Shown: in pieces, positions 1 to 40,871 of the stretch
Position numbering within the stretch: the first letter of the stretch is position 1
How the letters are laid out: each line of letters opens with the position of its first letter
UHGV virus genome: UHGV-1368307
Direction: 5' to 3' (one strand)
Source: a virus
Length of the DNA: 40,871 bases
Notes under the pieces: generated by a model
Database searches by the model: none
What the model was told of the DNA's origin: nothing
The model's input: the letters and a program-made list of their open reading frames with translations, nothing else
Program-made: the position numbers and the translations under genes

Positions 1-3000
1 AAGCGGCATAATGGCTTCCGGACCAGCCTCGGCAAAAACCCCTGCGCCTTTGGCAAAAGCAAACAGCTGAGGCGTCTGAAAAACGCCATTGCTGTAAGCG
101 CTCAGGGACGGAGAGTCGTAAACATTACCCTTCGCATTAAATGTGAAGTTCGCGCCAGCATTCTGAATAGCGGTACCGCTGCTGGCGGTTGCGGCTGACG
201 AGGCACCAAAACTGAACAGTGATCCAATTGAGCTGACGCCATTAGCAACAGCCATGTTCACCAGAACGTTCTGGATAATCTTCAGTACGCTCACGCCCCA
301 GTCCTTCCAGCTGTCAACGTTGCCATTGAGCATGTCGGTGATCGTGGTGACCGCGCCACCCATGGCCTGCTTCATGCCGTCAGCGGCCATGGAAGAATAA
401 TCAGTGGCTTCGTCCACCCAGTTCGCATAACCCTCAGACAGTCCCGTCATCCAGTCGTCACGCTGAGCATCAGAAGCTGCGTAATATCCCTCCTGGTCGC
501 GCAGGCGCTCTTCGAGGTAGCGCTTATTAAGTGCCAGCCCCTGCTGATAGAACGTCTCGTCGATTTCACCAGCCTGACGCTGGCGGAGAAGATCGGTATT
601 CTTCTGCTCAAACTCCTTACGCAGATTGAACTGCTCCTGAAGTCTTTCACGGAACCTGGTTCCCTGCCCATAGCCCAGCAGTTGCGCTTCATTGGCTGCG
701 CGGGCGCTGACGTTACTGTCAGCAAGGTTGGCTTCGTAATTTCGCAGTTGCTCACGCAATTTAACCTGGTCAATGAGCGCAGCATTCTGCAATACCGTCT
801 TTTTCTGGGCTTCTGTCAGAGAAGCAAGCTCGCCCTGGCTGACCTGGTATTTAACCTTCGCCAGTTCAGTATTCTGGCCTTGCAGGGCAATCTGCTCTTT
901 TTGCTGCTTGATAAGGCGCTTATACACATCCTCGGTTTTCTCGCCTTCGGTTTTACCACCCTTCGCCTTAGGTTTGTTGGCCTCATTATTCCGCCATTCA
1001 GCAAGACCGTTATTAATCAACTCCTGACGGCCTGTCTGGAATTGCGGATCACTGGTTAACCCCAGGTCATCGGCTGCATAACTCAGACGCAGGCGCTCTT
1101 TGGCCTCACCCTTCAGGCGTGACAATTCCAGATCCCGGCGACTCTTTTCGAGAGCATCAGTTTGCTTTTTGTCGAGGTCGGCCTGAGGGAGTCTGAGCGG
1201 GACGTTAGCCAGTCCCTGACGTGCCATTAGGAGTTTATTACCGAGACCAAGTAACCGGTTAAATTCGTCATGCTGGCCATTCATCAATAGGAGAGATTGA
1301 TAAGCCCGGTTCTGATTGGCGGCCTCCTCCCGAATCAATGTCACCCGCCGATGTTCAAGCCCTTCAAGAACCTGTTGAATAGAAGCAGATTTTTCCTGCA
1401 TCTGAGCAAGTCTTTCTTGCTCAACAGATAACTGCTCTGTAGCCGTAGCCAGCCCACGAGTTACAGTGTCCAAAGATGTCAGGTGGTTAATCATGAAACC
1501 ACCGCTGGTCGTTGGGCCGGGGTTGCTGATCACTGACTGATAACCAGCTATCTGTTCTTTCAGGCTTTCAATCTTGCTTTTTTGTTCATCGATCAGCCTA
1601 TTCTGCTCATTCAATGCTGCGCGCGTTTTCTCGGCATTGTCTGAAGCTTCAGGTAGAGACATTGCCCTCGACTTTTTACTGACTTCATCTATTGTGCTGG
1701 CGTATTCCAGAGCAGAGCGACGGGCCTGCTCCTGATTTTGATACACCGCATACCATGCGCCAGCACCCAACATTACCAAACCAGGAATTCCGCCGATGAG
1801 ACCAAGGGCACCACTCATGAGCCGAGTGCCGACGGATGTCACGCTATTGAGATTGCTTTGAGCCGAAACACGGTTTGCAAGGTTCCGGTTTAAGGAAGCC
1901 TGGGTCGCGGACAGACGCCTTTCTGCAGCAGCTTGAGCGTCAGAATTTTTTGCAGCCACCAGCCCTGCCTGTGCACGCTCAAGTGCAGTTCTGGCCCTGA
2001 CTTTCTCTGTAGCAGAACCGCTGGCTAGAGCGGTAGTCAGCCTGGCCTGGGCTGCAGTGACTTTTGCTTCTGCCGCAGCAATTTTCTCTTGCTGCGCAGC
2101 CTGAACATCTGCGCTACGCGATCTCTGTACAGCTTGCTGAGCCCTATAAACCTCCGCCCTTGAGGCGGCAACGGCAGACTGTGCAGCCTTATCCTGTGCA
2201 ACGGCAAGAGCAACCTCTGACTTAGCCGCAGAAATTAGCGCGCCGGTTGCGCTCGTGGCGCTTGTTACTACTCCACTGAGATACCTTGCCAGCCCAACGC
2301 CAACAAGTGCACCCGCCACTGTTGTGATCGTGGACATATTGTCTGCAACATCACTTAGTGCGCCACTTACTGCCGAAGAGGTAAATGAATCAAGCGTTTG
2401 GGCAACTCCGTCTAGGCCACCAGATAGCGCATCGGTAGCACCTGTAGCCTGGTTGACACCTCCAACCCATGCCATGAACGAGTTTGTGACTTTTTGCAGG
2501 GATCCGGAAACTGTTTGCGGCATGCTGGCAAACTCACCCTGTAATGAGCCCAACTGGCTCATTAATGCAGGAACAACCTTATCAATCGTAAGTTGCCCCT
2601 GGTCAGCCATGCTCTTCAGGTCTTTGCGGGCCACGCCCATTCCGGCGGCAAGTGCGCGGATAACACGATCACCTGCTTCGTTAACGGCGTTGAATTCTTC
2701 ACCGCGAAGAACGCCCTGCGCCAGAGCCTGGCTGAATTGAGTGATAACAGAACTCGCTTCCTGAGTATTAGCCCCCGAAAGTTTAAGGCCGGTAGAAACA
2801 GCTTCGGTAATTTTCAGAACTTCGTCAGAGCTATACCCAAACTCACGCATTGAAGCAGCTGCGCGTGAAAAAAGGTTTGCGTTGTCTGAAAACGCGGTGC
2901 CAGTTCTTTGGCTGATTTCCATTAACTGGCGCTGAGAGGCAGCAAAATCATCAGCTGAAGATGATGCCTGCTTAAGACGGGCGTTTACTGAATTCCACTC

Positions 3001-3255
3001 ATCAGCAATCTGCACGAGCTTACCAGTCGCAAAAGCGGCCGTAGCAGCAGCAGCGGCTCTTCCTGCCGATGCAAACCCAGCGGTCAGATCAGATAACGCC
3101 CTTTCGCTCTCTCGGGCGGCAGCGGCAGCCTGCCGACCGCCATTTTGCATGGTTCGGTAATAATCCTGCCCCATGCGTGAGGCGCGGGAAATTTCCGACT
3201 GGAATGACTGCGAGTTAGCGGAAATTTTGATTATTAACTCACGTAATGTTGCCAT
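1..3255 (-). CDS. H: Tail tape measure protein, N-terminal 1085 codons. ATG at 3255..3253 preceded by GGAG. The frame stays open to position 1 and continues across the window junction.
   Basis: More than 3.2 kb continuously open on the minus strand. Ala/Gln/Leu-rich coiled-coil periodicity. Sits between the G/T chaperone genes and M as in lambda. The wrap-around length of 3492 nt is divisible by 3. Confidence 0.7.
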   Translation of the reverse strand, partial: MATLRELIIKISANSQSFQSEISRASRMGQDYYRTMQNGGRQAAAAARESERALSDLTAGFASAGRAAAAATAAFATGKLVQIADEWNSVNARLKQASSSADDFAASQRQLMEISQRTGTAFSDNANLFSRAAASMREFGYSSDEVLKITEAVSTGLKLSGANTQEASSVITQFSQALAQGVLRGEEFNAVNEAGDRVIRALAAGMGVARKDLKSMADQGQLTIDKVVPALMSQLGSLQGEFASMPQTVSGSLQKVTNSFMAWVGGVNQATGATDALSGGLDGVAQTLDSFTSSAVSGALSDVADNMSTITTVAGALVGVGLARYLSGVVTSATSATGALISAAKSEVALAVAQDKAAQSAVAASRAEVYRAQQAVQRSRSADVQAAQQEKIAAAEAKVTAAQARLTTALASGSATEKVRARTALERAQAGLVAAKNSDAQAAAERRLSATQASLNRNLANRVSAQSNLNSVTSVGTRLMSGALGLIGGIPGLVMLGAGAWYAVYQNQEQARRSALEYASTIDEVSKKSRAMSLPEASDNAEKTRAALNEQNRLIDEQKSKIESLKEQIAGYQSVISNPGPTTSGGFMINHLTSLDTVTRGLATATEQLSVEQERLAQMQEKSASIQQVLEGLEHRRVTLIREEAANQNRAYQSLLLMNGQHDEFNRLLGLGNKLLMARQGLANVPLRLPQADLDKKQTDALEKSRRDLELSRLKGEAKERLRLSYAADDLGLTSDPQFQTGRQELINNGLAEWRNNEANKPKAKGGKTEGEKTEDVYKRLIKQQKEQIALQGQNTELAKVKYQVSQGELASLTEAQKKTVLQNAALIDQVKLREQLRNYEANLADSNVSARAANEAQLLGYGQGTRFRERLQEQFNLRKEFEQKNTDLLRQRQAGEIDETFYQQGLALNKRYLEERLRDQEGYYAASDAQRDDWMTGLSEGYANWVDEATDYSSMAADGMKQAMGGAVTTITDMLNGNVDSWKDWGVSVLKIIQNVLVNMAVANGVSSIGSLFSFGASSAATASSGTAIQNAGANFTFNAKGNVYDSPSLSAYSNGVFQTPQLFAFAKGAGVFAEAGPEAIMPL

Positions 3256-3271
3256 CAATTTTCTCCAGGCG

Positions 3272-3296
3272 AAAAAAAAAGCCCATCAACGGGCTT
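3272..3296 (-). terminator. Rho-independent terminator downstream of the secreted moron. It is usable in both directions.
   Basis: Hairpin agccc-atcaac-gggct is flanked by an A9 run on one side and T5 on the other. It lies between the moron stop (3315) and the H start (3255). Confidence 0.55.
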
Positions 3297-3314
3297 TTTG
3301 TTGTGATATAAACC

Positions 3315-3608
3315 TCATGGCTTGTCTAAAAATTCTCTCAGAGCTTCCGATTTATTGCATGAATCTTTATTAATCGTCATCCCTGCCTCTTTTTGCTTTT
3401 GACAGAAATAGTAGTAATCATCGTTTGTTTTTATATAGCCCATGAATTTAAAAAAAGCCTTTTTACACAATTCAGGATTTGCATGATCAGAGCAAATCGT
3501 AGACGTATAGCTTTGCAACTCATTTGGTTCTAATGGAGCCAGTGTTTGAGTTGCATTTGAAACACAACTGAAACCAAAAAATAATACAAATAAGACTAGT
3601 TTTTTCAT
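3315..3608 (-). CDS. Small secreted Cys-containing protein of 97 aa, a moron inserted between T and H. The real start is the internal ATG at 3608. The track ORF extends to 3665.
   Basis: MKKLVLFVLFFGFSCVSNA signal peptide with an AxA-like cleavage site. Four Cys in the mature part. GGTGAAGG RBS. The gene and its upstream sequence are AT-rich. Candidate promoter TGACAA-16-TAGGAT upstream and a terminator downstream. Confidence 0.5.
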   Translation of the reverse strand: MKKLVLFVLFFGFSCVSNATQTLAPLEPNELQSYTSTICSDHANPELCKKAFFKFMGYIKTNDDYYYFCQKQKEAGMTINKDSCNKSEALREFLDKP

Positions 3609-3661
3609 TGCCTTCACCAAATCATTAAAAAAAATAATCCTATTATTTTGTAGTTCATTTG

Positions 3662-3940
3662 TCACTGAGTTGCAGCTGTAAGTGCAGCCTCAAGTCCTGC
3701 AAACGGGTCCTTCGGTTCTGATTGCTCATCACCACCCCAGCGCAGGATCGCATCGTCCAGCGGTACTTTTGCCCCCTGCGAGCCGTAGATGGCAGAGACG
3801 AGCTGGGCGGCCTGAATGTCACCACGAATATCGCCAACCGGACTTTGCCTGTCGTACTCAATCCACATCAGAAGCTCGCTTGCCGTCATATTCTGCCGAA
3901 GCTCTGAGAGCGTGCGCCCCATCCGGAGCGCAAGCGACAT
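3662..3940 (-). CDS. T: Tail assembly chaperone T segment, expressed as a G-T fusion by -1 frameshift.
   Basis: Lies in the -1 frame relative to G and overlaps the G 3-prime end. Sequence LRMGRTLSELRQNMTASELLMWIEYDR resembles lambda gpT. Confidence 0.65.
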   Translation of the reverse strand: MSLALRMGRTLSELRQNMTASELLMWIEYDRQSPVGDIRGDIQAAQLVSAIYGSQGAKVPLDDAILRWGGDEQSEPKDPFAGLEAALTAATQ

Positions 3941-3948
3941 CAGAAACT

Positions 3949-4332
3949 TTACGCCGGGGGTTGAGACTTTTCCCGCGCTTCGTCCGCGTTGTTGATCAGG
4001 TCAAGCGCCTGTTTTAGCAGGCGTGAATGGACGGGGCCGTAGATTTCACGCACCTGCTCTTCTTCATCTACGCTGAATACCGGTTGCTTATCGGTGTCAC
4101 ACAGAACGTCAATGAAGAGCACAACGTCAGCGCAAAGATTACGGTGTGCCTTTTCCGATACTGACACATTTTCATCATCAGCACCCGCTTTCACCACTTC
4201 CTGCCAGCGCAGCCAGGCTTCACCTGACGGCTCACGGAGAACCACTTTGACGCCTTCCCACTCAGGAACGGCGACCGTCTTATGACGAAATCCCGACATC
4301 TTAGCCAGGGCGAGATTTTTAATATTCTTCAT
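3949..4332 (-). CDS. G: Tail assembly chaperone G.
   Basis: 127 aa, acidic, directly upstream of T and of the tape measure. A GGGAAAAG slippery motif sits 6 codons before its stop. GAGAGG RBS. Confidence 0.7.
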   Translation of the reverse strand: MKNIKNLALAKMSGFRHKTVAVPEWEGVKVVLREPSGEAWLRWQEVVKAGADDENVSVSEKAHRNLCADVVLFIDVLCDTDKQPVFSVDEEEQVREIYGPVHSRLLKQALDLINNADEAREKSQPPA

Positions 4333-4340
4333 GAGACCTC

Positions 4341-4784
4341 TCAGGAGCCAGACTCGATGTTTTCAGGCTTACCTTTCAGGCGCAGGGAGAACGTTGCCGC
4401 CACTACGCCGTTGGTACCGGAAGACCAGGTGTGCTGGCGGATTTCAGCCAGGAACTTAAAGCCCTTGCCGGACGGGAAGATAACCTGGAAAGCGTAGGTC
4501 GTATCGTTGTCATACGCTTCACGCAAGGCGTCCTGCGCCGGATTCTTGTAGAAGTTACCGGATAGAGAGATTTCTGACGGAGAAGGCAGGCCGTTGATGT
4601 TCTCCTGCTCGGTAGAGCAAAGCGTTGTTACGTCGATATCCTGCTTCTGGCCACCAGTGAACTGAATTTCTTTGATGGTGCAACTCAGATCGAGAAAGGT
4701 TGCGGAATCCATCGTTTCTTTGGTGGCTGGCAGGGAGGAAATAAGGATCTTCGTCAGCTGCGATTTTTCATAAAGTGCAGACAT
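4341..4784 (-). CDS. Major tail tube protein, V-position, short form.
   Basis: 147 aa. Sits between the U-like gene and G. Strong RBS AGGAGA. Assigned by position in the tail module. Confidence 0.55.
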   Translation of the reverse strand: MSALYEKSQLTKILISSLPATKETMDSATFLDLSCTIKEIQFTGGQKQDIDVTTLCSTEQENINGLPSPSEISLSGNFYKNPAQDALREAYDNDTTYAFQVIFPSGKGFKFLAEIRQHTWSSGTNGVVAATFSLRLKGKPENIESGS

Positions 4785-4798
4785 AGCTGTCTCCTGGA

Positions 4799-4826
4799 AA
4801 AAGAAAACCCGCCATCAGGCGGGTTC
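4799..4826 (-). terminator. Intrinsic terminator-like hairpin between the U-like gene and the major tail gene.
   Basis: aacccgcc-atcag-gcgggtt, followed on the minus strand by TTTTCTT. Confidence 0.45.
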
Positions 4827-4843
4827 GTTGGGTGAATTAATTG

Positions 4844-5191
4844 TCAGGGGGTAACTTTAAAATCCAGGGTGGCACGGTAGAGCCGATAATCTGACTCGTA
4901 CCCGGGGATTTTTACCACCTCTGTAGGGTTTAACGGCTTAAGCGAAGCGAGCGCCAAATCTCTCAGGGAGCGTGATTCAGCGATCGAAGTGGAATACACA
5001 TCGACCTGAACGGAAACCCTGCTCTCTGCCTGGCCACACAGCACGTCAACGGAAACATCATCGACGATGGAAAAGATAATCCAGGGTGGAGAGACAGACG
5101 GTTTCCCGTCACTACCTAATGGCGCAACATAGGGATATACCCGTCCTTCTGCCAGGGGAGAGAGCAAGGCGTAGATATTATCTTCATTCAC
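4844..5191 (-). CDS. Tail terminator / tail completion protein (U-like). GTG start overlaps the upstream stop.
   Basis: 115 aa. Positioned between the gp10-like gene and the major tail protein. Confidence 0.45.
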   Translation of the reverse strand: MNEDNIYALLSPLAEGRVYPYVAPLGSDGKPSVSPPWIIFSIVDDVSVDVLCGQAESRVSVQVDVYSTSIAESRSLRDLALASLKPLNPTEVVKIPGYESDYRLYRATLDFKVTP

Positions 5192-5637
5192 TTGCTCAAT
5201 ACCTCATCAATAGCCTGGTTCATCCTGGCAATGGCGACGCTGGCGGCCTCTTCCTCGCGCGTATCGTAAGCGGGTCGCACAAACGGATGCGCAGGCATGT
5301 TCGCGGTACCCAGTTCAACGAATCGCCAGTAAAAGGCGTTTCTCGGGTTATTCGCCTTCATCGTGTTATCGCTGTTGCCGGTGCGCGGGTTAACGCCACG
5401 AATATGGACGCCGGAAGAAATTTCCCCGCGGCGGCGGCTTTTTTGGGTCACCACCACCACGTTTTTTTTCAGTTTTCCGGTGCGTACTGGTGCGCGTGCG
5501 ATTACTTCTTCCTTAAGCACTTCGGCACCGGCGCGCGTAGCATCACGCAGGACCTTGTTGTTTTCAGCGCGGCTAAGCGCCTCCAGGTCCTTTGCGATAT
5601 CATTTAACCCAGAAAAATCGAGGCTCGTGTCTATCAT
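5188..5637 (-). CDS. HK97 gp10-family head-tail joining (neck) protein.
   Basis: 149 aa with the NAFYWRFVELGTANMPAHPF segment typical of the gp10 family. Confidence 0.6.
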   Translation of the reverse strand: MIDTSLDFSGLNDIAKDLEALSRAENNKVLRDATRAGAEVLKEEVIARAPVRTGKLKKNVVVVTQKSRRRGEISSGVHIRGVNPRTGNSDNTMKANNPRNAFYWRFVELGTANMPAHPFVRPAYDTREEEAASVAIARMNQAIDEVLSK

Positions 5638-5972
5638 TTTTCGATCCCCTGCTTACAAAGAATTTCGAGCTGAATGCCGCGAGAATCAGGTATCGGCGGA
5701 CCAATGATATTTAAAGTGGCCCCCTTGAGCGGGCCAGTCATAACCCTGAGTCTGGACGCAGCAGTTATATCGCTACGAAATCGAGTCCATACCCTGATAG
5801 TGGCTACGGCCGTTTCTGCACCTGCCGCTACAAGCTCACGCCCGCTGATACCTTTAACTTCTGCCCATGTAGTCGCGCCGTCATGCCACGTTTCAACAGG
5901 CTGACCAGAAGGGTCTCTGGATGTTGTGATGTTCTGAATTACCACCCTGTCTCTCAGTCTTCCGGCCTGCAT
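5634..5972 (-). CDS. Head-tail adaptor (Phage_H_T_join-like).
   Basis: 112 aa beginning MQAGRLRDRVVIQ. GGAGGG RBS. Overlaps the downstream gene start. Confidence 0.65.
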   Translation of the reverse strand: MQAGRLRDRVVIQNITTSRDPSGQPVETWHDGATTWAEVKGISGRELVAAGAETAVATIRVWTRFRSDITAASRLRVMTGPLKGATLNIIGPPIPDSRGIQLEILCKQGIEK

Positions 5973-5980
5973 AAACCCTC

Positions 5981-6307
5981 CTACACCCCGTAAATTCGGT
6001 ATGGCTGAAGCAAGGCTTCAACTGCAAGCGGGACCTCTGCAACGGTTTGCCCGATGGACACGGATTCCCGGTTTGCATACCAGTGACCGATAAGCAGTAG
6101 CATGGCTGCCTTCACATCATCATTGAGCAGGATCGGGTCCGGGTCGTCAGCGTAGCCAGGGCTGCTTTCCTTTTCATAGAGCGTTCGGCGTGTCCATGTC
6201 TGGACGTACCGGGCCGCCGCACCTGTGTAAATCTCCAGCAGAGCATCATCACCCGTAAAGTCGGTATCAATGCGGCAATGCTGTTTCACCACATTCTGAT
6301 CAAGCAT
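5981..6307 (-). CDS. gp6-like head-tail connector / DNA packaging protein.
   Basis: 108 aa beginning LDQNVVKQHCRIDTD and ending AVEALLQPYR. Immediately follows the capsid gene. Confidence 0.65.
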   Translation of the reverse strand: MLDQNVVKQHCRIDTDFTGDDALLEIYTGAAARYVQTWTRRTLYEKESSPGYADDPDPILLNDDVKAAMLLLIGHWYANRESVSIGQTVAEVPLAVEALLQPYRIYGV

Positions 6308-6350
6308 TTGTTTGCCCCGAAAAAAAGCGGCCCGAAGGCCGCAATAGTTA

Positions 6351-7562
6351 TCAGCTACCCGCGCCGGTGCTGAATGAACCGTAAACGAACGCCTCAGGGC
6401 GTTTCACAGCCAGCGCCAGACGTTCTTCGCAGCGAATGGAGATCATGTTTTTCTCGAAGTCGTCGGCGTTTTCGGTGGAGATAACCACGTTGGCATCTTC
6501 ACGATCGAACAGTTGGGCTGCGGCATTGAATGCGCCTGTCAGGAATTTGCCCTGGAAAGCTGCTGCCTCAGTTGCTACCACCGGAAGCCCCCAAAGCGTA
6601 GGGCCAGTCAGAGATGCCGGGTTAGCCAGGATATAGCGGCCCAGACTGTCTTTCGTGAGCTCAATTTTCGCCCAGTCGATGAAGTGCAGAACGTGGCCAG
6701 ATGCAGGGAAACGAGCCAGTTGAGCCTGAAGCATTGCCAGGCGCAGATCATCAATCCCGTTCTGGCTCTCAACAGAAAATGCCGGGTCGAATGCTGAGGC
6801 CTGAGGAACGATGCCGTGCAGGTGCACACCAGTTCCGTCGCCGAACAAGATTTCCTGTTCCTCAACATATTTCAGGCCGTAACGCATCTCAGCGTCAACC
6901 GTAGACTGGAGTTGAGCGAAATCGTCAAGGATCTGCTTGGATGCCTTAAACATGTGCGCGATGGTTGTCACCGGCGTGATTTTAGTTGCGAATTCAATAT
7001 CGCTGTAAGGTTTGGCAGTCCCCTCTGCAACGACTTTCGCTGCATTGGTAAAGCCCGTTTGCTGCACCCAGAAAATAGCCGGTGAAGATGTGCGGCCAGG
7101 CGCAATCAGATCACGAATGAAGAGACGCTGTTTTGGTGCAGTGTCGATGCCAGGCAGTCGCTGTGGTTCAACCACGCCATCTGCAACATCTGTAGAAAGC
7201 AAGGCCGCGTGAACTGGGACGCTTACGCGCTTATTGCCTTCAACGCTCGCGGCAAAGGCCTTCAGCGCCTCGCTATTAATCACCACCTGTCCAACAGTTT
7301 CGGTAACTTTAGCAGCGTTGTTCAATGGCATTTGGGCAACATGCTGTTCCAGCTCACCAAGGCTGGCCTTAAGGGTTTTTTCAGCTTCCTTAAGAGCGTT
7401 GAGCTCTGTCGCCATTTTATCTACAACATCTTTGGTCTGAGCTGAGAGCTGACCATTCTTTTTCGATTCGGTCAGTGCCTCTTCTGCTTTCGCGTTGAAT
7501 TTGCTGGTTGCATCTTCAATGCTGGCAGTGACTTTTTTCAGAATTTCGTTTACTTCAGACAT
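6351..7562 (-). CDS. Major capsid protein, HK97 fold, with an N-terminal coiled-coil delta (scaffold) domain.
   Basis: 403 aa. About 100 aa of N-terminal coiled coil, then HK97-type core motifs. No separate scaffold gene is present. Confidence 0.85.
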   Translation of the reverse strand: MSEVNEILKKVTASIEDATSKFNAKAEEALTESKKNGQLSAQTKDVVDKMATELNALKEAEKTLKASLGELEQHVAQMPLNNAAKVTETVGQVVINSEALKAFAASVEGNKRVSVPVHAALLSTDVADGVVEPQRLPGIDTAPKQRLFIRDLIAPGRTSSPAIFWVQQTGFTNAAKVVAEGTAKPYSDIEFATKITPVTTIAHMFKASKQILDDFAQLQSTVDAEMRYGLKYVEEQEILFGDGTGVHLHGIVPQASAFDPAFSVESQNGIDDLRLAMLQAQLARFPASGHVLHFIDWAKIELTKDSLGRYILANPASLTGPTLWGLPVVATEAAAFQGKFLTGAFNAAAQLFDREDANVVISTENADDFEKNMISIRCEERLALAVKRPEAFVYGSFSTGAGS

Positions 7563-7571
7563 AAATGGTCC

Positions 7572-8420
7572 TTATTTGACTAACGCCGCAAGAGCGTTTT
7601 CAAGTGAATTGAGGGTTTCAGGTTTGATATCTTCGGCAGCGCCCGGCGTACCGTCGTTGGTGGTGACAGCGCCAGGCATGCCACCGGATAAGGCTTTAAT
7701 GAGTTTTCTGCGCTCAGAGCGCGGGGTGTTGGTTTTAGCCAGCAGCGCATCAAGTTTTCGAAGCGCGGCCGCGGGTGATTCATCGCTATCACTGACCGCA
7801 TCAGCAGAAAGAAGGCTGTCTGCCAGTCCCTTCGCCACAGCGTCACTGCCACCGATATAACTCTCGGCATCCATCAGTTTCTGAACAGCTGCCATATCAA
7901 GGCCGGAACGCGCCGCGTAGATGTCTGCCATAGCGTTATCGAATGGCTCCAGAGACTGTGCCAGTTCCGCAAAGTCATGGCGGTTACCCATCGCGTAGAC
8001 CCAGCAGTTGTGGATCATCAGAAATGCACCACGACCGATCTGAATATCATCCCCGGCCATCGCAATGACTGAGGCGGCACTGGCGGCAATTCCGAGCACC
8101 TTCACCGTCACACGGCCTTCGTATTCACGCAGAAGGTTGTAGATTGCCAGGCCTTCGAACATGTCACCGCCAGGGGAGTTGATATTGACCGTGACGTCGG
8201 CGCCATTCATCGCCCGTAGCGCACCGGCGATACGTTTGGCTGTTACGCCTTCACCCCAGTAGTCCTGTCCGATCACATCAAAAACAGAAATACTGTTGTC
8301 GTCGGTGGCCGCAGCTTTGATCCCGCCATCCCAGCGATCCAGGGCGGAGGGTAAAGTTTCACAGGTGACCCGCGCGCAGGGGCGACCCGCCGGTGCTGCC
8401 GGAAGTTGTTTTTTGCTCAT
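7572..8420 (-). CDS. Prohead maturation protease, ClpP-like (S14), with a C-terminal extension.
   Basis: NSPGGD catalytic Ser region and MIHN His region. Sits between portal and capsid. Confidence 0.8.
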   Translation of the reverse strand: MSKKQLPAAPAGRPCARVTCETLPSALDRWDGGIKAAATDDNSISVFDVIGQDYWGEGVTAKRIAGALRAMNGADVTVNINSPGGDMFEGLAIYNLLREYEGRVTVKVLGIAASAASVIAMAGDDIQIGRGAFLMIHNCWVYAMGNRHDFAELAQSLEPFDNAMADIYAARSGLDMAAVQKLMDAESYIGGSDAVAKGLADSLLSADAVSDSDESPAAALRKLDALLAKTNTPRSERRKLIKALSGGMPGAVTTNDGTPGAAEDIKPETLNSLENALAALVK

Positions 8421-8433
8421 CAGGAAAGTGCTC

Positions 8434-9738
8434 CTAAGCGGCCTGTTTCAGCGGAGATTGTTCAAAGGAAATATCGGGGAATACGTGGTTATGCAGTTCT
8501 CTCAGGGCCAGAGCCTGAACAGCAGGATTGCTGCTTTCGAGATTTTTCAGTTGCGTCAGATTGAGCTGAACGGTGTAAATGTCACCCCCTTCAATCGGTG
8601 GCATATTCTCAAGACGGCGCACGTCATTGCGGGACATCCACCCATTCTGGAGAGCGCTGGTATAGTACGCAGCACGGCCCGCGCTGTCGGCGCGCAGCAG
8701 TCCTTCTACAGAGAACTCTGCGAACACCTCATCATCGCTGTCCAGCAGGCACCGTCCTATTTCCTGCTCTATGTTCACCAACAGGGGTCGCAGGGTATGT
8801 GTCAGGAACTGGAGGTTCATGCCCTCCAGACTGGATGCCCAGCTGCTTTGCTTCGTGGTGTGACCGACCATGAAAGGCGGAACGCGAAACCAGCGACAGA
8901 TTTCCTCAATACTGAAAGAGCGGCTTTCCAGCATCTGGGCGTCTTCGGGATTCATGGTGACGCCTTGGTACTTCAATCCACCTTCAAGCACCATGATTTT
9001 CCCGGCGTTTTTTGAACCGGTAAATGCAGCCATGTAGCTGCGAAGTCTTTCACGTTGTTCGTCAGACAGCGCATTCTCAGCGGAGAGAAAACCTGAACTC
9101 TGAAGCCCCTGTTCAAATATCTTCGCAGCAGACTCCTCAACCGCCATTGCAGAACCGATCACATCCCGGCCTGTTTTCATCGGCATCATGCCGCAAACGC
9201 CGTCAAGACCGAACCCGCGAATGTGCATGATGTTTTTGACGGGAATGACGCGCTCGTTACCGTTTTCAGTGTATTTGTATTCCAGCGCCCCGGTCACGAG
9301 ACGTTTAACCACCATGTTCTGCGGCAGCAAAGGCACCAGCGAAACCAGGCGGTTTGCGATGAATTTCTTCTCAATGAAGGCGTTCCCGCGCAGGCAAATA
9401 CTGGCGACCACCATCAACATAAAGCGTGATGGTGTCATTTCTGAATTGGGTCGGCGGCACAGTATCGAATATGCCGGATGATCGGTTGCCGCTTTACGCG
9501 AACCGTCAGGCTGTCGAGTGTATATTTTCAGCGGAAGGGTTGAAATAGACTCGCTTAACAGTCTTACGCATGCCCACACAGCCGATAGCTGGATGGCTTT
9601 ATCGGCCGTTACCACTTTTCCGCTGCTGCTGGTACCAAACCATTCCTCCCAGAACGTGCCGGTAGTCAGGCTGATAGGCACACCAAGCCAGTTAAGCAGA
9701 GCACTTTTAACCCTGCCTGGCCGTTTGTTTTTTTTCAT
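8434..9738 (-). CDS. Portal protein, HK97 family.
   Basis: 434 aa downstream of TerL with ATGA overlap. Portal-type motifs AVWACVRLLSESISTLPL. Confidence 0.85.
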   Translation of the reverse strand: MKKNKRPGRVKSALLNWLGVPISLTTGTFWEEWFGTSSSGKVVTADKAIQLSAVWACVRLLSESISTLPLKIYTRQPDGSRKAATDHPAYSILCRRPNSEMTPSRFMLMVVASICLRGNAFIEKKFIANRLVSLVPLLPQNMVVKRLVTGALEYKYTENGNERVIPVKNIMHIRGFGLDGVCGMMPMKTGRDVIGSAMAVEESAAKIFEQGLQSSGFLSAENALSDEQRERLRSYMAAFTGSKNAGKIMVLEGGLKYQGVTMNPEDAQMLESRSFSIEEICRWFRVPPFMVGHTTKQSSWASSLEGMNLQFLTHTLRPLLVNIEQEIGRCLLDSDDEVFAEFSVEGLLRADSAGRAAYYTSALQNGWMSRNDVRRLENMPPIEGGDIYTVQLNLTQLKNLESSNPAVQALALRELHNHVFPDISFEQSPLKQAA

Positions 9739-11474
9739 CAGAAACCTACCATGATGGGATTATTGAAGAATCCGGAGAGATCCTGCTGGTCGTTGCCACC
9801 GTTAACCAGAACGCGGCTCATTGCTGTGAACAAGGCCGCAGGGCCATCAATCTTGGCCTCAGGTGTGGACTTATTCGGGAATATGTTCTCGTTCCGGTCC
9901 GGTTTGACGGTTACGTTGGACATCATCCAGTTCATCACTGGGTGATCGCTGTGATGAAAGCGGCCACCGTATACCAGCGCTTCGACCTCTTTCATCGCCT
10001 CAGAGAAATTGCGAACCGTCTGCGGCACTTCCACCAGCGGCAACCCTTCTTCTGCCAGCGCAAGGCTGAACTGCGTCGCACTCCACGGGTCAAAGCCGAT
10101 TTCTTTCAGGCTCTCGCCAGCAACCCACAGCTGTAGCTCTTCCTTAATCTGAGCATGGTCGATTACATCCCCGTCGGTAAGGATCAGCTTGTCCATCCCG
10201 GCCCACTTACGATAGAGCTCTGCCATCTGGCGTGAACATTTCTCAAGGCGTCCTTCCGGTAGCCAGAATTTGAAATCCGCATGAACGTGGCCATCTGGCG
10301 CGCGCCAGACTTTAGCGGCCGCACAGATATCAATTTTGTTTGACAGGTCAACGCCCACCCAGGAGGGATAGGTTTTAAGTTCGTGCTGCGGGGCGATAAA
10401 CTCGCATTTCTCCCATTTCATCATGTCCATCCAGGCTGACTCAGCGGTAACCCAGATATTCATGTGCTTGGTGAAAAAGTTAATTCTGGCCGAAACCTGC
10501 TCTTTCGCCTTTTTAGCCAGGCGGCGCAGGTCATCCCAGCGCTTACAGATACCCAGCCCCGGATTCGCCTTCTGCCAGACTTTTTCATCAAAGGGATCGT
10601 CACCTTCATCTAAGGTGTAGATGATGGCAAAAAACGTATCGTCTTTTACCAGCCCACGCAGCACCTTGATGGCGTAATCACGCAATTCGTAGCAGATGCC
10701 TTCTTTGTTGAAACCGGCGGTGGTGATACCGAAAAGCAGCGATTGCAGACGCGCACCGGTTGCCGTCTCCAGAACGTCCCAGACGTCACGGGTTTTGTGA
10801 GCATGCAGCTCGTCGACGATAGCGCAGTGGATGTTCAGACCATCGAGGTTGTTCGCATCTGATGATAATGGCTCAAACTTGGAGGCCGTTTGCTCCTGGT
10901 AGATAGCGAGCTTGTTGAATTCGAAGATCCGCCCAAGCGTGGCTTTAGCCTTCTTGACCATATTCTTCGCGTCTTCAAAAACAATTCGTGCCTGGTCACG
11001 GGTGGTTGCAGCGGAATAAACCTCCGCACCGCCCTCGCCGTCGGCACCAGCCATATAAAGCCCCACGCCGGAGCAAAGCGTTGATTTGGCATTTTTACGG
11101 GCCACCTCAACATCTGCTGTACGGAAGCGCCGAACCATTACTGGACGACCGCTGCCGTCGTTACGCAAAACGGTTTCTCCCGTTTCCTCGTTAACCAACG
11201 GGATCACGAAACCAAAAATATTAATCAGGATGAAAACGTGCCAGTCCATCAGCTCAATAGGCTGCCCTGCCAGTGCGCCTTTTACGTGAGGTACAAAATT
11301 ATAGAAATTCAGAATGTGCTGCGCGCGCGGTTCACTGAAGAAAATACCGCGCTCTTCGCCGTGTGCCAGATCGTCAAGAAAACGCTGACAGGCAAGGCGC
11401 ACATACTCACAGGCAATAATTTCCCCCGCCACTACCCTCTCGGCGTAGCGGATGCCTTCTGCAACCTTAGCCAT
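9738..11474 (-). CDS. Terminase large subunit (Terminase_1 type).
   Basis: 578 aa with an ATPase region and a C-terminal nuclease region. Confidence 0.9.
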   Translation of the reverse strand: MAKVAEGIRYAERVVAGEIIACEYVRLACQRFLDDLAHGEERGIFFSEPRAQHILNFYNFVPHVKGALAGQPIELMDWHVFILINIFGFVIPLVNEETGETVLRNDGSGRPVMVRRFRTADVEVARKNAKSTLCSGVGLYMAGADGEGGAEVYSAATTRDQARIVFEDAKNMVKKAKATLGRIFEFNKLAIYQEQTASKFEPLSSDANNLDGLNIHCAIVDELHAHKTRDVWDVLETATGARLQSLLFGITTAGFNKEGICYELRDYAIKVLRGLVKDDTFFAIIYTLDEGDDPFDEKVWQKANPGLGICKRWDDLRRLAKKAKEQVSARINFFTKHMNIWVTAESAWMDMMKWEKCEFIAPQHELKTYPSWVGVDLSNKIDICAAAKVWRAPDGHVHADFKFWLPEGRLEKCSRQMAELYRKWAGMDKLILTDGDVIDHAQIKEELQLWVAGESLKEIGFDPWSATQFSLALAEEGLPLVEVPQTVRNFSEAMKEVEALVYGGRFHHSDHPVMNWMMSNVTVKPDRNENIFPNKSTPEAKIDGPAALFTAMSRVLVNGGNDQQDLSGFFNNPIMVGF

Positions 11475-11947
11475 TAATCCCTCGCTTTCATAAACTCGGC
11501 CAGCGGATCAACCGCTTCAGGACCTTTTGCATTCACTTTCGATCGGCTGGCTGGAGTCATGCCGAACTCACCAAGCATGGCACGCAGACGTTTCCAGGCA
11601 TCAGCTTTCATGATGGCGGCGGGGTGAGCCTTGATCAGCACATCCCCGCTCTGCGTTTCGGTCCGGTAGGTGTAGCCCTCAACTTCAAGCGTGTCGCAGT
11701 GATGCCGGTATTCGGTATAGGCCTCAACCAGCAGCTCAAGGGCTCTGGCATCAAGCTGAGACATCACACCGATAGCATCAAGCTCGTCGGCCATCCGTTT
11801 AAACCAGTATTTCCCCTGCTTGTCGAAATGCTTCGGCGTTGGGGGTACCCCTGAAGGGGGTTTTGGTTCGTTCTCATTGATCGGGCGTTTAGATGGGTTA
11901 CCCCTCACCAAACGTAGATGGGTCGGGGTTTTCGGTGGTCCAGACAT
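11474..11947 (-). CDS. Terminase small subunit, P27 family.
   Basis: 157 aa with the N-terminal LRLVRGNPSKRP motif. GGAG RBS. Overlaps the TerL start. Confidence 0.8.
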   Translation of the reverse strand: MSGPPKTPTHLRLVRGNPSKRPINENEPKPPSGVPPTPKHFDKQGKYWFKRMADELDAIGVMSQLDARALELLVEAYTEYRHHCDTLEVEGYTYRTETQSGDVLIKAHPAAIMKADAWKRLRAMLGEFGMTPASRSKVNAKGPEAVDPLAEFMKARD

Positions 11948-12102
11948 AATCGAAAACTCCTATTAATCATCGAGTGAGGGACCCCATAAAAAAGTTTTCT
12001 AACCTGCGGCGATGTGAAAAGAGGTTAGGCGGCGGTCCTTTAGGGTGATTTCCCTGAGGTTTTTACCCGCCCTCCCCCAGACCGCGCAAATGAGAGCAGA
12101 TA
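11948..12102 (-). other. Candidate cos/packaging-site region between the HNH gene and terS.
   Basis: 155-bp non-coding GC-rich segment (ggcggcggtcc, cccgccctccccc) in the position where HK97-like phages carry cos. Confidence 0.25.
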
Positions 12103-12753
12103 TCATTTAACCGACTCATGCACGATTTTCGCCAGTTTCCGGCTCGGGGGACCACTGTTACCAATGCGAGGGCTGAACACCTTACTGATGTCCCAGCCTG
12201 CCTTCAGTCGATACTCAATGGAGTTTCTCGAAATACCCAGGTAATCCGCCCATTCGTTAAGACACATCGTCTTGCCGTGAGCGGTATATCTGCGGTCGGA
12301 GTTCTCTCGCATTGTCTTTCTCATCTTGTCTACGCCTCGCTTCTGATTGCACACAGGGCAACTTGGCACAAGATTGTCAGGCTCGTTATTGGTCTTACAG
12401 TCATCGAGGTGGTCGATGTGAAGGGTGTCCCAGCCAACGGTTTTTGCACACCAGTGACAACGGAACGGTCCAGCCCCATGTTTGTCGTAATAGACTTTCC
12501 GGTGCTCGTAAACACGAGGACTCCCACATGCCAAAGGATGATCGGGCGCATACACCAGCAGATATCCGCCAGTGTGCTCCAGCTTGCCATCCTTTCTTGT
12601 GCTGAGCTTCTCTGTCGTTCCATGACGCCGGACGCGCATGTAATGCTTTTCACAGTAGTGGCTGTTACGGGATCGTACCGATAATTCGCATCCATCCACA
12701 ATGCAGGCAGCATGGGCGTGCGGAAGCCCTGAACCATGTTTCGATTCAGTCAT
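12103..12753 (-). CDS. HNH endonuclease with an N-terminal Cys/His zinc motif and a C-terminal HTH-like tail. Start ATG at 12753.
   Basis: HIDHLDDCKTNNEPDNLVPSCPVCN HNH core. CxxC...CxxHY...RRHG N-terminal motif shared with the 13699..14265 protein. GAGGTGAAG RBS. Confidence 0.75.
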   Translation of the reverse strand: MTESKHGSGLPHAHAACIVDGCELSVRSRNSHYCEKHYMRVRRHGTTEKLSTRKDGKLEHTGGYLLVYAPDHPLACGSPRVYEHRKVYYDKHGAGPFRCHWCAKTVGWDTLHIDHLDDCKTNNEPDNLVPSCPVCNQKRGVDKMRKTMRENSDRRYTAHGKTMCLNEWADYLGISRNSIEYRLKAGWDISKVFSPRIGNSGPPSRKLAKIVHESVK

Positions 12754-12767
12754 CTTCACCTCGTTAC

Positions 12768-13124
12768 TTAATTTCTGTTCAGGCGCTCGCGTGCTGTCTT
12801 AGCTTTATGGCAGCCGCGGCAAATTGATTCCAGATTAGAAAGATCGTCAGTGCCACCGTGAGCTTTCGGCTTTATGTGGTCCACCGTCTCAGCGGGTGTA
12901 TACCTTCCATTTCGCAGGCATTCCTGACAAAGGTGTTTATCTCTGTCGAGAACGATTGGACGCAGCCTGTCCCACTTGCTGCCATAACCTCGCTGATGCC
13001 TGCTCTGTCCTCGCTGATGCTGCTGCCAGCCTTCGTTAAGGTGCTGGGGACAATAGCCTGAGCGGTCTGTGGTTGTGCCAGGACAGCCACGCTTGCGGCA
13101 TGCTCTCGGTATTAACGCAGGCAT
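12768..13124 (-). CDS. Terminase-associated HNH endonuclease. Start ATG at 13124 in a TGATG overlap with the upstream stop.
   Basis: RGYGSKWDRLRPIVLDRDKHLCQECL...VDHIKPKAHGGTDDLSNLESICRGCH is the classic small HNH found next to terminase genes in HK97-like phages. Confidence 0.85.
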   Translation of the reverse strand: MPALIPRACRKRGCPGTTTDRSGYCPQHLNEGWQQHQRGQSRHQRGYGSKWDRLRPIVLDRDKHLCQECLRNGRYTPAETVDHIKPKAHGGTDDLSNLESICRGCHKAKTARERLNRN

Positions 13125-13702
13125 CAGGCTAACCTCCACGCCCGGCGGCGTTCTGTACGTGGCGCTGAGTCAGGGTGACGCTCAACAGGCTCACCATCAG
13201 CATGATCCACCAGCGAGTAACACGGATAAACCACCGCGCCGCCATAGGCATCCCCGACTGCATAGTCGGCTGGCTTACTGCTGTCCCATCGAGAAAGGAC
13301 TCGTTCAATATGCTGAGGCGGTACGCTGTAGCACACGCCGTGTATAAGGCGCGGCAGCGTGATGAAGTCAGCGCGAGTCTTATCAGCCACTATTAGCCGC
13401 TCAGCAATCTGCATCTGATACTGCGGCGGTCGTCCGGTACCGAGATAAAAGCTCAGCATATCGTCAGGGAAGTGCGCCAGCCAGTCCTGAGCCTTATCAC
13501 GAAAACCATCAACGGGTAATGCATCCTCTTCGATGATAATCACTCTATCTGACTGCTCAGCGGCCCAACGAAGAGCACGAAGATGGGTTGCATTTGCACC
13601 AACCCCAACCTCGTCAACTAACATGTGATGGGCGTCAATAGAGGAATAAAGGCGTTGTGCTAAATCTCTCCGAGAATGATGGGATACGATGATTATTTTC
13701 AA
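13124..13702 (-). CDS. Putative GT-A fold glycosyltransferase, family-25-like. TTG start overlaps the upstream stop.
   Basis: MKIIIVSHHSRRD N-terminal strand and RALRWAAEQSDRVIIIEEDA resemble the GT25 pattern (I.VI.L..S..RR ... SH..LW...ILEDDA). Translationally coupled on both sides to HNH genes. Confidence 0.4.
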   Translation of the reverse strand: MKIIIVSHHSRRDLAQRLYSSIDAHHMLVDEVGVGANATHLRALRWAAEQSDRVIIIEEDALPVDGFRDKAQDWLAHFPDDMLSFYLGTGRPPQYQMQIAERLIVADKTRADFITLPRLIHGVCYSVPPQHIERVLSRWDSSKPADYAVGDAYGGAVVYPCYSLVDHADGEPVERHPDSAPRTERRRAWRLA

Positions 13703-14265
13703 GAAAGCCCCCTGAAATCACCGAATAATTTTGCACGCAACCGCTCGGCAGCTACAGTTGCATCTGCGACACTCTCAAAAACTCCGCCGTAATGAGTTTT
13801 GCCTTGATAATGAACCCTTACCTGATACTTTCCCCTTTTGAGGTAAATATTTCTCAGTCCTGTACTGCTATTTCGGTTAGCACCAGAGCGATTACTTTGG
13901 TTTTCATGGTTCGTCGCCAATCGCAAGTGAGCGATATTTAAGCACGCGCGGTTATGACACTTATGGTCAATAATCATTCCATCAGGAATTAGACCGTAAG
14001 CTCTCTCCCAAACATATCGGTGAGCCCGCATAACCACACCGTTTACATTAATGTGCCCATAACCATTTGCATTTATGTGCCCAGTCCAGATCATGCAACC
14101 ATCAACGTTAATTGTTCGATTGCTTACTGCATCGTCAGCGTTTATTGATACTTTTCTTGCGGGGAGCTGTTCACCACTACGCCTTTTCCTATCGTAGTGA
14201 CGCTGGCAAAGAGATCTGCACTTAACTGGATTATCACACTCAGCTACTGAGCATATTCCAACCAT
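13699..14265 (-). CDS. HNH (HNH_3) homing-type endonuclease with a C-terminal AP2 DNA-binding domain.
   Basis: DHKCHNRACLNIAHLRLATNHENQSN HNH_3 core. GLRNIYLKRGKYQVRVHYQGKTHYGGVFESVADATVAAERL AP2 domain. GGAGA RBS. Confidence 0.75.
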   Translation of the reverse strand: MVGICSVAECDNPVKCRSLCQRHYDRKRRSGEQLPARKVSINADDAVSNRTINVDGCMIWTGHINANGYGHINVNGVVMRAHRYVWERAYGLIPDGMIIDHKCHNRACLNIAHLRLATNHENQSNRSGANRNSSTGLRNIYLKRGKYQVRVHYQGKTHYGGVFESVADATVAAERLRAKLFGDFRGLS

Positions 14266-14287
14266 TGAAATCTCCAGACTACAGGTA

Positions 14288-14312
14288 ATAAAAAAGCCGC
14301 ACGATGGCGGCT
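14288..14312 (-). terminator. Rho-independent terminator closing the cargo cassette.
   Basis: agccgc-acgatg-gcggct hairpin followed on the minus strand by T8. Confidence 0.5.
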
Positions 14313-14442
14313 ACTGTCTAAATATCAGGGTGTTGCTTCGTTTTAACCCTGGTTAAGGTAAGCATTCAGCCCGTCAGTGGTTGGACACTGGCGCACTCTG
14401 TCGCGGGGGGATGGCTGATTACCTCCGAAAAGGAAAATACCC

Positions 14443-14700
14443 ATGGGTTCCATGTCAGAACTGGAAAAAGCAGTTGCAGATTTACAACGTGAATTAAAGA
14501 TTGAAAAAGCCACCAATAAACTGGTTTTTTCTTTGATTATTGAAGCTGTTAACAAGCTGTCACCAAAACAGAATGTTGGGGACGTTCTGATGGATGTACT
14601 GAAGGAGGTTACACCGCCTGAAATTTCATCTGCCCCAGATGCTCACGAAGCGATTAAGAGAGTTGAGAAAATAATTCAGAAGAAGCAACCGCGTTCGTAA
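14443..14700 (+). CDS. Small coiled-coil protein of 85 aa on the strand opposite the late operon.
   Basis: AAGGAA RBS 8 nt upstream of the ATG. Overlaps the 3-prime end of the convergent 14654..14989 gene by 47 nt. Confidence 0.3.
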   Translation: MGSMSELEKAVADLQRELKIEKATNKLVFSLIIEAVNKLSPKQNVGDVLMDVLKEVTPPEISSAPDAHEAIKRVEKIIQKKQPRS

Positions 14701-14989
14701 CTTCCTGAATTAAATCGTCAGCGGCTCGGTGCTGAGCCGCATTCACAATCTGATCGATTACAGTTTTCGCGTGAGTTTCAGCGCGCTGCTTGTAACCTTC
14801 AAGAGTAAAGTCTGCTGTAATGTCTTCACGATAAGGTACAGTCAGCATAGTTTTCTTATCGAGCTGTACTTTAACATCACCACCAATAGCATCAGTCACC
14901 ATGGTTTTCGGAAATCCAGATGCATTTAAGCCGTCAATTTTTAAACTTACAGATTTTTGGGTCGGGAACTCAACCTCATACGAAATCAT
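14654..14989 (-). CDS. Hypothetical 111-aa protein, last gene of the glycosyltransferase cassette.
   Basis: AGGAGGTCTT RBS. Start lies 12 nt after the GT gene stop. Confidence 0.55.
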   Translation of the reverse strand: MISYEVEFPTQKSVSLKIDGLNASGFPKTMVTDAIGGDVKVQLDKKTMLTVPYREDITADFTLEGYKQRAETHAKTVIDQIVNAAQHRAADDLIQEVTNAVASSELFSQLS

Positions 14990-15000
14990 AAGACCTCCTG

Positions 15001-16458
15001 TTATTTATGGCGCCACCAGGCATTTTCTTTGCCGATGCCCCCAGTTTTGAACACCGTGTGAACCAGTGGGCCGGTGACCAGCCTGTCAGCGAATGACTGC
15101 GCAACAATGCCAAAAGCGATCATATCCCCCACCGCGGCGCCAGCCTGTTCTTTCTTCCAGAAACGATAACTCTCGATCCGGTAGTAAAGACGGATGATGC
15201 CGTGAGCGAACGCCATTACATCAGCGCGGGTGCCGCCCAGCAGCCCAGCGTTAAGCATCACATCGTTGCGGTGTTCTTCAATAAACTCCTGATAGATGCG
15301 CTCCGGATGATTCTGCTTTGCCCAGGTATCGGCGTATGTCTTCGGTTCTGAACCGACATACACCTTCCCGGGTTCCATTTCTTCCCACGGCGCGCGAAGC
15401 ATTTCGACATCGGTACCATCAGTACACCAGACGAACCGGTATTCAGGGTGATCGTGCAGGTGCTGCCAGATGTGCAGCCAGCGACGAAAGTAGACATTCA
15501 TCTTCACGTCAGGGACGCGGTACAGCTCAACGTCTGCCGGTGCCGTATGCAGCTCATCCACCAGCGCAATACGTCCACAATTCCGAAGCGATGCCGCCCA
15601 CCTGGTCAGCATGTCAGGAGAGGCGGTCATTTTCGTACCGCGCTGCGGGTCGGGCTGACTAGTCAGTAGCGTAGTGATAACCACGTCTCGCTGCTGGCGG
15701 TATTCAACGTAACCGGTAAACTCGGCATCACGCCGTTCGTTGTGAATTTTAACGTTACGTTCCACCAGCGCCTGCCTGTCTGGTTTCGGTACCGAACGCT
15801 CCACTGCCTCATGCTCATCGAGAGAATGAATCAGCTTTTCTGAACCGACGACATCAGCGTAAGCCCACGTAGTCAGTCCTGCGTTATGGATGCGCAAGGC
15901 GAGGTCGCTGTGCTCGTACATGCCGCGACCATAAACCGGATCGAATCCGCCCACCTTCTCGATGGCACTGCGGTGGTAGTACAGCATCACGCCGCGCTGC
16001 CCGGTGTACGCCACATGCTGATTGTCACGGTAAAGCACCGAAAGGTCATTGAGCTTATTCCGGCCAGCAAGATCGAGAAACTGGTAAGCCAGGTGCGGTT
16101 CAGGTGATTCGATGTAAGGGAGGTGCCAGTTATCAGCGATGGGCCAGGCGTCATCGTCCCACAGGAAGAGATGCTCACACCCGGCGTCCATCAGGGCTGA
16201 CAGGCTGGTGTTCTTCGAAGCAACAATGCCGAGTGATGTTTCATGTCGATGCAGCTGAACGCCGTGGGGAACTACAGCTGCAGGTTTTGAACCATCATCG
16301 ACCACCACCACCAGCGCACCGGCGGGAAGATGCTTCATGTGCTGTTCGAGTGCTCGTTTTAATACGTCTGCGCGCTGATGTGTCGAAATGGCAATGCCGA
16401 TCCGGGATGAAACGACGCTGGCGGGAGCGTATGGGACACCATCAATAGTGACCTGCAT
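15001..16458 (-). CDS. Two-domain glycosyltransferase: N-terminal GT2 (GT-A) domain plus a C-terminal domain of about 230 aa that looks like a second sugar-transferase-like domain.
   Basis: IAISTHQRADVL, VVVVDDGS, LFLWDDDAWP (DxD) and EKVGGFDPVY are GT2 hallmarks. The C-terminal half has VWCTDGTDV and MLNAGLLGGTR. GGGAGG RBS. Confidence 0.65.
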   Translation of the reverse strand: MQVTIDGVPYAPASVVSSRIGIAISTHQRADVLKRALEQHMKHLPAGALVVVVDDGSKPAAVVPHGVQLHRHETSLGIVASKNTSLSALMDAGCEHLFLWDDDAWPIADNWHLPYIESPEPHLAYQFLDLAGRNKLNDLSVLYRDNQHVAYTGQRGVMLYYHRSAIEKVGGFDPVYGRGMYEHSDLALRIHNAGLTTWAYADVVGSEKLIHSLDEHEAVERSVPKPDRQALVERNVKIHNERRDAEFTGYVEYRQQRDVVITTLLTSQPDPQRGTKMTASPDMLTRWAASLRNCGRIALVDELHTAPADVELYRVPDVKMNVYFRRWLHIWQHLHDHPEYRFVWCTDGTDVEMLRAPWEEMEPGKVYVGSEPKTYADTWAKQNHPERIYQEFIEEHRNDVMLNAGLLGGTRADVMAFAHGIIRLYYRIESYRFWKKEQAGAAVGDMIAFGIVAQSFADRLVTGPLVHTVFKTGGIGKENAWWRHK

Positions 16459-16469
16459 AAAACCTCCCG

Positions 16470-17189
16470 TCAGATTCCACGCCGTAAGGAAGTCCAGATC
16501 GCACCGCCTGGCTGCATAGCTTTTTGAATAGTTTCGTCCACAACCTTTTTGATGGACTGCTGTAAGGCGGTCTCTAACGCGTTTTGGTGATTGGCGGCAA
16601 CCGCAAGCTTTTCAGCCAAAATCTTCACGCGGCTTTTACCATCGTCAACATCAAGTGCCATGCCAGCTTCGTGCTGTTTACCCTTGTCGGTGACGTTCAC
16701 GTTCAATTTCACGTTATACCCCGTAGACAATACGCCATCTCCGATTAGCGCCTTGTGGATGTAAGCCTGGCCAGCTTTATCGACGAACCAGCCCCATTCG
16801 AGGCCTTCAACTGAGCCGTGGTTGCGGGTTTCTTCTCGCGGATCGTCTACAGGGCTGCCGATGTAACCACCGGAGAAATTAACTGGCAGGCTATCCCATG
16901 ACGTTGGCACTCCGTCATCATCTACTTGCAGTGCCACTAATTTATAACCGTCGGGCACCATGATTTTTTGAGAGCTTTTGAATGGTGAATCTGTGTAGCC
17001 AGTAAAGGTGATAGCCCCAACGTTGAAGCCCTCAAAGATAGTCCCGGAGTGCCAGTCAGGTTTAACGGCATAAAGATGCACACGGCATTTATCACCATGC
17101 TCAATCCGGTTCCCGGCGCCGTCGGTGGTGACGGTTCCTAAAGAGGGAAGCGTTACTGTTACTTCACAAACTTGATATGTCTGAGACAT
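16470..17189 (-). CDS. Hypothetical 239-aa protein: beta-rich N-terminal part and a coiled-coil C-terminus. First gene of the cassette.
   Basis: AAGGAA RBS. Preceded by a structured leader (9-bp long-range stem at 17207..17260) and a terminator. Confidence 0.55.
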   Translation of the reverse strand: MSQTYQVCEVTVTLPSLGTVTTDGAGNRIEHGDKCRVHLYAVKPDWHSGTIFEGFNVGAITFTGYTDSPFKSSQKIMVPDGYKLVALQVDDDGVPTSWDSLPVNFSGGYIGSPVDDPREETRNHGSVEGLEWGWFVDKAGQAYIHKALIGDGVLSTGYNVKLNVNVTDKGKQHEAGMALDVDDGKSRVKILAEKLAVAANHQNALETALQQSIKKVVDETIQKAMQPGGAIWTSLRRGI

Positions 17190-17206
17190 GTTATTTCCTT
17201 TTAGGC

Positions 17207-17260
17207 GTGAGCCTGTCGCACGGCAAAGCCGCCGAAAGTTAACGGTTTACCCAGGCTCAC
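17207..17260 (-). promoter_or_regulatory. Structured 5-prime leader: perfect 9-bp stem gtgagcctg/caggctcac enclosing a 36-nt loop, immediately upstream of the RBS of the 16470..17189 gene.
   Basis: Inverted repeat seen directly in the sequence. Confidence 0.4.
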
Positions 17261-17300
17261 AGCTGAAAGACTTTCTTTGATGTGCGCGTGCGATGCGCAT

Positions 17301-17329
17301 AAAAAAAGCCACCAGCGGATGCCAATGGC
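17301..17329 (-). terminator. Rho-independent terminator after the lysis cassette and the acidic protein gene.
   Basis: gccattgg-catccgc-tggtggc hairpin (7 bp including G-U pairs) followed by T7 on the minus strand. Confidence 0.45.
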
Positions 17330-17487
17330 TTGAATAGATGTGGTGGCGGGTGCTGATCTCCCGCTTTGCGGCTTAACGATCTAGGTCTGCGGTGCCACAA
17401 GAACGACCGGTCACGCCAATCAGCCTTGGCTACTCCCCCACAAATTCGACATTATCACAGGCACTCAGTGAATGCCTGCTGTAATGG

Positions 17488-17685
17488 CTAGTCGTCGAGT
17501 TGCAACACACCATGCTCCAGCGAATCTGAGTACGCGATCAACCCTGTGTATTCAGGGATAATCTCGCCATCATCAGCTTCGAACTCCGGGATGGTGCCAG
17601 TGGTGATAGTGTATTGAGGTGCGCCGTCTTCTTTCGCGAAATTAGCCAGGTCTTCGATTTGCTTAGCTGTGAGAACTACAGTCAT
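17488..17685 (-). CDS. Small, strongly acidic 65-aa protein.
   Basis: GAGGAAA RBS. About 25 percent Asp/Glu. Directly follows the spanin genes. Confidence 0.5.
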   Translation of the reverse strand: MTVVLTAKQIEDLANFAKEDGAPQYTITTGTIPEFEADDGEIIPEYTGLIAYSDSLEHGVLQLDD

Positions 17686-17713
17686 GCTCTTTCCTCAGTA
17701 ATTAAAGGCCCCG

Positions 17714-17944
17714 CTATTGCGAGGCTCTGGTTTCTTTCTGGCAGTTCGCCTGCCACGCTTTGTTATGCGCCAGAATGTCTTTCTTCGTTTGGCGGTCCAG
17801 AACATCCCAGTCATGAGCGGTGCCGTAAATGGGTCTAACCCAATCGCAAGCCGTGTCCACTACCTCAACCCTTACGGGTCCAGTTTGTGCGCAGCTCACG
17901 ATCAACATCATCGCCAGGCATATGGTTAACGGTCTGCTGTACAT
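17714..17944 (-). CDS. o-spanin (Rz1-like outer-membrane lipoprotein), overlapped arrangement.
   Basis: Signal peptide ending in the lipobox IVSC. Starts inside the Rz frame in +1 and extends 151 nt beyond its end. Confidence 0.5.
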   Translation of the reverse strand: MYSRPLTICLAMMLIVSCAQTGPVRVEVVDTACDWVRPIYGTAHDWDVLDRQTKKDILAHNKAWQANCQKETRASQ

Positions 17945-18134
17945 TGCTGGCCTCTTTCGTTGTCTCTACCCGGCGTTCTGCTGCTGCGACCGTTGCAGCT
18001 GCGTTATCTTCGGTGCGCTGCTGAACTGCTTTTGCTTCTGCTTTGCTTGAGCCGCGAATATGGCCCAGGCCGAAAGCGCCAGCGATGGTCGCAATGACTG
18101 CTGCAGCAATACAAATTAAAGTTTCAAACCCCAT
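17865..18134 (-). CDS. i-spanin (Rz-like). Real start ATG at 18134; the track ORF is N-extended to 18302.
   Basis: N-terminal TM helix LICIAAAVIATIAGAF followed by a charged coiled coil. GAGGT RBS. Confidence 0.6.
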   Translation of the reverse strand: MGFETLICIAAAVIATIAGAFGLGHIRGSSKAEAKAVQQRTEDNAAATVAAAERRVETTKEASNVQQTVNHMPGDDVDRELRTNWTRKG

Positions 18135-18141
18135 AGTGACC

Positions 18142-18771
18142 TCACACCAGCACAGATTTTGCCAGGTTAAACAGTGCGCGGCGTTTATCCAGCCCGTTAC
18201 GTCCGCCATTGATAAGCAGCGTGACGCGCTCCACGTCGCCGGAATGGAGCAGGCATCCGTGCGAGACATAGAACCATGCAGCGGAGCGCGCAGCATATTC
18301 ATCCTGTTCCAGCAATTCAGGCTGGGTTACAAGGTCCAACTTCAGCGCGTGGCCACAGTTGCGGTAATTGCTAAGCCCGGTGATTTGCTTCAGGCCGCGA
18401 CCGCGATATTTCCATCCATCACCAGCAACCTGGTTGCCCAGGTTCTTTTTGCCCCACTCACCGCCATAAACCAGATTGGCTATCGCTTTCTGATTTGCCG
18501 GTTGCGTTGCCGTTCTGCCGAGTGCGGCGGCCTGCTGTGCAGTAATGCGATGCTTGCCGAACGTAGGTACCAGGTTTTCTGCCGCATAGTTCAGGTTTTC
18601 CACCAGCCGGGTGAAACCGCCGGACTCATGGCCCATCTGCGCGATAAACATGGCCTGATCGAGCGGCGCGGTTATGCCGAATTCCTTCATTGCAGCATCG
18701 ATATAGCGAAACCAGCGCACGGCTAGACCGGCGCTTATACCTGCCGCCTTTTCAAATTGTGTTTGGTTCAT
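18142..18771 (-). CDS. Endolysin, glycoside hydrolase family 19 (chitinase-like).
   Basis: FIAQMGHESGGFTRLVENLNY and GRGLKQITGLSNY are GH19 catalytic-region motifs. Confidence 0.8.
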   Translation of the reverse strand: MNQTQFEKAAGISAGLAVRWFRYIDAAMKEFGITAPLDQAMFIAQMGHESGGFTRLVENLNYAAENLVPTFGKHRITAQQAAALGRTATQPANQKAIANLVYGGEWGKKNLGNQVAGDGWKYRGRGLKQITGLSNYRNCGHALKLDLVTQPELLEQDEYAARSAAWFYVSHGCLLHSGDVERVTLLINGGRNGLDKRRALFNLAKSVLV

Positions 18772-19049
18772 TAGTGCCTCAGATGATCTACCAGACGTGC
18801 CAGATTTCCCCGGGCCCTCATAACGGCGGCGCAGATAAGGAGGTTTGCCACCACCACCAGCCAGCTGGAGTCACGATAGAGACCGAAGATAAACTGCAAC
18901 GGGATAACGGCATAAACCAGTACGGTTACATACGCCATGATAGAGATGAAAGGACGATGCCGGGCGCCATGTCGCTGGTAGAACATCAGAACGATAACAA
19001 TTACCGCGCAGATAAATGCATTAAAGAATGCAGTCAGCTCACCTGCCAT
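18771..19049 (-). CDS. Small membrane protein with three TM segments, in the holin/antiholin position.
   Basis: 92 aa with three hydrophobic helices. Overlaps the upstream holin-like gene end and the endolysin start. Confidence 0.5.
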   Translation of the reverse strand: MAGELTAFFNAFICAVIVIVLMFYQRHGARHRPFISIMAYVTVLVYAVIPLQFIFGLYRDSSWLVVVANLLICAAVMRARGNLARLVDHLRH

Positions 19050-19428
19050 TTCCCCCTCCTCCGCGTAAACGCGAGAAAAAGCTGAACAGGCTGTTCAGAT
19101 CCTGGTTATTAAGATAAGTTAGGATTTTGATACACAGGGCAGACAGAATCACTGCTCCTAGTGCATCCAACGGTTTTTCATATCGCGATGCGGCATTTAG
19201 CAGTGAGCCAACAAATCCAGCCCCAAGCACCCCAACGATAAACGACGTCAGAAAATACCCAGCCAGTCGTGCACGAGACAGGTTCGTTGCTGTTGCGACG
19301 TAGAACACCGCACCACCAAACGCCCCAAACACCACACCGAAATCTGTATGAGTAAAGACGCCGTACAGGACTGAACCCAGCAGGCCGCCGCCGAGAACTG
19401 CGCCGGTGCCGGTTAATGGATCGGACAT
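19039..19428 (-). CDS. Putative holin of 129 aa, Gly-rich with several TM segments. Real start ATG at 19428.
   Basis: GAGGGGG RBS. First gene after the tR' terminator. Confidence 0.55.
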   Translation of the reverse strand: MSDPLTGTGAVLGGGLLGSVLYGVFTHTDFGVVFGAFGGAVFYVATATNLSRARLAGYFLTSFIVGVLGAGFVGSLLNAASRYEKPLDALGAVILSALCIKILTYLNNQDLNSLFSFFSRLRGGGGNGR

Positions 19429-19472
19429 TAAGCCCCCTCTTATTGCTGTTGATCCTCTCAGAAGGTTGAGGG

Positions 19473-19501
19473 GAAACAAAAAAGGCCACCCGAAGGTAGC
19501 C
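19473..19501 (-). terminator. Candidate late terminator tR', the Q antitermination target, upstream of the lysis genes.
   Basis: ggcuacc-UUCG-ggtggcc hairpin (7 bp, one G-U) followed by TTTTTTGTTT on the minus strand. Confidence 0.6.
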
Positions 19502-19782
19502 TGTAGTAATGATTGTGAAGGCTGGAGTCGAACCAGCTTCCATCGGTGCGCTGCCGATTGGGTTACGCGCGCCTTGTGGCTACTTATCCAGAATATTCAC
19601 CGCAAAACTATTCCCTAGCTCGCCGCTGAGTTTCATCACAATGGGGATCGCTTTGCCGCGCCAGGGAAGTGTGCCTGGTCTCACCGGGATGTCGTCACAT
19701 ACTCAAAGCGATTTCCGTTGTGTAGAAACTAAATAGCCCCACTAATACAGGCAGGGCTTAATTTATTTTATTCGTGTAGGCG
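19502..19782 (-). promoter_or_regulatory. Late regulatory interval expected to hold pR', qut and a short 6S-like leader.
   Basis: Non-coding, between the HNH gene and tR'. No unambiguous -10/-35 could be fixed by eye. Confidence 0.3.
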
Positions 19783-20268
19783 TTAACGACACATTTCAGC
19801 TTTAGCTTTCATGTAAGCCTCGTGAGCCAACTCCGCAGTTTGGAAACTACCGAGCTCTTTACGTTGCCCGTTGATGCGAATAGCGGAACGCCATACGCCG
19901 CGAGCTTTGCACCAGTTTGCTCCAATCAACTTGGACTTCGCCCCTTTTCGAACTTTGTGTCTGTTCTGTTGATTAACAAACTGGGTAACGATACGTAAGT
20001 TGTCCCATCGGTTATCTTTGGGATTGCCATTGATATGATCGACACACTTATCAGCCGGCGGCAGCGCACCGTCCATATACAAAAAAGCCAACCGATGAGC
20101 GAAAATTAATTTCTTATCGATCATTATCTGGATATAGCCGTACGTATCTGCGTTCCCGGCTATTTTGCCAGGCGTAGACCGTGAGTTTGTTCGCTTGATC
20201 CAAACAAATAAACCAGTCAAAGGGTCGTACTTCAGAACCTCTTTCAGCCTTTCTTGCGTGATGCTCAT
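19783..20268 (-). CDS. HNH_3 homing-type endonuclease with an AP2 domain, inserted between Q and the late promoter region.
   Basis: CVDHINGNPKDNRWDNLRIVTQFVNQQN HNH_3 core. GVWRSAIRINGQRKELGSFQTAELAHEAY AP2 domain. Confidence 0.75.
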   Translation of the reverse strand: MSITQERLKEVLKYDPLTGLFVWIKRTNSRSTPGKIAGNADTYGYIQIMIDKKLIFAHRLAFLYMDGALPPADKCVDHINGNPKDNRWDNLRIVTQFVNQQNRHKVRKGAKSKLIGANWCKARGVWRSAIRINGQRKELGSFQTAELAHEAYMKAKAEMCR

Positions 20269-20423
20269 GGTATGCGTATGCCTTGCTTTGAAATGAACCC
20301 TTGCCGCACAGGAAATCAGCCCGTCGAGGCTCGCCAGCGCTAACCGACTTCCTCAAGGGCTCATTTCAAATGGATTGGTTCGACGTGATGAATGCGCGGG
20401 CGGTGCGCGGGAAATTCGGGTAC

Positions 20424-20453
20424 AAAAAAACCCGCAACGTGGCGGGCTTTTTC
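20424..20453. terminator. Bidirectional intrinsic terminator downstream of Q.
   Basis: A7-cccgc-aacgtg-gcggg-T5. Confidence 0.5.
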
Positions 20454-20563
20454 GAGGTTAATTATCTACAGGCGTTATACTCCATAATCAGAAGCATACA
20501 GGACAGTTTTATGCAAAGTCAACACTAACGTGCAAAAAAGTGTCGCCATTTGTTCCGATCATA

Positions 20564-21346
20564 TTAATAAGTTGTTGCCTTCTCAAATTCTACTGCCGCG
20601 TGACGCTCCCACTGGCGCAGCGTGTCCACCAGCATTTCATAAAAGGGTTTCCAGTTGCGTGACCATGAGGACTGATGGAGGTCCGGGAGACGCTTCAGAA
20701 TGGCACGGTGTACCGTCGCCGAGGAGATAGCAGAGAAGCCATTACCAGAGCAACGTTCACACGTTTTGAAAACCGGTGCGCCACGTTCTTTGGTCGCTTT
20801 GCGATCCAGCACTTCACCTTTACCGCCGCATCTGCACCGCGCAAGGATTACCTTTTTCCCTCCGCAGGTTTCGCAAACCCTTTTCACCAGCTCATTTTTA
20901 ATCTTCGGGGCCACCACTTCGGCACCGTCATCGTCGAAGATACCAGGATGTTTAACCACATCCTCATTCCCGGAGATAAAACCGGTACCGCTGCAACTGT
21001 GACATGTCACGCTGGTAGCCGCCGAACGGGAGTAATCAGCAAAGGCAAACTGCGCCAGCGTCAACATGCATGCTCCGAGCTTGTCGCCAGCGGCTTTGCG
21101 GACATTTTTAGGAGCGTTTTTGATAGCAACCTGCGCCAGCGCCTGAACTGCGAGCTGTTCATCTGTTTTGCTGATGCCGGACTTGCCGAAGAAAGCAGCC
21201 AGGCCGAAGCGTGCACGGCTGCTGGTGGTACCAATCGCCGCCATTACATCTGTTCCTGTAAGGCGGTCCGGAGAAGTTCCCTTCACGTCATCGCTGATAT
21301 GCATTCCCTGAGGACTAAAATGTTTGAGCGATGCTTCCAGTTTCAT
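20564..21346 (-). CDS. Q: Late antiterminator Q (phage 82/21-type, zinc-binding).
   Basis: 260 aa with CETCGGKK...CRCGGKG...CERCSGNG Cys clusters. Lies between the replication genes and the late region. GAGGGAAA RBS. Confidence 0.65.
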   Translation of the reverse strand: MKLEASLKHFSPQGMHISDDVKGTSPDRLTGTDVMAAIGTTSSRARFGLAAFFGKSGISKTDEQLAVQALAQVAIKNAPKNVRKAAGDKLGACMLTLAQFAFADYSRSAATSVTCHSCSGTGFISGNEDVVKHPGIFDDDGAEVVAPKIKNELVKRVCETCGGKKVILARCRCGGKGEVLDRKATKERGAPVFKTCERCSGNGFSAISSATVHRAILKRLPDLHQSSWSRNWKPFYEMLVDTLRQWERHAAVEFEKATTY

Positions 21347-21373
21347 AAGGTTTCCCTCGTTGCTTTGATGTTT

Positions 21374-22753
21374 TTAATAGTCTGCATTGCTGGAATGCCT
21401 TTCTTTTGAGTAACGTCTGGTCTGAGCTTTCTGCTGTGGCGCCGAACGCTGCTTTGCTAACTCCTGGTCAATTGGCAGGAAGTGCCCGTTATAGAATCGA
21501 CGGTAGATCGTACCCAATTCACCGTTGCGCTGTTTGGTCACGTTAATTTCCGCGATCCCCTTCGCTGGCGACTCAGGGTTATAAACTTCATCTCGGTATA
21601 GCATCATGATCAGATCAGCATCAGCCTCAATCTCACCAGAGTTTTTGAGGTCTGAGTTCATCGGTCGTTTGTTGGGTCTCGACTCAACGCCACGAGAAAG
21701 CTGGCTCAGGGCAAGGACCGGAGTTTTATTGGATTTAGCCAGACGCTTGAGTCCTTTTGACACCTCACCGACGGCAAGGTCATATCGTGCAGTGCTTTCA
21801 ATTTTGATGAGTGCCAGGTAATCCACGACCACCAGCGCTATTTCCGGATGCGCCAGCTGTAGGCGGGTAGCTATCTGTTGAATCTGATCTACTGTCAGAT
21901 CGGTGGAATCAACCATCCAGATGCTACGACCAGTCAGGCGCTCTACACCGTTTGTAAGTCTGGCCCAGTCCTCATCTTCAAAATCAGCAGCCTTTTTCAG
22001 GCGCGAAACTGACATGCCGCCGGCAGCAGATACCATTCGCTCTCCGATCTGGATATTTGGCATTTCCATGCTGAAGAACAGCACACCACGGCCCTGCTCA
22101 GAAACTTTGTCGATGATATCCAGCGCCAATTCAGTTTTACCCATCGACGGCCGCGCAGCGATAAACACCAAGTCTGTTGGTTCAATGCCGCCAGTCTTTG
22201 CGTCCAGCTCTTCGATACCTGTCATGAGGCTTCTGGCTTCTTCAAGCCCACGGTTGCGCGCATCTACCCGATCCACCACAGCAGGAAGAATGTCGTCGAT
22301 ATGAACTGGCTGAACGGTCTTTTCTTCGAGAGTAATTGCTGCAATGCTGTTCTGTGCGGCCCTGAATGCCGATAAAGCCGCATCACTATTGTGAGCATTC
22401 CGGAGATCGACCAGCGCCCTTTCAATGACAGCTTCGGCATCGCGAACAGCTGCATTACGCTCCAGCGTGGCAACGTAGGACACAAGCGCCGACTTGGCCC
22501 ATGCGATACGGCTCGAGTCCATAATGATTGCGCTGTGCTTTGGCATGTTTTCGCAGAGCAGTACAGGGTCAATAACGCCAGCTCCACGCGCCTGACGGCA
22601 GATCCCAGTATATATTTCCCGATACTGCGGTACCGAGAAAGCTGTGGCTGGCACCCTGGAAAGAATATCCAGTACCTCAGGGTCGGCTCCACGCAGAAAA
22701 ATTGCGCCGATCACCGCACCTTCCAGATCTTCATTTTTCCAGACAGGAGTCAT
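21374..22753 (-). CDS. Replicative DNA helicase, DnaB family.
   Basis: 459 aa. Walker A ARPSMGKT, Walker B VVVDYLAL, DnaB-like N-terminal domain. Confidence 0.9.
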   Translation of the reverse strand: MTPVWKNEDLEGAVIGAIFLRGADPEVLDILSRVPATAFSVPQYREIYTGICRQARGAGVIDPVLLCENMPKHSAIIMDSSRIAWAKSALVSYVATLERNAAVRDAEAVIERALVDLRNAHNSDAALSAFRAAQNSIAAITLEEKTVQPVHIDDILPAVVDRVDARNRGLEEARSLMTGIEELDAKTGGIEPTDLVFIAARPSMGKTELALDIIDKVSEQGRGVLFFSMEMPNIQIGERMVSAAGGMSVSRLKKAADFEDEDWARLTNGVERLTGRSIWMVDSTDLTVDQIQQIATRLQLAHPEIALVVVDYLALIKIESTARYDLAVGEVSKGLKRLAKSNKTPVLALSQLSRGVESRPNKRPMNSDLKNSGEIEADADLIMMLYRDEVYNPESPAKGIAEINVTKQRNGELGTIYRRFYNGHFLPIDQELAKQRSAPQQKAQTRRYSKERHSSNADY

Positions 22754-23631
22754 GCTACAACTCCTGACGCGATGGCACGGAAACTTCCCCAGCCAAATGC
22801 CAGACGGTTGCGGCCACCATCGGTAACCCGATCCACAATTCTCTCGCCAATCGTTTCTTTCAACTGGTCGAATGTAAGATTGCTGATCAGGATTGTTGGC
22901 AAAATGCTTTCGTACCTGGCATTGATAATTTCCTGAAGGATGGTCATTTCAGTCGGACTGCCGAACTGAACGCCCACCTCGTCGATAATTAGCAGATCCA
23001 ATGAAGCGAAACGTTCAATTACATCTTCCTCGGTCATTTCAGCATTGTGGCGCCACGTGCTTTTCACTGCTCGGGTGAGGCGCATAACGTCGGTGATTTC
23101 CACTTTAGCGAGATGTCCACGGATGATGCTTTTCGCCATAGACACTGCCAGGTGGTTTTTGCCGGTTCCACAATTTCCTGTCATAACGAGCCCAGTTCCA
23201 GCTTTAAGGCGTTCAGGCCAGCTGGTGGCATAACGCTGACAAGCCGCGAGATTTTTGGCGGCATCCGGGTTGACAGCCTGGTAGTTATCGAATTCACATG
23301 CTTCGAATCGTCTTGCGATCCCGGCATTGTCCATCAGGTCGACTACTCGTAATGCACGCAGACTGGATTCAATGTCAGCAAGTTCCGCTTTCACACACTC
23401 CGGGCACTGGGAGTATTTAACGTTTTCAACTCCACGATATGCTTTTCCAGTGAGGGAAATGCGCTGATAGTTGCCATGTTTTTCACAGTCGGCGGCGTGG
23501 ACGTCGCCTGACTCCCAGCTCCCCCACTGCCACGGTTTTTTATGTTCAACAGCAAACGCCAGTTCTTCACGAAGCCCTTCGCGCTTTGCCACCAGAGCTT
23601 CCCTTTCTTCGCGTTGTTTAATACTCAGCAT
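22750..23631 (-). CDS. DnaC/IstB-like helicase loader ATPase with an N-terminal Cys/His zinc-ribbon-like extension.
   Basis: GNCGTGKNHLAVSMA Walker A (N replaces the usual T/S). LLIIDEVG Walker B. ATGA overlap with the DnaB gene. Confidence 0.7.
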   Translation of the reverse strand: MLSIKQREEREALVAKREGLREELAFAVEHKKPWQWGSWESGDVHAADCEKHGNYQRISLTGKAYRGVENVKYSQCPECVKAELADIESSLRALRVVDLMDNAGIARRFEACEFDNYQAVNPDAAKNLAACQRYATSWPERLKAGTGLVMTGNCGTGKNHLAVSMAKSIIRGHLAKVEITDVMRLTRAVKSTWRHNAEMTEEDVIERFASLDLLIIDEVGVQFGSPTEMTILQEIINARYESILPTILISNLTFDQLKETIGERIVDRVTDGGRNRLAFGWGSFRAIASGVVA

Positions 23632-23646
23632 TGTGATTTCTCCTGC

Positions 23647-24558
23647 TTACCAGTTGCAGTCTGATTGGCCATAGTCTTGTTCACTAAACCCCGAAACCGG
23701 CAGCCCACCAGGTCTACCGCTTACCGCACCAGATGGCGCCTGCCATGGCTCTTCGAAATGCCGATCGGGTCCAAAGAACGTCGCCGCCTGTTTCACGTAC
23801 TGCGTTCCGGCGCTACCTGTAGCACGGACATAACCTGCATAACGGTTTACACCAGCCAGCATTGCCTCAGTGTTAACACCGTCTTTGATTCGAGCTTTCC
23901 AGGCTTTCCAGGCGGCAGCTTTAGAATTACCGCCAGCACGTTTAGGGTATGCCTGCCATGCCTTCTCGAACTCGTTGGAATAGTTCTCTTTGGAAGAGCG
24001 ATTTTCAGAATGGACTTTCCCACATGCGCCAATATCTTGTGATTCTTGTTTTGAATTTACTTGTGGATCATGTTTTGAATTTACTTGTGGATCTGGGGTC
24101 AGATTCTGACGGGTGAAAACGCCATTTTTGTCAGAATCTGACGGGTGAAAACCGTTTGAACATCCAGAATCTGACGGTTCATATTTTGAAGGGTCAGAAT
24201 CTGACGGGTGAAAACTGTTAGCCCTGCGTTGCTGTTTCAGCGCAGCTACCTTGTCCTTCTCAATGCGTGCCAAAGCCTCCAGGCGATCAGCATTCAAATG
24301 ATAAAGATTGGACGTGTTGCGATTACCTTTACGGCGTGATTCACGACGCAGCCAACCGGCAGACTCGAGTTCAGCAATGGCGGTCCTGACCGTGCTTTCC
24401 CCGAGCCCCAGCTGGCGGCAAATAGTTTCAACACTCGGATAGCAGACACCATCATCATTCGAGTAGTCAGCCAGACGAGCCATAATCACCAGCTTTGCAC
24501 CCTTAATGTCATGCGCGGCGCACGCGTCCCAGACGTTACCGAGAATTTTGCTACTCAT
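23647..24558 (-). CDS. Replication initiator (lambda O-like): N-terminal winged-helix domain, repeat-containing linker and a C-terminal domain.
   Basis: The N-terminus carries ESTVRTAIAELESAGWL. The linker encodes SFHPSDSD / EPSDSG / FHPSDSD repeats from DNA iterons inside the gene. AGGAG RBS. Confidence 0.7.
   Translation of the reverse strand: MSSKILGNVWDACAAHDIKGAKLVIMARLADYSNDDGVCYPSVETICRQLGLGESTVRTAIAELESAGWLRRESRRKGNRNTSNLYHLNADRLEALARIEKDKVAALKQQRRANSFHPSDSDPSKYEPSDSGCSNGFHPSDSDKNGVFTRQNLTPDPQVNSKHDPQVNSKQESQDIGACGKVHSENRSSKENYSNEFEKAWQAYPKRAGGNSKAAAWKAWKARIKDGVNTEAMLAGVNRYAGYVRATGSAGTQYVKQAATFFGPDRHFEEPWQAPSGAVSGRPGGLPVSGFSEQDYGQSDCNW
24047..24215. repeat. Origin iterons inside the O-like gene. 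Two tandem 23-bp repeats tgttttgaatttacttgtggatc, plus four about 22-bp repeats (g/t)cagaatctgacgggtgaaaac at a spacing of about 30 bp.
   Basis: Direct repeats read from the sequence: A1 24047..24069, A2 24071..24093, B1 24099..24120, B2 24131..24152, B3 degenerate 24166..24178, B4 24194..24215. The B core cagaatctg is itself near-palindromic. Confidence 0.7.
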
Positions 24559-24851
24559 ACAAACTCCTGAACTGGCGTGATTGTGTAGCCGCGAGCTGGC
24601 TCAAGACGAACTGCAAGCCCGGTATCGAGAGCACCAATTTTTCTCACTTTCAGGAAACCTGCTCGTTCAAGGGCCTTGATCTCCTTAAACATTGCCTGCT
24701 TTGAGCAGCAACAGAATTCGTACAGTACCTGATGATCGATTACTCGCTCCCCTTCTCCATCCATAGATCCGCCCATCAAAATGCGAAGCATGACCAACCG
24801 CTGAAGTGGGTTATCGAATGAATATTTACGTACGAAGTCAGAGTGATTCAT
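24555..24851 (-). CDS. Hypothetical 98-aa protein with a winged-helix-like C-terminus (CII position). Real start ATG at 24851.
   Basis: AGGAGG RBS. Sits between the cro-like gene and the O-like gene. Confidence 0.5.
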   Translation of the reverse strand: MNHSDFVRKYSFDNPLQRLVMLRILMGGSMDGEGERVIDHQVLYEFCCCSKQAMFKEIKALERAGFLKVRKIGALDTGLAVRLEPARGYTITPVQEFV

Positions 24852-24876
24852 GATTCCTCCTGCATGCCGTGACATG

Positions 24877-25104
24877 TCACACCTCAGAACCGCTCTTGAA
24901 AACCAACTGTTCTTTTGTAATAACTGGCTTATTCACGAATGACTTTGATGCGCTCTCGATCGCCAATGCCAGTCTGGGGGAAGCATTGCGATGACCATAA
25001 GCAATGAGATTCAGGTATCCCGGAGATGTGCCTGATTTTTTAGCAAGATCTGCCCACTGCTCTTTTGTTGAGCAGTTACGCCAAGCAAGTAATTGGTTGT
25101 TCAT
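24877..25104 (-). CDS. cro: Cro-like HTH regulator of 76 aa. Real start ATG at 25104.
   Basis: HTH segment STKEQWADLAKKSGTSPGYLNLIAYG. AGGAGA RBS. Divergent from cI across the operator region. Confidence 0.6.
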   Translation of the reverse strand: MNNQLLAWRNCSTKEQWADLAKKSGTSPGYLNLIAYGHRNASPRLALAIESASKSFVNKPVITKEQLVFKSGSEV

Positions 25105-25215
25105 TACGGTCTCCTGTTGCAATGAATCAACTTTAGCTTTTTGCTAAATTAAATGCAATAATCATTTAGCAGTTTGTGTATTTACCACATTGCTAAATAA
25201 TGAGATTATTTTGAC
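25105..25215. promoter_or_regulatory. Immunity operator/promoter region. OR palindrome TTTAGC-N5-GCTAAA at 25132..25148 and TTTAGCA/TGCTAAA half-sites at 25165..25171 and 25191..25197. pR on the minus strand (-35 TTGCAT 25158..25153, 17-bp spacer, -10 TAAAGT 25135..25130). Candidate pRM just upstream of the cI ATG.
   Basis: Palindromes and -35/-10 hexamers read from the sequence. The pR -10 overlaps an operator half-site. Confidence 0.6.
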
Positions 25216-25905
25216 ATGGACATAAAAAGCATACGCAAATCAAACCTTGAGCAGCTCATTGTTGAGTTCCTGAAGCGCGACAGACATACGACAAAAGCAG
25301 CTTTCGCAGAATTGTGCGGGATAAGCCCTGCCCAGTTGAGCCAGTTGCTTGGGGGCAATAGCCATCGAAACATAGGCGACAAAATGGCCAGAAAGATTGA
25401 ACAGGCCTTGGATCGTCCGTTTGGGTGGCTGGATAGTCCACACAATGCTCCTGACAGTATTAAAAGCGAGTTGGAGTATGTCGGATCAGTCCGTCCGGGA
25501 GCTGTACCAGTTGTAGGGGAAGCGATTCTTGGGATTGACGGAATGATCGATATGCTAGAGATCCACGCTGGATGGCTACAAATATACAGCGCGGATAGGG
25601 ATGCCTATGGGCTGAAAGTGAAGGGAGACAGCATGTGGCCACGCATACAGTCTGGAGAATATGTCGTCATAGAGCCAAACACCCAAGTTCATACAGGTGA
25701 TGAGGTTTTTGTGCGAACAAAAGATGGGCATAACATGATAAAAATCATGAGTAAAACTCGCGATGGCGATTATCAATTCTCAAGTGTAAACAGTGATCAC
25801 AGGCCCATCACCTTAAGTCCTGATAGCATCGAGAAAATGCATTTTGTTTCAGCTATTGTTAAGCATACGCGTTATGTTGACAATGATGAAATGCCCGCCC
25901 TGTAA
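25216..25905 (+). CDS. cI: CI-type repressor: N-terminal HTH and a C-terminal LexA-like S24 autopeptidase domain.
   Basis: Nonspecific-binding HTH (AELCGISPAQLSQLL). C-terminal GDSMWPRIQSGEYVVIEP and a downstream Lys (Ser-Lys dyad). Confidence 0.9.
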   Translation: MDIKSIRKSNLEQLIVEFLKRDRHTTKAAFAELCGISPAQLSQLLGGNSHRNIGDKMARKIEQALDRPFGWLDSPHNAPDSIKSELEYVGSVRPGAVPVVGEAILGIDGMIDMLEIHAGWLQIYSADRDAYGLKVKGDSMWPRIQSGEYVVIEPNTQVHTGDEVFVRTKDGHNMIKIMSKTRDGDYQFSSVNSDHRPITLSPDSIEKMHFVSAIVKHTRYVDNDEMPAL

Positions 25906-25926
25906 ACCCCATCTTTATCCCCCTCC

Positions 25927-25952
25927 AACCGACCTGATGGTCGGTTTTTTTA
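25927..25952 (+). terminator. Rho-independent terminator after cI.
   Basis: aaccgacc-tgat-ggtcggtt hairpin followed by T7. Confidence 0.65.
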
Positions 25953-26010
25953 TGCCCACCGAAGAATAATATTAAAATAATTATATTATTTATCAAATAC
26001 ATAAAAGAAA

Positions 26011-26054
26011 AAGTAAATAATTTAGCATTTATCATTTGCATGGCTTTTACCATT
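26011..26054 (+). promoter_or_regulatory. OL/pL. -35 TTGCAT 26026..26031, 17-bp spacer, -10 TAAATT 26049..26054, flanked by TTTAGCA (26011..26017) and TGCTAAA (26046..26052) operator half-sites.
   Basis: Same hexamers and half-sites as pR/OR. Lies upstream of the plus-strand early-left genes. Confidence 0.55.
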
Positions 26055-26095
26055 TTGCTAAATTCACTTCATCAGCAGACAACGGAGCCTATGAA

Positions 26096-26308
26096 ATGAA
26101 TGTAGAGCAAATGCTTTCCGAGAACGGAACTGTCCACAAAATTGCGATGGATATTGATCGTGTAATCAATGCGCTTGAGTACGCAGAATCAGATCCAGAT
26201 GTTGCATATAAACCAGCGGCACTCATTAAAATTTGTATCAATCAGTTAAGGGATAATCTTTCTGTTCTAAACCATGAACTTGGTTATGATTGGCCGGAGA
26301 ATAAATAA
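26096..26308 (+). CDS. Hypothetical 70-aa acidic protein, first early-left gene. Real start ATG at 26096.
   Basis: GGAG RBS. Not Arg-rich, so not N-like. Confidence 0.5.
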   Translation: MNVEQMLSENGTVHKIAMDIDRVINALEYAESDPDVAYKPAALIKICINQLRDNLSVLNHELGYDWPENK

Positions 26309-26728
26309 ATGAAAACTCCATTAGACATGCTTCATGATATCGTCGCTCAGATTCCCGAAGGCAATACTCTTCTGGAAATGATTTATAAAAACACCGAAGA
26401 AATGAACGAGGAAACTGATTGCGGCTTAGCCTGCCTCATTCGCTCTTTCGATAAAACCCGTGAAACAGCTTACGCATACATCGAAGAGTTAGCAAATAAT
26501 GCAAAGACAGTTACCCCCCCCATCGGGAATAGAGATGATATTGCCGATGATATTTTTTATGCCACAGTCAGCGCTGCAAAACTCAGGGAACTGGCTCACG
26601 TATATAACGAATCATATTTTTCAGGAAAAGACAGTGATGACGCTGATTGCCTAATGGCATCACTTATTTTCGATAATATCATTAAGGTACATGAATTACT
26701 GAAAAGCATCGAAATAAAATTAAATTAA
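26309..26728 (+). CDS. Hypothetical 139-aa acidic protein.
   Basis: TAAATG start/stop overlap with the upstream gene. AT-rich. Confidence 0.5.
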   Translation: MKTPLDMLHDIVAQIPEGNTLLEMIYKNTEEMNEETDCGLACLIRSFDKTRETAYAYIEELANNAKTVTPPIGNRDDIADDIFYATVSAAKLRELAHVYNESYFSGKDSDDADCLMASLIFDNIIKVHELLKSIEIKLN

Positions 26729-26797
26729 TTAATAGGTAGTTTAAATCACACCATCCCTGGTGGGGATACGTGCAACCAAATTTCAGAGGAGATTGAA

Positions 26798-27457
26798 ATG
26801 AACCAATCTGAAATAGATAGTCTTCTTGAATCAAAAGTTTCGCGGCGTAGGCATTTAAAAAGCCTGGAGTATGGTGTTGGTCATTATGACGTAGAATTCC
26901 CCAGCACTATTATCATCGACGGAATAATGTGCCACCACAGCGCTCACCGTCGTTGGAGCGGCATGTTATCTCGCTGCTACAAACCGCACACAGAACAGTT
27001 AGAGCACAGTTACGCCGGATGTACTGTTGCCGAAGAGTGGCTGCGATTCTCAAACTTTCTGGCGTTCTGGAAAGAAAATTATCGCGATGGATATGTGCTA
27101 GATAAGGACCTGCTACACCCTGGTAACAAGATATATGGTCCTGAATACTGCGTATTTGTTCCCCCAGCACTTAACTTATTTACAGGTGATCGCGCCCGTT
27201 TACGAGGGAAATACCCACAGGGTGTTATCTGGCATAAACAGTCCGGTAAGTTTCGGGCACGAATCAACGTAAACGGAAAGATTTCACACCTTGGGCTTTT
27301 CAACACCACACAGGAAGCCCACTTAGCCTGGCACACAGCCAAGATGCAACAGGCTAAGGACTGGAAGCCCACATGTGATGAGATTCACCCACTACTACAT
27401 GCAGGCCTGATGAAAAAAATAGCGGGAATGCAACAGCGATTTACTCAACCACGTTAA
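26798..27457 (+). CDS. AP2-domain protein, a putative homing-endonuclease-like DNA-binding protein with no clear HNH core.
   Basis: VIWHKQSGKFRARINVNGKISHLGLFNTTQEAHLAW AP2 domain, similar to the AP2 domains of the two HNH_3 proteins. GAGGAG RBS. Confidence 0.55.
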   Translation: MNQSEIDSLLESKVSRRRHLKSLEYGVGHYDVEFPSTIIIDGIMCHHSAHRRWSGMLSRCYKPHTEQLEHSYAGCTVAEEWLRFSNFLAFWKENYRDGYVLDKDLLHPGNKIYGPEYCVFVPPALNLFTGDRARLRGKYPQGVIWHKQSGKFRARINVNGKISHLGLFNTTQEAHLAWHTAKMQQAKDWKPTCDEIHPLLHAGLMKKIAGMQQRFTQPR

Positions 27458-27593
27458 CCAACTTTTAAATGGGTAAGTAAATGTTAATCGATAAAGCGGC
27501 ATACAAAACAGCATGTCTTTTCTTTATGGTCTATGGCGACGAGTACCGCCATATATCTGACCTTTTCATGCGTAAAGCTTACGGAGTCTGAAT

Positions 27594-27797
27594 ATGCTCA
27601 GTAGAGACAGTTCTCTAGAAACCGCAAAAAATACAGCAGATAACCTTTATCAATTAATGGAGTTAATCAACTCCAATATTATTGATATGGATATCGAGCA
27701 AATAATTTCCCTGTCTGGCCTCTGCCTTGATTTATCGGCTCAGGTTTCAATGTGGATGGATTCGGAGTTTGAACGCCGTGAAAAACAACGTAATTGA
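27594..27797 (+). CDS. Hypothetical 67-aa protein.
   Basis: GGAG RBS. Confidence 0.45.
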   Translation: MLSRDSSLETAKNTADNLYQLMELINSNIIDMDIEQIISLSGLCLDLSAQVSMWMDSEFERREKQRN

Positions 27798-28188
27798 AAC
27801 TTACCGACGCCGAATTTTAAAGGCAGCGTTATTACGCCACCAGCGTAAAACGGGTACTAACTGCCTTGTTATTAAGCTCAATAAAGGCGGTATTAACACG
27901 GTCGAGTTAACAGAGATTCTTCTCGATGGATTATTACGAAAATTCGAAAGGCTCGCGATCAGTGAGTACGGGAATGTCGAAGGCGTAAAAGCTATCAAAG
28001 GAATTTACAGCAGCGCTGTTGATGTTAATGGCAGCGGTGAATTCCTCACAGATAGCGGAAAGGAATTAATAGACGAGCTCATTTCTGAGCTGGTTGAGTT
28101 CGTCAGAAAACAAAAAGTAGAGGCTCCGAAAACGGAGGGTCATGAAATGGGGGGATCTGATGGCACTGACAGCGATACGAATTCCTGA
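27781..28188 (+). CDS. Hypothetical 135-aa protein with an acidic Gly/Asp-rich C-terminus. Probable GTG start at 27781 overlapping the upstream stop.
   Basis: The track ORF begins at 27727. GGAG lies 10 nt before the GTG. Confidence 0.45.
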   Translation, partial: KNNVIETYRRRILKAALLRHQRKTGTNCLVIKLNKGGINTVELTEILLDGLLRKFERLAISEYGNVEGVKAIKGIYSSAVDVNGSGEFLTDSGKELIDELISELVEFVRKQKVEAPKTEGHEMGGSDGTDSDTNS

Positions 28189-28381
28189 GTGGGTTCACCT
28201 CAAAGCAGCACACGTTTTAAGCCAGTTCAGAGCAAGGCGCATTCACCCCTGCCGAATGCACGGCTCCGGGAATTTGAGCCTCAAAGTTAACCATCGCTGG
28301 CGGCTACTCTCCCGCGATGGCGGCAAGAACTGGGAAGTAATGAGTCACGAACGATACAGCAAAGTTAAGGACCGGAAATGA
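28142..28381 (+). CDS. Hypothetical basic 79-aa protein overlapping the upstream gene by 47 nt.
   Basis: GGAGGG lies 3 nt upstream of the ATG. Its C-terminal NHRWRLLSRDGGKNWEVMSHERY loosely recalls a RelE/ParE-fold C-terminus. Confidence 0.4.
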   Translation: MKWGDLMALTAIRIPEWVHLKAAHVLSQFRARRIHPCRMHGSGNLSLKVNHRWRLLSRDGGKNWEVMSHERYSKVKDRK

Positions 28382-28791
28382 AAGATAAACGCACCGTAAG
28401 CATGATTGACCTGGCATTACAGAAACACGATACGCCAGTTGGCCCACTGTTCGTAGCAGTACGTCACGGTCGTATCAAAAAATGCTTCACGCGAGATACG
28501 GCGATCCGCTATCTGGCTTTCTTCATGACCACCGAGGCTTTTGAGCGTTCAGGTTTTCCGCAGCATCACCCGCGAGTGCGTATTGATCGCGATGATATGG
28601 AGGTATGGCGAGACGGGGAAACAAAGGCTGAGTATCTGGCCGCCCACCAGCGTTGTGTTCGCCGTCTGCGTCGTATCCTGGCGCGCAAGCGAGAAATGGA
28701 AAAATGGTGTGAAAAATGGGGCGCGATGCACGAGCGTTACGTCAAAGAAGTAGATGCATTGCAAGCCATCAAACCAGAAGGAGTGCATTAA
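28378..28791 (+). CDS. Hypothetical 137-aa protein.
   Basis: ATGA overlap upstream and TAATG overlap downstream. Confidence 0.5.
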   Translation: MKDKRTVSMIDLALQKHDTPVGPLFVAVRHGRIKKCFTRDTAIRYLAFFMTTEAFERSGFPQHHPRVRIDRDDMEVWRDGETKAEYLAAHQRCVRRLRRILARKREMEKWCEKWGAMHERYVKEVDALQAIKPEGVH

Positions 28792-29369
28792 TGGTTGATT
28801 CAAGCTTTACCCCAGAGCCTACATCATCCGGCATCCGTTTTGGTAACCGAGTTATTGGTTATTCAGTTGCGGTTCGCCAGCTCGACAACGGTAATTATGA
28901 CAAACGAATTCCGGATGGACTTGAACTGTTGGCTTGCATTATGGAAGGGATTGAAAGCGGCTGGTTTAACCCGGGCATCGAGAAAGAAATCATTCTTTGG
29001 CGCTGGATGCTGGTTGCCGTCTTTATTACGGAAGAGCAGGAAAAGAACGGGACCAGTGAGGTGGCCAACGATTCAGGAGGTTTCGACAAAGCAGTTATCT
29101 ACTCCGGCCAGCACGGTTCAATCAGTATTTATCCTGCGCCAGAGCGATTCGCACTTGCTAATCATGTGGAAGGTATTGCCATTGAGAAATACGGCCAGGA
29201 GCTTGGTCAGCAGATGGCTCTGCGCATGTACAAGGGCATGTTAGCGGAAGACGAAGTGCAGGGGCTTCAGCTGTCACAATTTGGCCGGGAGGGTTTTAAT
29301 TTGCTGCACGACAGTTTCATCGAACAGATTCAGAAAGAAGGCATGCCTGACATGCCAGTTATGCACTGA
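28791..29369 (+). CDS. Hypothetical 192-aa protein. Real start ATG at 28791.
   Basis: AAGGAG RBS. Confidence 0.5.
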   Translation: MVDSSFTPEPTSSGIRFGNRVIGYSVAVRQLDNGNYDKRIPDGLELLACIMEGIESGWFNPGIEKEIILWRWMLVAVFITEEQEKNGTSEVANDSGGFDKAVIYSGQHGSISIYPAPERFALANHVEGIAIEKYGQELGQQMALRMYKGMLAEDEVQGLQLSQFGREGFNLLHDSFIEQIQKEGMPDMPVMH

Positions 29370-29376
29370 GGTGATT

Positions 29377-29613
29377 ATGAGCGACGTTGTTCTTCTGGTA
29401 CCGAATGACTGGGTTAGCGAAAAGGTTCTGATTGCGGTTACCGGGCTCAAGCCCGGAACCATCCTCCGGGCTAGAAAAGAATGCTGGCTGGTTGGGCGGG
29501 AATATGTGCATGTTTCACCTGACGGAAATCCGAAACCTTCCAGCGAGTGCATGTATAACCGTAAAGCGGTCGATGCGTGGGTGGCCTCAATGAAAAACAA
29601 ACAGCCTGGGTGA
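29377..29613 (+). CDS. xis: Excisionase-like small DNA-binding protein.
   Basis: 78 aa, immediately upstream of int. GAGGTG RBS. Confidence 0.55.
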   Translation: MSDVVLLVPNDWVSEKVLIAVTGLKPGTILRARKECWLVGREYVHVSPDGNPKPSSECMYNRKAVDAWVASMKNKQPG

Positions 29614-29668
29614 TCTGAGGCCATGAAAAAGGTAATCTCATATCGCTCTTGGGCGTCTGGAGGAATCA

Positions 29669-30982
29669 ATGGATAAAGTTATATATCCAACAGGCGTCGA
29701 AAACCACGGTGGCACATTGCGCATCTGGTTTAATTTCAAAGGTAAGCGTGTCAGGGAGAGCCTCGGTGTCCCTGACACCGCTAAGAACAGGAAGATCGCC
29801 GGGGAACTGCGGACATCGGTATGCTTTGCCATCAGAACAGGCACATTTGAGTACGCGGCACAGTTTCCGGACTCCCCTAACCTCAAGACTTTTGGGGTGG
29901 GTAAGAAAGAAATTACAGTGTCAGAGCTTGCCGAAAAGTGGCTGGATCTGAAGAGAATGGAAATCTGCGCGAACGCACTCAACCGTTATGAGTCAGTCGC
30001 AAGGAATATGGTGCCAAGGATCGGGGGTAATCGGCTGGTGTCGTCGGTGACTAAAGAGGAATTACTGTATATCAGGAAAGATTTACTGACCCGTCACCAG
30101 ATGCCAATGAAGGGGAAGGTACCGGCAAAGGGACGAAGTGTTGTCACCGTAAATTATTACATGACAACGATTGCCGGAATGTTTCAGTTTGCCGCAGATC
30201 ACGGTTACTTAGAGGCGAACCCATTCGACGGGATCAAGCCTCTTAAAAAAGCCAGGGCAGAGCCAGATCCGCTAACTCGTGACGAATTTATTCGCCTGAT
30301 TGATGCATGCCGGCATCAGCAGACGAAAAACCTGTGGTCACTTGCAGTATACACAGGGGTGCGTCATGGGGAGCTGACCTCCCTGGCCTGGGAGGATATC
30401 GATCTTGAAGCTGGAACAATAACAATCAGGCGTAATTATACAAAACTGGGTGAATTCACTCTACCGAAAACTGAGGCCAGTACCAACAGAGTGATACACC
30501 TCATTCAGCCTGCGATCAGCGTCCTGAGGAATCAGGCGGAAATGACCAGGCTTGGAAAAAAGCATCAGATCGATGTTCAGCTGCGCGAATATGGCAGAAC
30601 TGAGAGCCACGAGTGTACATTTGTTTTCAACCCTCAACTGGTCAGAAAATGTCAGCAGGTGGGGATCATCTACAAAGTCGACTCGATAGGTGATTTATGG
30701 GACGCAGCGATGAAGCGAGCAGGGATAAGGCACAGGAAAGCATATCAGTCGCGTCACACGTATGCGTGCTGGTCACTGTCAGCTGGCGCTAACCCCAGCT
30801 TCATTGCCAGTCAGATGGGCCATGCGAGCGCCCAGATGGTCTTCAACGTATACGGTGCGTGGATGGCAGACAGCAGTAGTGAGCAGATCGCAATGCTGAA
30901 TCAGAGGCTCGCGGATTTTGCCCCACAGATGCCCCAAAGCATACATAGCAGCGCCAGAGCATTATTGAAATCAGTAAGTTAG
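29669..30982 (+). CDS. int: Tyrosine integrase, lambda Int family, with an N-terminal arm-binding domain.
   Basis: MDKVIYPTGVENHGGTLRIWFNFKGKRVRESLG arm-binding domain. Catalytic RHTYACW and C-terminal Tyr region. GGAGG RBS. Confidence 0.9.
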   Translation: MDKVIYPTGVENHGGTLRIWFNFKGKRVRESLGVPDTAKNRKIAGELRTSVCFAIRTGTFEYAAQFPDSPNLKTFGVGKKEITVSELAEKWLDLKRMEICANALNRYESVARNMVPRIGGNRLVSSVTKEELLYIRKDLLTRHQMPMKGKVPAKGRSVVTVNYYMTTIAGMFQFAADHGYLEANPFDGIKPLKKARAEPDPLTRDEFIRLIDACRHQQTKNLWSLAVYTGVRHGELTSLAWEDIDLEAGTITIRRNYTKLGEFTLPKTEASTNRVIHLIQPAISVLRNQAEMTRLGKKHQIDVQLREYGRTESHECTFVFNPQLVRKCQQVGIIYKVDSIGDLWDAAMKRAGIRHRKAYQSRHTYACWSLSAGANPSFIASQMGHASAQMVFNVYGAWMADSSSEQIAMLNQRLADFAPQMPQSIHSSARALLKSVS

Positions 30983-31205
30983 TTAATAACGCCCGACATG
31001 TTAACTGCGTGACGCGGCAATTTTAAAAATCACTAAAGAACGCCCAAGAGCATGTGTATTCTTTATGATTATCAATGACATAAAATTAACTTCATATGAA
31101 AATCACCAAAGTTCATATGAGTAAAAATGTCCCACTCATGCCCCAAACCGTCTCAAAAACAATTTTTTTGCCCCATCCATGCCCCATAGCTCTCTTCTGA
31201 AATGC
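30983..31205. other. Candidate attP region.
   Basis: AT-rich non-coding DNA directly after int. Repeats ttcatatga (31091 and 31111) and catgcccca (31137 and 31169) look like arm-type/IHF-type sites. The core cannot be defined without the host sequence. Confidence 0.35.
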
Positions 31206-31219
31206 TATATACCTAACCG

Positions 31220-31248
31220 TTGACACTGTACAAATAACCAGTATAAAT
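31220..31248 (+). promoter_or_regulatory. Sigma-70 promoter (TTGACA-17-TATAAA) with an embedded LexA box CTGTACAAATAACCAG at 31226..31241.
   Basis: Hexamers with a 17-bp spacer. The CTGT-N8-CCAG box lies between -35 and -10 and is nearly identical to the SOS box I recall for chromosomal dinI. Confidence 0.6.
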
Positions 31249-31283
31249 TCTCTTTAAAAATACAGTCGTTTCCGGAGGTCTTT

Positions 31284-31550
31284 ATGTTCGTTGAGCTGGT
31301 CTATGACAAGCGTAATGTTGATGGTTTGGTTGGCGCCAGAGAAATCATCCTGGCTGAACTGACGAAGCGGGTACACCAGATTTTCCCTGATGCCGAAGTG
31401 AAGGTGAAGCCGATGCAGGCAAACGGCTTAAATAGCGATGCCAGCAAAAGCGATCGCGAAAAGCTCAACCGCATGCTGGAGGAAATGTTTGAAGAGTCCG
31501 ATATGTGGTTGGTCTCAGAGTTCCCGACCGTTCGCCAGGTTGGCCTTTAA
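31284..31550 (+). CDS. dinI: DinI-family SOS-inducible protein (moron).
   Basis: 88 aa. IFPDAEVKVK...EESDMWLVSE matches the DinI pattern (FPD...W.VSE). GGAGG RBS. Has its own promoter and terminator. Confidence 0.7.
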   Translation: MFVELVYDKRNVDGLVGAREIILAELTKRVHQIFPDAEVKVKPMQANGLNSDASKSDREKLNRMLEEMFEESDMWLVSEFPTVRQVGL

Positions 31551-31604
31551 ATCTTGTTCGGATAATATTCCCAGTGTTTGCTCGGGCATGAACACTGAGC
31601 AATC

Positions 31605-31647
31605 AACCGCCGCTCATTCTTACACAAAATGGGCGGCGGTTTTTTTA
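31605..31647 (+). terminator. Terminator after the dinI-like gene.
   Basis: accgccgc / gcggcggt 8-bp stem followed by T7. Confidence 0.5.
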
Positions 31648-32952
31648 CGATCCCTGTTCCTGCTTTAAAGCCTCTTCCGTTTGTTTCTGTTTCTGATTCC
31701 AGATGCTGTCAGCTGGCATTTCCACTCGGACACTTACAAACTGGTCAGACGGGATATCAACCAGGTCTCCATCAGCTAACCCCTCCCGCTCATTTCTGGC
31801 AAAAGCAGGTGCTGAAGGATGTGTGCGGTGGTAGGTTTTCACCAAGATAGAACCGTCAGCCTTAACCTCATAGTCCAGCCAGATTAAAGGCTGCTTATTT
31901 CGATCAGAGGGTATTTCAAAGCCGCCATCAATCCCACCCCATGCAGCGTCAGCATTCAGCCCCATACACCCTTCAATCAGATACTCACCGATAGCCTGGC
32001 GGGTTACAGTGCATCCTTCAGATTCATCGTTAAGCTGACACGAACCATCACCGAACAACTGTACAATCGGAGAAGCGGCTTTTAACGTACCGTCAGATGC
32101 ACGGGTCGTATTTCCAGTGTGGTAAATCTGCATCCAGCCAGAATCATTACCATCCGCCATACTCATGAACTGAATAATTTTCCCGCTAAGAATCAGCGCA
32201 GCAAATGATTGTTGCGCTGCCGGAGTGCTTCCACTCCCAATATTACGGTCTGATAACCGTATACCAGAACCATACATTCCAGGACCACCAGAAGTTGCGG
32301 GAGTAACGTTACAAAAACGGGTTCCCTGGCTTTTATCCCAGATATCTGAAATTACGGGAAGATTTTTTGAACCGACACCAAATGACCCGGTGGCCAGTAC
32401 ATCATTATCCCCTTCACCAGTATTTTTAGTTGCCGCATTTCCCAGACCGAGTTTTGTACGCGCTCCAGCGGCAGTCTTATCACCAGTCCCCCCCTGTGAA
32501 ATACTTAGCGCTGTAGTTAGCCCGGAAAGGCTGGTAATGTCGCTGTTATCCCCTTTCTTCGCCAGCGATTTTTGACCCGGCACGGTAACGGCAGTGCCGT
32601 TGATAGTGATGGTGACATCAGATGTCCCGTTCATTACATCAGCGAACCCGCTCATGTAGCGCTGGTACATCGTGAAGGTTTCAGCGATATCCTGCGCCAG
32701 CCCATCCACGCTCAGACTGTCACTCAGAAGAATGGCAAATCGGGTTCCGGCGGGAACTGCTGGGTTAGCCGCTGGCGTTACGGTGAGACTTGTTGCGCTG
32801 CCAATGGTGGTAATCTGAAATACCTGCACAGGGCTGGTCATTGCAATAACGGTACAGCCGTTACGAATAAGAGAACCAGCAGCAGTGAAGTTTGTGCCGG
32901 TACCTGTAAGGGTGTTTCCGCTGATGGCGATAGTGCCAGTAGTATAAATCAT
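31645..32952 (-). CDS. Side tail fibre protein. Real start ATG at 32952.
   Basis: 435 aa, Gly/Thr/Ser-rich, with the KLGLGNAATKN motif seen in lambdoid Stf proteins. GGAG RBS. Confidence 0.7.
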   Translation of the reverse strand: MIYTTGTIAISGNTLTGTGTNFTAAGSLIRNGCTVIAMTSPVQVFQITTIGSATSLTVTPAANPAVPAGTRFAILLSDSLSVDGLAQDIAETFTMYQRYMSGFADVMNGTSDVTITINGTAVTVPGQKSLAKKGDNSDITSLSGLTTALSISQGGTGDKTAAGARTKLGLGNAATKNTGEGDNDVLATGSFGVGSKNLPVISDIWDKSQGTRFCNVTPATSGGPGMYGSGIRLSDRNIGSGSTPAAQQSFAALILSGKIIQFMSMADGNDSGWMQIYHTGNTTRASDGTLKAASPIVQLFGDGSCQLNDESEGCTVTRQAIGEYLIEGCMGLNADAAWGGIDGGFEIPSDRNKQPLIWLDYEVKADGSILVKTYHRTHPSAPAFARNEREGLADGDLVDIPSDQFVSVRVEMPADSIWNQKQKQTEEALKQEQGS

Positions 32953-32967
32953 GTTTTCTCCAGGCAA

Positions 32968-32992
32968 TAAAAAAACCCGCCGGAGCGGGGTT
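32968..32992 (-). terminator. Rho-independent terminator between the Cor-like gene and the stf start.
   Basis: aacccgc-cgga-gcggggtt hairpin followed by T8 on the minus strand. Confidence 0.5.
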
Positions 32993-33010
32993 TGTTCAAA
33001 ACTGAATGGG

Positions 33011-33244
33011 TTAGTGGCAGGTGGTGCTGGTGAACGTGTTGGCGCTCACCCATGACCAGTTAAAGGGATAACCGGCGCGGTACTGCGTCTGATTGTTTTG
33101 TTTACGGACTCCGTAGATCTGGACGCTGCTTTCCTGTCCGCCGACCAGGGCTGTTCCGGTGCATACGGGTTGCTGCTTCTCAATAACGCCAGCGCAACCG
33201 GAGAGCAATACCGCTACCGCCAGGCAAAGAATCATATTTTTCAT
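33011..33244 (-). CDS. Small lipoprotein of 77 aa, a possible Cor-like superinfection-exclusion protein. Real start ATG at 33244.
   Basis: MKNMILCLAVAVLLSGC lipobox. Sits in the position Cor occupies next to tail-fibre genes in phi80/N15-like phages. AT-rich upstream region with the palindrome ttgatcg-N6-cgatcaa. Confidence 0.4.
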   Translation of the reverse strand: MKNMILCLAVAVLLSGCAGVIEKQQPVCTGTALVGGQESSVQIYGVRKQNNQTQYRAGYPFNWSWVSANTFTSTTCH

Positions 33245-33351
33245 AGTGGTTATATCCCAGGGCATTCATGAAACTACACAATAACAATATGAATCAATGG
33301 GATATAATTTATTTGGTAGATCATTTATTCAAAATTGATCGCTAAAAACGA

Positions 33352-34023
33352 TCAATCATAATTGGCGCAGTTAATGGCCATAATCACGTTCCTCAGATTC
33401 GAATACGCGACGTTCTGAAGGTTGCCGCCGGGGGTTGTCTGCGGCCTGGCGAATATCCGCGTATTGCTTCCCTCAAGTTTTGCCATGCTCTTGTATATGG
33501 CCGAGTAGGGCTGCGGTTGACCGCCAGCCGATACAACCCCGGTAATTAGCCCCAGCATGGCAGGCATGCAGGCCCACTTCCCCGCCAGAGTTGTATTGAT
33601 GTTGTATCCTGAGCTGGCATCCACCCCGGCGGTACCGAGGGTGACAACATCGCTCAGCGTGCGCGTTTCGTTTGTTAAAATCAGCGTCCCTGATGCATCC
33701 CACACAGCCAGCCCGTAGTCTGGCTTTGTCTGCGGGAAAATAGAGAAAAAATAAACGTACGCTGTGCCGGTTGCATTCGGTCTGAGAAAATCAATCGTGA
33801 TGGTGTTCCCGCTTATCGTCTGAGTGATTTCGACCTCAACCGTGCAATGAACGAAGGCGACAACAGGCTGACCTGCGGGGAATGTGTGCGTCACTTTGGT
33901 ATTAAACCCCGATGTTCCCTGAAGTGCCGCTGTCTTTCGTGCCTGTAGAGCGATTGGCGAGCTGTTCGCAGTCACCCATACTTCCCCGCTAGTCGTCGTC
34001 AGTAAAACGCCATACTCCGCCAT
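33352..34023 (-). CDS. Hypothetical tail-region protein of 223 aa, paralogous at its N-terminus to the 34024..34338 gene.
   Basis: Both begin MAEYGV. Tightly packed after J. Confidence 0.5.
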   Translation of the reverse strand: MAEYGVLLTTTSGEVWVTANSSPIALQARKTAALQGTSGFNTKVTHTFPAGQPVVAFVHCTVEVEITQTISGNTITIDFLRPNATGTAYVYFFSIFPQTKPDYGLAVWDASGTLILTNETRTLSDVVTLGTAGVDASSGYNINTTLAGKWACMPAMLGLITGVVSAGGQPQPYSAIYKSMAKLEGSNTRIFARPQTTPGGNLQNVAYSNLRNVIMAINCANYD

Positions 34024-34338
34024 TTATGCCCTCTCGATCTGGAAAATGAGATAAGCCGCTGCCGCAGGCTCAGTCCCTGCTGAGTAGTCGGTATCGCCTA
34101 CTGCTGACACTGTTGCGGTTCCCCCCAAAATAGTGATCTTCCTCCGACTCGTTCCAAACTGATCACCGTTCATGCTCTGAAAATAGGTCAGCCTGCAACC
34201 CGGTGGAAGCGCTACGGTGTAAGAGCCTGTTTTCTGGTTCTGGGCCAGCTGGAGATAGCCACAAACGCTGACAGGCTTAACGCCATAGTTATTTACATTG
34301 CCTGAGGCGTCCCATGTCTGAACACCATATTCCGCCAT
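34024..34338 (-). CDS. Hypothetical tail-region protein of 104 aa (paralog pair).
   Basis: Begins MAEYGVQTWDASGN; the neighbour begins MAEYGVLLTTTSGEVW. Confidence 0.5.
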   Translation of the reverse strand: MAEYGVQTWDASGNVNNYGVKPVSVCGYLQLAQNQKTGSYTVALPPGCRLTYFQSMNGDQFGTSRRKITILGGTATVSAVGDTDYSAGTEPAAAAYLIFQIERA

Positions 34339-34381
34339 CCAGTCCTCCTGAAAAAAAAGAGGCCCCGTAAGAGGCCTCCCG

Positions 34382-37300
34382 TTACCATGTTCCCGTGATT
34401 CTCCCGATCTGCACCCTCAACACATTGTTGGCATCCTTGACACTGATCGTTTGATTAGTCTGCTTCATGGCTCCCTCACCAGCTGTCGAACCGTAGTTCT
34501 CAAACGTACCTCCCTTATCCAGCCTCCATCCGACTGAGCCAGCGACATAGTTATTGGACTGGATGTAGTTGCCAATCTTGGCGTTGCCGATGGTGCCGTC
34601 CTGAATGAAGCTGGCCCTGATGAATGTCTGCCCGTTTTGAATAACGAAGGGCAAACTTACAGTTCCGCCAGCCTGAGACATCACCGCAAATCGGTCAGCC
34701 AGGAACAATACCTGCGACTGCATTCCGGATGGAGTGTTCTGAACACCAATACCCATGCCTGCAGCATACTGACGGCCGTTAGCATCAACAGCCACCTTAA
34801 TGCTGTACATCGCATTCAGATTATTGTTGATGTCTGCTGATACCTGCGCATTCTGAACAATGGAGGCCTGCTGGCCATTAACGGTAACCTTCAGCGAATT
34901 GATCTGAGTAGCCGAAGCCTGTGTGAAATCAGCAAGCGTCTTTGACAGGTCAGTGACATTCGCGGTATTCCCACCGGTACTGGAGTCAAGGGTGCGCAAC
35001 GACTCAGCAACAGCTTTACTGGCATCGGCCATTACATTATCGACCCGCTCAATACCGGCTTTGTTATCGCCATATTGCACGCTCAGAAGGTTACGCTGGT
35101 TAACCTGCGCGAGCGTGCTGGTGATCAGCGCGATAGCATTGTTCTGAATACCTCCGCTGGCCTTATCAGTTTGTGCACCCAGTTCTTCCAGACGTGATGC
35201 CATTGAGGAATCGAGGTCTGTAACAACCTGGCTAAGGTCAGTGATTGATGCAGTATTCTGAGCACCTACAGCAGCAGCTGAATCAGCTTTATCAGAGGCG
35301 CTCTGCGTGGCAGCAGTCAATTGGCTTACCGCAGAAGCGCGCGCTTCAGTTTCCGTCGCTAATGCCTGGCGAACATCAGTAATACCGGCTTCATTCTGCG
35401 CAGTTTTTGCCTCAAGACGGGTAACATCAGTAACTCGCGCCTCCGTCTCAGTGGCGATCACCTCCCGGAGCTGTTCGAATGTCGCAGAATTAGCCTCCTG
35501 CTGCGCAGTCTGCCTCACAACAACATCAGCAATTGCCAGAGCATTGCCGATAATTGCTTCGGCTGTCTGCTTATTCGACCCCACGGCAGCAGCCAGGCCA
35601 TCAGCATTCGCCTTAATTGCATCAGACAGTTCCGTGAATTTAGCGCTACTATCGACCGCACTTTCAATCAAATCCTTAAATACGTCAGAGACTTTAATCT
35701 CCTCAAGGATTGCATCGGTAATGTCGGAAACATCGATGCTGGCCTGTCCTCGCACCCATTCTGTGAAACCTGATTCGTTGCCGCTGCGGTCCACCAGCTG
35801 CGCGCGGTACCAGAAAATTTGCCCAGCCTTAAGGCCCATCTGCTGATATTTGCGCTGCGGGTAAGGCACATCGGCCAGCAGCATCGCATCGTCTTCGGTA
35901 CCGGTCAGACTGTACTGAATTTCCGTCTTCAGCGTGTCGTCGGTATTCGCCGGGAATCCCCAATTCAGCTCGATACCGAATACCACGTTTTCAGAAGCGA
36001 TAAAGCCAACCGGCTTCGGTGGATTGCCCACTTTACCAGTAAGATTTACTTCTGGTGATGTCGCCCACACTGATGAAACGTCGCTGGCGTTCACCGCCCT
36101 GACGCGGACCAGATAGCGACCCGAGTAGATACCCTGCACTTCAAAGCCGAGAGAAGACGTTCGGGGCACACTAATCCAGTTGCCGCTGTCACGCCGCCAT
36201 TCCGCCTCGTACGCAACTGCACCCTGAACAGCATCCCAGGCAACGCGCATGGTGGTAATCGCAATGTTCTGGTTAACCGTAGAGTAACTGTCTACGACAA
36301 TATTTCCTGGGGGAGCCTGAACCCCCGGTGGAATGACACTGACTGGCCGCTCGTCCAGTCTTGCGCCGGTATCAACTGCGGAATAGATATCAGGGTTGTA
36401 AGTCGTCCCGGTGACCTCGAAAGTACCGTCGTTGTTGTCCCGCGCTCCCGTAACACGGAAAAGCGCTATAAACAGATCGTCAGAGTCCACACCCCAGTTA
36501 CATTCAGCCTCCGGCGTTTCGCTGTAGGGTGTGGTGACAGTGACTGTGTTTCCGTTAACGGCCTGGACGGTTCTGGCCTGAGCTGTGCCTGACGGAAGAT
36601 TCAAAAACAGCCTGTTACCGGCTTTCACATCAGCAGCGCGATCGAGGGTTATGTTGCGACCGTTAACCGCACTCACCCTGCCGCCGATAGTTCTTCCGGC
36701 CAGCTCGTTAGCAGTCACGCCGATCACCTCACCAACAGGGGGGACGTCCATGCCTGTGCTGAAGGTTACAACCTCGCCGATACCGTTGGTAAGCAGCGCC
36801 CAGCGCCCCCGCCGGTTTGCCTCTGACTGCCTGGTGCAGCCGATCGCAGTCATTTCGAGCTGACGATAATCGAAGCGCATGGCCAGATCGCTATCGTAAA
36901 CAGGCTCAGGCGTATCTTTGTAGTGGTTGGCAGGGTCTGACCAGTTCACCAGCGCGGCAGTGTTTCGGGTGGTTTCGCTCGGGTCCGCAAAGGTAAATTT
37001 TCCTTCAACAACGCTGGCGTGGTTGTAGATGTGCCACACATCCTGGGGCATATCGGCCAGGACATACATCTTATTGTCGCCCCAGTACGTCATGCCGCGA
37101 AATATACCCGCCAGATCACGAAGTACGGTCCAGGCGTCATTACGGTCCTGGATATAAACGTTGCAACGAAAACGAGGCTCCGTCCCGCTGCCGCCCTTGC
37201 CGTCTGGTACCAGTTGATCGCAATACTGAGCGATGCGATAAAGTTCCCATTTGTCTATCTGAGTCGCATCGATTCTTTGACCCAGCCCGAAGCGCTCGTT

Positions 37301-38185
37301 CAGAATGATGTCGTAATAAATCCAGGCAGGGTTATCCGTCCACGCCCATTTAAATACGCCCTCCCATGTACCAGAATAAGTGCGGGTTTCGGGATCATAA
37401 GTATCAGGTACACGGATGATTCGCCCTTTCGGATTGCACACAACCTGAGGAATGCCATTAGGGAACTGCTTTGCGTCAAACTCTACATACAGCAGCGCTG
37501 TGTTAACGTAGCGAAGTTTGGCGTCAATAATTTCAGTAACGGCCACAACGCGCATGGTGTCGACGATATTCATGCTCGTGGAATCCGGCGTGATTCTGCG
37601 AACCCGCAACTGCCATCCAGTCGAGGCTTTCGGAAGATTGACGCGGTGGCTGCGCTCATAAAGCGACGTGGTTTTGTCATCAACAGCACCGTTAACCACC
37701 GTTTCATACGGCCCGCCATCGACCGACAGATCGATAGCATACTCGACGCGGGTGCCGACTTTATCACCGTTGTTTTTCTGGAGTAAAAGAGTTGGCCATC
37801 CCAGGCGAATTCGCAGCGCAGAGAGCTGCGTGTTGGATACCGCGCGCACGTACGGCACAGCCTGTTTCAGCTCGTATGAAACCTGAAGTTCGTTTTCAAT
37901 GCCGGGGAAGCCCTGAATGTAGTCCTGGTCCTGAGTACCGGAACGGAACTCATATTTCACATTATTGAAGTTATAACTTCCGTCGGCGTTCTGAAGAGGC
38001 GTATAGGAAGATGAGTCACCAAGAAAAATATTTTTACCATCAAGCCCGCCGGCGAACTCCCCCTCCCCAAGAGCAATCAGCACCTTTGCCCTTGCAATTG
38101 ACTGAATGCTGTCTGGTGCCTCAACAGGCGTTCGGGTCTGATTGCTGCCACCTTTGCCGCGGCCTTTGATGATTGTCGTCGTCAT
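34382..38185 (-). CDS. J: Central tail fibre / host specificity protein J. Likely start ATG at 38185; the track ORF is N-extended to 38221.
   Basis: 1267 aa. The N-terminus IIKGRGKGGSNQTRTPVEAPDSIQS aligns with lambda J MGKGSSKGHTPREAKDNLKS. Large and fibronectin-like. Confidence 0.9.
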   Translation of the reverse strand: MTTTIIKGRGKGGSNQTRTPVEAPDSIQSIARAKVLIALGEGEFAGGLDGKNIFLGDSSSYTPLQNADGSYNFNNVKYEFRSGTQDQDYIQGFPGIENELQVSYELKQAVPYVRAVSNTQLSALRIRLGWPTLLLQKNNGDKVGTRVEYAIDLSVDGGPYETVVNGAVDDKTTSLYERSHRVNLPKASTGWQLRVRRITPDSTSMNIVDTMRVVAVTEIIDAKLRYVNTALLYVEFDAKQFPNGIPQVVCNPKGRIIRVPDTYDPETRTYSGTWEGVFKWAWTDNPAWIYYDIILNERFGLGQRIDATQIDKWELYRIAQYCDQLVPDGKGGSGTEPRFRCNVYIQDRNDAWTVLRDLAGIFRGMTYWGDNKMYVLADMPQDVWHIYNHASVVEGKFTFADPSETTRNTAALVNWSDPANHYKDTPEPVYDSDLAMRFDYRQLEMTAIGCTRQSEANRRGRWALLTNGIGEVVTFSTGMDVPPVGEVIGVTANELAGRTIGGRVSAVNGRNITLDRAADVKAGNRLFLNLPSGTAQARTVQAVNGNTVTVTTPYSETPEAECNWGVDSDDLFIALFRVTGARDNNDGTFEVTGTTYNPDIYSAVDTGARLDERPVSVIPPGVQAPPGNIVVDSYSTVNQNIAITTMRVAWDAVQGAVAYEAEWRRDSGNWISVPRTSSLGFEVQGIYSGRYLVRVRAVNASDVSSVWATSPEVNLTGKVGNPPKPVGFIASENVVFGIELNWGFPANTDDTLKTEIQYSLTGTEDDAMLLADVPYPQRKYQQMGLKAGQIFWYRAQLVDRSGNESGFTEWVRGQASIDVSDITDAILEEIKVSDVFKDLIESAVDSSAKFTELSDAIKANADGLAAAVGSNKQTAEAIIGNALAIADVVVRQTAQQEANSATFEQLREVIATETEARVTDVTRLEAKTAQNEAGITDVRQALATETEARASAVSQLTAATQSASDKADSAAAVGAQNTASITDLSQVVTDLDSSMASRLEELGAQTDKASGGIQNNAIALITSTLAQVNQRNLLSVQYGDNKAGIERVDNVMADASKAVAESLRTLDSSTGGNTANVTDLSKTLADFTQASATQINSLKVTVNGQQASIVQNAQVSADINNNLNAMYSIKVAVDANGRQYAAGMGIGVQNTPSGMQSQVLFLADRFAVMSQAGGTVSLPFVIQNGQTFIRASFIQDGTIGNAKIGNYIQSNNYVAGSVGWRLDKGGTFENYGSTAGEGAMKQTNQTISVKDANNVLRVQIGRITGTW

Positions 38186-38194
38186 ATCGCGTCC

Positions 38195-38219
38195 ATAAAA
38201 AAAGCCACCGTCAGGTGGC
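38195..38219 (-). terminator. Terminator-like hairpin between I and J.
   Basis: gccacc-tgac-ggtggc hairpin followed by T8 on the minus strand, immediately before the J start. Confidence 0.4.
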
Positions 38220-38238
38220 ATGCAGTACGTGGTTTGGT

Positions 38239-38826
38239 TTATTGCTGATCTTCTGCATAAATCCCGGCGGAGATAATCGCGCCGCCAATTTCCCGTTGCC
38301 CATAAAGCAGGGGGACGGGATTGCCAGATGCCGTCGTGTTAACGGGACCACCAAACGCATAGGAGGGTTTGTTATCAGGTTCCTGACGCATTCGCAGACC
38401 TGAAACCTGAGGAGAGAGCATCTGCACTACACCACCAACGGCCATAGAGCCAGCTGCGGCATATAGTGCCATTTGTGTGCTTGCTGCCCATCCTATTGGG
38501 TTCCACCAGGTAAAGGCCGCAATTGCGGCGGCAGTAACAATTTGAAAGAGCCCCGCCCTTTTACTACCGCGTATGACAGGGATAATACGGAGCTCATCAC
38601 CAGGCCCAAGAAGATCAAACTCTTCCTTGCCTATGTTTATTTGGTTTCGGAAGATGACAAAGTCCAGCCCTTTCGCTCTGGTCTCGCGCAGGTAGGAATT
38701 AAATCCATCAATGGTGTTAGAAAGCGCCCTGAAAACTTCGCTGGCGGACGTTAGTGCACGGCGATGTGTCCTGCCAAATCGCTGAGCCATTGAGCCGCTG
38801 AGTTTGATAACGGTTTTTCTTTCCAT
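38239..38826 (-). CDS. I: Tail assembly protein I.
   Basis: 195 aa with a C-terminal hydrophobic Gly/Ala-rich segment, as in lambda gpI. Confidence 0.85.
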   Translation of the reverse strand: MERKTVIKLSGSMAQRFGRTHRRALTSASEVFRALSNTIDGFNSYLRETRAKGLDFVIFRNQINIGKEEFDLLGPGDELRIIPVIRGSKRAGLFQIVTAAAIAAFTWWNPIGWAASTQMALYAAAGSMAVGGVVQMLSPQVSGLRMRQEPDNKPSYAFGGPVNTTASGNPVPLLYGQREIGGAIISAGIYAEDQQ

Positions 38827-39536
38827 TACATCAAATCCTTATAACGCAGAATTTTGATGGTACGGTCACGGTAATAGCCACCGTAGGGAATACGCTGGCT
38901 TAGCTGGCCATACATGTGATGCAGTAGCATGTTGCCATCAAGCAAAATCCCGGCATGGTTCGGGACGGTGGACTGAACCTGCATGATAACCATGTCACCT
39001 GGCTGAGCGGGACCGTCGTACTCACGGAAACCGCATTCCTGCCAGTTATCCATATAGAGGTTTTCACCCTGCTCCCACCAGTGGCGATCTACGCTGTAGT
39101 TGGGCAGTTCTATGCCGTGCTCGATGCGGAAATAGTCCATGATGAGAGACCAGCAGTCTGCATACCCGAGTACAAACTGGCGCCCTGTGAGGGGACGGTC
39201 TCCGCGAGGCATGACGGTGCGAATGTCGCCCTCCGGCCACGATGCAATAATCCAGGGCAGTTCCGTGGCATCACACATCAGCATGTCGAGCTCGCTCGGC
39301 TGAGTTGTTGCCCCGTCGCCGGGATGGCTGTGGACGATCGCCACCACAGTGCCCTGCTCTTCGGCTGCCGAATAATCCTCAGGATTAATTTCAAATTGCT
39401 CAGTCGGCGACTCAGCATTATTTTTGCAGGGGATGTATTTCTCCACCCGCCCCTTCTGAATAACCATGCCACAGCACTCCTCGGGGAAGGATGCGGCGGC
39501 ATGCGCCAGAATGGCGCTAACTGTTTTGTCGCGCAT
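38826..39536 (-). CDS. K: Tail tip assembly protein K (MPN/JAB plus NlpC/P60-like).
   Basis: HSHPGDGATTQPSELD JAMM-like motif and a C-terminal Cys-His hydrolase region. Confidence 0.85.
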   Translation of the reverse strand: MRDKTVSAILAHAAASFPEECCGMVIQKGRVEKYIPCKNNAESPTEQFEINPEDYSAAEEQGTVVAIVHSHPGDGATTQPSELDMLMCDATELPWIIASWPEGDIRTVMPRGDRPLTGRQFVLGYADCWSLIMDYFRIEHGIELPNYSVDRHWWEQGENLYMDNWQECGFREYDGPAQPGDMVIMQVQSTVPNHAGILLDGNMLLHHMYGQLSQRIPYGGYYRDRTIKILRYKDLM

Positions 39537-39538
39537 GA

Positions 39539-40297
39539 TTATCCTCTCAGAAGTGAAGCGCCGGGGAACCCGCCATAATCCAGCTGTTCATTCTCTCCGA
39601 AGCGAGGTTTACAGCCCGTTGACAGCAATCCGGAGCAAACATCCTGTGAAGGATCATCAACCCGATTGCCGTCTTTATCGAACCAGCCGTTTTGCCCGGC
39701 GTAGGTGCAGCCGTTCCCGGTTTTGTACCAGCCCCGCATGCACCACGTGCACATTGGCTGAATTTGCCGGGTAGGAATGAGTTGCCCGCGCAGATCGGCT
39801 GGACTGGAAAGCTCAAACTCTACGGTTTCATCGTCTGATCCTGATTTACGGTCGATGTAATAAACCTGTTTGCGCTCCTCGTTGGGGTTCGCAGTCGGGT
39901 TCCCATCAGGGAAGTTTCTGGCGTCCAGATAGTGTGCGAAAGTGTCATGGATGATCACCTTAGCTTTAGCCATCCCCTGAAATCTTCGGCACAGCGCGCC
40001 AATCGTACCGCTGATGTTTGCAACAGTGAGTGACGGCCGTGAGCTCTGGCCGTCACTGCTGACAGATATGCCGGTCAGTTCATACGGCCACGCGCCATAC
40101 TCCTGCCCCTGCCACCACACCGACTTCGGCTCAAGTTTTGACTCGTCGCCGCCTGCGGCGATGATTTCCGCCTCGGTATGCGGGATTGTCTCGTTGTGAA
40201 AGCGAAGAATACCCGCACCGAACGCTGAGCCGTCCACCTCGATCAGGCGGACGCGCTTACCCGGTTCCAGTTTCTGGACATCAGATGAAATACTCAT
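39539..40297 (-). CDS. L: Minor tail protein L. Real start ATG at 40297 in an ATGA overlap with the M stop.
   Basis: C-terminal Cys cluster CTWCMRGWYKTGNGCTYAG as in lambda gpL. Confidence 0.85.
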   Translation of the reverse strand: MSISSDVQKLEPGKRVRLIEVDGSAFGAGILRFHNETIPHTEAEIIAAGGDESKLEPKSVWWQGQEYGAWPYELTGISVSSDGQSSRPSLTVANISGTIGALCRRFQGMAKAKVIIHDTFAHYLDARNFPDGNPTANPNEERKQVYYIDRKSGSDDETVEFELSSPADLRGQLIPTRQIQPMCTWCMRGWYKTGNGCTYAGQNGWFDKDGNRVDDPSQDVCSGLLSTGCKPRFGENEQLDYGGFPGASLLRG

Positions 40298-40632
40298 GGA
40301 TGGTATGCCTGTATGAATGTGCTGCTGAGGGTGTATTTTTTGTTGCCGTGGGTAGATATCTGGAAGGATTCCGCGCGCCATAAACCTGAAGGCTCAAGCG
40401 GTGGCTTCCAGATAAATGACTTCCACCCTGCATGTCTGTTCAGAAAGTTTTTAATGGCCTGAATGTAAGCCTCGTCGCCGGTAAAGCTCACGCTCCACTG
40501 AGGTGTTACCGGGTTGATGCCGTCCCCGGCCACCTGTGTATAGCCATCGCCAAACTGCGCCTTTCGGGTACGAAAACTTGTATCAACCTGAGAGGCAACC
40601 TTTGGGCACCAGCTGAAGGTTTCGACTGCCAT
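40294..40632 (-). CDS. M: Minor tail protein M. Real start ATG at 40632.
   Basis: 112 aa. AGGGAG RBS. Follows the tape-measure stop by 5 nt. Confidence 0.8.
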   Translation of the reverse strand: MAVETFSWCPKVASQVDTSFRTRKAQFGDGYTQVAGDGINPVTPQWSVSFTGDEAYIQAIKNFLNRHAGWKSFIWKPPLEPSGLWRAESFQISTHGNKKYTLSSTFIQAYHP

Positions 40633-40634
40633 GG

Positions 40635-40871
40635 TTAAACTCCCTTGATTAATCGCCACAGAGGCGAGCCCGGCATGCTGGCCTGTTCGTTAATGACACC
40701 AGTGATGGCATCCTTAAGCTGCCTGCCTGCTGCTCCGGCAGTACCCTGACTGGACGCCTGTGGAGATCCGCCCTGAATATTGATATCGCCGAAGTTAACT
40801 GAAGGCACGCCACCAGAGACCTGCGGAGTACCAACTGCCCGAACACCCAGCGAACCATCAGCGGCGCGCGT
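40635..40871 (-). CDS. H: Tape measure protein, C-terminal 79 codons, contiguous with 1..3255 across the circular junction. Stop TAA at 40637..40635.
   Basis: Frame with codon low coordinates divisible by 3 is open from 40871 down to the TAA. It is the same frame reached by wrapping from position 1. It ends 5 nt before the M start, as in lambda H-M. Confidence 0.6.
   Translation of the reverse strand, partial: TRAADGSLGVRAVGTPQVSGGVPSVNFGDINIQGGSPQASSQGTAGAAGRQLKDAITGVINEQASMPGSPLWRLIKGV

Follow-up and report, generated by a model that had tools for sequence, protein, structure and literature searches.

Virion glycosylation by phage-encoded glycosyltransferases (GTs) is known from mycobacteriophages such as Che8, whose glycans reportedly sit at the C terminus. 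Three articles (PMC12363180, PMC11256854 and PMC10877033) credit the corresponding genes to Freeman et al. (2023, Cell Host Microbe 31:1216). The capsid and the tail tube are the proteins modified (PMC12363180, PMC10877033, PMC11600133), and PMC12363180 reports Che8 gp110 as essential for capsid glycosylation. The genes are located at the genome end before HNH, cos and terS, in the order gp108-110, gp111, HNH in Che8 and gp104, three small genes, gp108, HNH, cos, terS in Wee. No report of virion glycosylation by phages of Gram-negative bacteria was found; the only glycostain survey encountered, of ten phages that may or may not carry such GT genes, was negative (PMC12894461).

The closest known systems also include the GtrABC O-antigen seroconversion modules (P22, SfX and ENT47670), which likewise employ a GT2-type enzyme in temperate enterobacterial phages, and the CAZy GT25 enzymes, comprising the LOS beta-1,4-galactosyltransferases LgtB/Lic2A and the collagen galactosyltransferase ColGalT1. 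Capsid glycosylation by virus-encoded GTs in Chlorovirus PBCV-1 differs in that it belongs to a eukaryotic algal virus, and the PBCV-1 capsid glycans are N-linked at internal sites.

A conserved glycosyltransferase pair

The window analyzed here, the whole 40,871-nucleotide stretch of UHGV virus genome UHGV-1368307, represents an HK97-like lambdoid phage that, unlike the mycobacteriophages, has a Gram-negative enterobacterial host. Two GT genes, designated GT485 (485 aa; 15001..16458, minus strand) and GT192 (192 aa; 13124..13702, minus strand), belong to its late operon, where they follow the lysis genes and come just ahead of HNH and terS, the same location as in cluster F mycobacteriophages.

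GT485 is a soluble, two-domain glycosyltransferase. Its N-terminal domain is of the GT2 type, with the motifs VVVVDDGS, LFLWDDDAWP and GGFD, and 27 homologues show no variation at residues D54, D55, G56 and S57, D101-D103 and G170-D173. The C-terminal domain, of about 230 aa, has no family match in Pfam, NCBIfam or PDB and contains a WCTDGTD motif (D347, D350) that is invariant across 45 divergent sequences. Full-length homologues with 43-45% identity are found among the GTs of cluster F mycobacteriophages and include Wee gp104, Taj gp107 and Zerg gp100; they retain the two domains and every motif. In SaltyDalty and Fraca, GT485 is apparently present without GT192.

GT192 is a small GT-A-type glycosyltransferase orthologous to Che8 gp110 (32% identical from end to end, E 1e-29) and Wee gp108. 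The label GT25-like holds by transitivity, because these orthologues pass the Pfam Glyco_transf_25 model. Relatives of GT192 occur in 719 phage records, 662 of which are Mycobacterium phages. Che8 uses other GTs (gp108 and gp109) in place of GT485, and its gp108 has a methyltransferase domain, which both GT485 and GT192 lack.

A preliminary description of this DNA had reported five minus-strand open reading frames (ORFs), the GT2 motifs, a second C-terminal domain with a TDxD-like motif, the GT25-like character of the 192-aa protein and a Q-dependent late operon that encodes three domains of the sugar-transferase type, all of which are borne out. In the profile searches that it proposed, GT485 and GT192 themselves score under the Pfam thresholds; other members of the family of the GT485 N-terminal domain pass Glycos_transf_2, and the GT192 orthologues pass their model as above. 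The AlphaFold models of GT485 and GT192 are both poor (pLDDT 40 and 59).

The conserved functional unit is GT485 plus GT192, not the discrete three-gene cassette (239, 485 and 111 aa) originally described, in which the 485-aa and 192-aa genes were treated as separate items. The two genes abut in most genomes, with a 4-nt overlap in 18 of 33 species genomes; in the window they are split by 1.3 kb of inserted DNA (the 111-aa gene, a plus-strand 85-aa gene and a homing-type HNH gene), giving the order GT485, inserts, GT192, HNH, terS. The pair is also found in mEp390, HK542, ECP1 and ENT39118, where it is already annotated as glycosyl/glucosyltransferase, and the 90% cluster of GT485 comprises 4655 members; the statement that such genes are not standard lambdoid equipment was too strong. 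In Cronobacter phage ENT47670, the pair is embedded among the tail genes and immediately follows the gene for the major tail protein, while a complete and separate gtrABC module adjoins the integrase.

The C-terminal Gly-Ser tag

Of the 176 window ORFs with a length of 60 aa or more, only three have Gly-Ser as their last two residues. These encode the major capsid protein, which has the HK97 fold (MCP; 6351..7562, minus strand; phrog_10, E 4e-87), ending in ...FSTGAGS with tag codons at 6354..6359 (minus strand); the major tail (tube) protein (4341..4784, minus strand; phrog_158, E 6e-59), ending in ...ENIESGS with tag codons at 4344..4349 (minus strand); and the tail fibre protein (31645..32967, minus strand; phrog_1591, E 1e-159), ending in ...KQEQGS. 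The first two are predicted substrates, and the third is a possible one. Capsid and tail-tube proteins of the mycobacteriophages end in Gly-Ser as well (MCP ...NKTGS and tube ...YSDGS in Che8, with the same ends in Wee). Unlike in the mycobacteriophage system, the tag here reaches the tail fibre and, in HK97-type heads, the Ad1 adaptor. Among 21 late proteins checked in mEp390, Gly-Ser ends are found in exactly the MCP, Ad1 adaptor, tube and tail fibre (gp23, ...EDSGS). The tagged ends are ...GAGAGS and ...IDPGS in FSL SP-016, and ...GEATS and ...SEPSS in ENT47670.

Co-variation between the tag and the enzymes was assessed in 44 species genomes found via GT192, in which 30 MCPs and, by tblastn, 14 tubes were detectable. 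All 30 MCPs, from five families, and all 14 tubes end in Ser, and the penultimate residue is Gly or Thr in 28/30 and 14/14 of them, respectively, while the residues ahead of these two are hypervariable. Given that the last two residues are fixed and the preceding ones are free to vary, selection rather than descent is indicated. Almost all ORFs ending in Gly-Ser or Thr-Ser in GT192-positive loci belong to the virion module.

When close MCP relatives were compared, the MCP was found to end in Ser or Thr in 17 of 18 GT-positive loci versus 2 of 29 GT-negative loci; since these loci are related and a distance of only about 5 kb separates the GT genes from that of the MCP, the Fisher p values for this contrast overstate independence, and the counts for distinct tail variants are 6/7 versus 2/10. 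In one GT-positive locus (L054) the MCP carries no tag, and another locus (L021) has a tagged MCP and is GT-negative within 10 kb. HK97 and HK633 carry identical tags (SSGS on the MCP and EEGS on Ad1), although HK97 lacks both GTs and HK633 lacks the full pair. As HK97 is tagged without the enzymes, the tag can persist alone and is not by itself diagnostic.

Target of the enzymes

Taken together, GT485 and GT192 are suggested to constitute a Che8-type system by which the phage glycosylates its own virion, with a probability of about 0.7. The target of these Enterobacter phage GTs is probably the phage particle itself. Virion proteins are favoured over LPS or a defence substrate because mycobacteriophage orthology and synteny and the shared C-terminal Gly-Ser tag strongly point to them, a matter on which the preliminary description had considered the sequence silent. 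With late expression, both enzymes would modify virion proteins in the cytoplasm soon after their synthesis and may recognize a C-terminal tail that is short and flexible and has [G/T]-Ser-COOH at its end. The first sugar would most likely be attached to the terminal Ser by the GT25-like GT192, and the glycan could then be extended by both catalytic domains of GT485, yielding O-linked glycans on capsomer centres, the tail tube and fibre tips. Possible benefits include adhesion to mucus and shielding from antibodies, proteases or host sensors of capsid protein. If true, this would be the Gram-negative counterpart of a kind of system already known from mycobacteriophages.

An unlikely alternative is that active or decaying GTs are located near tagged proteins through shared ancestry and linkage, the Gly-Ser ends being an old feature of the head/tail module with another role or none. 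The tags retained without a full GT pair in HK97, HK633 and L021 are consistent with this possibility, as is the frequent co-inheritance of the neighbouring GT and MCP genes, and the MCP and tube tails of GT-negative relatives, which are similar to each other as well (GGGA/PSAG and NGG/NGG), need some other explanation. However, the tag recurs in two bacterial phyla, in each case together with GT192, on MCPs of five or more unrelated families and on tubes of several families, and the GT ORFs are intact, with catalytic motifs invariant over 30-90% identity.

It is rather improbable that the substrate of the enzymes is a glycan on the surface of the host cell (LPS core, O-antigen or capsule), leading to serotype change or a superinfection block in the manner of seroconverting prophage enzymes. 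Such a role would fit the many LPS/LOS enzymes in GT2 and GT25 (Pfam gives its GT25 model the name 'LPS biosynthesis protein'), the frequency of O-antigen modifying GTs on prophages (PMC12373910) and the terminator-like hairpins that flank the GT genes, as with morons. However, GtrABC needs membrane proteins (the flippase GtrA, and GtrC) and a membrane-anchored GtrB, adjoins the integrase and is expressed from the prophage, whereas neither GT485 nor GT192 has a transmembrane segment or a GtrA/GtrC-type partner, no sigma-70-like promoter was found upstream of their genes, and they belong to the Q-dependent late operon. Moreover, the pair coexists with the full gtrABC of ENT47670 while being sited within tail genes, its closest homologues are mycobacteriophage virion-glycosylation genes, and the co-variation of the C-terminal tag is not predicted by a surface-glycan target.

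DNA-glucosylating GTs are classic anti-restriction tools of the T-even phages, and this precedent, the four HNH genes of the late operon and the jumbo Klebsiella phages that hold the pair outside any obvious structural cluster would favour glycosylation of phage DNA, or of a host defence or metabolic protein, for immune evasion. Such a function is highly improbable, as no hydroxymethylase or base-hypermodification enzyme occurs among the window genes profiled or named in related annotated phages, a set that covers the early region only unsystematically, the experimentally studied homologues act on the capsid and tail tube (PMC12363180), and both the common tag on MCP, tube and fibre and its co-variation with the GTs would be left unexplained.

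Inserted and neighbouring genes

The 239-aa accessory protein (16470..17189, minus strand; phrog_13555) has a DUF1983/tail-tip-like C-terminal half (Pfam Phage_Tail_Tip, 23.4 bits), and members of its cluster are named 'phage tail tip fiber protein / DUF1983'. The family often lies immediately upstream of GT485, yet each also occurs without the other, and it is represented by N15 gp59, in HK639 and in GT-negative loci; the 239-aa gene is not an obligate partner of GT485. The gene of the 111-aa protein (14654..14989, minus strand; phrog_11851, E 7e-42), which is part of the insert between the GT genes, is present in just 3 of 80 related loci, and neither gene can be retained as the GT partner it had been taken for. 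A conserved plus-strand phage ORF of 85 aa (14443..14700; phrog_21164, E 6e-45, full length) had been overlooked; it overlaps the 111-aa gene at that gene's 3' end, and the two co-occur in loci L014 and L015.

HNH188, a 188-aa homing-type endonuclease (13699..14265, minus strand; Pfam HNH_3, E 2e-17; phrog_3593), is encoded between GT485 and GT192, and mEp390 has a different HNH gene at this position. The 239-aa, 111-aa, 85-aa and HNH188 genes may represent separate mosaic insertions outside the glycosylation system. On the other side of GT192 lies an HK97 gp74-type HNH endonuclease (12768..13139, minus strand; Pfam HNH, E 1e-16; phrog_144), a packaging accessory whose probable start is the ATG at 13124, overlapping the GT192 stop codon. 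The translational coupling of GT192 to HNH genes on both sides was confirmed: the stop codon of HNH188 overlaps the TTG with which GT192 starts (TTGA), and the GT192 stop overlaps an ATG of the next HNH gene (TGATG), with GGAGG upstream.

The terminators and structured leader of the earlier account were also recovered. Terminator-like hairpins are located on the minus strand upstream of the 239-aa gene (17306..17331; 11-bp stem followed by T7) and between the inserted genes and the HNH188 gene (14295..14312; 6-bp GC-rich stem followed by T6), and the region contains 14 terminator-like sites compared with 7.7 +/- 2.6 in shuffles. The conserved leader (about 17191..17300), upstream of the 239-aa gene, forms a long hairpin (z = -2.96); mEp213 and mEp043 have it at 97% identity, ahead of genes that are unrelated.

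The late operon and its glycosyltransferase genes

The window is a complete temperate phage genome of ~41 kb with HK97-like (Hendrixvirinae-type) organization, and the nearest named relatives of its proteins belong to the Enterobacter cloacae complex. Its late operon, on the minus strand, is headed by the Q gene (20564..21346), which is followed in order by an HNH gene, two holin genes, the endolysin gene, Rz/Rz1 and a 65-aa gene; by a hairpin (17331..17306), a 239-aa gene, the gene for a 485-aa two-domain glycosyltransferase (GT485; 15001..16458), a 111-aa gene and a second hairpin (14312..14295); by a 188-aa HNH_3 gene, the gene for a 192-aa GT25-like protein (GT192; 13124..13702), an HK97 gp74-type HNH gene and an HNH-like 218-aa gene; and finally by terS, terL and the genes for the portal, protease, major capsid protein (MCP), connectors and major tail protein (tube).

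All ORFs named in a preliminary description of this DNA are present where it placed them, and the stop/start overlaps that it read as translational coupling are real. The two hairpins that it took for intrinsic terminators are terminator-like and are included among the 14 such sites in the region (7.7 ± 2.6 in shuffles). The structured leader that it proposed before the 239-aa gene folds well (z = −2.96); an Rfam scan of 11900..19600 at E ≤ 1 returned no family, for the leader or elsewhere. With respect to moron-type features, terminator-like hairpins are present around the genes, and a crude consensus scan of the same interval for promoters of their own found a single promoter-like minus-strand site (14563..14536), which lies downstream of GT485.

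The 120-nt leader upstream of the 239-aa gene (17191..17310, minus strand) forms a long hairpin adjoining the ribosome-binding site. It is 97% identical in phages mEp213 and mEp043 and ~83% identical in an E. coli Nissle prophage, preceding unrelated genes of the lysis-to-terminase slot in all three, and could be either a conserved regulatory leader or a recombination joint. In addition, four HNH-type endonuclease genes share this one late operon (19783..20268, 13699..14265, 12768..13139 and 12103..12759, minus strand): two of the homing type (HNH_3/AP2-like), located between Q and the holin gene and between GT485 and GT192, one of the gp74 type, and one divergent 218-aa form just upstream of terS.

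The preliminary description had delimited a terminator-bounded cassette of the 239-, 485- and 111-aa genes with a separate GT25-like gene, a grouping that did not survive comparison with related genomes. In a comparison of 80 loci from IMG/VR that carry close relatives of the MCP, every GT-positive locus had both GT485 and GT192, the 239-aa family occurred in GT-positive and GT-negative loci alike, and the 111-aa and 85-aa genes were rare. Among 33 species-representative genomes with both glycosyltransferase genes, the start of GT192 overlaps the end of GT485 by 4 nt in 18 and the junction is within 2 nt in 3 more, the others having inserts of 95-793 nt; the gap is largest in the window, where 1298 nt accommodate the 111-aa gene, the 85-aa gene, a hairpin and a homing-type HNH gene. 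Since the two genes are detected together in GT-positive loci and mostly abut in the 33 genomes, the conserved core is a bicistronic GT485-GT192 pair. In phage mEp390, the order is GT485-HNH-GT192-HNH, without a 239-aa or 111-aa gene. The cassette as described also overlooked a conserved plus-strand ORF of 85 aa situated between the 111-aa gene and the second hairpin (14443..14700; phrog_21164, full length, E 6e-45), which is convergent with the 111-aa gene, overlaps its 3' end by 47 nt and accompanies it in two of the compared loci (L014 and L015).

The 239-aa protein was considered as a partner or substrate of the enzymes and rejected: it is present without them, is missing from many GT-positive phages and bears no Gly-Ser-type end. 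In isolated phages its family was found in 11 records, N15 gp59 and HK639 among them.

Both glycosyltransferase genes are common, being carried by mEp390, HK542, ECP1, ENT39118, ENT47670, Fostie, LMessi, FSL SP-016 and AsXd-1 as well as by ~300-kb Klebsiella jumbo phages, and the 90% cluster of GT485 contains 4655 sequences. In Klebsiella phage vB_KpM_FBKp24 (139828..141897), on which the literature searched yielded no papers, and in related jumbo phages, adjacent GT485 (56% identity) and GT192 genes form a two-gene unit on the strand opposite to its neighbours and away from obvious structural genes. SaltyDalty and Fraca (L003 and L002), both E. coli phages, apparently have GT485 without GT192 and carry a 239-aa-type gene upstream.

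Enzyme families and their mycobacteriophage orthologues

Glycosyltransferase labels for both genes already exist in PHROGs and RefSeq. The match of GT485 to phrog_1579 ('glycosyltransferase') spans the entire protein (E 4e-252), and GT192 matches phrog_854 ('glucosyltransferase'; E 2e-69). In curated Pfam profiles, the window copies themselves fall short while homologues of both pass. GT485 scores 15.5 bits on Glycos_transf_2 (PF00535), under the cutoff of 23.3, which is exceeded by the homologues in ENT47670 (29.0), P0100 (28.3), P0012 (26.3) and Wee (gp104; 24.0 bits). Neither the window GT192 nor 29 close homologues matched Glyco_transf_25 (PF01755) in a Pfam search, and PDB-sequence searches likewise returned nothing for this group; its mycobacteriophage orthologues score above the 24-bit cutoff of PF01755 (Che8 gp110, 32.3 bits; Wee gp108, 30.8 bits), and the assignment of GT192 to GT25 is drawn through them as the sole route. 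The GT2 motifs read earlier in GT485 (DDGS, DDD, GGFD) proved invariant in 27 homologues and are conserved in Wee gp104; they include D54 D55 G56 S57 and D101 D102 D103, the DDGS-type nucleotide-binding and DxD elements of a GT-A signature. The EDDA-P and SLVDHAD motifs of GT192 are also invariant.

A third sugar-transferase domain had been proposed for the C-terminal part of GT485. Residues ~255-485 constitute an autonomous domain, for which a phmmer search of 1.84 billion representatives retrieved 455 relatives, including stand-alone versions of ~220 aa. Invariant DGTD, N-x-G and terminal H-K elements characterize the domain, with W, D347, D350 (DGTD), N403, G405 and G463 unchanged across 45 divergent members. 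A match to a curated glycosyltransferase family or solved structure did not emerge: the 45 members matched no Pfam, NCBIfam or PDB-sequence family, a weak GT34 match (E 0.06) appeared in only two of them, and hhalign comparison of this family with the GT192 family was negative. The invariant residues are consistent with a DxD transferase without proving one, so that a third transferase domain in the pair is plausible from its motifs only.

The closest functional precedent comes from mycobacteriophages. A tblastn search of 50,697 phage records with GT192 matched 719, of which 662 are Mycobacterium phages, where the relative is typically the last glycosyltransferase gene at the right genome end. 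GT485 matched 609 records (568 from Mycobacterium phages; at least 80% query coverage in 383 of the 609), with about 42-48% identity among the cluster F matches listed; aligned end to end, it shares 43-45% of residues with Wee gp104 and related proteins. GT192 and Che8 gp110 align throughout (194 aa) at 32% identity (E 1e-29). In a scan of one genome per species, relatives of GT192 came, with few exceptions, from Actinomycetes and from numerous genera of Enterobacterales. Mycobacteriophage glycosyltransferases modify capsid and tail-tube proteins (PMC12363180, PMC10877033, PMC11600133, PMC11256854), and PMC12363180, citing Freeman et al. 2023, names Che8 gp110 among those essential for capsid glycosylation.

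Gene order is similar as well. In Wee, gp104 (GT485 type) is followed by three small genes, gp108 (GT192 type), an HNH gene, cos and terS; Che8 has gp108-110, gp111 and an HNH gene; and the window arrangement, GT485...GT192-HNH-HNH-terS, occupies the same position. GT485 resembles Wee gp104, which adjoins a gp110-type gene, but not Che8 gp108 or gp109. Che8 gp108 matches Methyltransf_24 and TylF, whereas the window segment has no such domain; a methyltransferase is probably not obligatory, because Wee-type clusters also lack it.

A C-terminal tag on virion proteins

In Che8, the glycans reportedly sit at the C terminus of virion proteins. The Che8 MCP (gp6) ends ...FNKTGS and its tail tube (gp11) ...QYSDGS, with the same ends in Wee, and their window counterparts terminate in ...FSTGAGS (MCP) and ...ENIESGS (major tail protein). 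Counting both strands, the window has 176 ORFs of 60 aa or more, of which only 3 end in GS: these two and a tail fibre (phrog_1591, E 1e-159; ...KQEQGS). Similarly, GS ends occur in exactly four of 21 late proteins checked in mEp390, namely the MCP, the head-tail adaptor Ad1, the tail tube and tail fibre gp23. The ends also recur on other structural families: FSL SP-016 has a different, protease-fused MCP ending ...GAGAGS and a tube ending ...IDPGS, and ENT47670, with yet another MCP and tube, has ...GEATS and ...SEPSS. In ENT47670 (Cronobacter phage; 40111..42143), the pair lies among the tail genes, directly following the major tail gene and preceding those for the chaperone and tape measure.

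Among loci of close window-MCP relatives with enough flanking sequence, the MCP ends in Ser or Thr in 17/18 GT-positive versus 2/29 GT-negative loci, and the tube in 13/13 versus 5/21; the GT-negative relatives end ...GGGA, ...GGQ or ...PSAG, or have an Ig-like domain. The corresponding p values (1e-9, 1e-5) overstate independence, because the loci are related and the genes linked, and counting distinct MCP tail variants gives 6/7 GT-positive versus 2/10 GT-negative. A species-level set found through GT192 provides a more independent test. All 30 detectable MCPs in this set end in Ser, preceded by G (22), T (6), N (1) or A (1), across five MCP families (window type, HK97 type, SP-016 fusion type, ENT47670 type and Che8-like), and all 14 detected tubes end GS or TS; the residues immediately preceding these ends vary freely. 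GS or TS ends are carried by 80 of 902 plus-strand ORFs of at least 100 aa in these loci, and nearly all of the 80 belong to the virion module, where they encode MCPs, tubes, the Ad1 adaptor (108 aa) found in HK97-type heads and sometimes the portal.

Several genomes depart from this pattern. HK97 and HK633 have MCP (...SSGS) and Ad1 (...EEGS) ends identical to those of mEp390 and HK542, although HK97 has neither glycosyltransferase and HK633 only GT192; the tag can thus persist without the enzymes. HK97 gp5 (4028..5185) ends ...FSSGS and the gp6 Ad1 adaptor (5219..5545) ...SEEGS, so that this model capsid protein bears the tag naturally, presumably without being modified. One further locus is tagged but GT-negative within 10 kb (L021), and another is GT-positive with an untagged MCP (L054). 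It might accordingly be argued that the linkage is coincidental and the tag simply an old feature, but the tag recurs in two phyla, on capsid families and tube families unrelated to one another, which makes this explanation unlikely.

One of the two GT-negative loci whose MCP ends in Ser or Thr, L033, has a different glycosyltransferase, 40% identical to GT485 over residues 18-485, with no GT192 detected. Its MCP (...SGVPTT) and tube (...IRPATT) both end in Thr-Thr, and it may represent a variant system with a different tag.

Proposed virion glycosylation and its implications

The observed orthology, synteny, tag and co-variation point to a virion glycosylation mechanism to which we assign a probability of roughly 0.7; its acceptor residue, order of action, sugars and benefit are inferred. 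Q-dependent late transcription would read through the hairpins, so that GT485 and GT192 are made alongside the structural proteins. The soluble enzymes would then act on the MCP, tail tube and tail fibre through the short flexible tails of these proteins, recognised by their [G/T]-Ser-COOH ends, with GT192, as the gp110 orthologue, probably adding the first sugar and the two GT485 domains probably extending the chain.

Modification of a host surface glycan or LPS is a familiar role for prophage glycosyltransferases, and terminator-like hairpins do flank these genes; such a target is nevertheless improbable, somewhat more so than coincidental linkage, since the proteins are soluble and expressed late. 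No transmembrane segment was found in GT485 or GT192 (maximum 19-residue hydropathy 1.41 and 0.85). GtrABC systems have membrane-embedded partners (GtrA, GtrC) and a membrane-anchored GtrB and adjoin the integrase, whereas the window pair has no Gtr partners, its neighbours being HNH genes and genes for small soluble proteins in the late operon. Moreover, ENT47670 possesses the pair in addition to gtrABC, which adjoins its integrase. A DNA or defence-protein target is the least probable of the alternatives.

A broader form of the virion glycosylation proposal seems slightly better than an even bet. It holds that C-terminal [G/T]-Ser-COOH is a minimal portable acceptor tag, and that temperate Enterobacterales phages, including the laboratory E. 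coli phages mEp390 and HK542, encode a GT25-like enzyme and a two-domain glycosyltransferase that attach O-linked glycans to as many as four of their virion proteins (MCP, Ad1, tube and tail fibre). The system would be shared across phyla with actinobacteriophages, would extend to ~300-kb Klebsiella jumbo phages, and would be the first of its kind in phages of Gram-negative hosts, with the HK97 MCP as a naturally tagged, unmodified substrate.

To our knowledge, glycosylation of phage particles has been demonstrated only for actinobacteriophages, and Freeman et al. 2023 reportedly noted little evidence of it among phages more widely. Virion glycosylation is already known in kind from mycobacteriophages, and the genes were already labelled as glycosyltransferases. 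What appears new is the predicted assignment of the enterobacterial pair to virion glycosylation, the recognition of a putative two-residue C-terminal tag common to both phyla, and the natural experiment offered by mEp390 and HK542 versus HK97, which makes the question directly testable in E. coli. In the literature searched for glycosylated enterobacterial phage virions and for mEp390, HK542 and ENT39118, neither a functional study of these genes nor a report of that assignment turned up.

If the proposal is correct, virion glycosylation would be a cross-phylum trait spread by gene exchange, and E. coli K-12 would offer a setting for studying it, with phages already at hand (mEp390, HK542 and ECP1) and the best-understood capsid system (HK97 gp5). 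The two-residue tag and two genes could become a tool by which phage particles or recombinant proteins made in E. coli receive defined sugars. Since glycans on mycobacteriophage virions blunt antibody recognition, the system would also bear on therapeutic phages directed at Enterobacter, Klebsiella and Citrobacter. The proposal further suggests that 'glycosyltransferase' morons of prophages should not be presumed to be seroconversion genes.

Two observations concern tails in the close relatives. In several GT-negative loci (L035, L036, L039, L044, L057, L073 and others), the MCP and tube tails resemble each other, for example ...TAPAAGGGA with ...PIVPAPSAG, or NGG at both ends in L073; the lysis-terS slot of L035 was inspected for another enzyme that might account for the GGGA/PSAG tails and, judged by ORF size alone, holds only small genes. 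In other GT-negative loci (L037, L060, L063, L065, L066, L080, L082 and L085), several tubes end ...CTLTVN, an end of the type seen in the HK97 tube, which is long (234 aa) and has an Ig-like domain at its C terminus (HK97 and HK633 being L088 and L137), and tubes of GT-positive loci bear the GS/TS tag, including the short tubes (147-156 aa) of the window, mEp390 and HK542. A glycan and an Ig-like domain might be alternative surface decorations.

What the first reader, a model, noticed from the sequence alone, without database searches (positions are those of the whole stretch)
26096..29369. Early-left accessory block of eight unknown genes replaces N/recombination functions; includes small acidic proteins and an overlapped basic 79-aa ORF
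Downstream of pL, where lambdoid phages carry N, kil, gam, bet/exo or erf, this phage has only unannotatable genes. Two acidic proteins (70 and 139 aa) are tightly coupled. An AP2-domain endonuclease-like gene follows, then a 67-aa protein and a 135-aa protein with an acidic Gly/Asp tail. Overlapping it by 47 nt is a basic 79-aa protein whose C-terminus (NHRWRLLSRDGGKNWEVMSHERY) loosely resembles a RelE/ParE-type fold. A 137-aa and a 192-aa protein, linked by start/stop overlaps, complete the block. The first half is markedly AT-rich relative to the rest of the genome. Early expression, small acidic proteins and an apparent toxin-like ORF fit an anti-defence/defence hotspot, but none of this is established. 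No Arg-rich N-like protein is visible, so early antitermination may work differently or be absent.
Basis: inference. Interest (0 to 1): 0.7.

Follow-up and report, generated by a model that had tools for sequence, protein, structure and literature searches.

The report
Phage early operon with ParE-like gene
This is the repressor-controlled early-left operon of a lambda-like enterobacterial phage. It is a patchwork of conserved genes of unknown function, including a real RelE/ParE-fold "toxin-like" gene that always travels with one uncharacterised partner gene. It is interesting but not unique, because the same genes occur in hundreds of related prophages.

Summary
All eight ORFs exist as described. 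They form one plus-strand operon behind a CI-operator-controlled promoter (pL), after the cI terminator and before xis-int. No N, nut site, Kil, Gam or recombinase was detected anywhere in the genome, whereas the structural relative mEp235 carries these genes in the same slot.

Seven of the eight proteins belong to PHROG families, six of them of unknown function. The HNH/AP2 gene is one of five HNH-like genes in this genome.

The basic ORF is a true gene. It matches Pfam ParE_like (2.9e-20), has median dN/dS 0.09, and its AlphaFold model matches YafQ, YoeB and HigB best. Its likely start is 28160, giving 73 aa and a 29-nt overlap.

No canonical antitoxin is present. The upstream gene g5 has a fold with no PDB match. 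It accompanies the ParE-like gene in every enterobacterial prophage locus whose upstream flank was present, is swapped together with it as a unit, and is sometimes fused to it in frame.

Best reading: a mosaic accessory operon whose core is a partner-controlled RelE-superfamily effector, made only after repressor loss. A defence or anti-defence role is not supported by any database hit. The genes are already catalogued and uncharacterised. Interest is moderate.

The parts
25132..25197 (.). OR region: two copies of the 17-bp operator TTTAGC-N5-GCTAAA (25132-25148 and 25181-25197) between cro (24877-25122, - strand) and cI
   Evidence: the only sites with at most 1 mismatch in the window, together with 26046
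25216..25905 (+). cI-type repressor (HTH_3 + Peptidase_S24), 229 aa
   Evidence: Pfam S24 1.8e-17, HTH_3 3.4e-6
25927..25953 (+). Intrinsic terminator after cI (8-bp stem, loop, T-run)
26037..26065 (+). Putative pL promoter TTGCAT-17-TAAATT, overlapped by the OL operator at 26046-26062
   Evidence: The promoter hexamers were read by eye; the consensus scan did not list this site
26096..26308 (+). g1: 70-aa acidic protein (pI 4.6, GC 0.39). No family hit; present in a minority of related loci
26309..26728 (+). g2: 139-aa acidic protein (pI 4.5), phrog_27579 (unknown function); zero-gap coupling to g1
26798..27457 (+). g3: 219-aa divergent HNH-like + AP2-like protein (free-standing homing-endonuclease type), flanked by 69- and 136-nt gaps and absent from some relatives that keep g2 and g4
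   Evidence: phrog_953 2.7e-81; AP2 20.4 bits, below cut-off; WRI1 AP2, E 0.014; His107 aligns with the HNH His of two canonical HNH_3 genes of the window
27594..27797 (+). g4: 67-aa acidic protein (pI 4.3), phrog_8959 (unknown function); overlaps g5 by 20 nt
27778..28188 (+). g5: 136-aa protein (GTG start), phrog_1737. The conserved core is about 121 aa: an Arg-rich N-terminal helix, a beta-hairpin and three helices. Residues 116-136 are a disordered tail. It is the constant upstream partner of the ParE-like gene in enterobacterial prophages
   Evidence: no PDB fold match
28149..28154 (+). G6 run at the g5/ParE-like junction, which also serves as the Shine-Dalgarno for the 28160 start. Relatives with G5 have an in-frame g5::ParE-like fusion. 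Relatives with G7 have a g5 stop that abuts the ATG
28160..28381 (+). g6: 73-aa basic RelE/ParE-superfamily protein (Pfam ParE_like PF24732, phrog_1525). An alternative upstream ATG at 28142 would give 79 aa
28378..28791 (+). g7: 137-aa basic protein (pI 9.8), phrog_1886 (unknown function). ATGA overlap with g6. Present in all 82 close loci but only about half of the divergent species loci
28791..29369 (+). g8: 192-aa acidic protein (pI 4.65), phrog_1515 (unknown function). Variable presence. A protein under the match in one E. coli genome, probably the g8 homologue, is named 'PH domain-containing protein' by PGAP
29377..30982 (+). Context: excisionase (DUF1233, 29377-29613) and tyrosine integrase (29669-30982), which close the operon

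Best explanation
The region is the CI-repressed early-left (pL) operon of a lambdoid temperate siphovirus of Enterobacter/Citrobacter/Escherichia-type hosts. This phage has a short, N-independent early programme: cro, replication genes, then Q.

The operon is a mosaic of exchangeable accessory modules.
1. An AT-rich, recently acquired cassette, g1-g4. It holds three small acidic proteins of unknown function and a free-standing HNH/AP2 homing-endonuclease-type gene.
2. A widely conserved core next to xis-int: g5, the ParE-like gene g6, g7 and g8.

Within the core, g5 and the 73-aa RelE/ParE-fold protein form a two-gene unit. They are translationally coupled, inherited and recombined together, and occasionally fused into one polypeptide.

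Inferred mechanism. Both proteins are made only when CI repression of pL is lifted, at infection or induction. The small basic RelE-fold protein acts on a host nucleic-acid-handling machine. The most likely action is ribosome-associated mRNA cleavage, as by YafQ, YoeB and HigB, using the family-invariant Arg48, His63 and Tyr66. This would slow or redirect host functions during early lytic development. g5 would bind and modulate or target it. In the lysogen, repression by CI replaces the need for a classical labile antitoxin.

Shown here: operon structure, operator sharing, family membership, fold, purifying selection, the g5 linkage and the fusions.

Inferred: toxicity, RNase activity, a physical g5-g6 interaction, and timing of expression.
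For: Operon and regulation:
- There is a terminator after cI, and an OL operator identical in type to the two OR operators sits inside a sigma-70-like promoter.
- Gene overlaps run from g4 to g8, and xis-int follow directly.

Phage type:
- Heads and tails resemble mEp235, HK446, Fraca and CharmingMan.
- A Q-like antiterminator, DnaB/DnaC-like proteins and a lysis cassette are present.

Mosaicism:
- 26 gene orders among 82 loci.
- g1-g4 have GC 0.38-0.47 against 0.51 for the genome.

ParE-like gene:
- Pfam PF24732, E 2.9e-20.
- AlphaFold model with pLDDT 87.7 and topology beta-alpha-beta-beta-beta-alpha.
- The best PDB matches are YafQ (probability 0.97), YoeB, GraT, RelK and HigB.
- Median dN/dS is 0.09 in frame, against 1.2-1.8 in the other two frames.
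- A16, R48, H63 and Y66 are nearly invariant across 91 family representatives.

g5 linkage:
- g5 is upstream in 82 of 82 viral loci and in every divergent enterobacterial prophage locus whose upstream flank was present, at 36-96% identity. This includes the Rahnella locus, confirmed by hhalign at 94% probability.
- In E. coli MS 115-1, g1-g4 and g7 are 96-100% identical to the window, but g5 plus g6 drop together to 50-65% nucleotide identity. The pair was swapped as a unit.
- In-frame g5::ParE-like fusions occur with at least four different junctions: P0210 (14 members), P0215, P0216, and L003/L004.
- Other family members are fused to unrelated N-terminal domains.

A role outside lysogeny:
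- Homologues occur in Sortsne-type phages with no annotated integrase, next to the lysis genes.
Against: - No experiment or solved structure exists for any member of this family.
- Foldseek E-values are weak (0.06-1, TM about 0.5). No sequence link to RelE, ParE, YoeB or HigB Pfam families was found.
- The conserved Arg, His and Tyr could be binding residues rather than catalytic ones.
- The g5 model matches no antitoxin fold or any other known fold.
- An extra 70-89-aa gene lies between g5 and g6 in about two thirds of divergent loci, which is unusual for a coupled pair.
- Recombination junctions sometimes fall between g5 and g6. In L086, g5 is 72% identical while g6 is 99%.
- Some fusions could be homopolymer sequencing errors, because G5/G6/G7 variation is seen at the junction.
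- Expression from pL only is inferred from sequence. An internal promoter cannot be excluded in this AT-rich DNA.
Confidence: 0.5

Rival explanations
1. g6 is a domesticated, non-toxic RelE/ParE-fold protein. It would serve as a small nucleic-acid-binding or regulatory accessory factor in the activation, excision or replication of mobile elements, working with whichever protein is encoded just upstream (g5, ParB-like, BisC-like).
For: - The family is small: 111 representatives among 1.84 billion proteins.
- In all contexts examined here it lies on mobile elements, and it always sits directly after, and often overlaps, a larger upstream gene of varying type.
- That upstream gene is g5 in lambdoid prophages.
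- It is a ParB-HTH protein in Serratia and Brenneria prophages and in phage OS31.
- It is a DUF2857 gene in SPI-7/ICEclc-type ICEs. DUF2857 is BisC, a subunit of the BisDC transfer-competence activator (PMC7423338).
- In many prophages g6 lies directly next to xis-int.
- No antitoxin-like neighbour was seen anywhere.
- Fusions to the upstream partner are tolerated.
Against: - Near-invariance of just Arg48, His63 and Tyr66 across a family with 12% mean column identity looks more like an active site than a scaffold.
- The closest folds are all active toxins.
- No DNA-binding motif was recognised.
Confidence: 0.22
2. g5-g6 (or g6-g7) is a classical type II toxin-antitoxin module. It would be expressed in the lysogen and stabilise the prophage, or abort infection by other phages.
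For: - The toxin-family assignment.
- The gene order of an upstream partner followed by a small basic toxin-like gene, with translational coupling.
- Co-inheritance of g5 with g6.
- Other annotators label homologues 'mRNA interferase', 'HigB-like' or 'putative toxin antitoxin system protein'.
Against: - The pair lies 2 kb inside an operon whose only recognisable promoter is covered by a CI operator, and no promoter enrichment was found.
- g5 has no RHH, Phd, HTH or ParD-like fold.
- PADLOC and NCBIfam give no hit.
- g7 is missing in about half of the divergent loci.
- An unrelated gene is often inserted between g5 and g6.
- Homologues exist in the phage Sortsne, which has no annotated integrase.
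Confidence: 0.13
3. g6 is a true ParE-type DNA gyrase poison, as its Pfam name suggests.
For: The Pfam and PGAP name 'ParE-like'. ParE and RelE share one fold, so the model cannot exclude this.
Against: - No bona fide gyrase-inhibiting ParE structure appears among the top 50 Foldseek hits. RNase-type members dominate.
- At 73 aa it has only one N-terminal helix. From general knowledge, ParE toxins usually have a two-helix hairpin and a C-terminal extension.
- No match to Pfam ParE_toxin.
Confidence: 0.07
4. The small acidic proteins g1, g2, g4 and g8 are anti-defence factors, for example DNA mimics or inhibitors of restriction, and the block is chiefly a counter-defence island.
For: - They are early-expressed, small and acidic (pI 4.3-4.65).
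- They lie in AT-rich, recently acquired DNA.
- The same slot holds Abc2 (anti-RecBCD) in mEp235 and a Lar restriction-alleviation domain protein in one relative.
Against: - None has any hit to a characterised family.
- No structure was predicted for them here.
- Acidity and small size are common among phage early proteins of many functions.
Confidence: 0.08

Closest known systems
RelE/ParE-superfamily type II toxins: YafQ (DinJ-YafQ), YoeB (YefM-YoeB), HigB, GraT, RelK
   Same: They share the small basic alpha/beta fold (beta-alpha-beta-beta-beta) and are the best PDB matches of the g6 model. g6 has a conserved Arg on beta3 and His/Tyr at the end of the last strand. From general knowledge, this recalls the catalytic Arg65/His83/Tyr84 of YoeB. 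The gene is small and overlaps the 3' end of an upstream partner gene.
   Different: There is no detectable sequence similarity. g6 has only one N-terminal helix. The partner (g5) is about 121 aa, has an unmatched fold, and lacks a recognisable DNA-binding antitoxin domain. The pair has no promoter of its own and lies inside a CI-repressed operon. Toxicity is untested.
Pfam PF24732 ParE_like / PGAP 'ParE family toxin-like protein' / phrog_1525
   Same: g6 is a clear member, at 72.5 bits against a cut-off of 24.4. Homologues at 97% identity are already annotated under this name in Enterobacter genomes.
   Different: Nothing differs; this is the family. No paper in the searched library mentions the accession, so the name is a structural label and not a tested function.
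Lambda-type pL (early-left) operon with host-inhibiting and accessory genes (N, cIII, kil, gam, bet, exo, Ea genes), as in lambda, HK97 and mEp235
   Same: The position is the same: between cI and xis-int. The operon is transcribed away from the immunity region from an operator-controlled promoter, carries non-essential mosaic cargo, and ends in xis-int.
   Different: None of the canonical genes is present, and there are no N or nut sites. The cargo is a different set of families. The pR operon is short, without a nin region.
Free-standing HNH-AP2 homing endonucleases of phages (phrog_953/374/99)
   Same: g3 matches phrog_953 at 2.7e-81 and has an AP2-like C-terminal domain. It is flanked by intergenic gaps and is present or absent among relatives. 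His107 aligns with the HNH histidine of two canonical HNH_3+AP2 genes in the same genome.
   Different: It does not reach any Pfam HNH model, and AP2 is below the gathering score at 20.4 against 33.3. Nuclease activity and a homing site are untested.
Fused or three-component prophage toxin-antitoxin systems (CapRel-type fused TA; PaaR2-PaaA2-ParE2 of E. coli O157 prophages). This comparison is from general knowledge and was not tested here.
   Same: A prophage-borne RelE/ParE-fold or toxin domain with its partner encoded upstream. Natural single-polypeptide versions exist.
   Different: No homology to these systems was found. There is no regulator gene, no defence phenotype is known, and the fusions here are rare variants (2 of 82 loci) rather than the normal state.

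Membership tests
Pfam ParE_like (PF24732) | Score above the curated gathering threshold of the family HMM | tested here: met
   72.5 bits against 24.4, E 2.9e-20, covering 67 of 67 profile positions. All 91 representatives found with the window-family profile also match only this model.
RelE/ParE toxin superfamily (fold level) | Compact alpha/beta fold with a 3-4-stranded antiparallel sheet packed against N-terminal helix or helices | tested here: met
   AlphaFold model, pLDDT 87.7, with beta2-5, alpha10-24, beta39-42, beta47-51, beta57-62 and alpha63-71. The top Foldseek PDB hits are YafQ, YoeB, GraT, RelK and HigB, with probability up to 0.97 but E only 0.06-1.
RelE-type mRNA interferases | Catalytic basic and aromatic residues (Arg/Lys, His, Tyr) lining the sheet and C-terminus; ribosome-dependent mRNA cleavage | tested here: inconclusive
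   R48, H63 and Y66 are at least 90% conserved family-wide. No structural superposition onto a catalytic site could be made, and no activity data exist.
ParE gyrase poisons | Inhibition of DNA gyrase; two-helix N-terminal hairpin and C-terminal region required for toxicity | tested here: inconclusive
   The model has a single N-terminal helix. There is no ParE_toxin Pfam match and no gyrase-type ParE among the top 50 structural hits. Activity cannot be tested with these tools.
Type II toxin-antitoxin module | Adjacent cognate antitoxin with a recognisable antitoxin or DNA-binding fold (RHH, Phd/YefM, HTH, ParD) | tested here: not met
Type II toxin-antitoxin module | Conserved two-gene unit across homologues | tested here: inconclusive
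   g5 is always present in enterobacterial prophage loci and is swapped together with g6. However, another gene is often inserted between them, and distant homologues have unrelated upstream genes: ParB-like, DUF2857, and Sortsne gp06.
Type II toxin-antitoxin module | Own autoregulated promoter; expression in the carrier (lysogenic) state | tested here: not met
   The only operator-bearing promoter is pL, 1.7 kb upstream of g5. Promoter-like sites in the region are not enriched (9 found against 11 expected), and none lies upstream of g5. This is sequence-level evidence only.
Type II toxin-antitoxin module | Toxicity of the toxin and neutralisation by the partner | not testable with these tools
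   Requires expression experiments.
Lambda N-type antitermination | Small Arg-rich protein encoded first after pL, plus boxA/boxB nut sites downstream of pL and pR | tested here: not met
   There is no boxA (YGCTCTTWA) outside a capsid-region chance hit. No N-like ORF of at least 20 aa lies between pL and g3. Rfam gives no hits. g5 has an Arg-rich N-terminal helix, but it is a folded, near-neutral protein and the fifth gene of the operon.
Lambdoid recombination and host-inhibition genes (Exo/Bet, Erf, RecT, Gam, Abc, Kil, cIII) | Match to the corresponding Pfam or PHROG families | tested here: not met
   No such hit was found for the eight proteins or for the early-right operon genes. The relative mEp235 has them in this slot.
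HNH (His-Me finger) homing endonuclease with AP2 domain | HNH motif histidine and Asn/His residues; AP2 DNA-binding domain | tested here: inconclusive
   phrog_953 at 2.7e-81. His107 aligns with the catalytic-motif His of two Pfam-positive HNH_3 genes of the window. However, g3 has no Pfam HNH hit, and AP2 scores 20.4 bits against a cut-off of 33.3. A weak match to the plant WRI1 AP2 domain supports the AP2 assignment (E 0.014).
Known anti-phage defence systems (PADLOC-DB 2.0) | Match to any component model | tested here: not met
   Zero hits at E up to 0.1 for all eight proteins.

The most novel reading that the evidence does not exclude
g5 plus the ParE_like protein define an uncharacterised two-component module, sometimes fused, of mobile elements (lambdoid prophages, non-integrating phages, ICEs). 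In it, a minimal RelE-fold nuclease is paired with lineage-specific partners of unknown fold. It would be deployed during element activation or lytic growth for host take-over or regulation, rather than as an addiction or abortive-infection toxin. The prophage repressor, not a labile antitoxin, would keep it silent.
Probability: 0.25. Interest if true: 0.6.

Novelty: new member of a known kind. Interest (0 to 1): 0.38.

Why it matters
If the reading is right, it gives a concrete and easily testable example of a RelE/ParE-fold protein used as an early lytic function controlled by the phage repressor, with a partner of a new fold. This bears on the open question of why toxin-like genes without antitoxins are so common on phages and ICEs.

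It would also add a data point on lambdoid phages that run their early programme without N, nut sites or their own recombination genes.

As it stands, the genes are ordinary in distribution. They occur in more than 500 viral contigs and many enterobacterial genomes, and they are already catalogued, so this window is not special. The value lies in the family-level observations: the constant g5 partner, the unit swap, the natural fusions, and the invariant Arg/His/Tyr residues.

Tried and rejected
1. g5 as a cryptic N protein. Its N-terminus (TYRRRILKAALLRHQRK) is Arg-rich. I rejected this because there are no boxA/nut sites, it is not the first gene, and it is folded and near-neutral.
2. g7 as a downstream antitoxin in HigBA-like order. 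I rejected this because g7 is absent in about half of the divergent loci, where g6 is followed by g8 or xis.
3. g4 as a RelB/DinJ antitoxin. The NCBIfam hit has E 0.063 and 13.5 bits against a cut-off of 45.65, and g4 is present in few loci. I treat it as noise.
4. The acidic tail of g5 as a remnant of the 'middle' gene, or as a toxin-binding tail. The shared ending ...DSDTNS* is simply the other reading frame of the conserved g6 N-terminal codons. The tail is modelled as disordered, and it vanishes or becomes a fusion with one G more or less.
5. My first reading that g3 lacks the HNH histidine was wrong. Alignment with the window's two canonical HNH_3 genes places His107 at that position.
6. 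Sequence searches of g5, g6, g7, g8 and g3 against PDB gave nothing useful apart from a weak AP2 match for g3.
7. Rfam search of the whole window gave no hit.
8. PADLOC search of the eight proteins, and of 113 cargo clusters from the same slot in relatives, found no defence system, mostly HTH-type regulator models that are probably repressor cross-hits.
9. Literature searches for the Pfam accession and for the closest named phages found nothing.

Full report
**The observation**

The window is a complete, circularly permuted genome of a lambdoid siphovirus, 40.9 kb long with GC 0.511. On the plus strand, the order is:
- a cI-type repressor (25216-25905; HTH_3 plus Peptidase_S24);
- an intrinsic terminator (25927-25946 plus a T-run);
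- eight closely spaced ORFs from 26096 to 29369;
- an excisionase (DUF1233) and a tyrosine integrase.

The charge and composition statements are correct. g1, g2, g4 and g8 have pI 4.3-4.65, and the basic ORF has pI 11.2-11.5. GC is 0.38-0.39 for g1, g2 and g4, against 0.49-0.53 for g6-g8.

**The pL assignment**

The claim that the block lies downstream of pL could be checked directly. A 17-bp palindrome, TTTAGC-N5-GCTAAA, occurs with at most one mismatch at only three places in the genome. Two are between cro and cI (25132 and 25181). One is at 26046. At two or fewer mismatches there are 7 hits against 1.8 expected, and no shuffle reached 7.

The third copy lies in the spacer and -10 region of a TTGCAT-17-TAAATT promoter, 30 nt before g1. 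I read the promoter hexamers by eye, and the consensus scan did not list this site. The block is therefore best read as a CI-repressed early-left operon.

**Corrections to the description**

*The basic ORF.* Nearly all homologues found are 72-73 aa and start MALTAIRIPEW. At the DNA level, this start (ATG or GTG) and a purine-rich Shine-Dalgarno 5-8 nt upstream are conserved across very different upstream sequences. The likely start is therefore 28160. That gives 73 aa and a 29-nt overlap with g5, not 47 nt.

*The '135-aa' gene.* It most likely starts at GTG 27778 (136 aa), 10 nt after a GGAG.

*The acidic Gly/Asp tail.* Residues 116-136 of g5 are modelled as disordered. The ending ...DSDTNS* is simply the alternative reading frame of the conserved N-terminal codons of g6. 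Unrelated upstream genes in other phages end the same way.

**What kind of phage this is, and what it lacks**

The structural genes are about 90% identical to mEp235, HK446, Fraca and CharmingMan.

The early-right operon is short. It holds cro, a replication initiator, a DnaC-like loader, a DnaB-like helicase and a Q-like antiterminator, followed by the lysis genes. There is no nin region and no cII.

Pfam and PHROG searches found no N, Kil, cIII, Gam/Abc, Exo/Bet, Erf or RecT anywhere. No boxA lies near pL or pR, no small N-like ORF is present, and Rfam gives no hit.

mEp235 shares the head genes, yet it has N-like, Nun-like, cIII, Kil, Erf, SSB, Exo and Abc2 in exactly this slot. The lack of N fits a short operon that runs straight into Q.

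**The eight proteins**

Seven of the eight belong to PHROG families at E-values of 1e-28 to 1e-88; six of these families have no known function, and g3 matches one annotated as HNH endonuclease. g1 has no family. NCBIfam and PADLOC give nothing.

g3 matches phrog_953, annotated 'HNH endonuclease', at 2.7e-81.
- Its C-terminal part is AP2-like. Pfam AP2 scores 20.4 bits, below the cut-off of 33.3. There is a weak match to the plant WRI1 AP2 domain.
- It has no Pfam HNH hit. When aligned with two canonical HNH_3+AP2 genes of the same genome, His107 falls on their motif histidine.
- It is flanked by the only sizeable intergenic gaps in the block. It is absent from some relatives that keep g2 and g4. 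This behaviour is typical of a free-standing homing-endonuclease gene.
- The genome carries five HNH-like genes in all.

**The ParE-like gene is real and belongs to a catalogued family**

- g6 matches Pfam PF24732 (ParE_like) at 72.5 bits against a cut-off of 24.4. PGAP already names 97%-identical Enterobacter proteins 'ParE family toxin-like protein'.
- Across 22 alleles, the median dN/dS is 0.09 in the g6 frame and 1.2-1.8 in the two other frames. This disposes of the 'untranslated ORF' refutation.
- The AlphaFold model (pLDDT 87.7) has the topology beta-alpha-beta-beta-beta-alpha. Its best PDB matches are all RelE/ParE-superfamily toxins: YafQ (probability 0.97), YoeB, an Agrobacterium YoeB/ParE, GraT, RelK and HigB. 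The E-values are weak (0.06-1) and TM is about 0.5. No gyrase-type ParE appears in the top 50.
- There is no sequence-level link to solved structures or to other toxin Pfam families.
- The family is small: 111 representatives at 50% identity among 1.84 billion proteins.
- Across 91 representatives with 12% mean column identity, only Ala16, Arg48, His63 and Tyr66 stay nearly invariant. From general knowledge, an Arg on the sheet plus a His/Tyr pair at the C-terminal end of the last strand is the pattern of the RNase members such as YoeB and HigB, rather than of ParE gyrase poisons. This is a lead, not a test.

**Is it half of a toxin-antitoxin pair?**

No neighbour looks like an antitoxin.

*g7 (downstream, ATGA overlap).* It is present in all 82 closest viral loci, but only in about half of 30 divergent species loci. 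Where it is absent, g6 is followed directly by g8 or by xis.

*g5 (upstream).* It is the constant companion.
- It precedes g6 in 82 of 82 viral loci and in every divergent enterobacterial prophage locus whose upstream flank was present. Identity ranges from 36% to 96%, and this includes a Rahnella copy recognised only by profile comparison.
- In E. coli MS 115-1, the prophage has the same cI. Its g1-g4 and g7 are 96-100% identical to the window, but identity drops to 50-65% across g5 plus g6 together. The two genes were exchanged as one unit.
- In-frame g5::g6 fusion proteins exist with at least four different junctions: P0210 with 14 member sequences, P0215, P0216, and the isolate-genome loci L003 and L004.

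*Counter-evidence.*
- A 70-89-aa gene of unknown function is inserted between g5 and g6 in about two thirds of divergent loci.
- Recombination junctions sometimes separate g5 from g6, as in L086.
- More distant family members have quite different upstream genes, each overlapped by the ParE_like ORF. These are a ParB-HTH protein in Serratia and Brenneria prophages and in phage OS31, a DUF2857 (BisC-type) gene in SPI-7/ICEclc-like ICEs, and an unrelated 120-125-aa protein in Sortsne/KMB41-type phages. In the last group the pair sits before the lysis cassette, and Sortsne has no annotated integrase.
- A few family members are fused to unrelated N-terminal domains.

**Most likely mechanism**

The facts to reconcile are as follows:
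- a RelE-fold protein with active-site-like invariants;
- an obligate but non-antitoxin-like partner;
- a location inside a repressor-controlled operon;
- family members in a phage with no annotated integrase (Sortsne) and in ICEs.

I think the best reading is an early lytic or activation function. g5 and g6 would be made together when CI is inactivated or on infection. g6 would act on host translation or RNA, less likely on gyrase. g5 would bind and tune or target it. CI repression, not a labile antitoxin, would keep it off in the lysogen. Confidence in this mechanistic layer is modest.

The structural layer is well supported: a pL operon, mosaic modules, and g5-g6 as a unit.

The main rival is a non-toxic, domesticated RelE-fold accessory protein tied to mobile-element activation. 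Its association with ParB-like and BisC-like regulators and with xis-int suggests this. A classical addiction or abortive-infection TA system, and a true gyrase poison, are less likely for the reasons above.

**The hotspot claim**

The slot is clearly a region of gene exchange. There are 26 gene orders among 82 near-identical-g6 loci. There are 113 distinct protein clusters in a roughly 6-kb neighbourhood across 112 loci.

Most clusters have no Pfam domain. Those that do are repressors, ORF6N/Bro-N antirepressor-like proteins, an SPFH protein, PrtN, a ClpX-type zinc finger and one Lar restriction-alleviation domain. PADLOC finds mostly HTH-type regulator models, probably repressor cross-hits.

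So 'accessory-gene hotspot' is supported. 'Defence island' is not. 'Anti-defence' remains a reasonable but untested guess for the small acidic proteins.

**Novelty and score**

Every gene here already belongs to a catalogued family. The ParE-like gene is already named in RefSeq. The same module occurs in more than 500 IMG/VR contigs and in many Enterobacterales genomes. The window is therefore a new member of a known kind.

The family-level observations are new to me, and I found no paper on them in the searched library. They are the constant g5 partner of unmatched fold, the unit swap, the natural fusions, the homopolymer junction, and the Arg/His/Tyr invariants. They make the function cheaply testable. 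Interest is moderate, at 0.38.

Noticed in passing
window 28149-28154 (G6 run at the g5/g6 junction); loci L003, L004 (G5); L014, L028, L081 (G7): Among near-identical relatives the G-run is G6 in most loci. With G5, g5 and the ParE-like gene become one in-frame fusion. With G7, g5 stops at a TGA that abuts the ATG (TGATG). This could be real homopolymer slippage, like a contingency switch between three junction states, or it could be sequencing error.
   Followed up: partly
window 26798-27457, 19783-20268, 13699-14265, 12768-13139, 12103-12759: The 40.9-kb genome carries five HNH-endonuclease-like genes. Three have clear Pfam HNH or HNH_3 hits, one is borderline, and g3 is recognised by PHROG only. 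Two of them also have a weak AP2 hit (g3 and 19783-20268). This is an unusually high load of homing-endonuclease-type genes for a lambdoid phage.
   Followed up: partly
L115-L118 (Pectobacterium, Brenneria, Proteus, Providencia) around 4800-5180; L113, L114, L120 (Serratia, Brenneria, phage OS31): Distant ParE_like homologues (38-50% identity) sit immediately after a DUF2857 gene in SPI-7/ICEclc-type ICEs. DUF2857 is BisC, a subunit of the BisDC transfer-competence activator. Other homologues sit immediately after, and overlap, a ParB-HTH gene in Serratia-group prophages. This suggests a recurrent link between this small protein and ParB/BisC-type regulators of mobile-element activation.
   Followed up: partly
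L001 (E. coli MS 115-1 chromosome, 1168252-1179113): The well-known CBASS model strain E. coli MS 115-1 carries a sister prophage. Its cI is 100% identical in protein, and its g1-g4 are 96-100% identical, but it has a different g5-ParE-like allele and a different integrase. It would be a convenient experimental host and lysogen for testing these genes.
   Followed up: partly
window 13124-13702 and 15001-16458 (- strand); GC dip to 0.44-0.45 at 13500-15000: Glucosyltransferase and glycosyltransferase genes (phrog_854, phrog_1579; 'moron' category) lie in a second low-GC island between the lysis and terminase regions, interleaved with an HNH gene. This is probably a serotype-conversion (O-antigen modification) cassette.
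   Followed up: no
window 31284-31550 (+), next to the presumed attP region at about 31000-31250: A DinI-like RecA-filament-binding protein gene (phrog_189, 2.8e-21) sits just beyond the integrase. It has a strong promoter-like site upstream (TTGACA-18-TAAATT at 31220-31249). It may be expressed from the prophage and may modulate SOS induction.
   Followed up: no
window 24555-24875 (- strand) and the whole early-right operon, 20564-25122: There is no cII-like gene and no nin region. The 106-aa ORF after cro matches only the N-terminal part of a replication-initiator family (phrog_4617), and the operon runs cro, initiator, DnaC-like, DnaB-like, Q. How the lysis-lysogeny decision is made without cII and cIII is unclear.
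   Followed up: no
Hits H2/H36/H53 (Aeromonas phage AsXd-1), H47 (Elizabethkingia phage EKP1), L111 (Chryseobacterium sp. 18061 assembly): Records labelled as phages or genomes of Aeromonas, Elizabethkingia and Chryseobacterium contain DNA or proteins 73-93% identical to this enterobacterial lambdoid phage. The host labels look doubtful. Possible causes are contaminating Enterobacteriaceae prophages or mixed cultures.
   Followed up: no
L002:4326-4595, L083:3817-4029, L084:3778-4032 (the 'middle' gene, absent from the window): About two thirds of divergent loci carry an extra 70-89-aa gene between g5 and the ParE-like gene. It comes in two types about 40% identical to each other and has no Pfam hit. 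Its 3' end overlaps the ParE-like start by 29 nt. Its role, and why the window lacks it, are unknown.
   Followed up: partly
window 26309-26728 (g2): The N-terminal 64 residues of g2 match a separate 63-aa PHROG family (phrog_6882, 2.2e-21). In several relatives g2 hits appear as two adjacent pieces, so g2 may be a fusion of two small proteins that are separate genes elsewhere.
   Followed up: no
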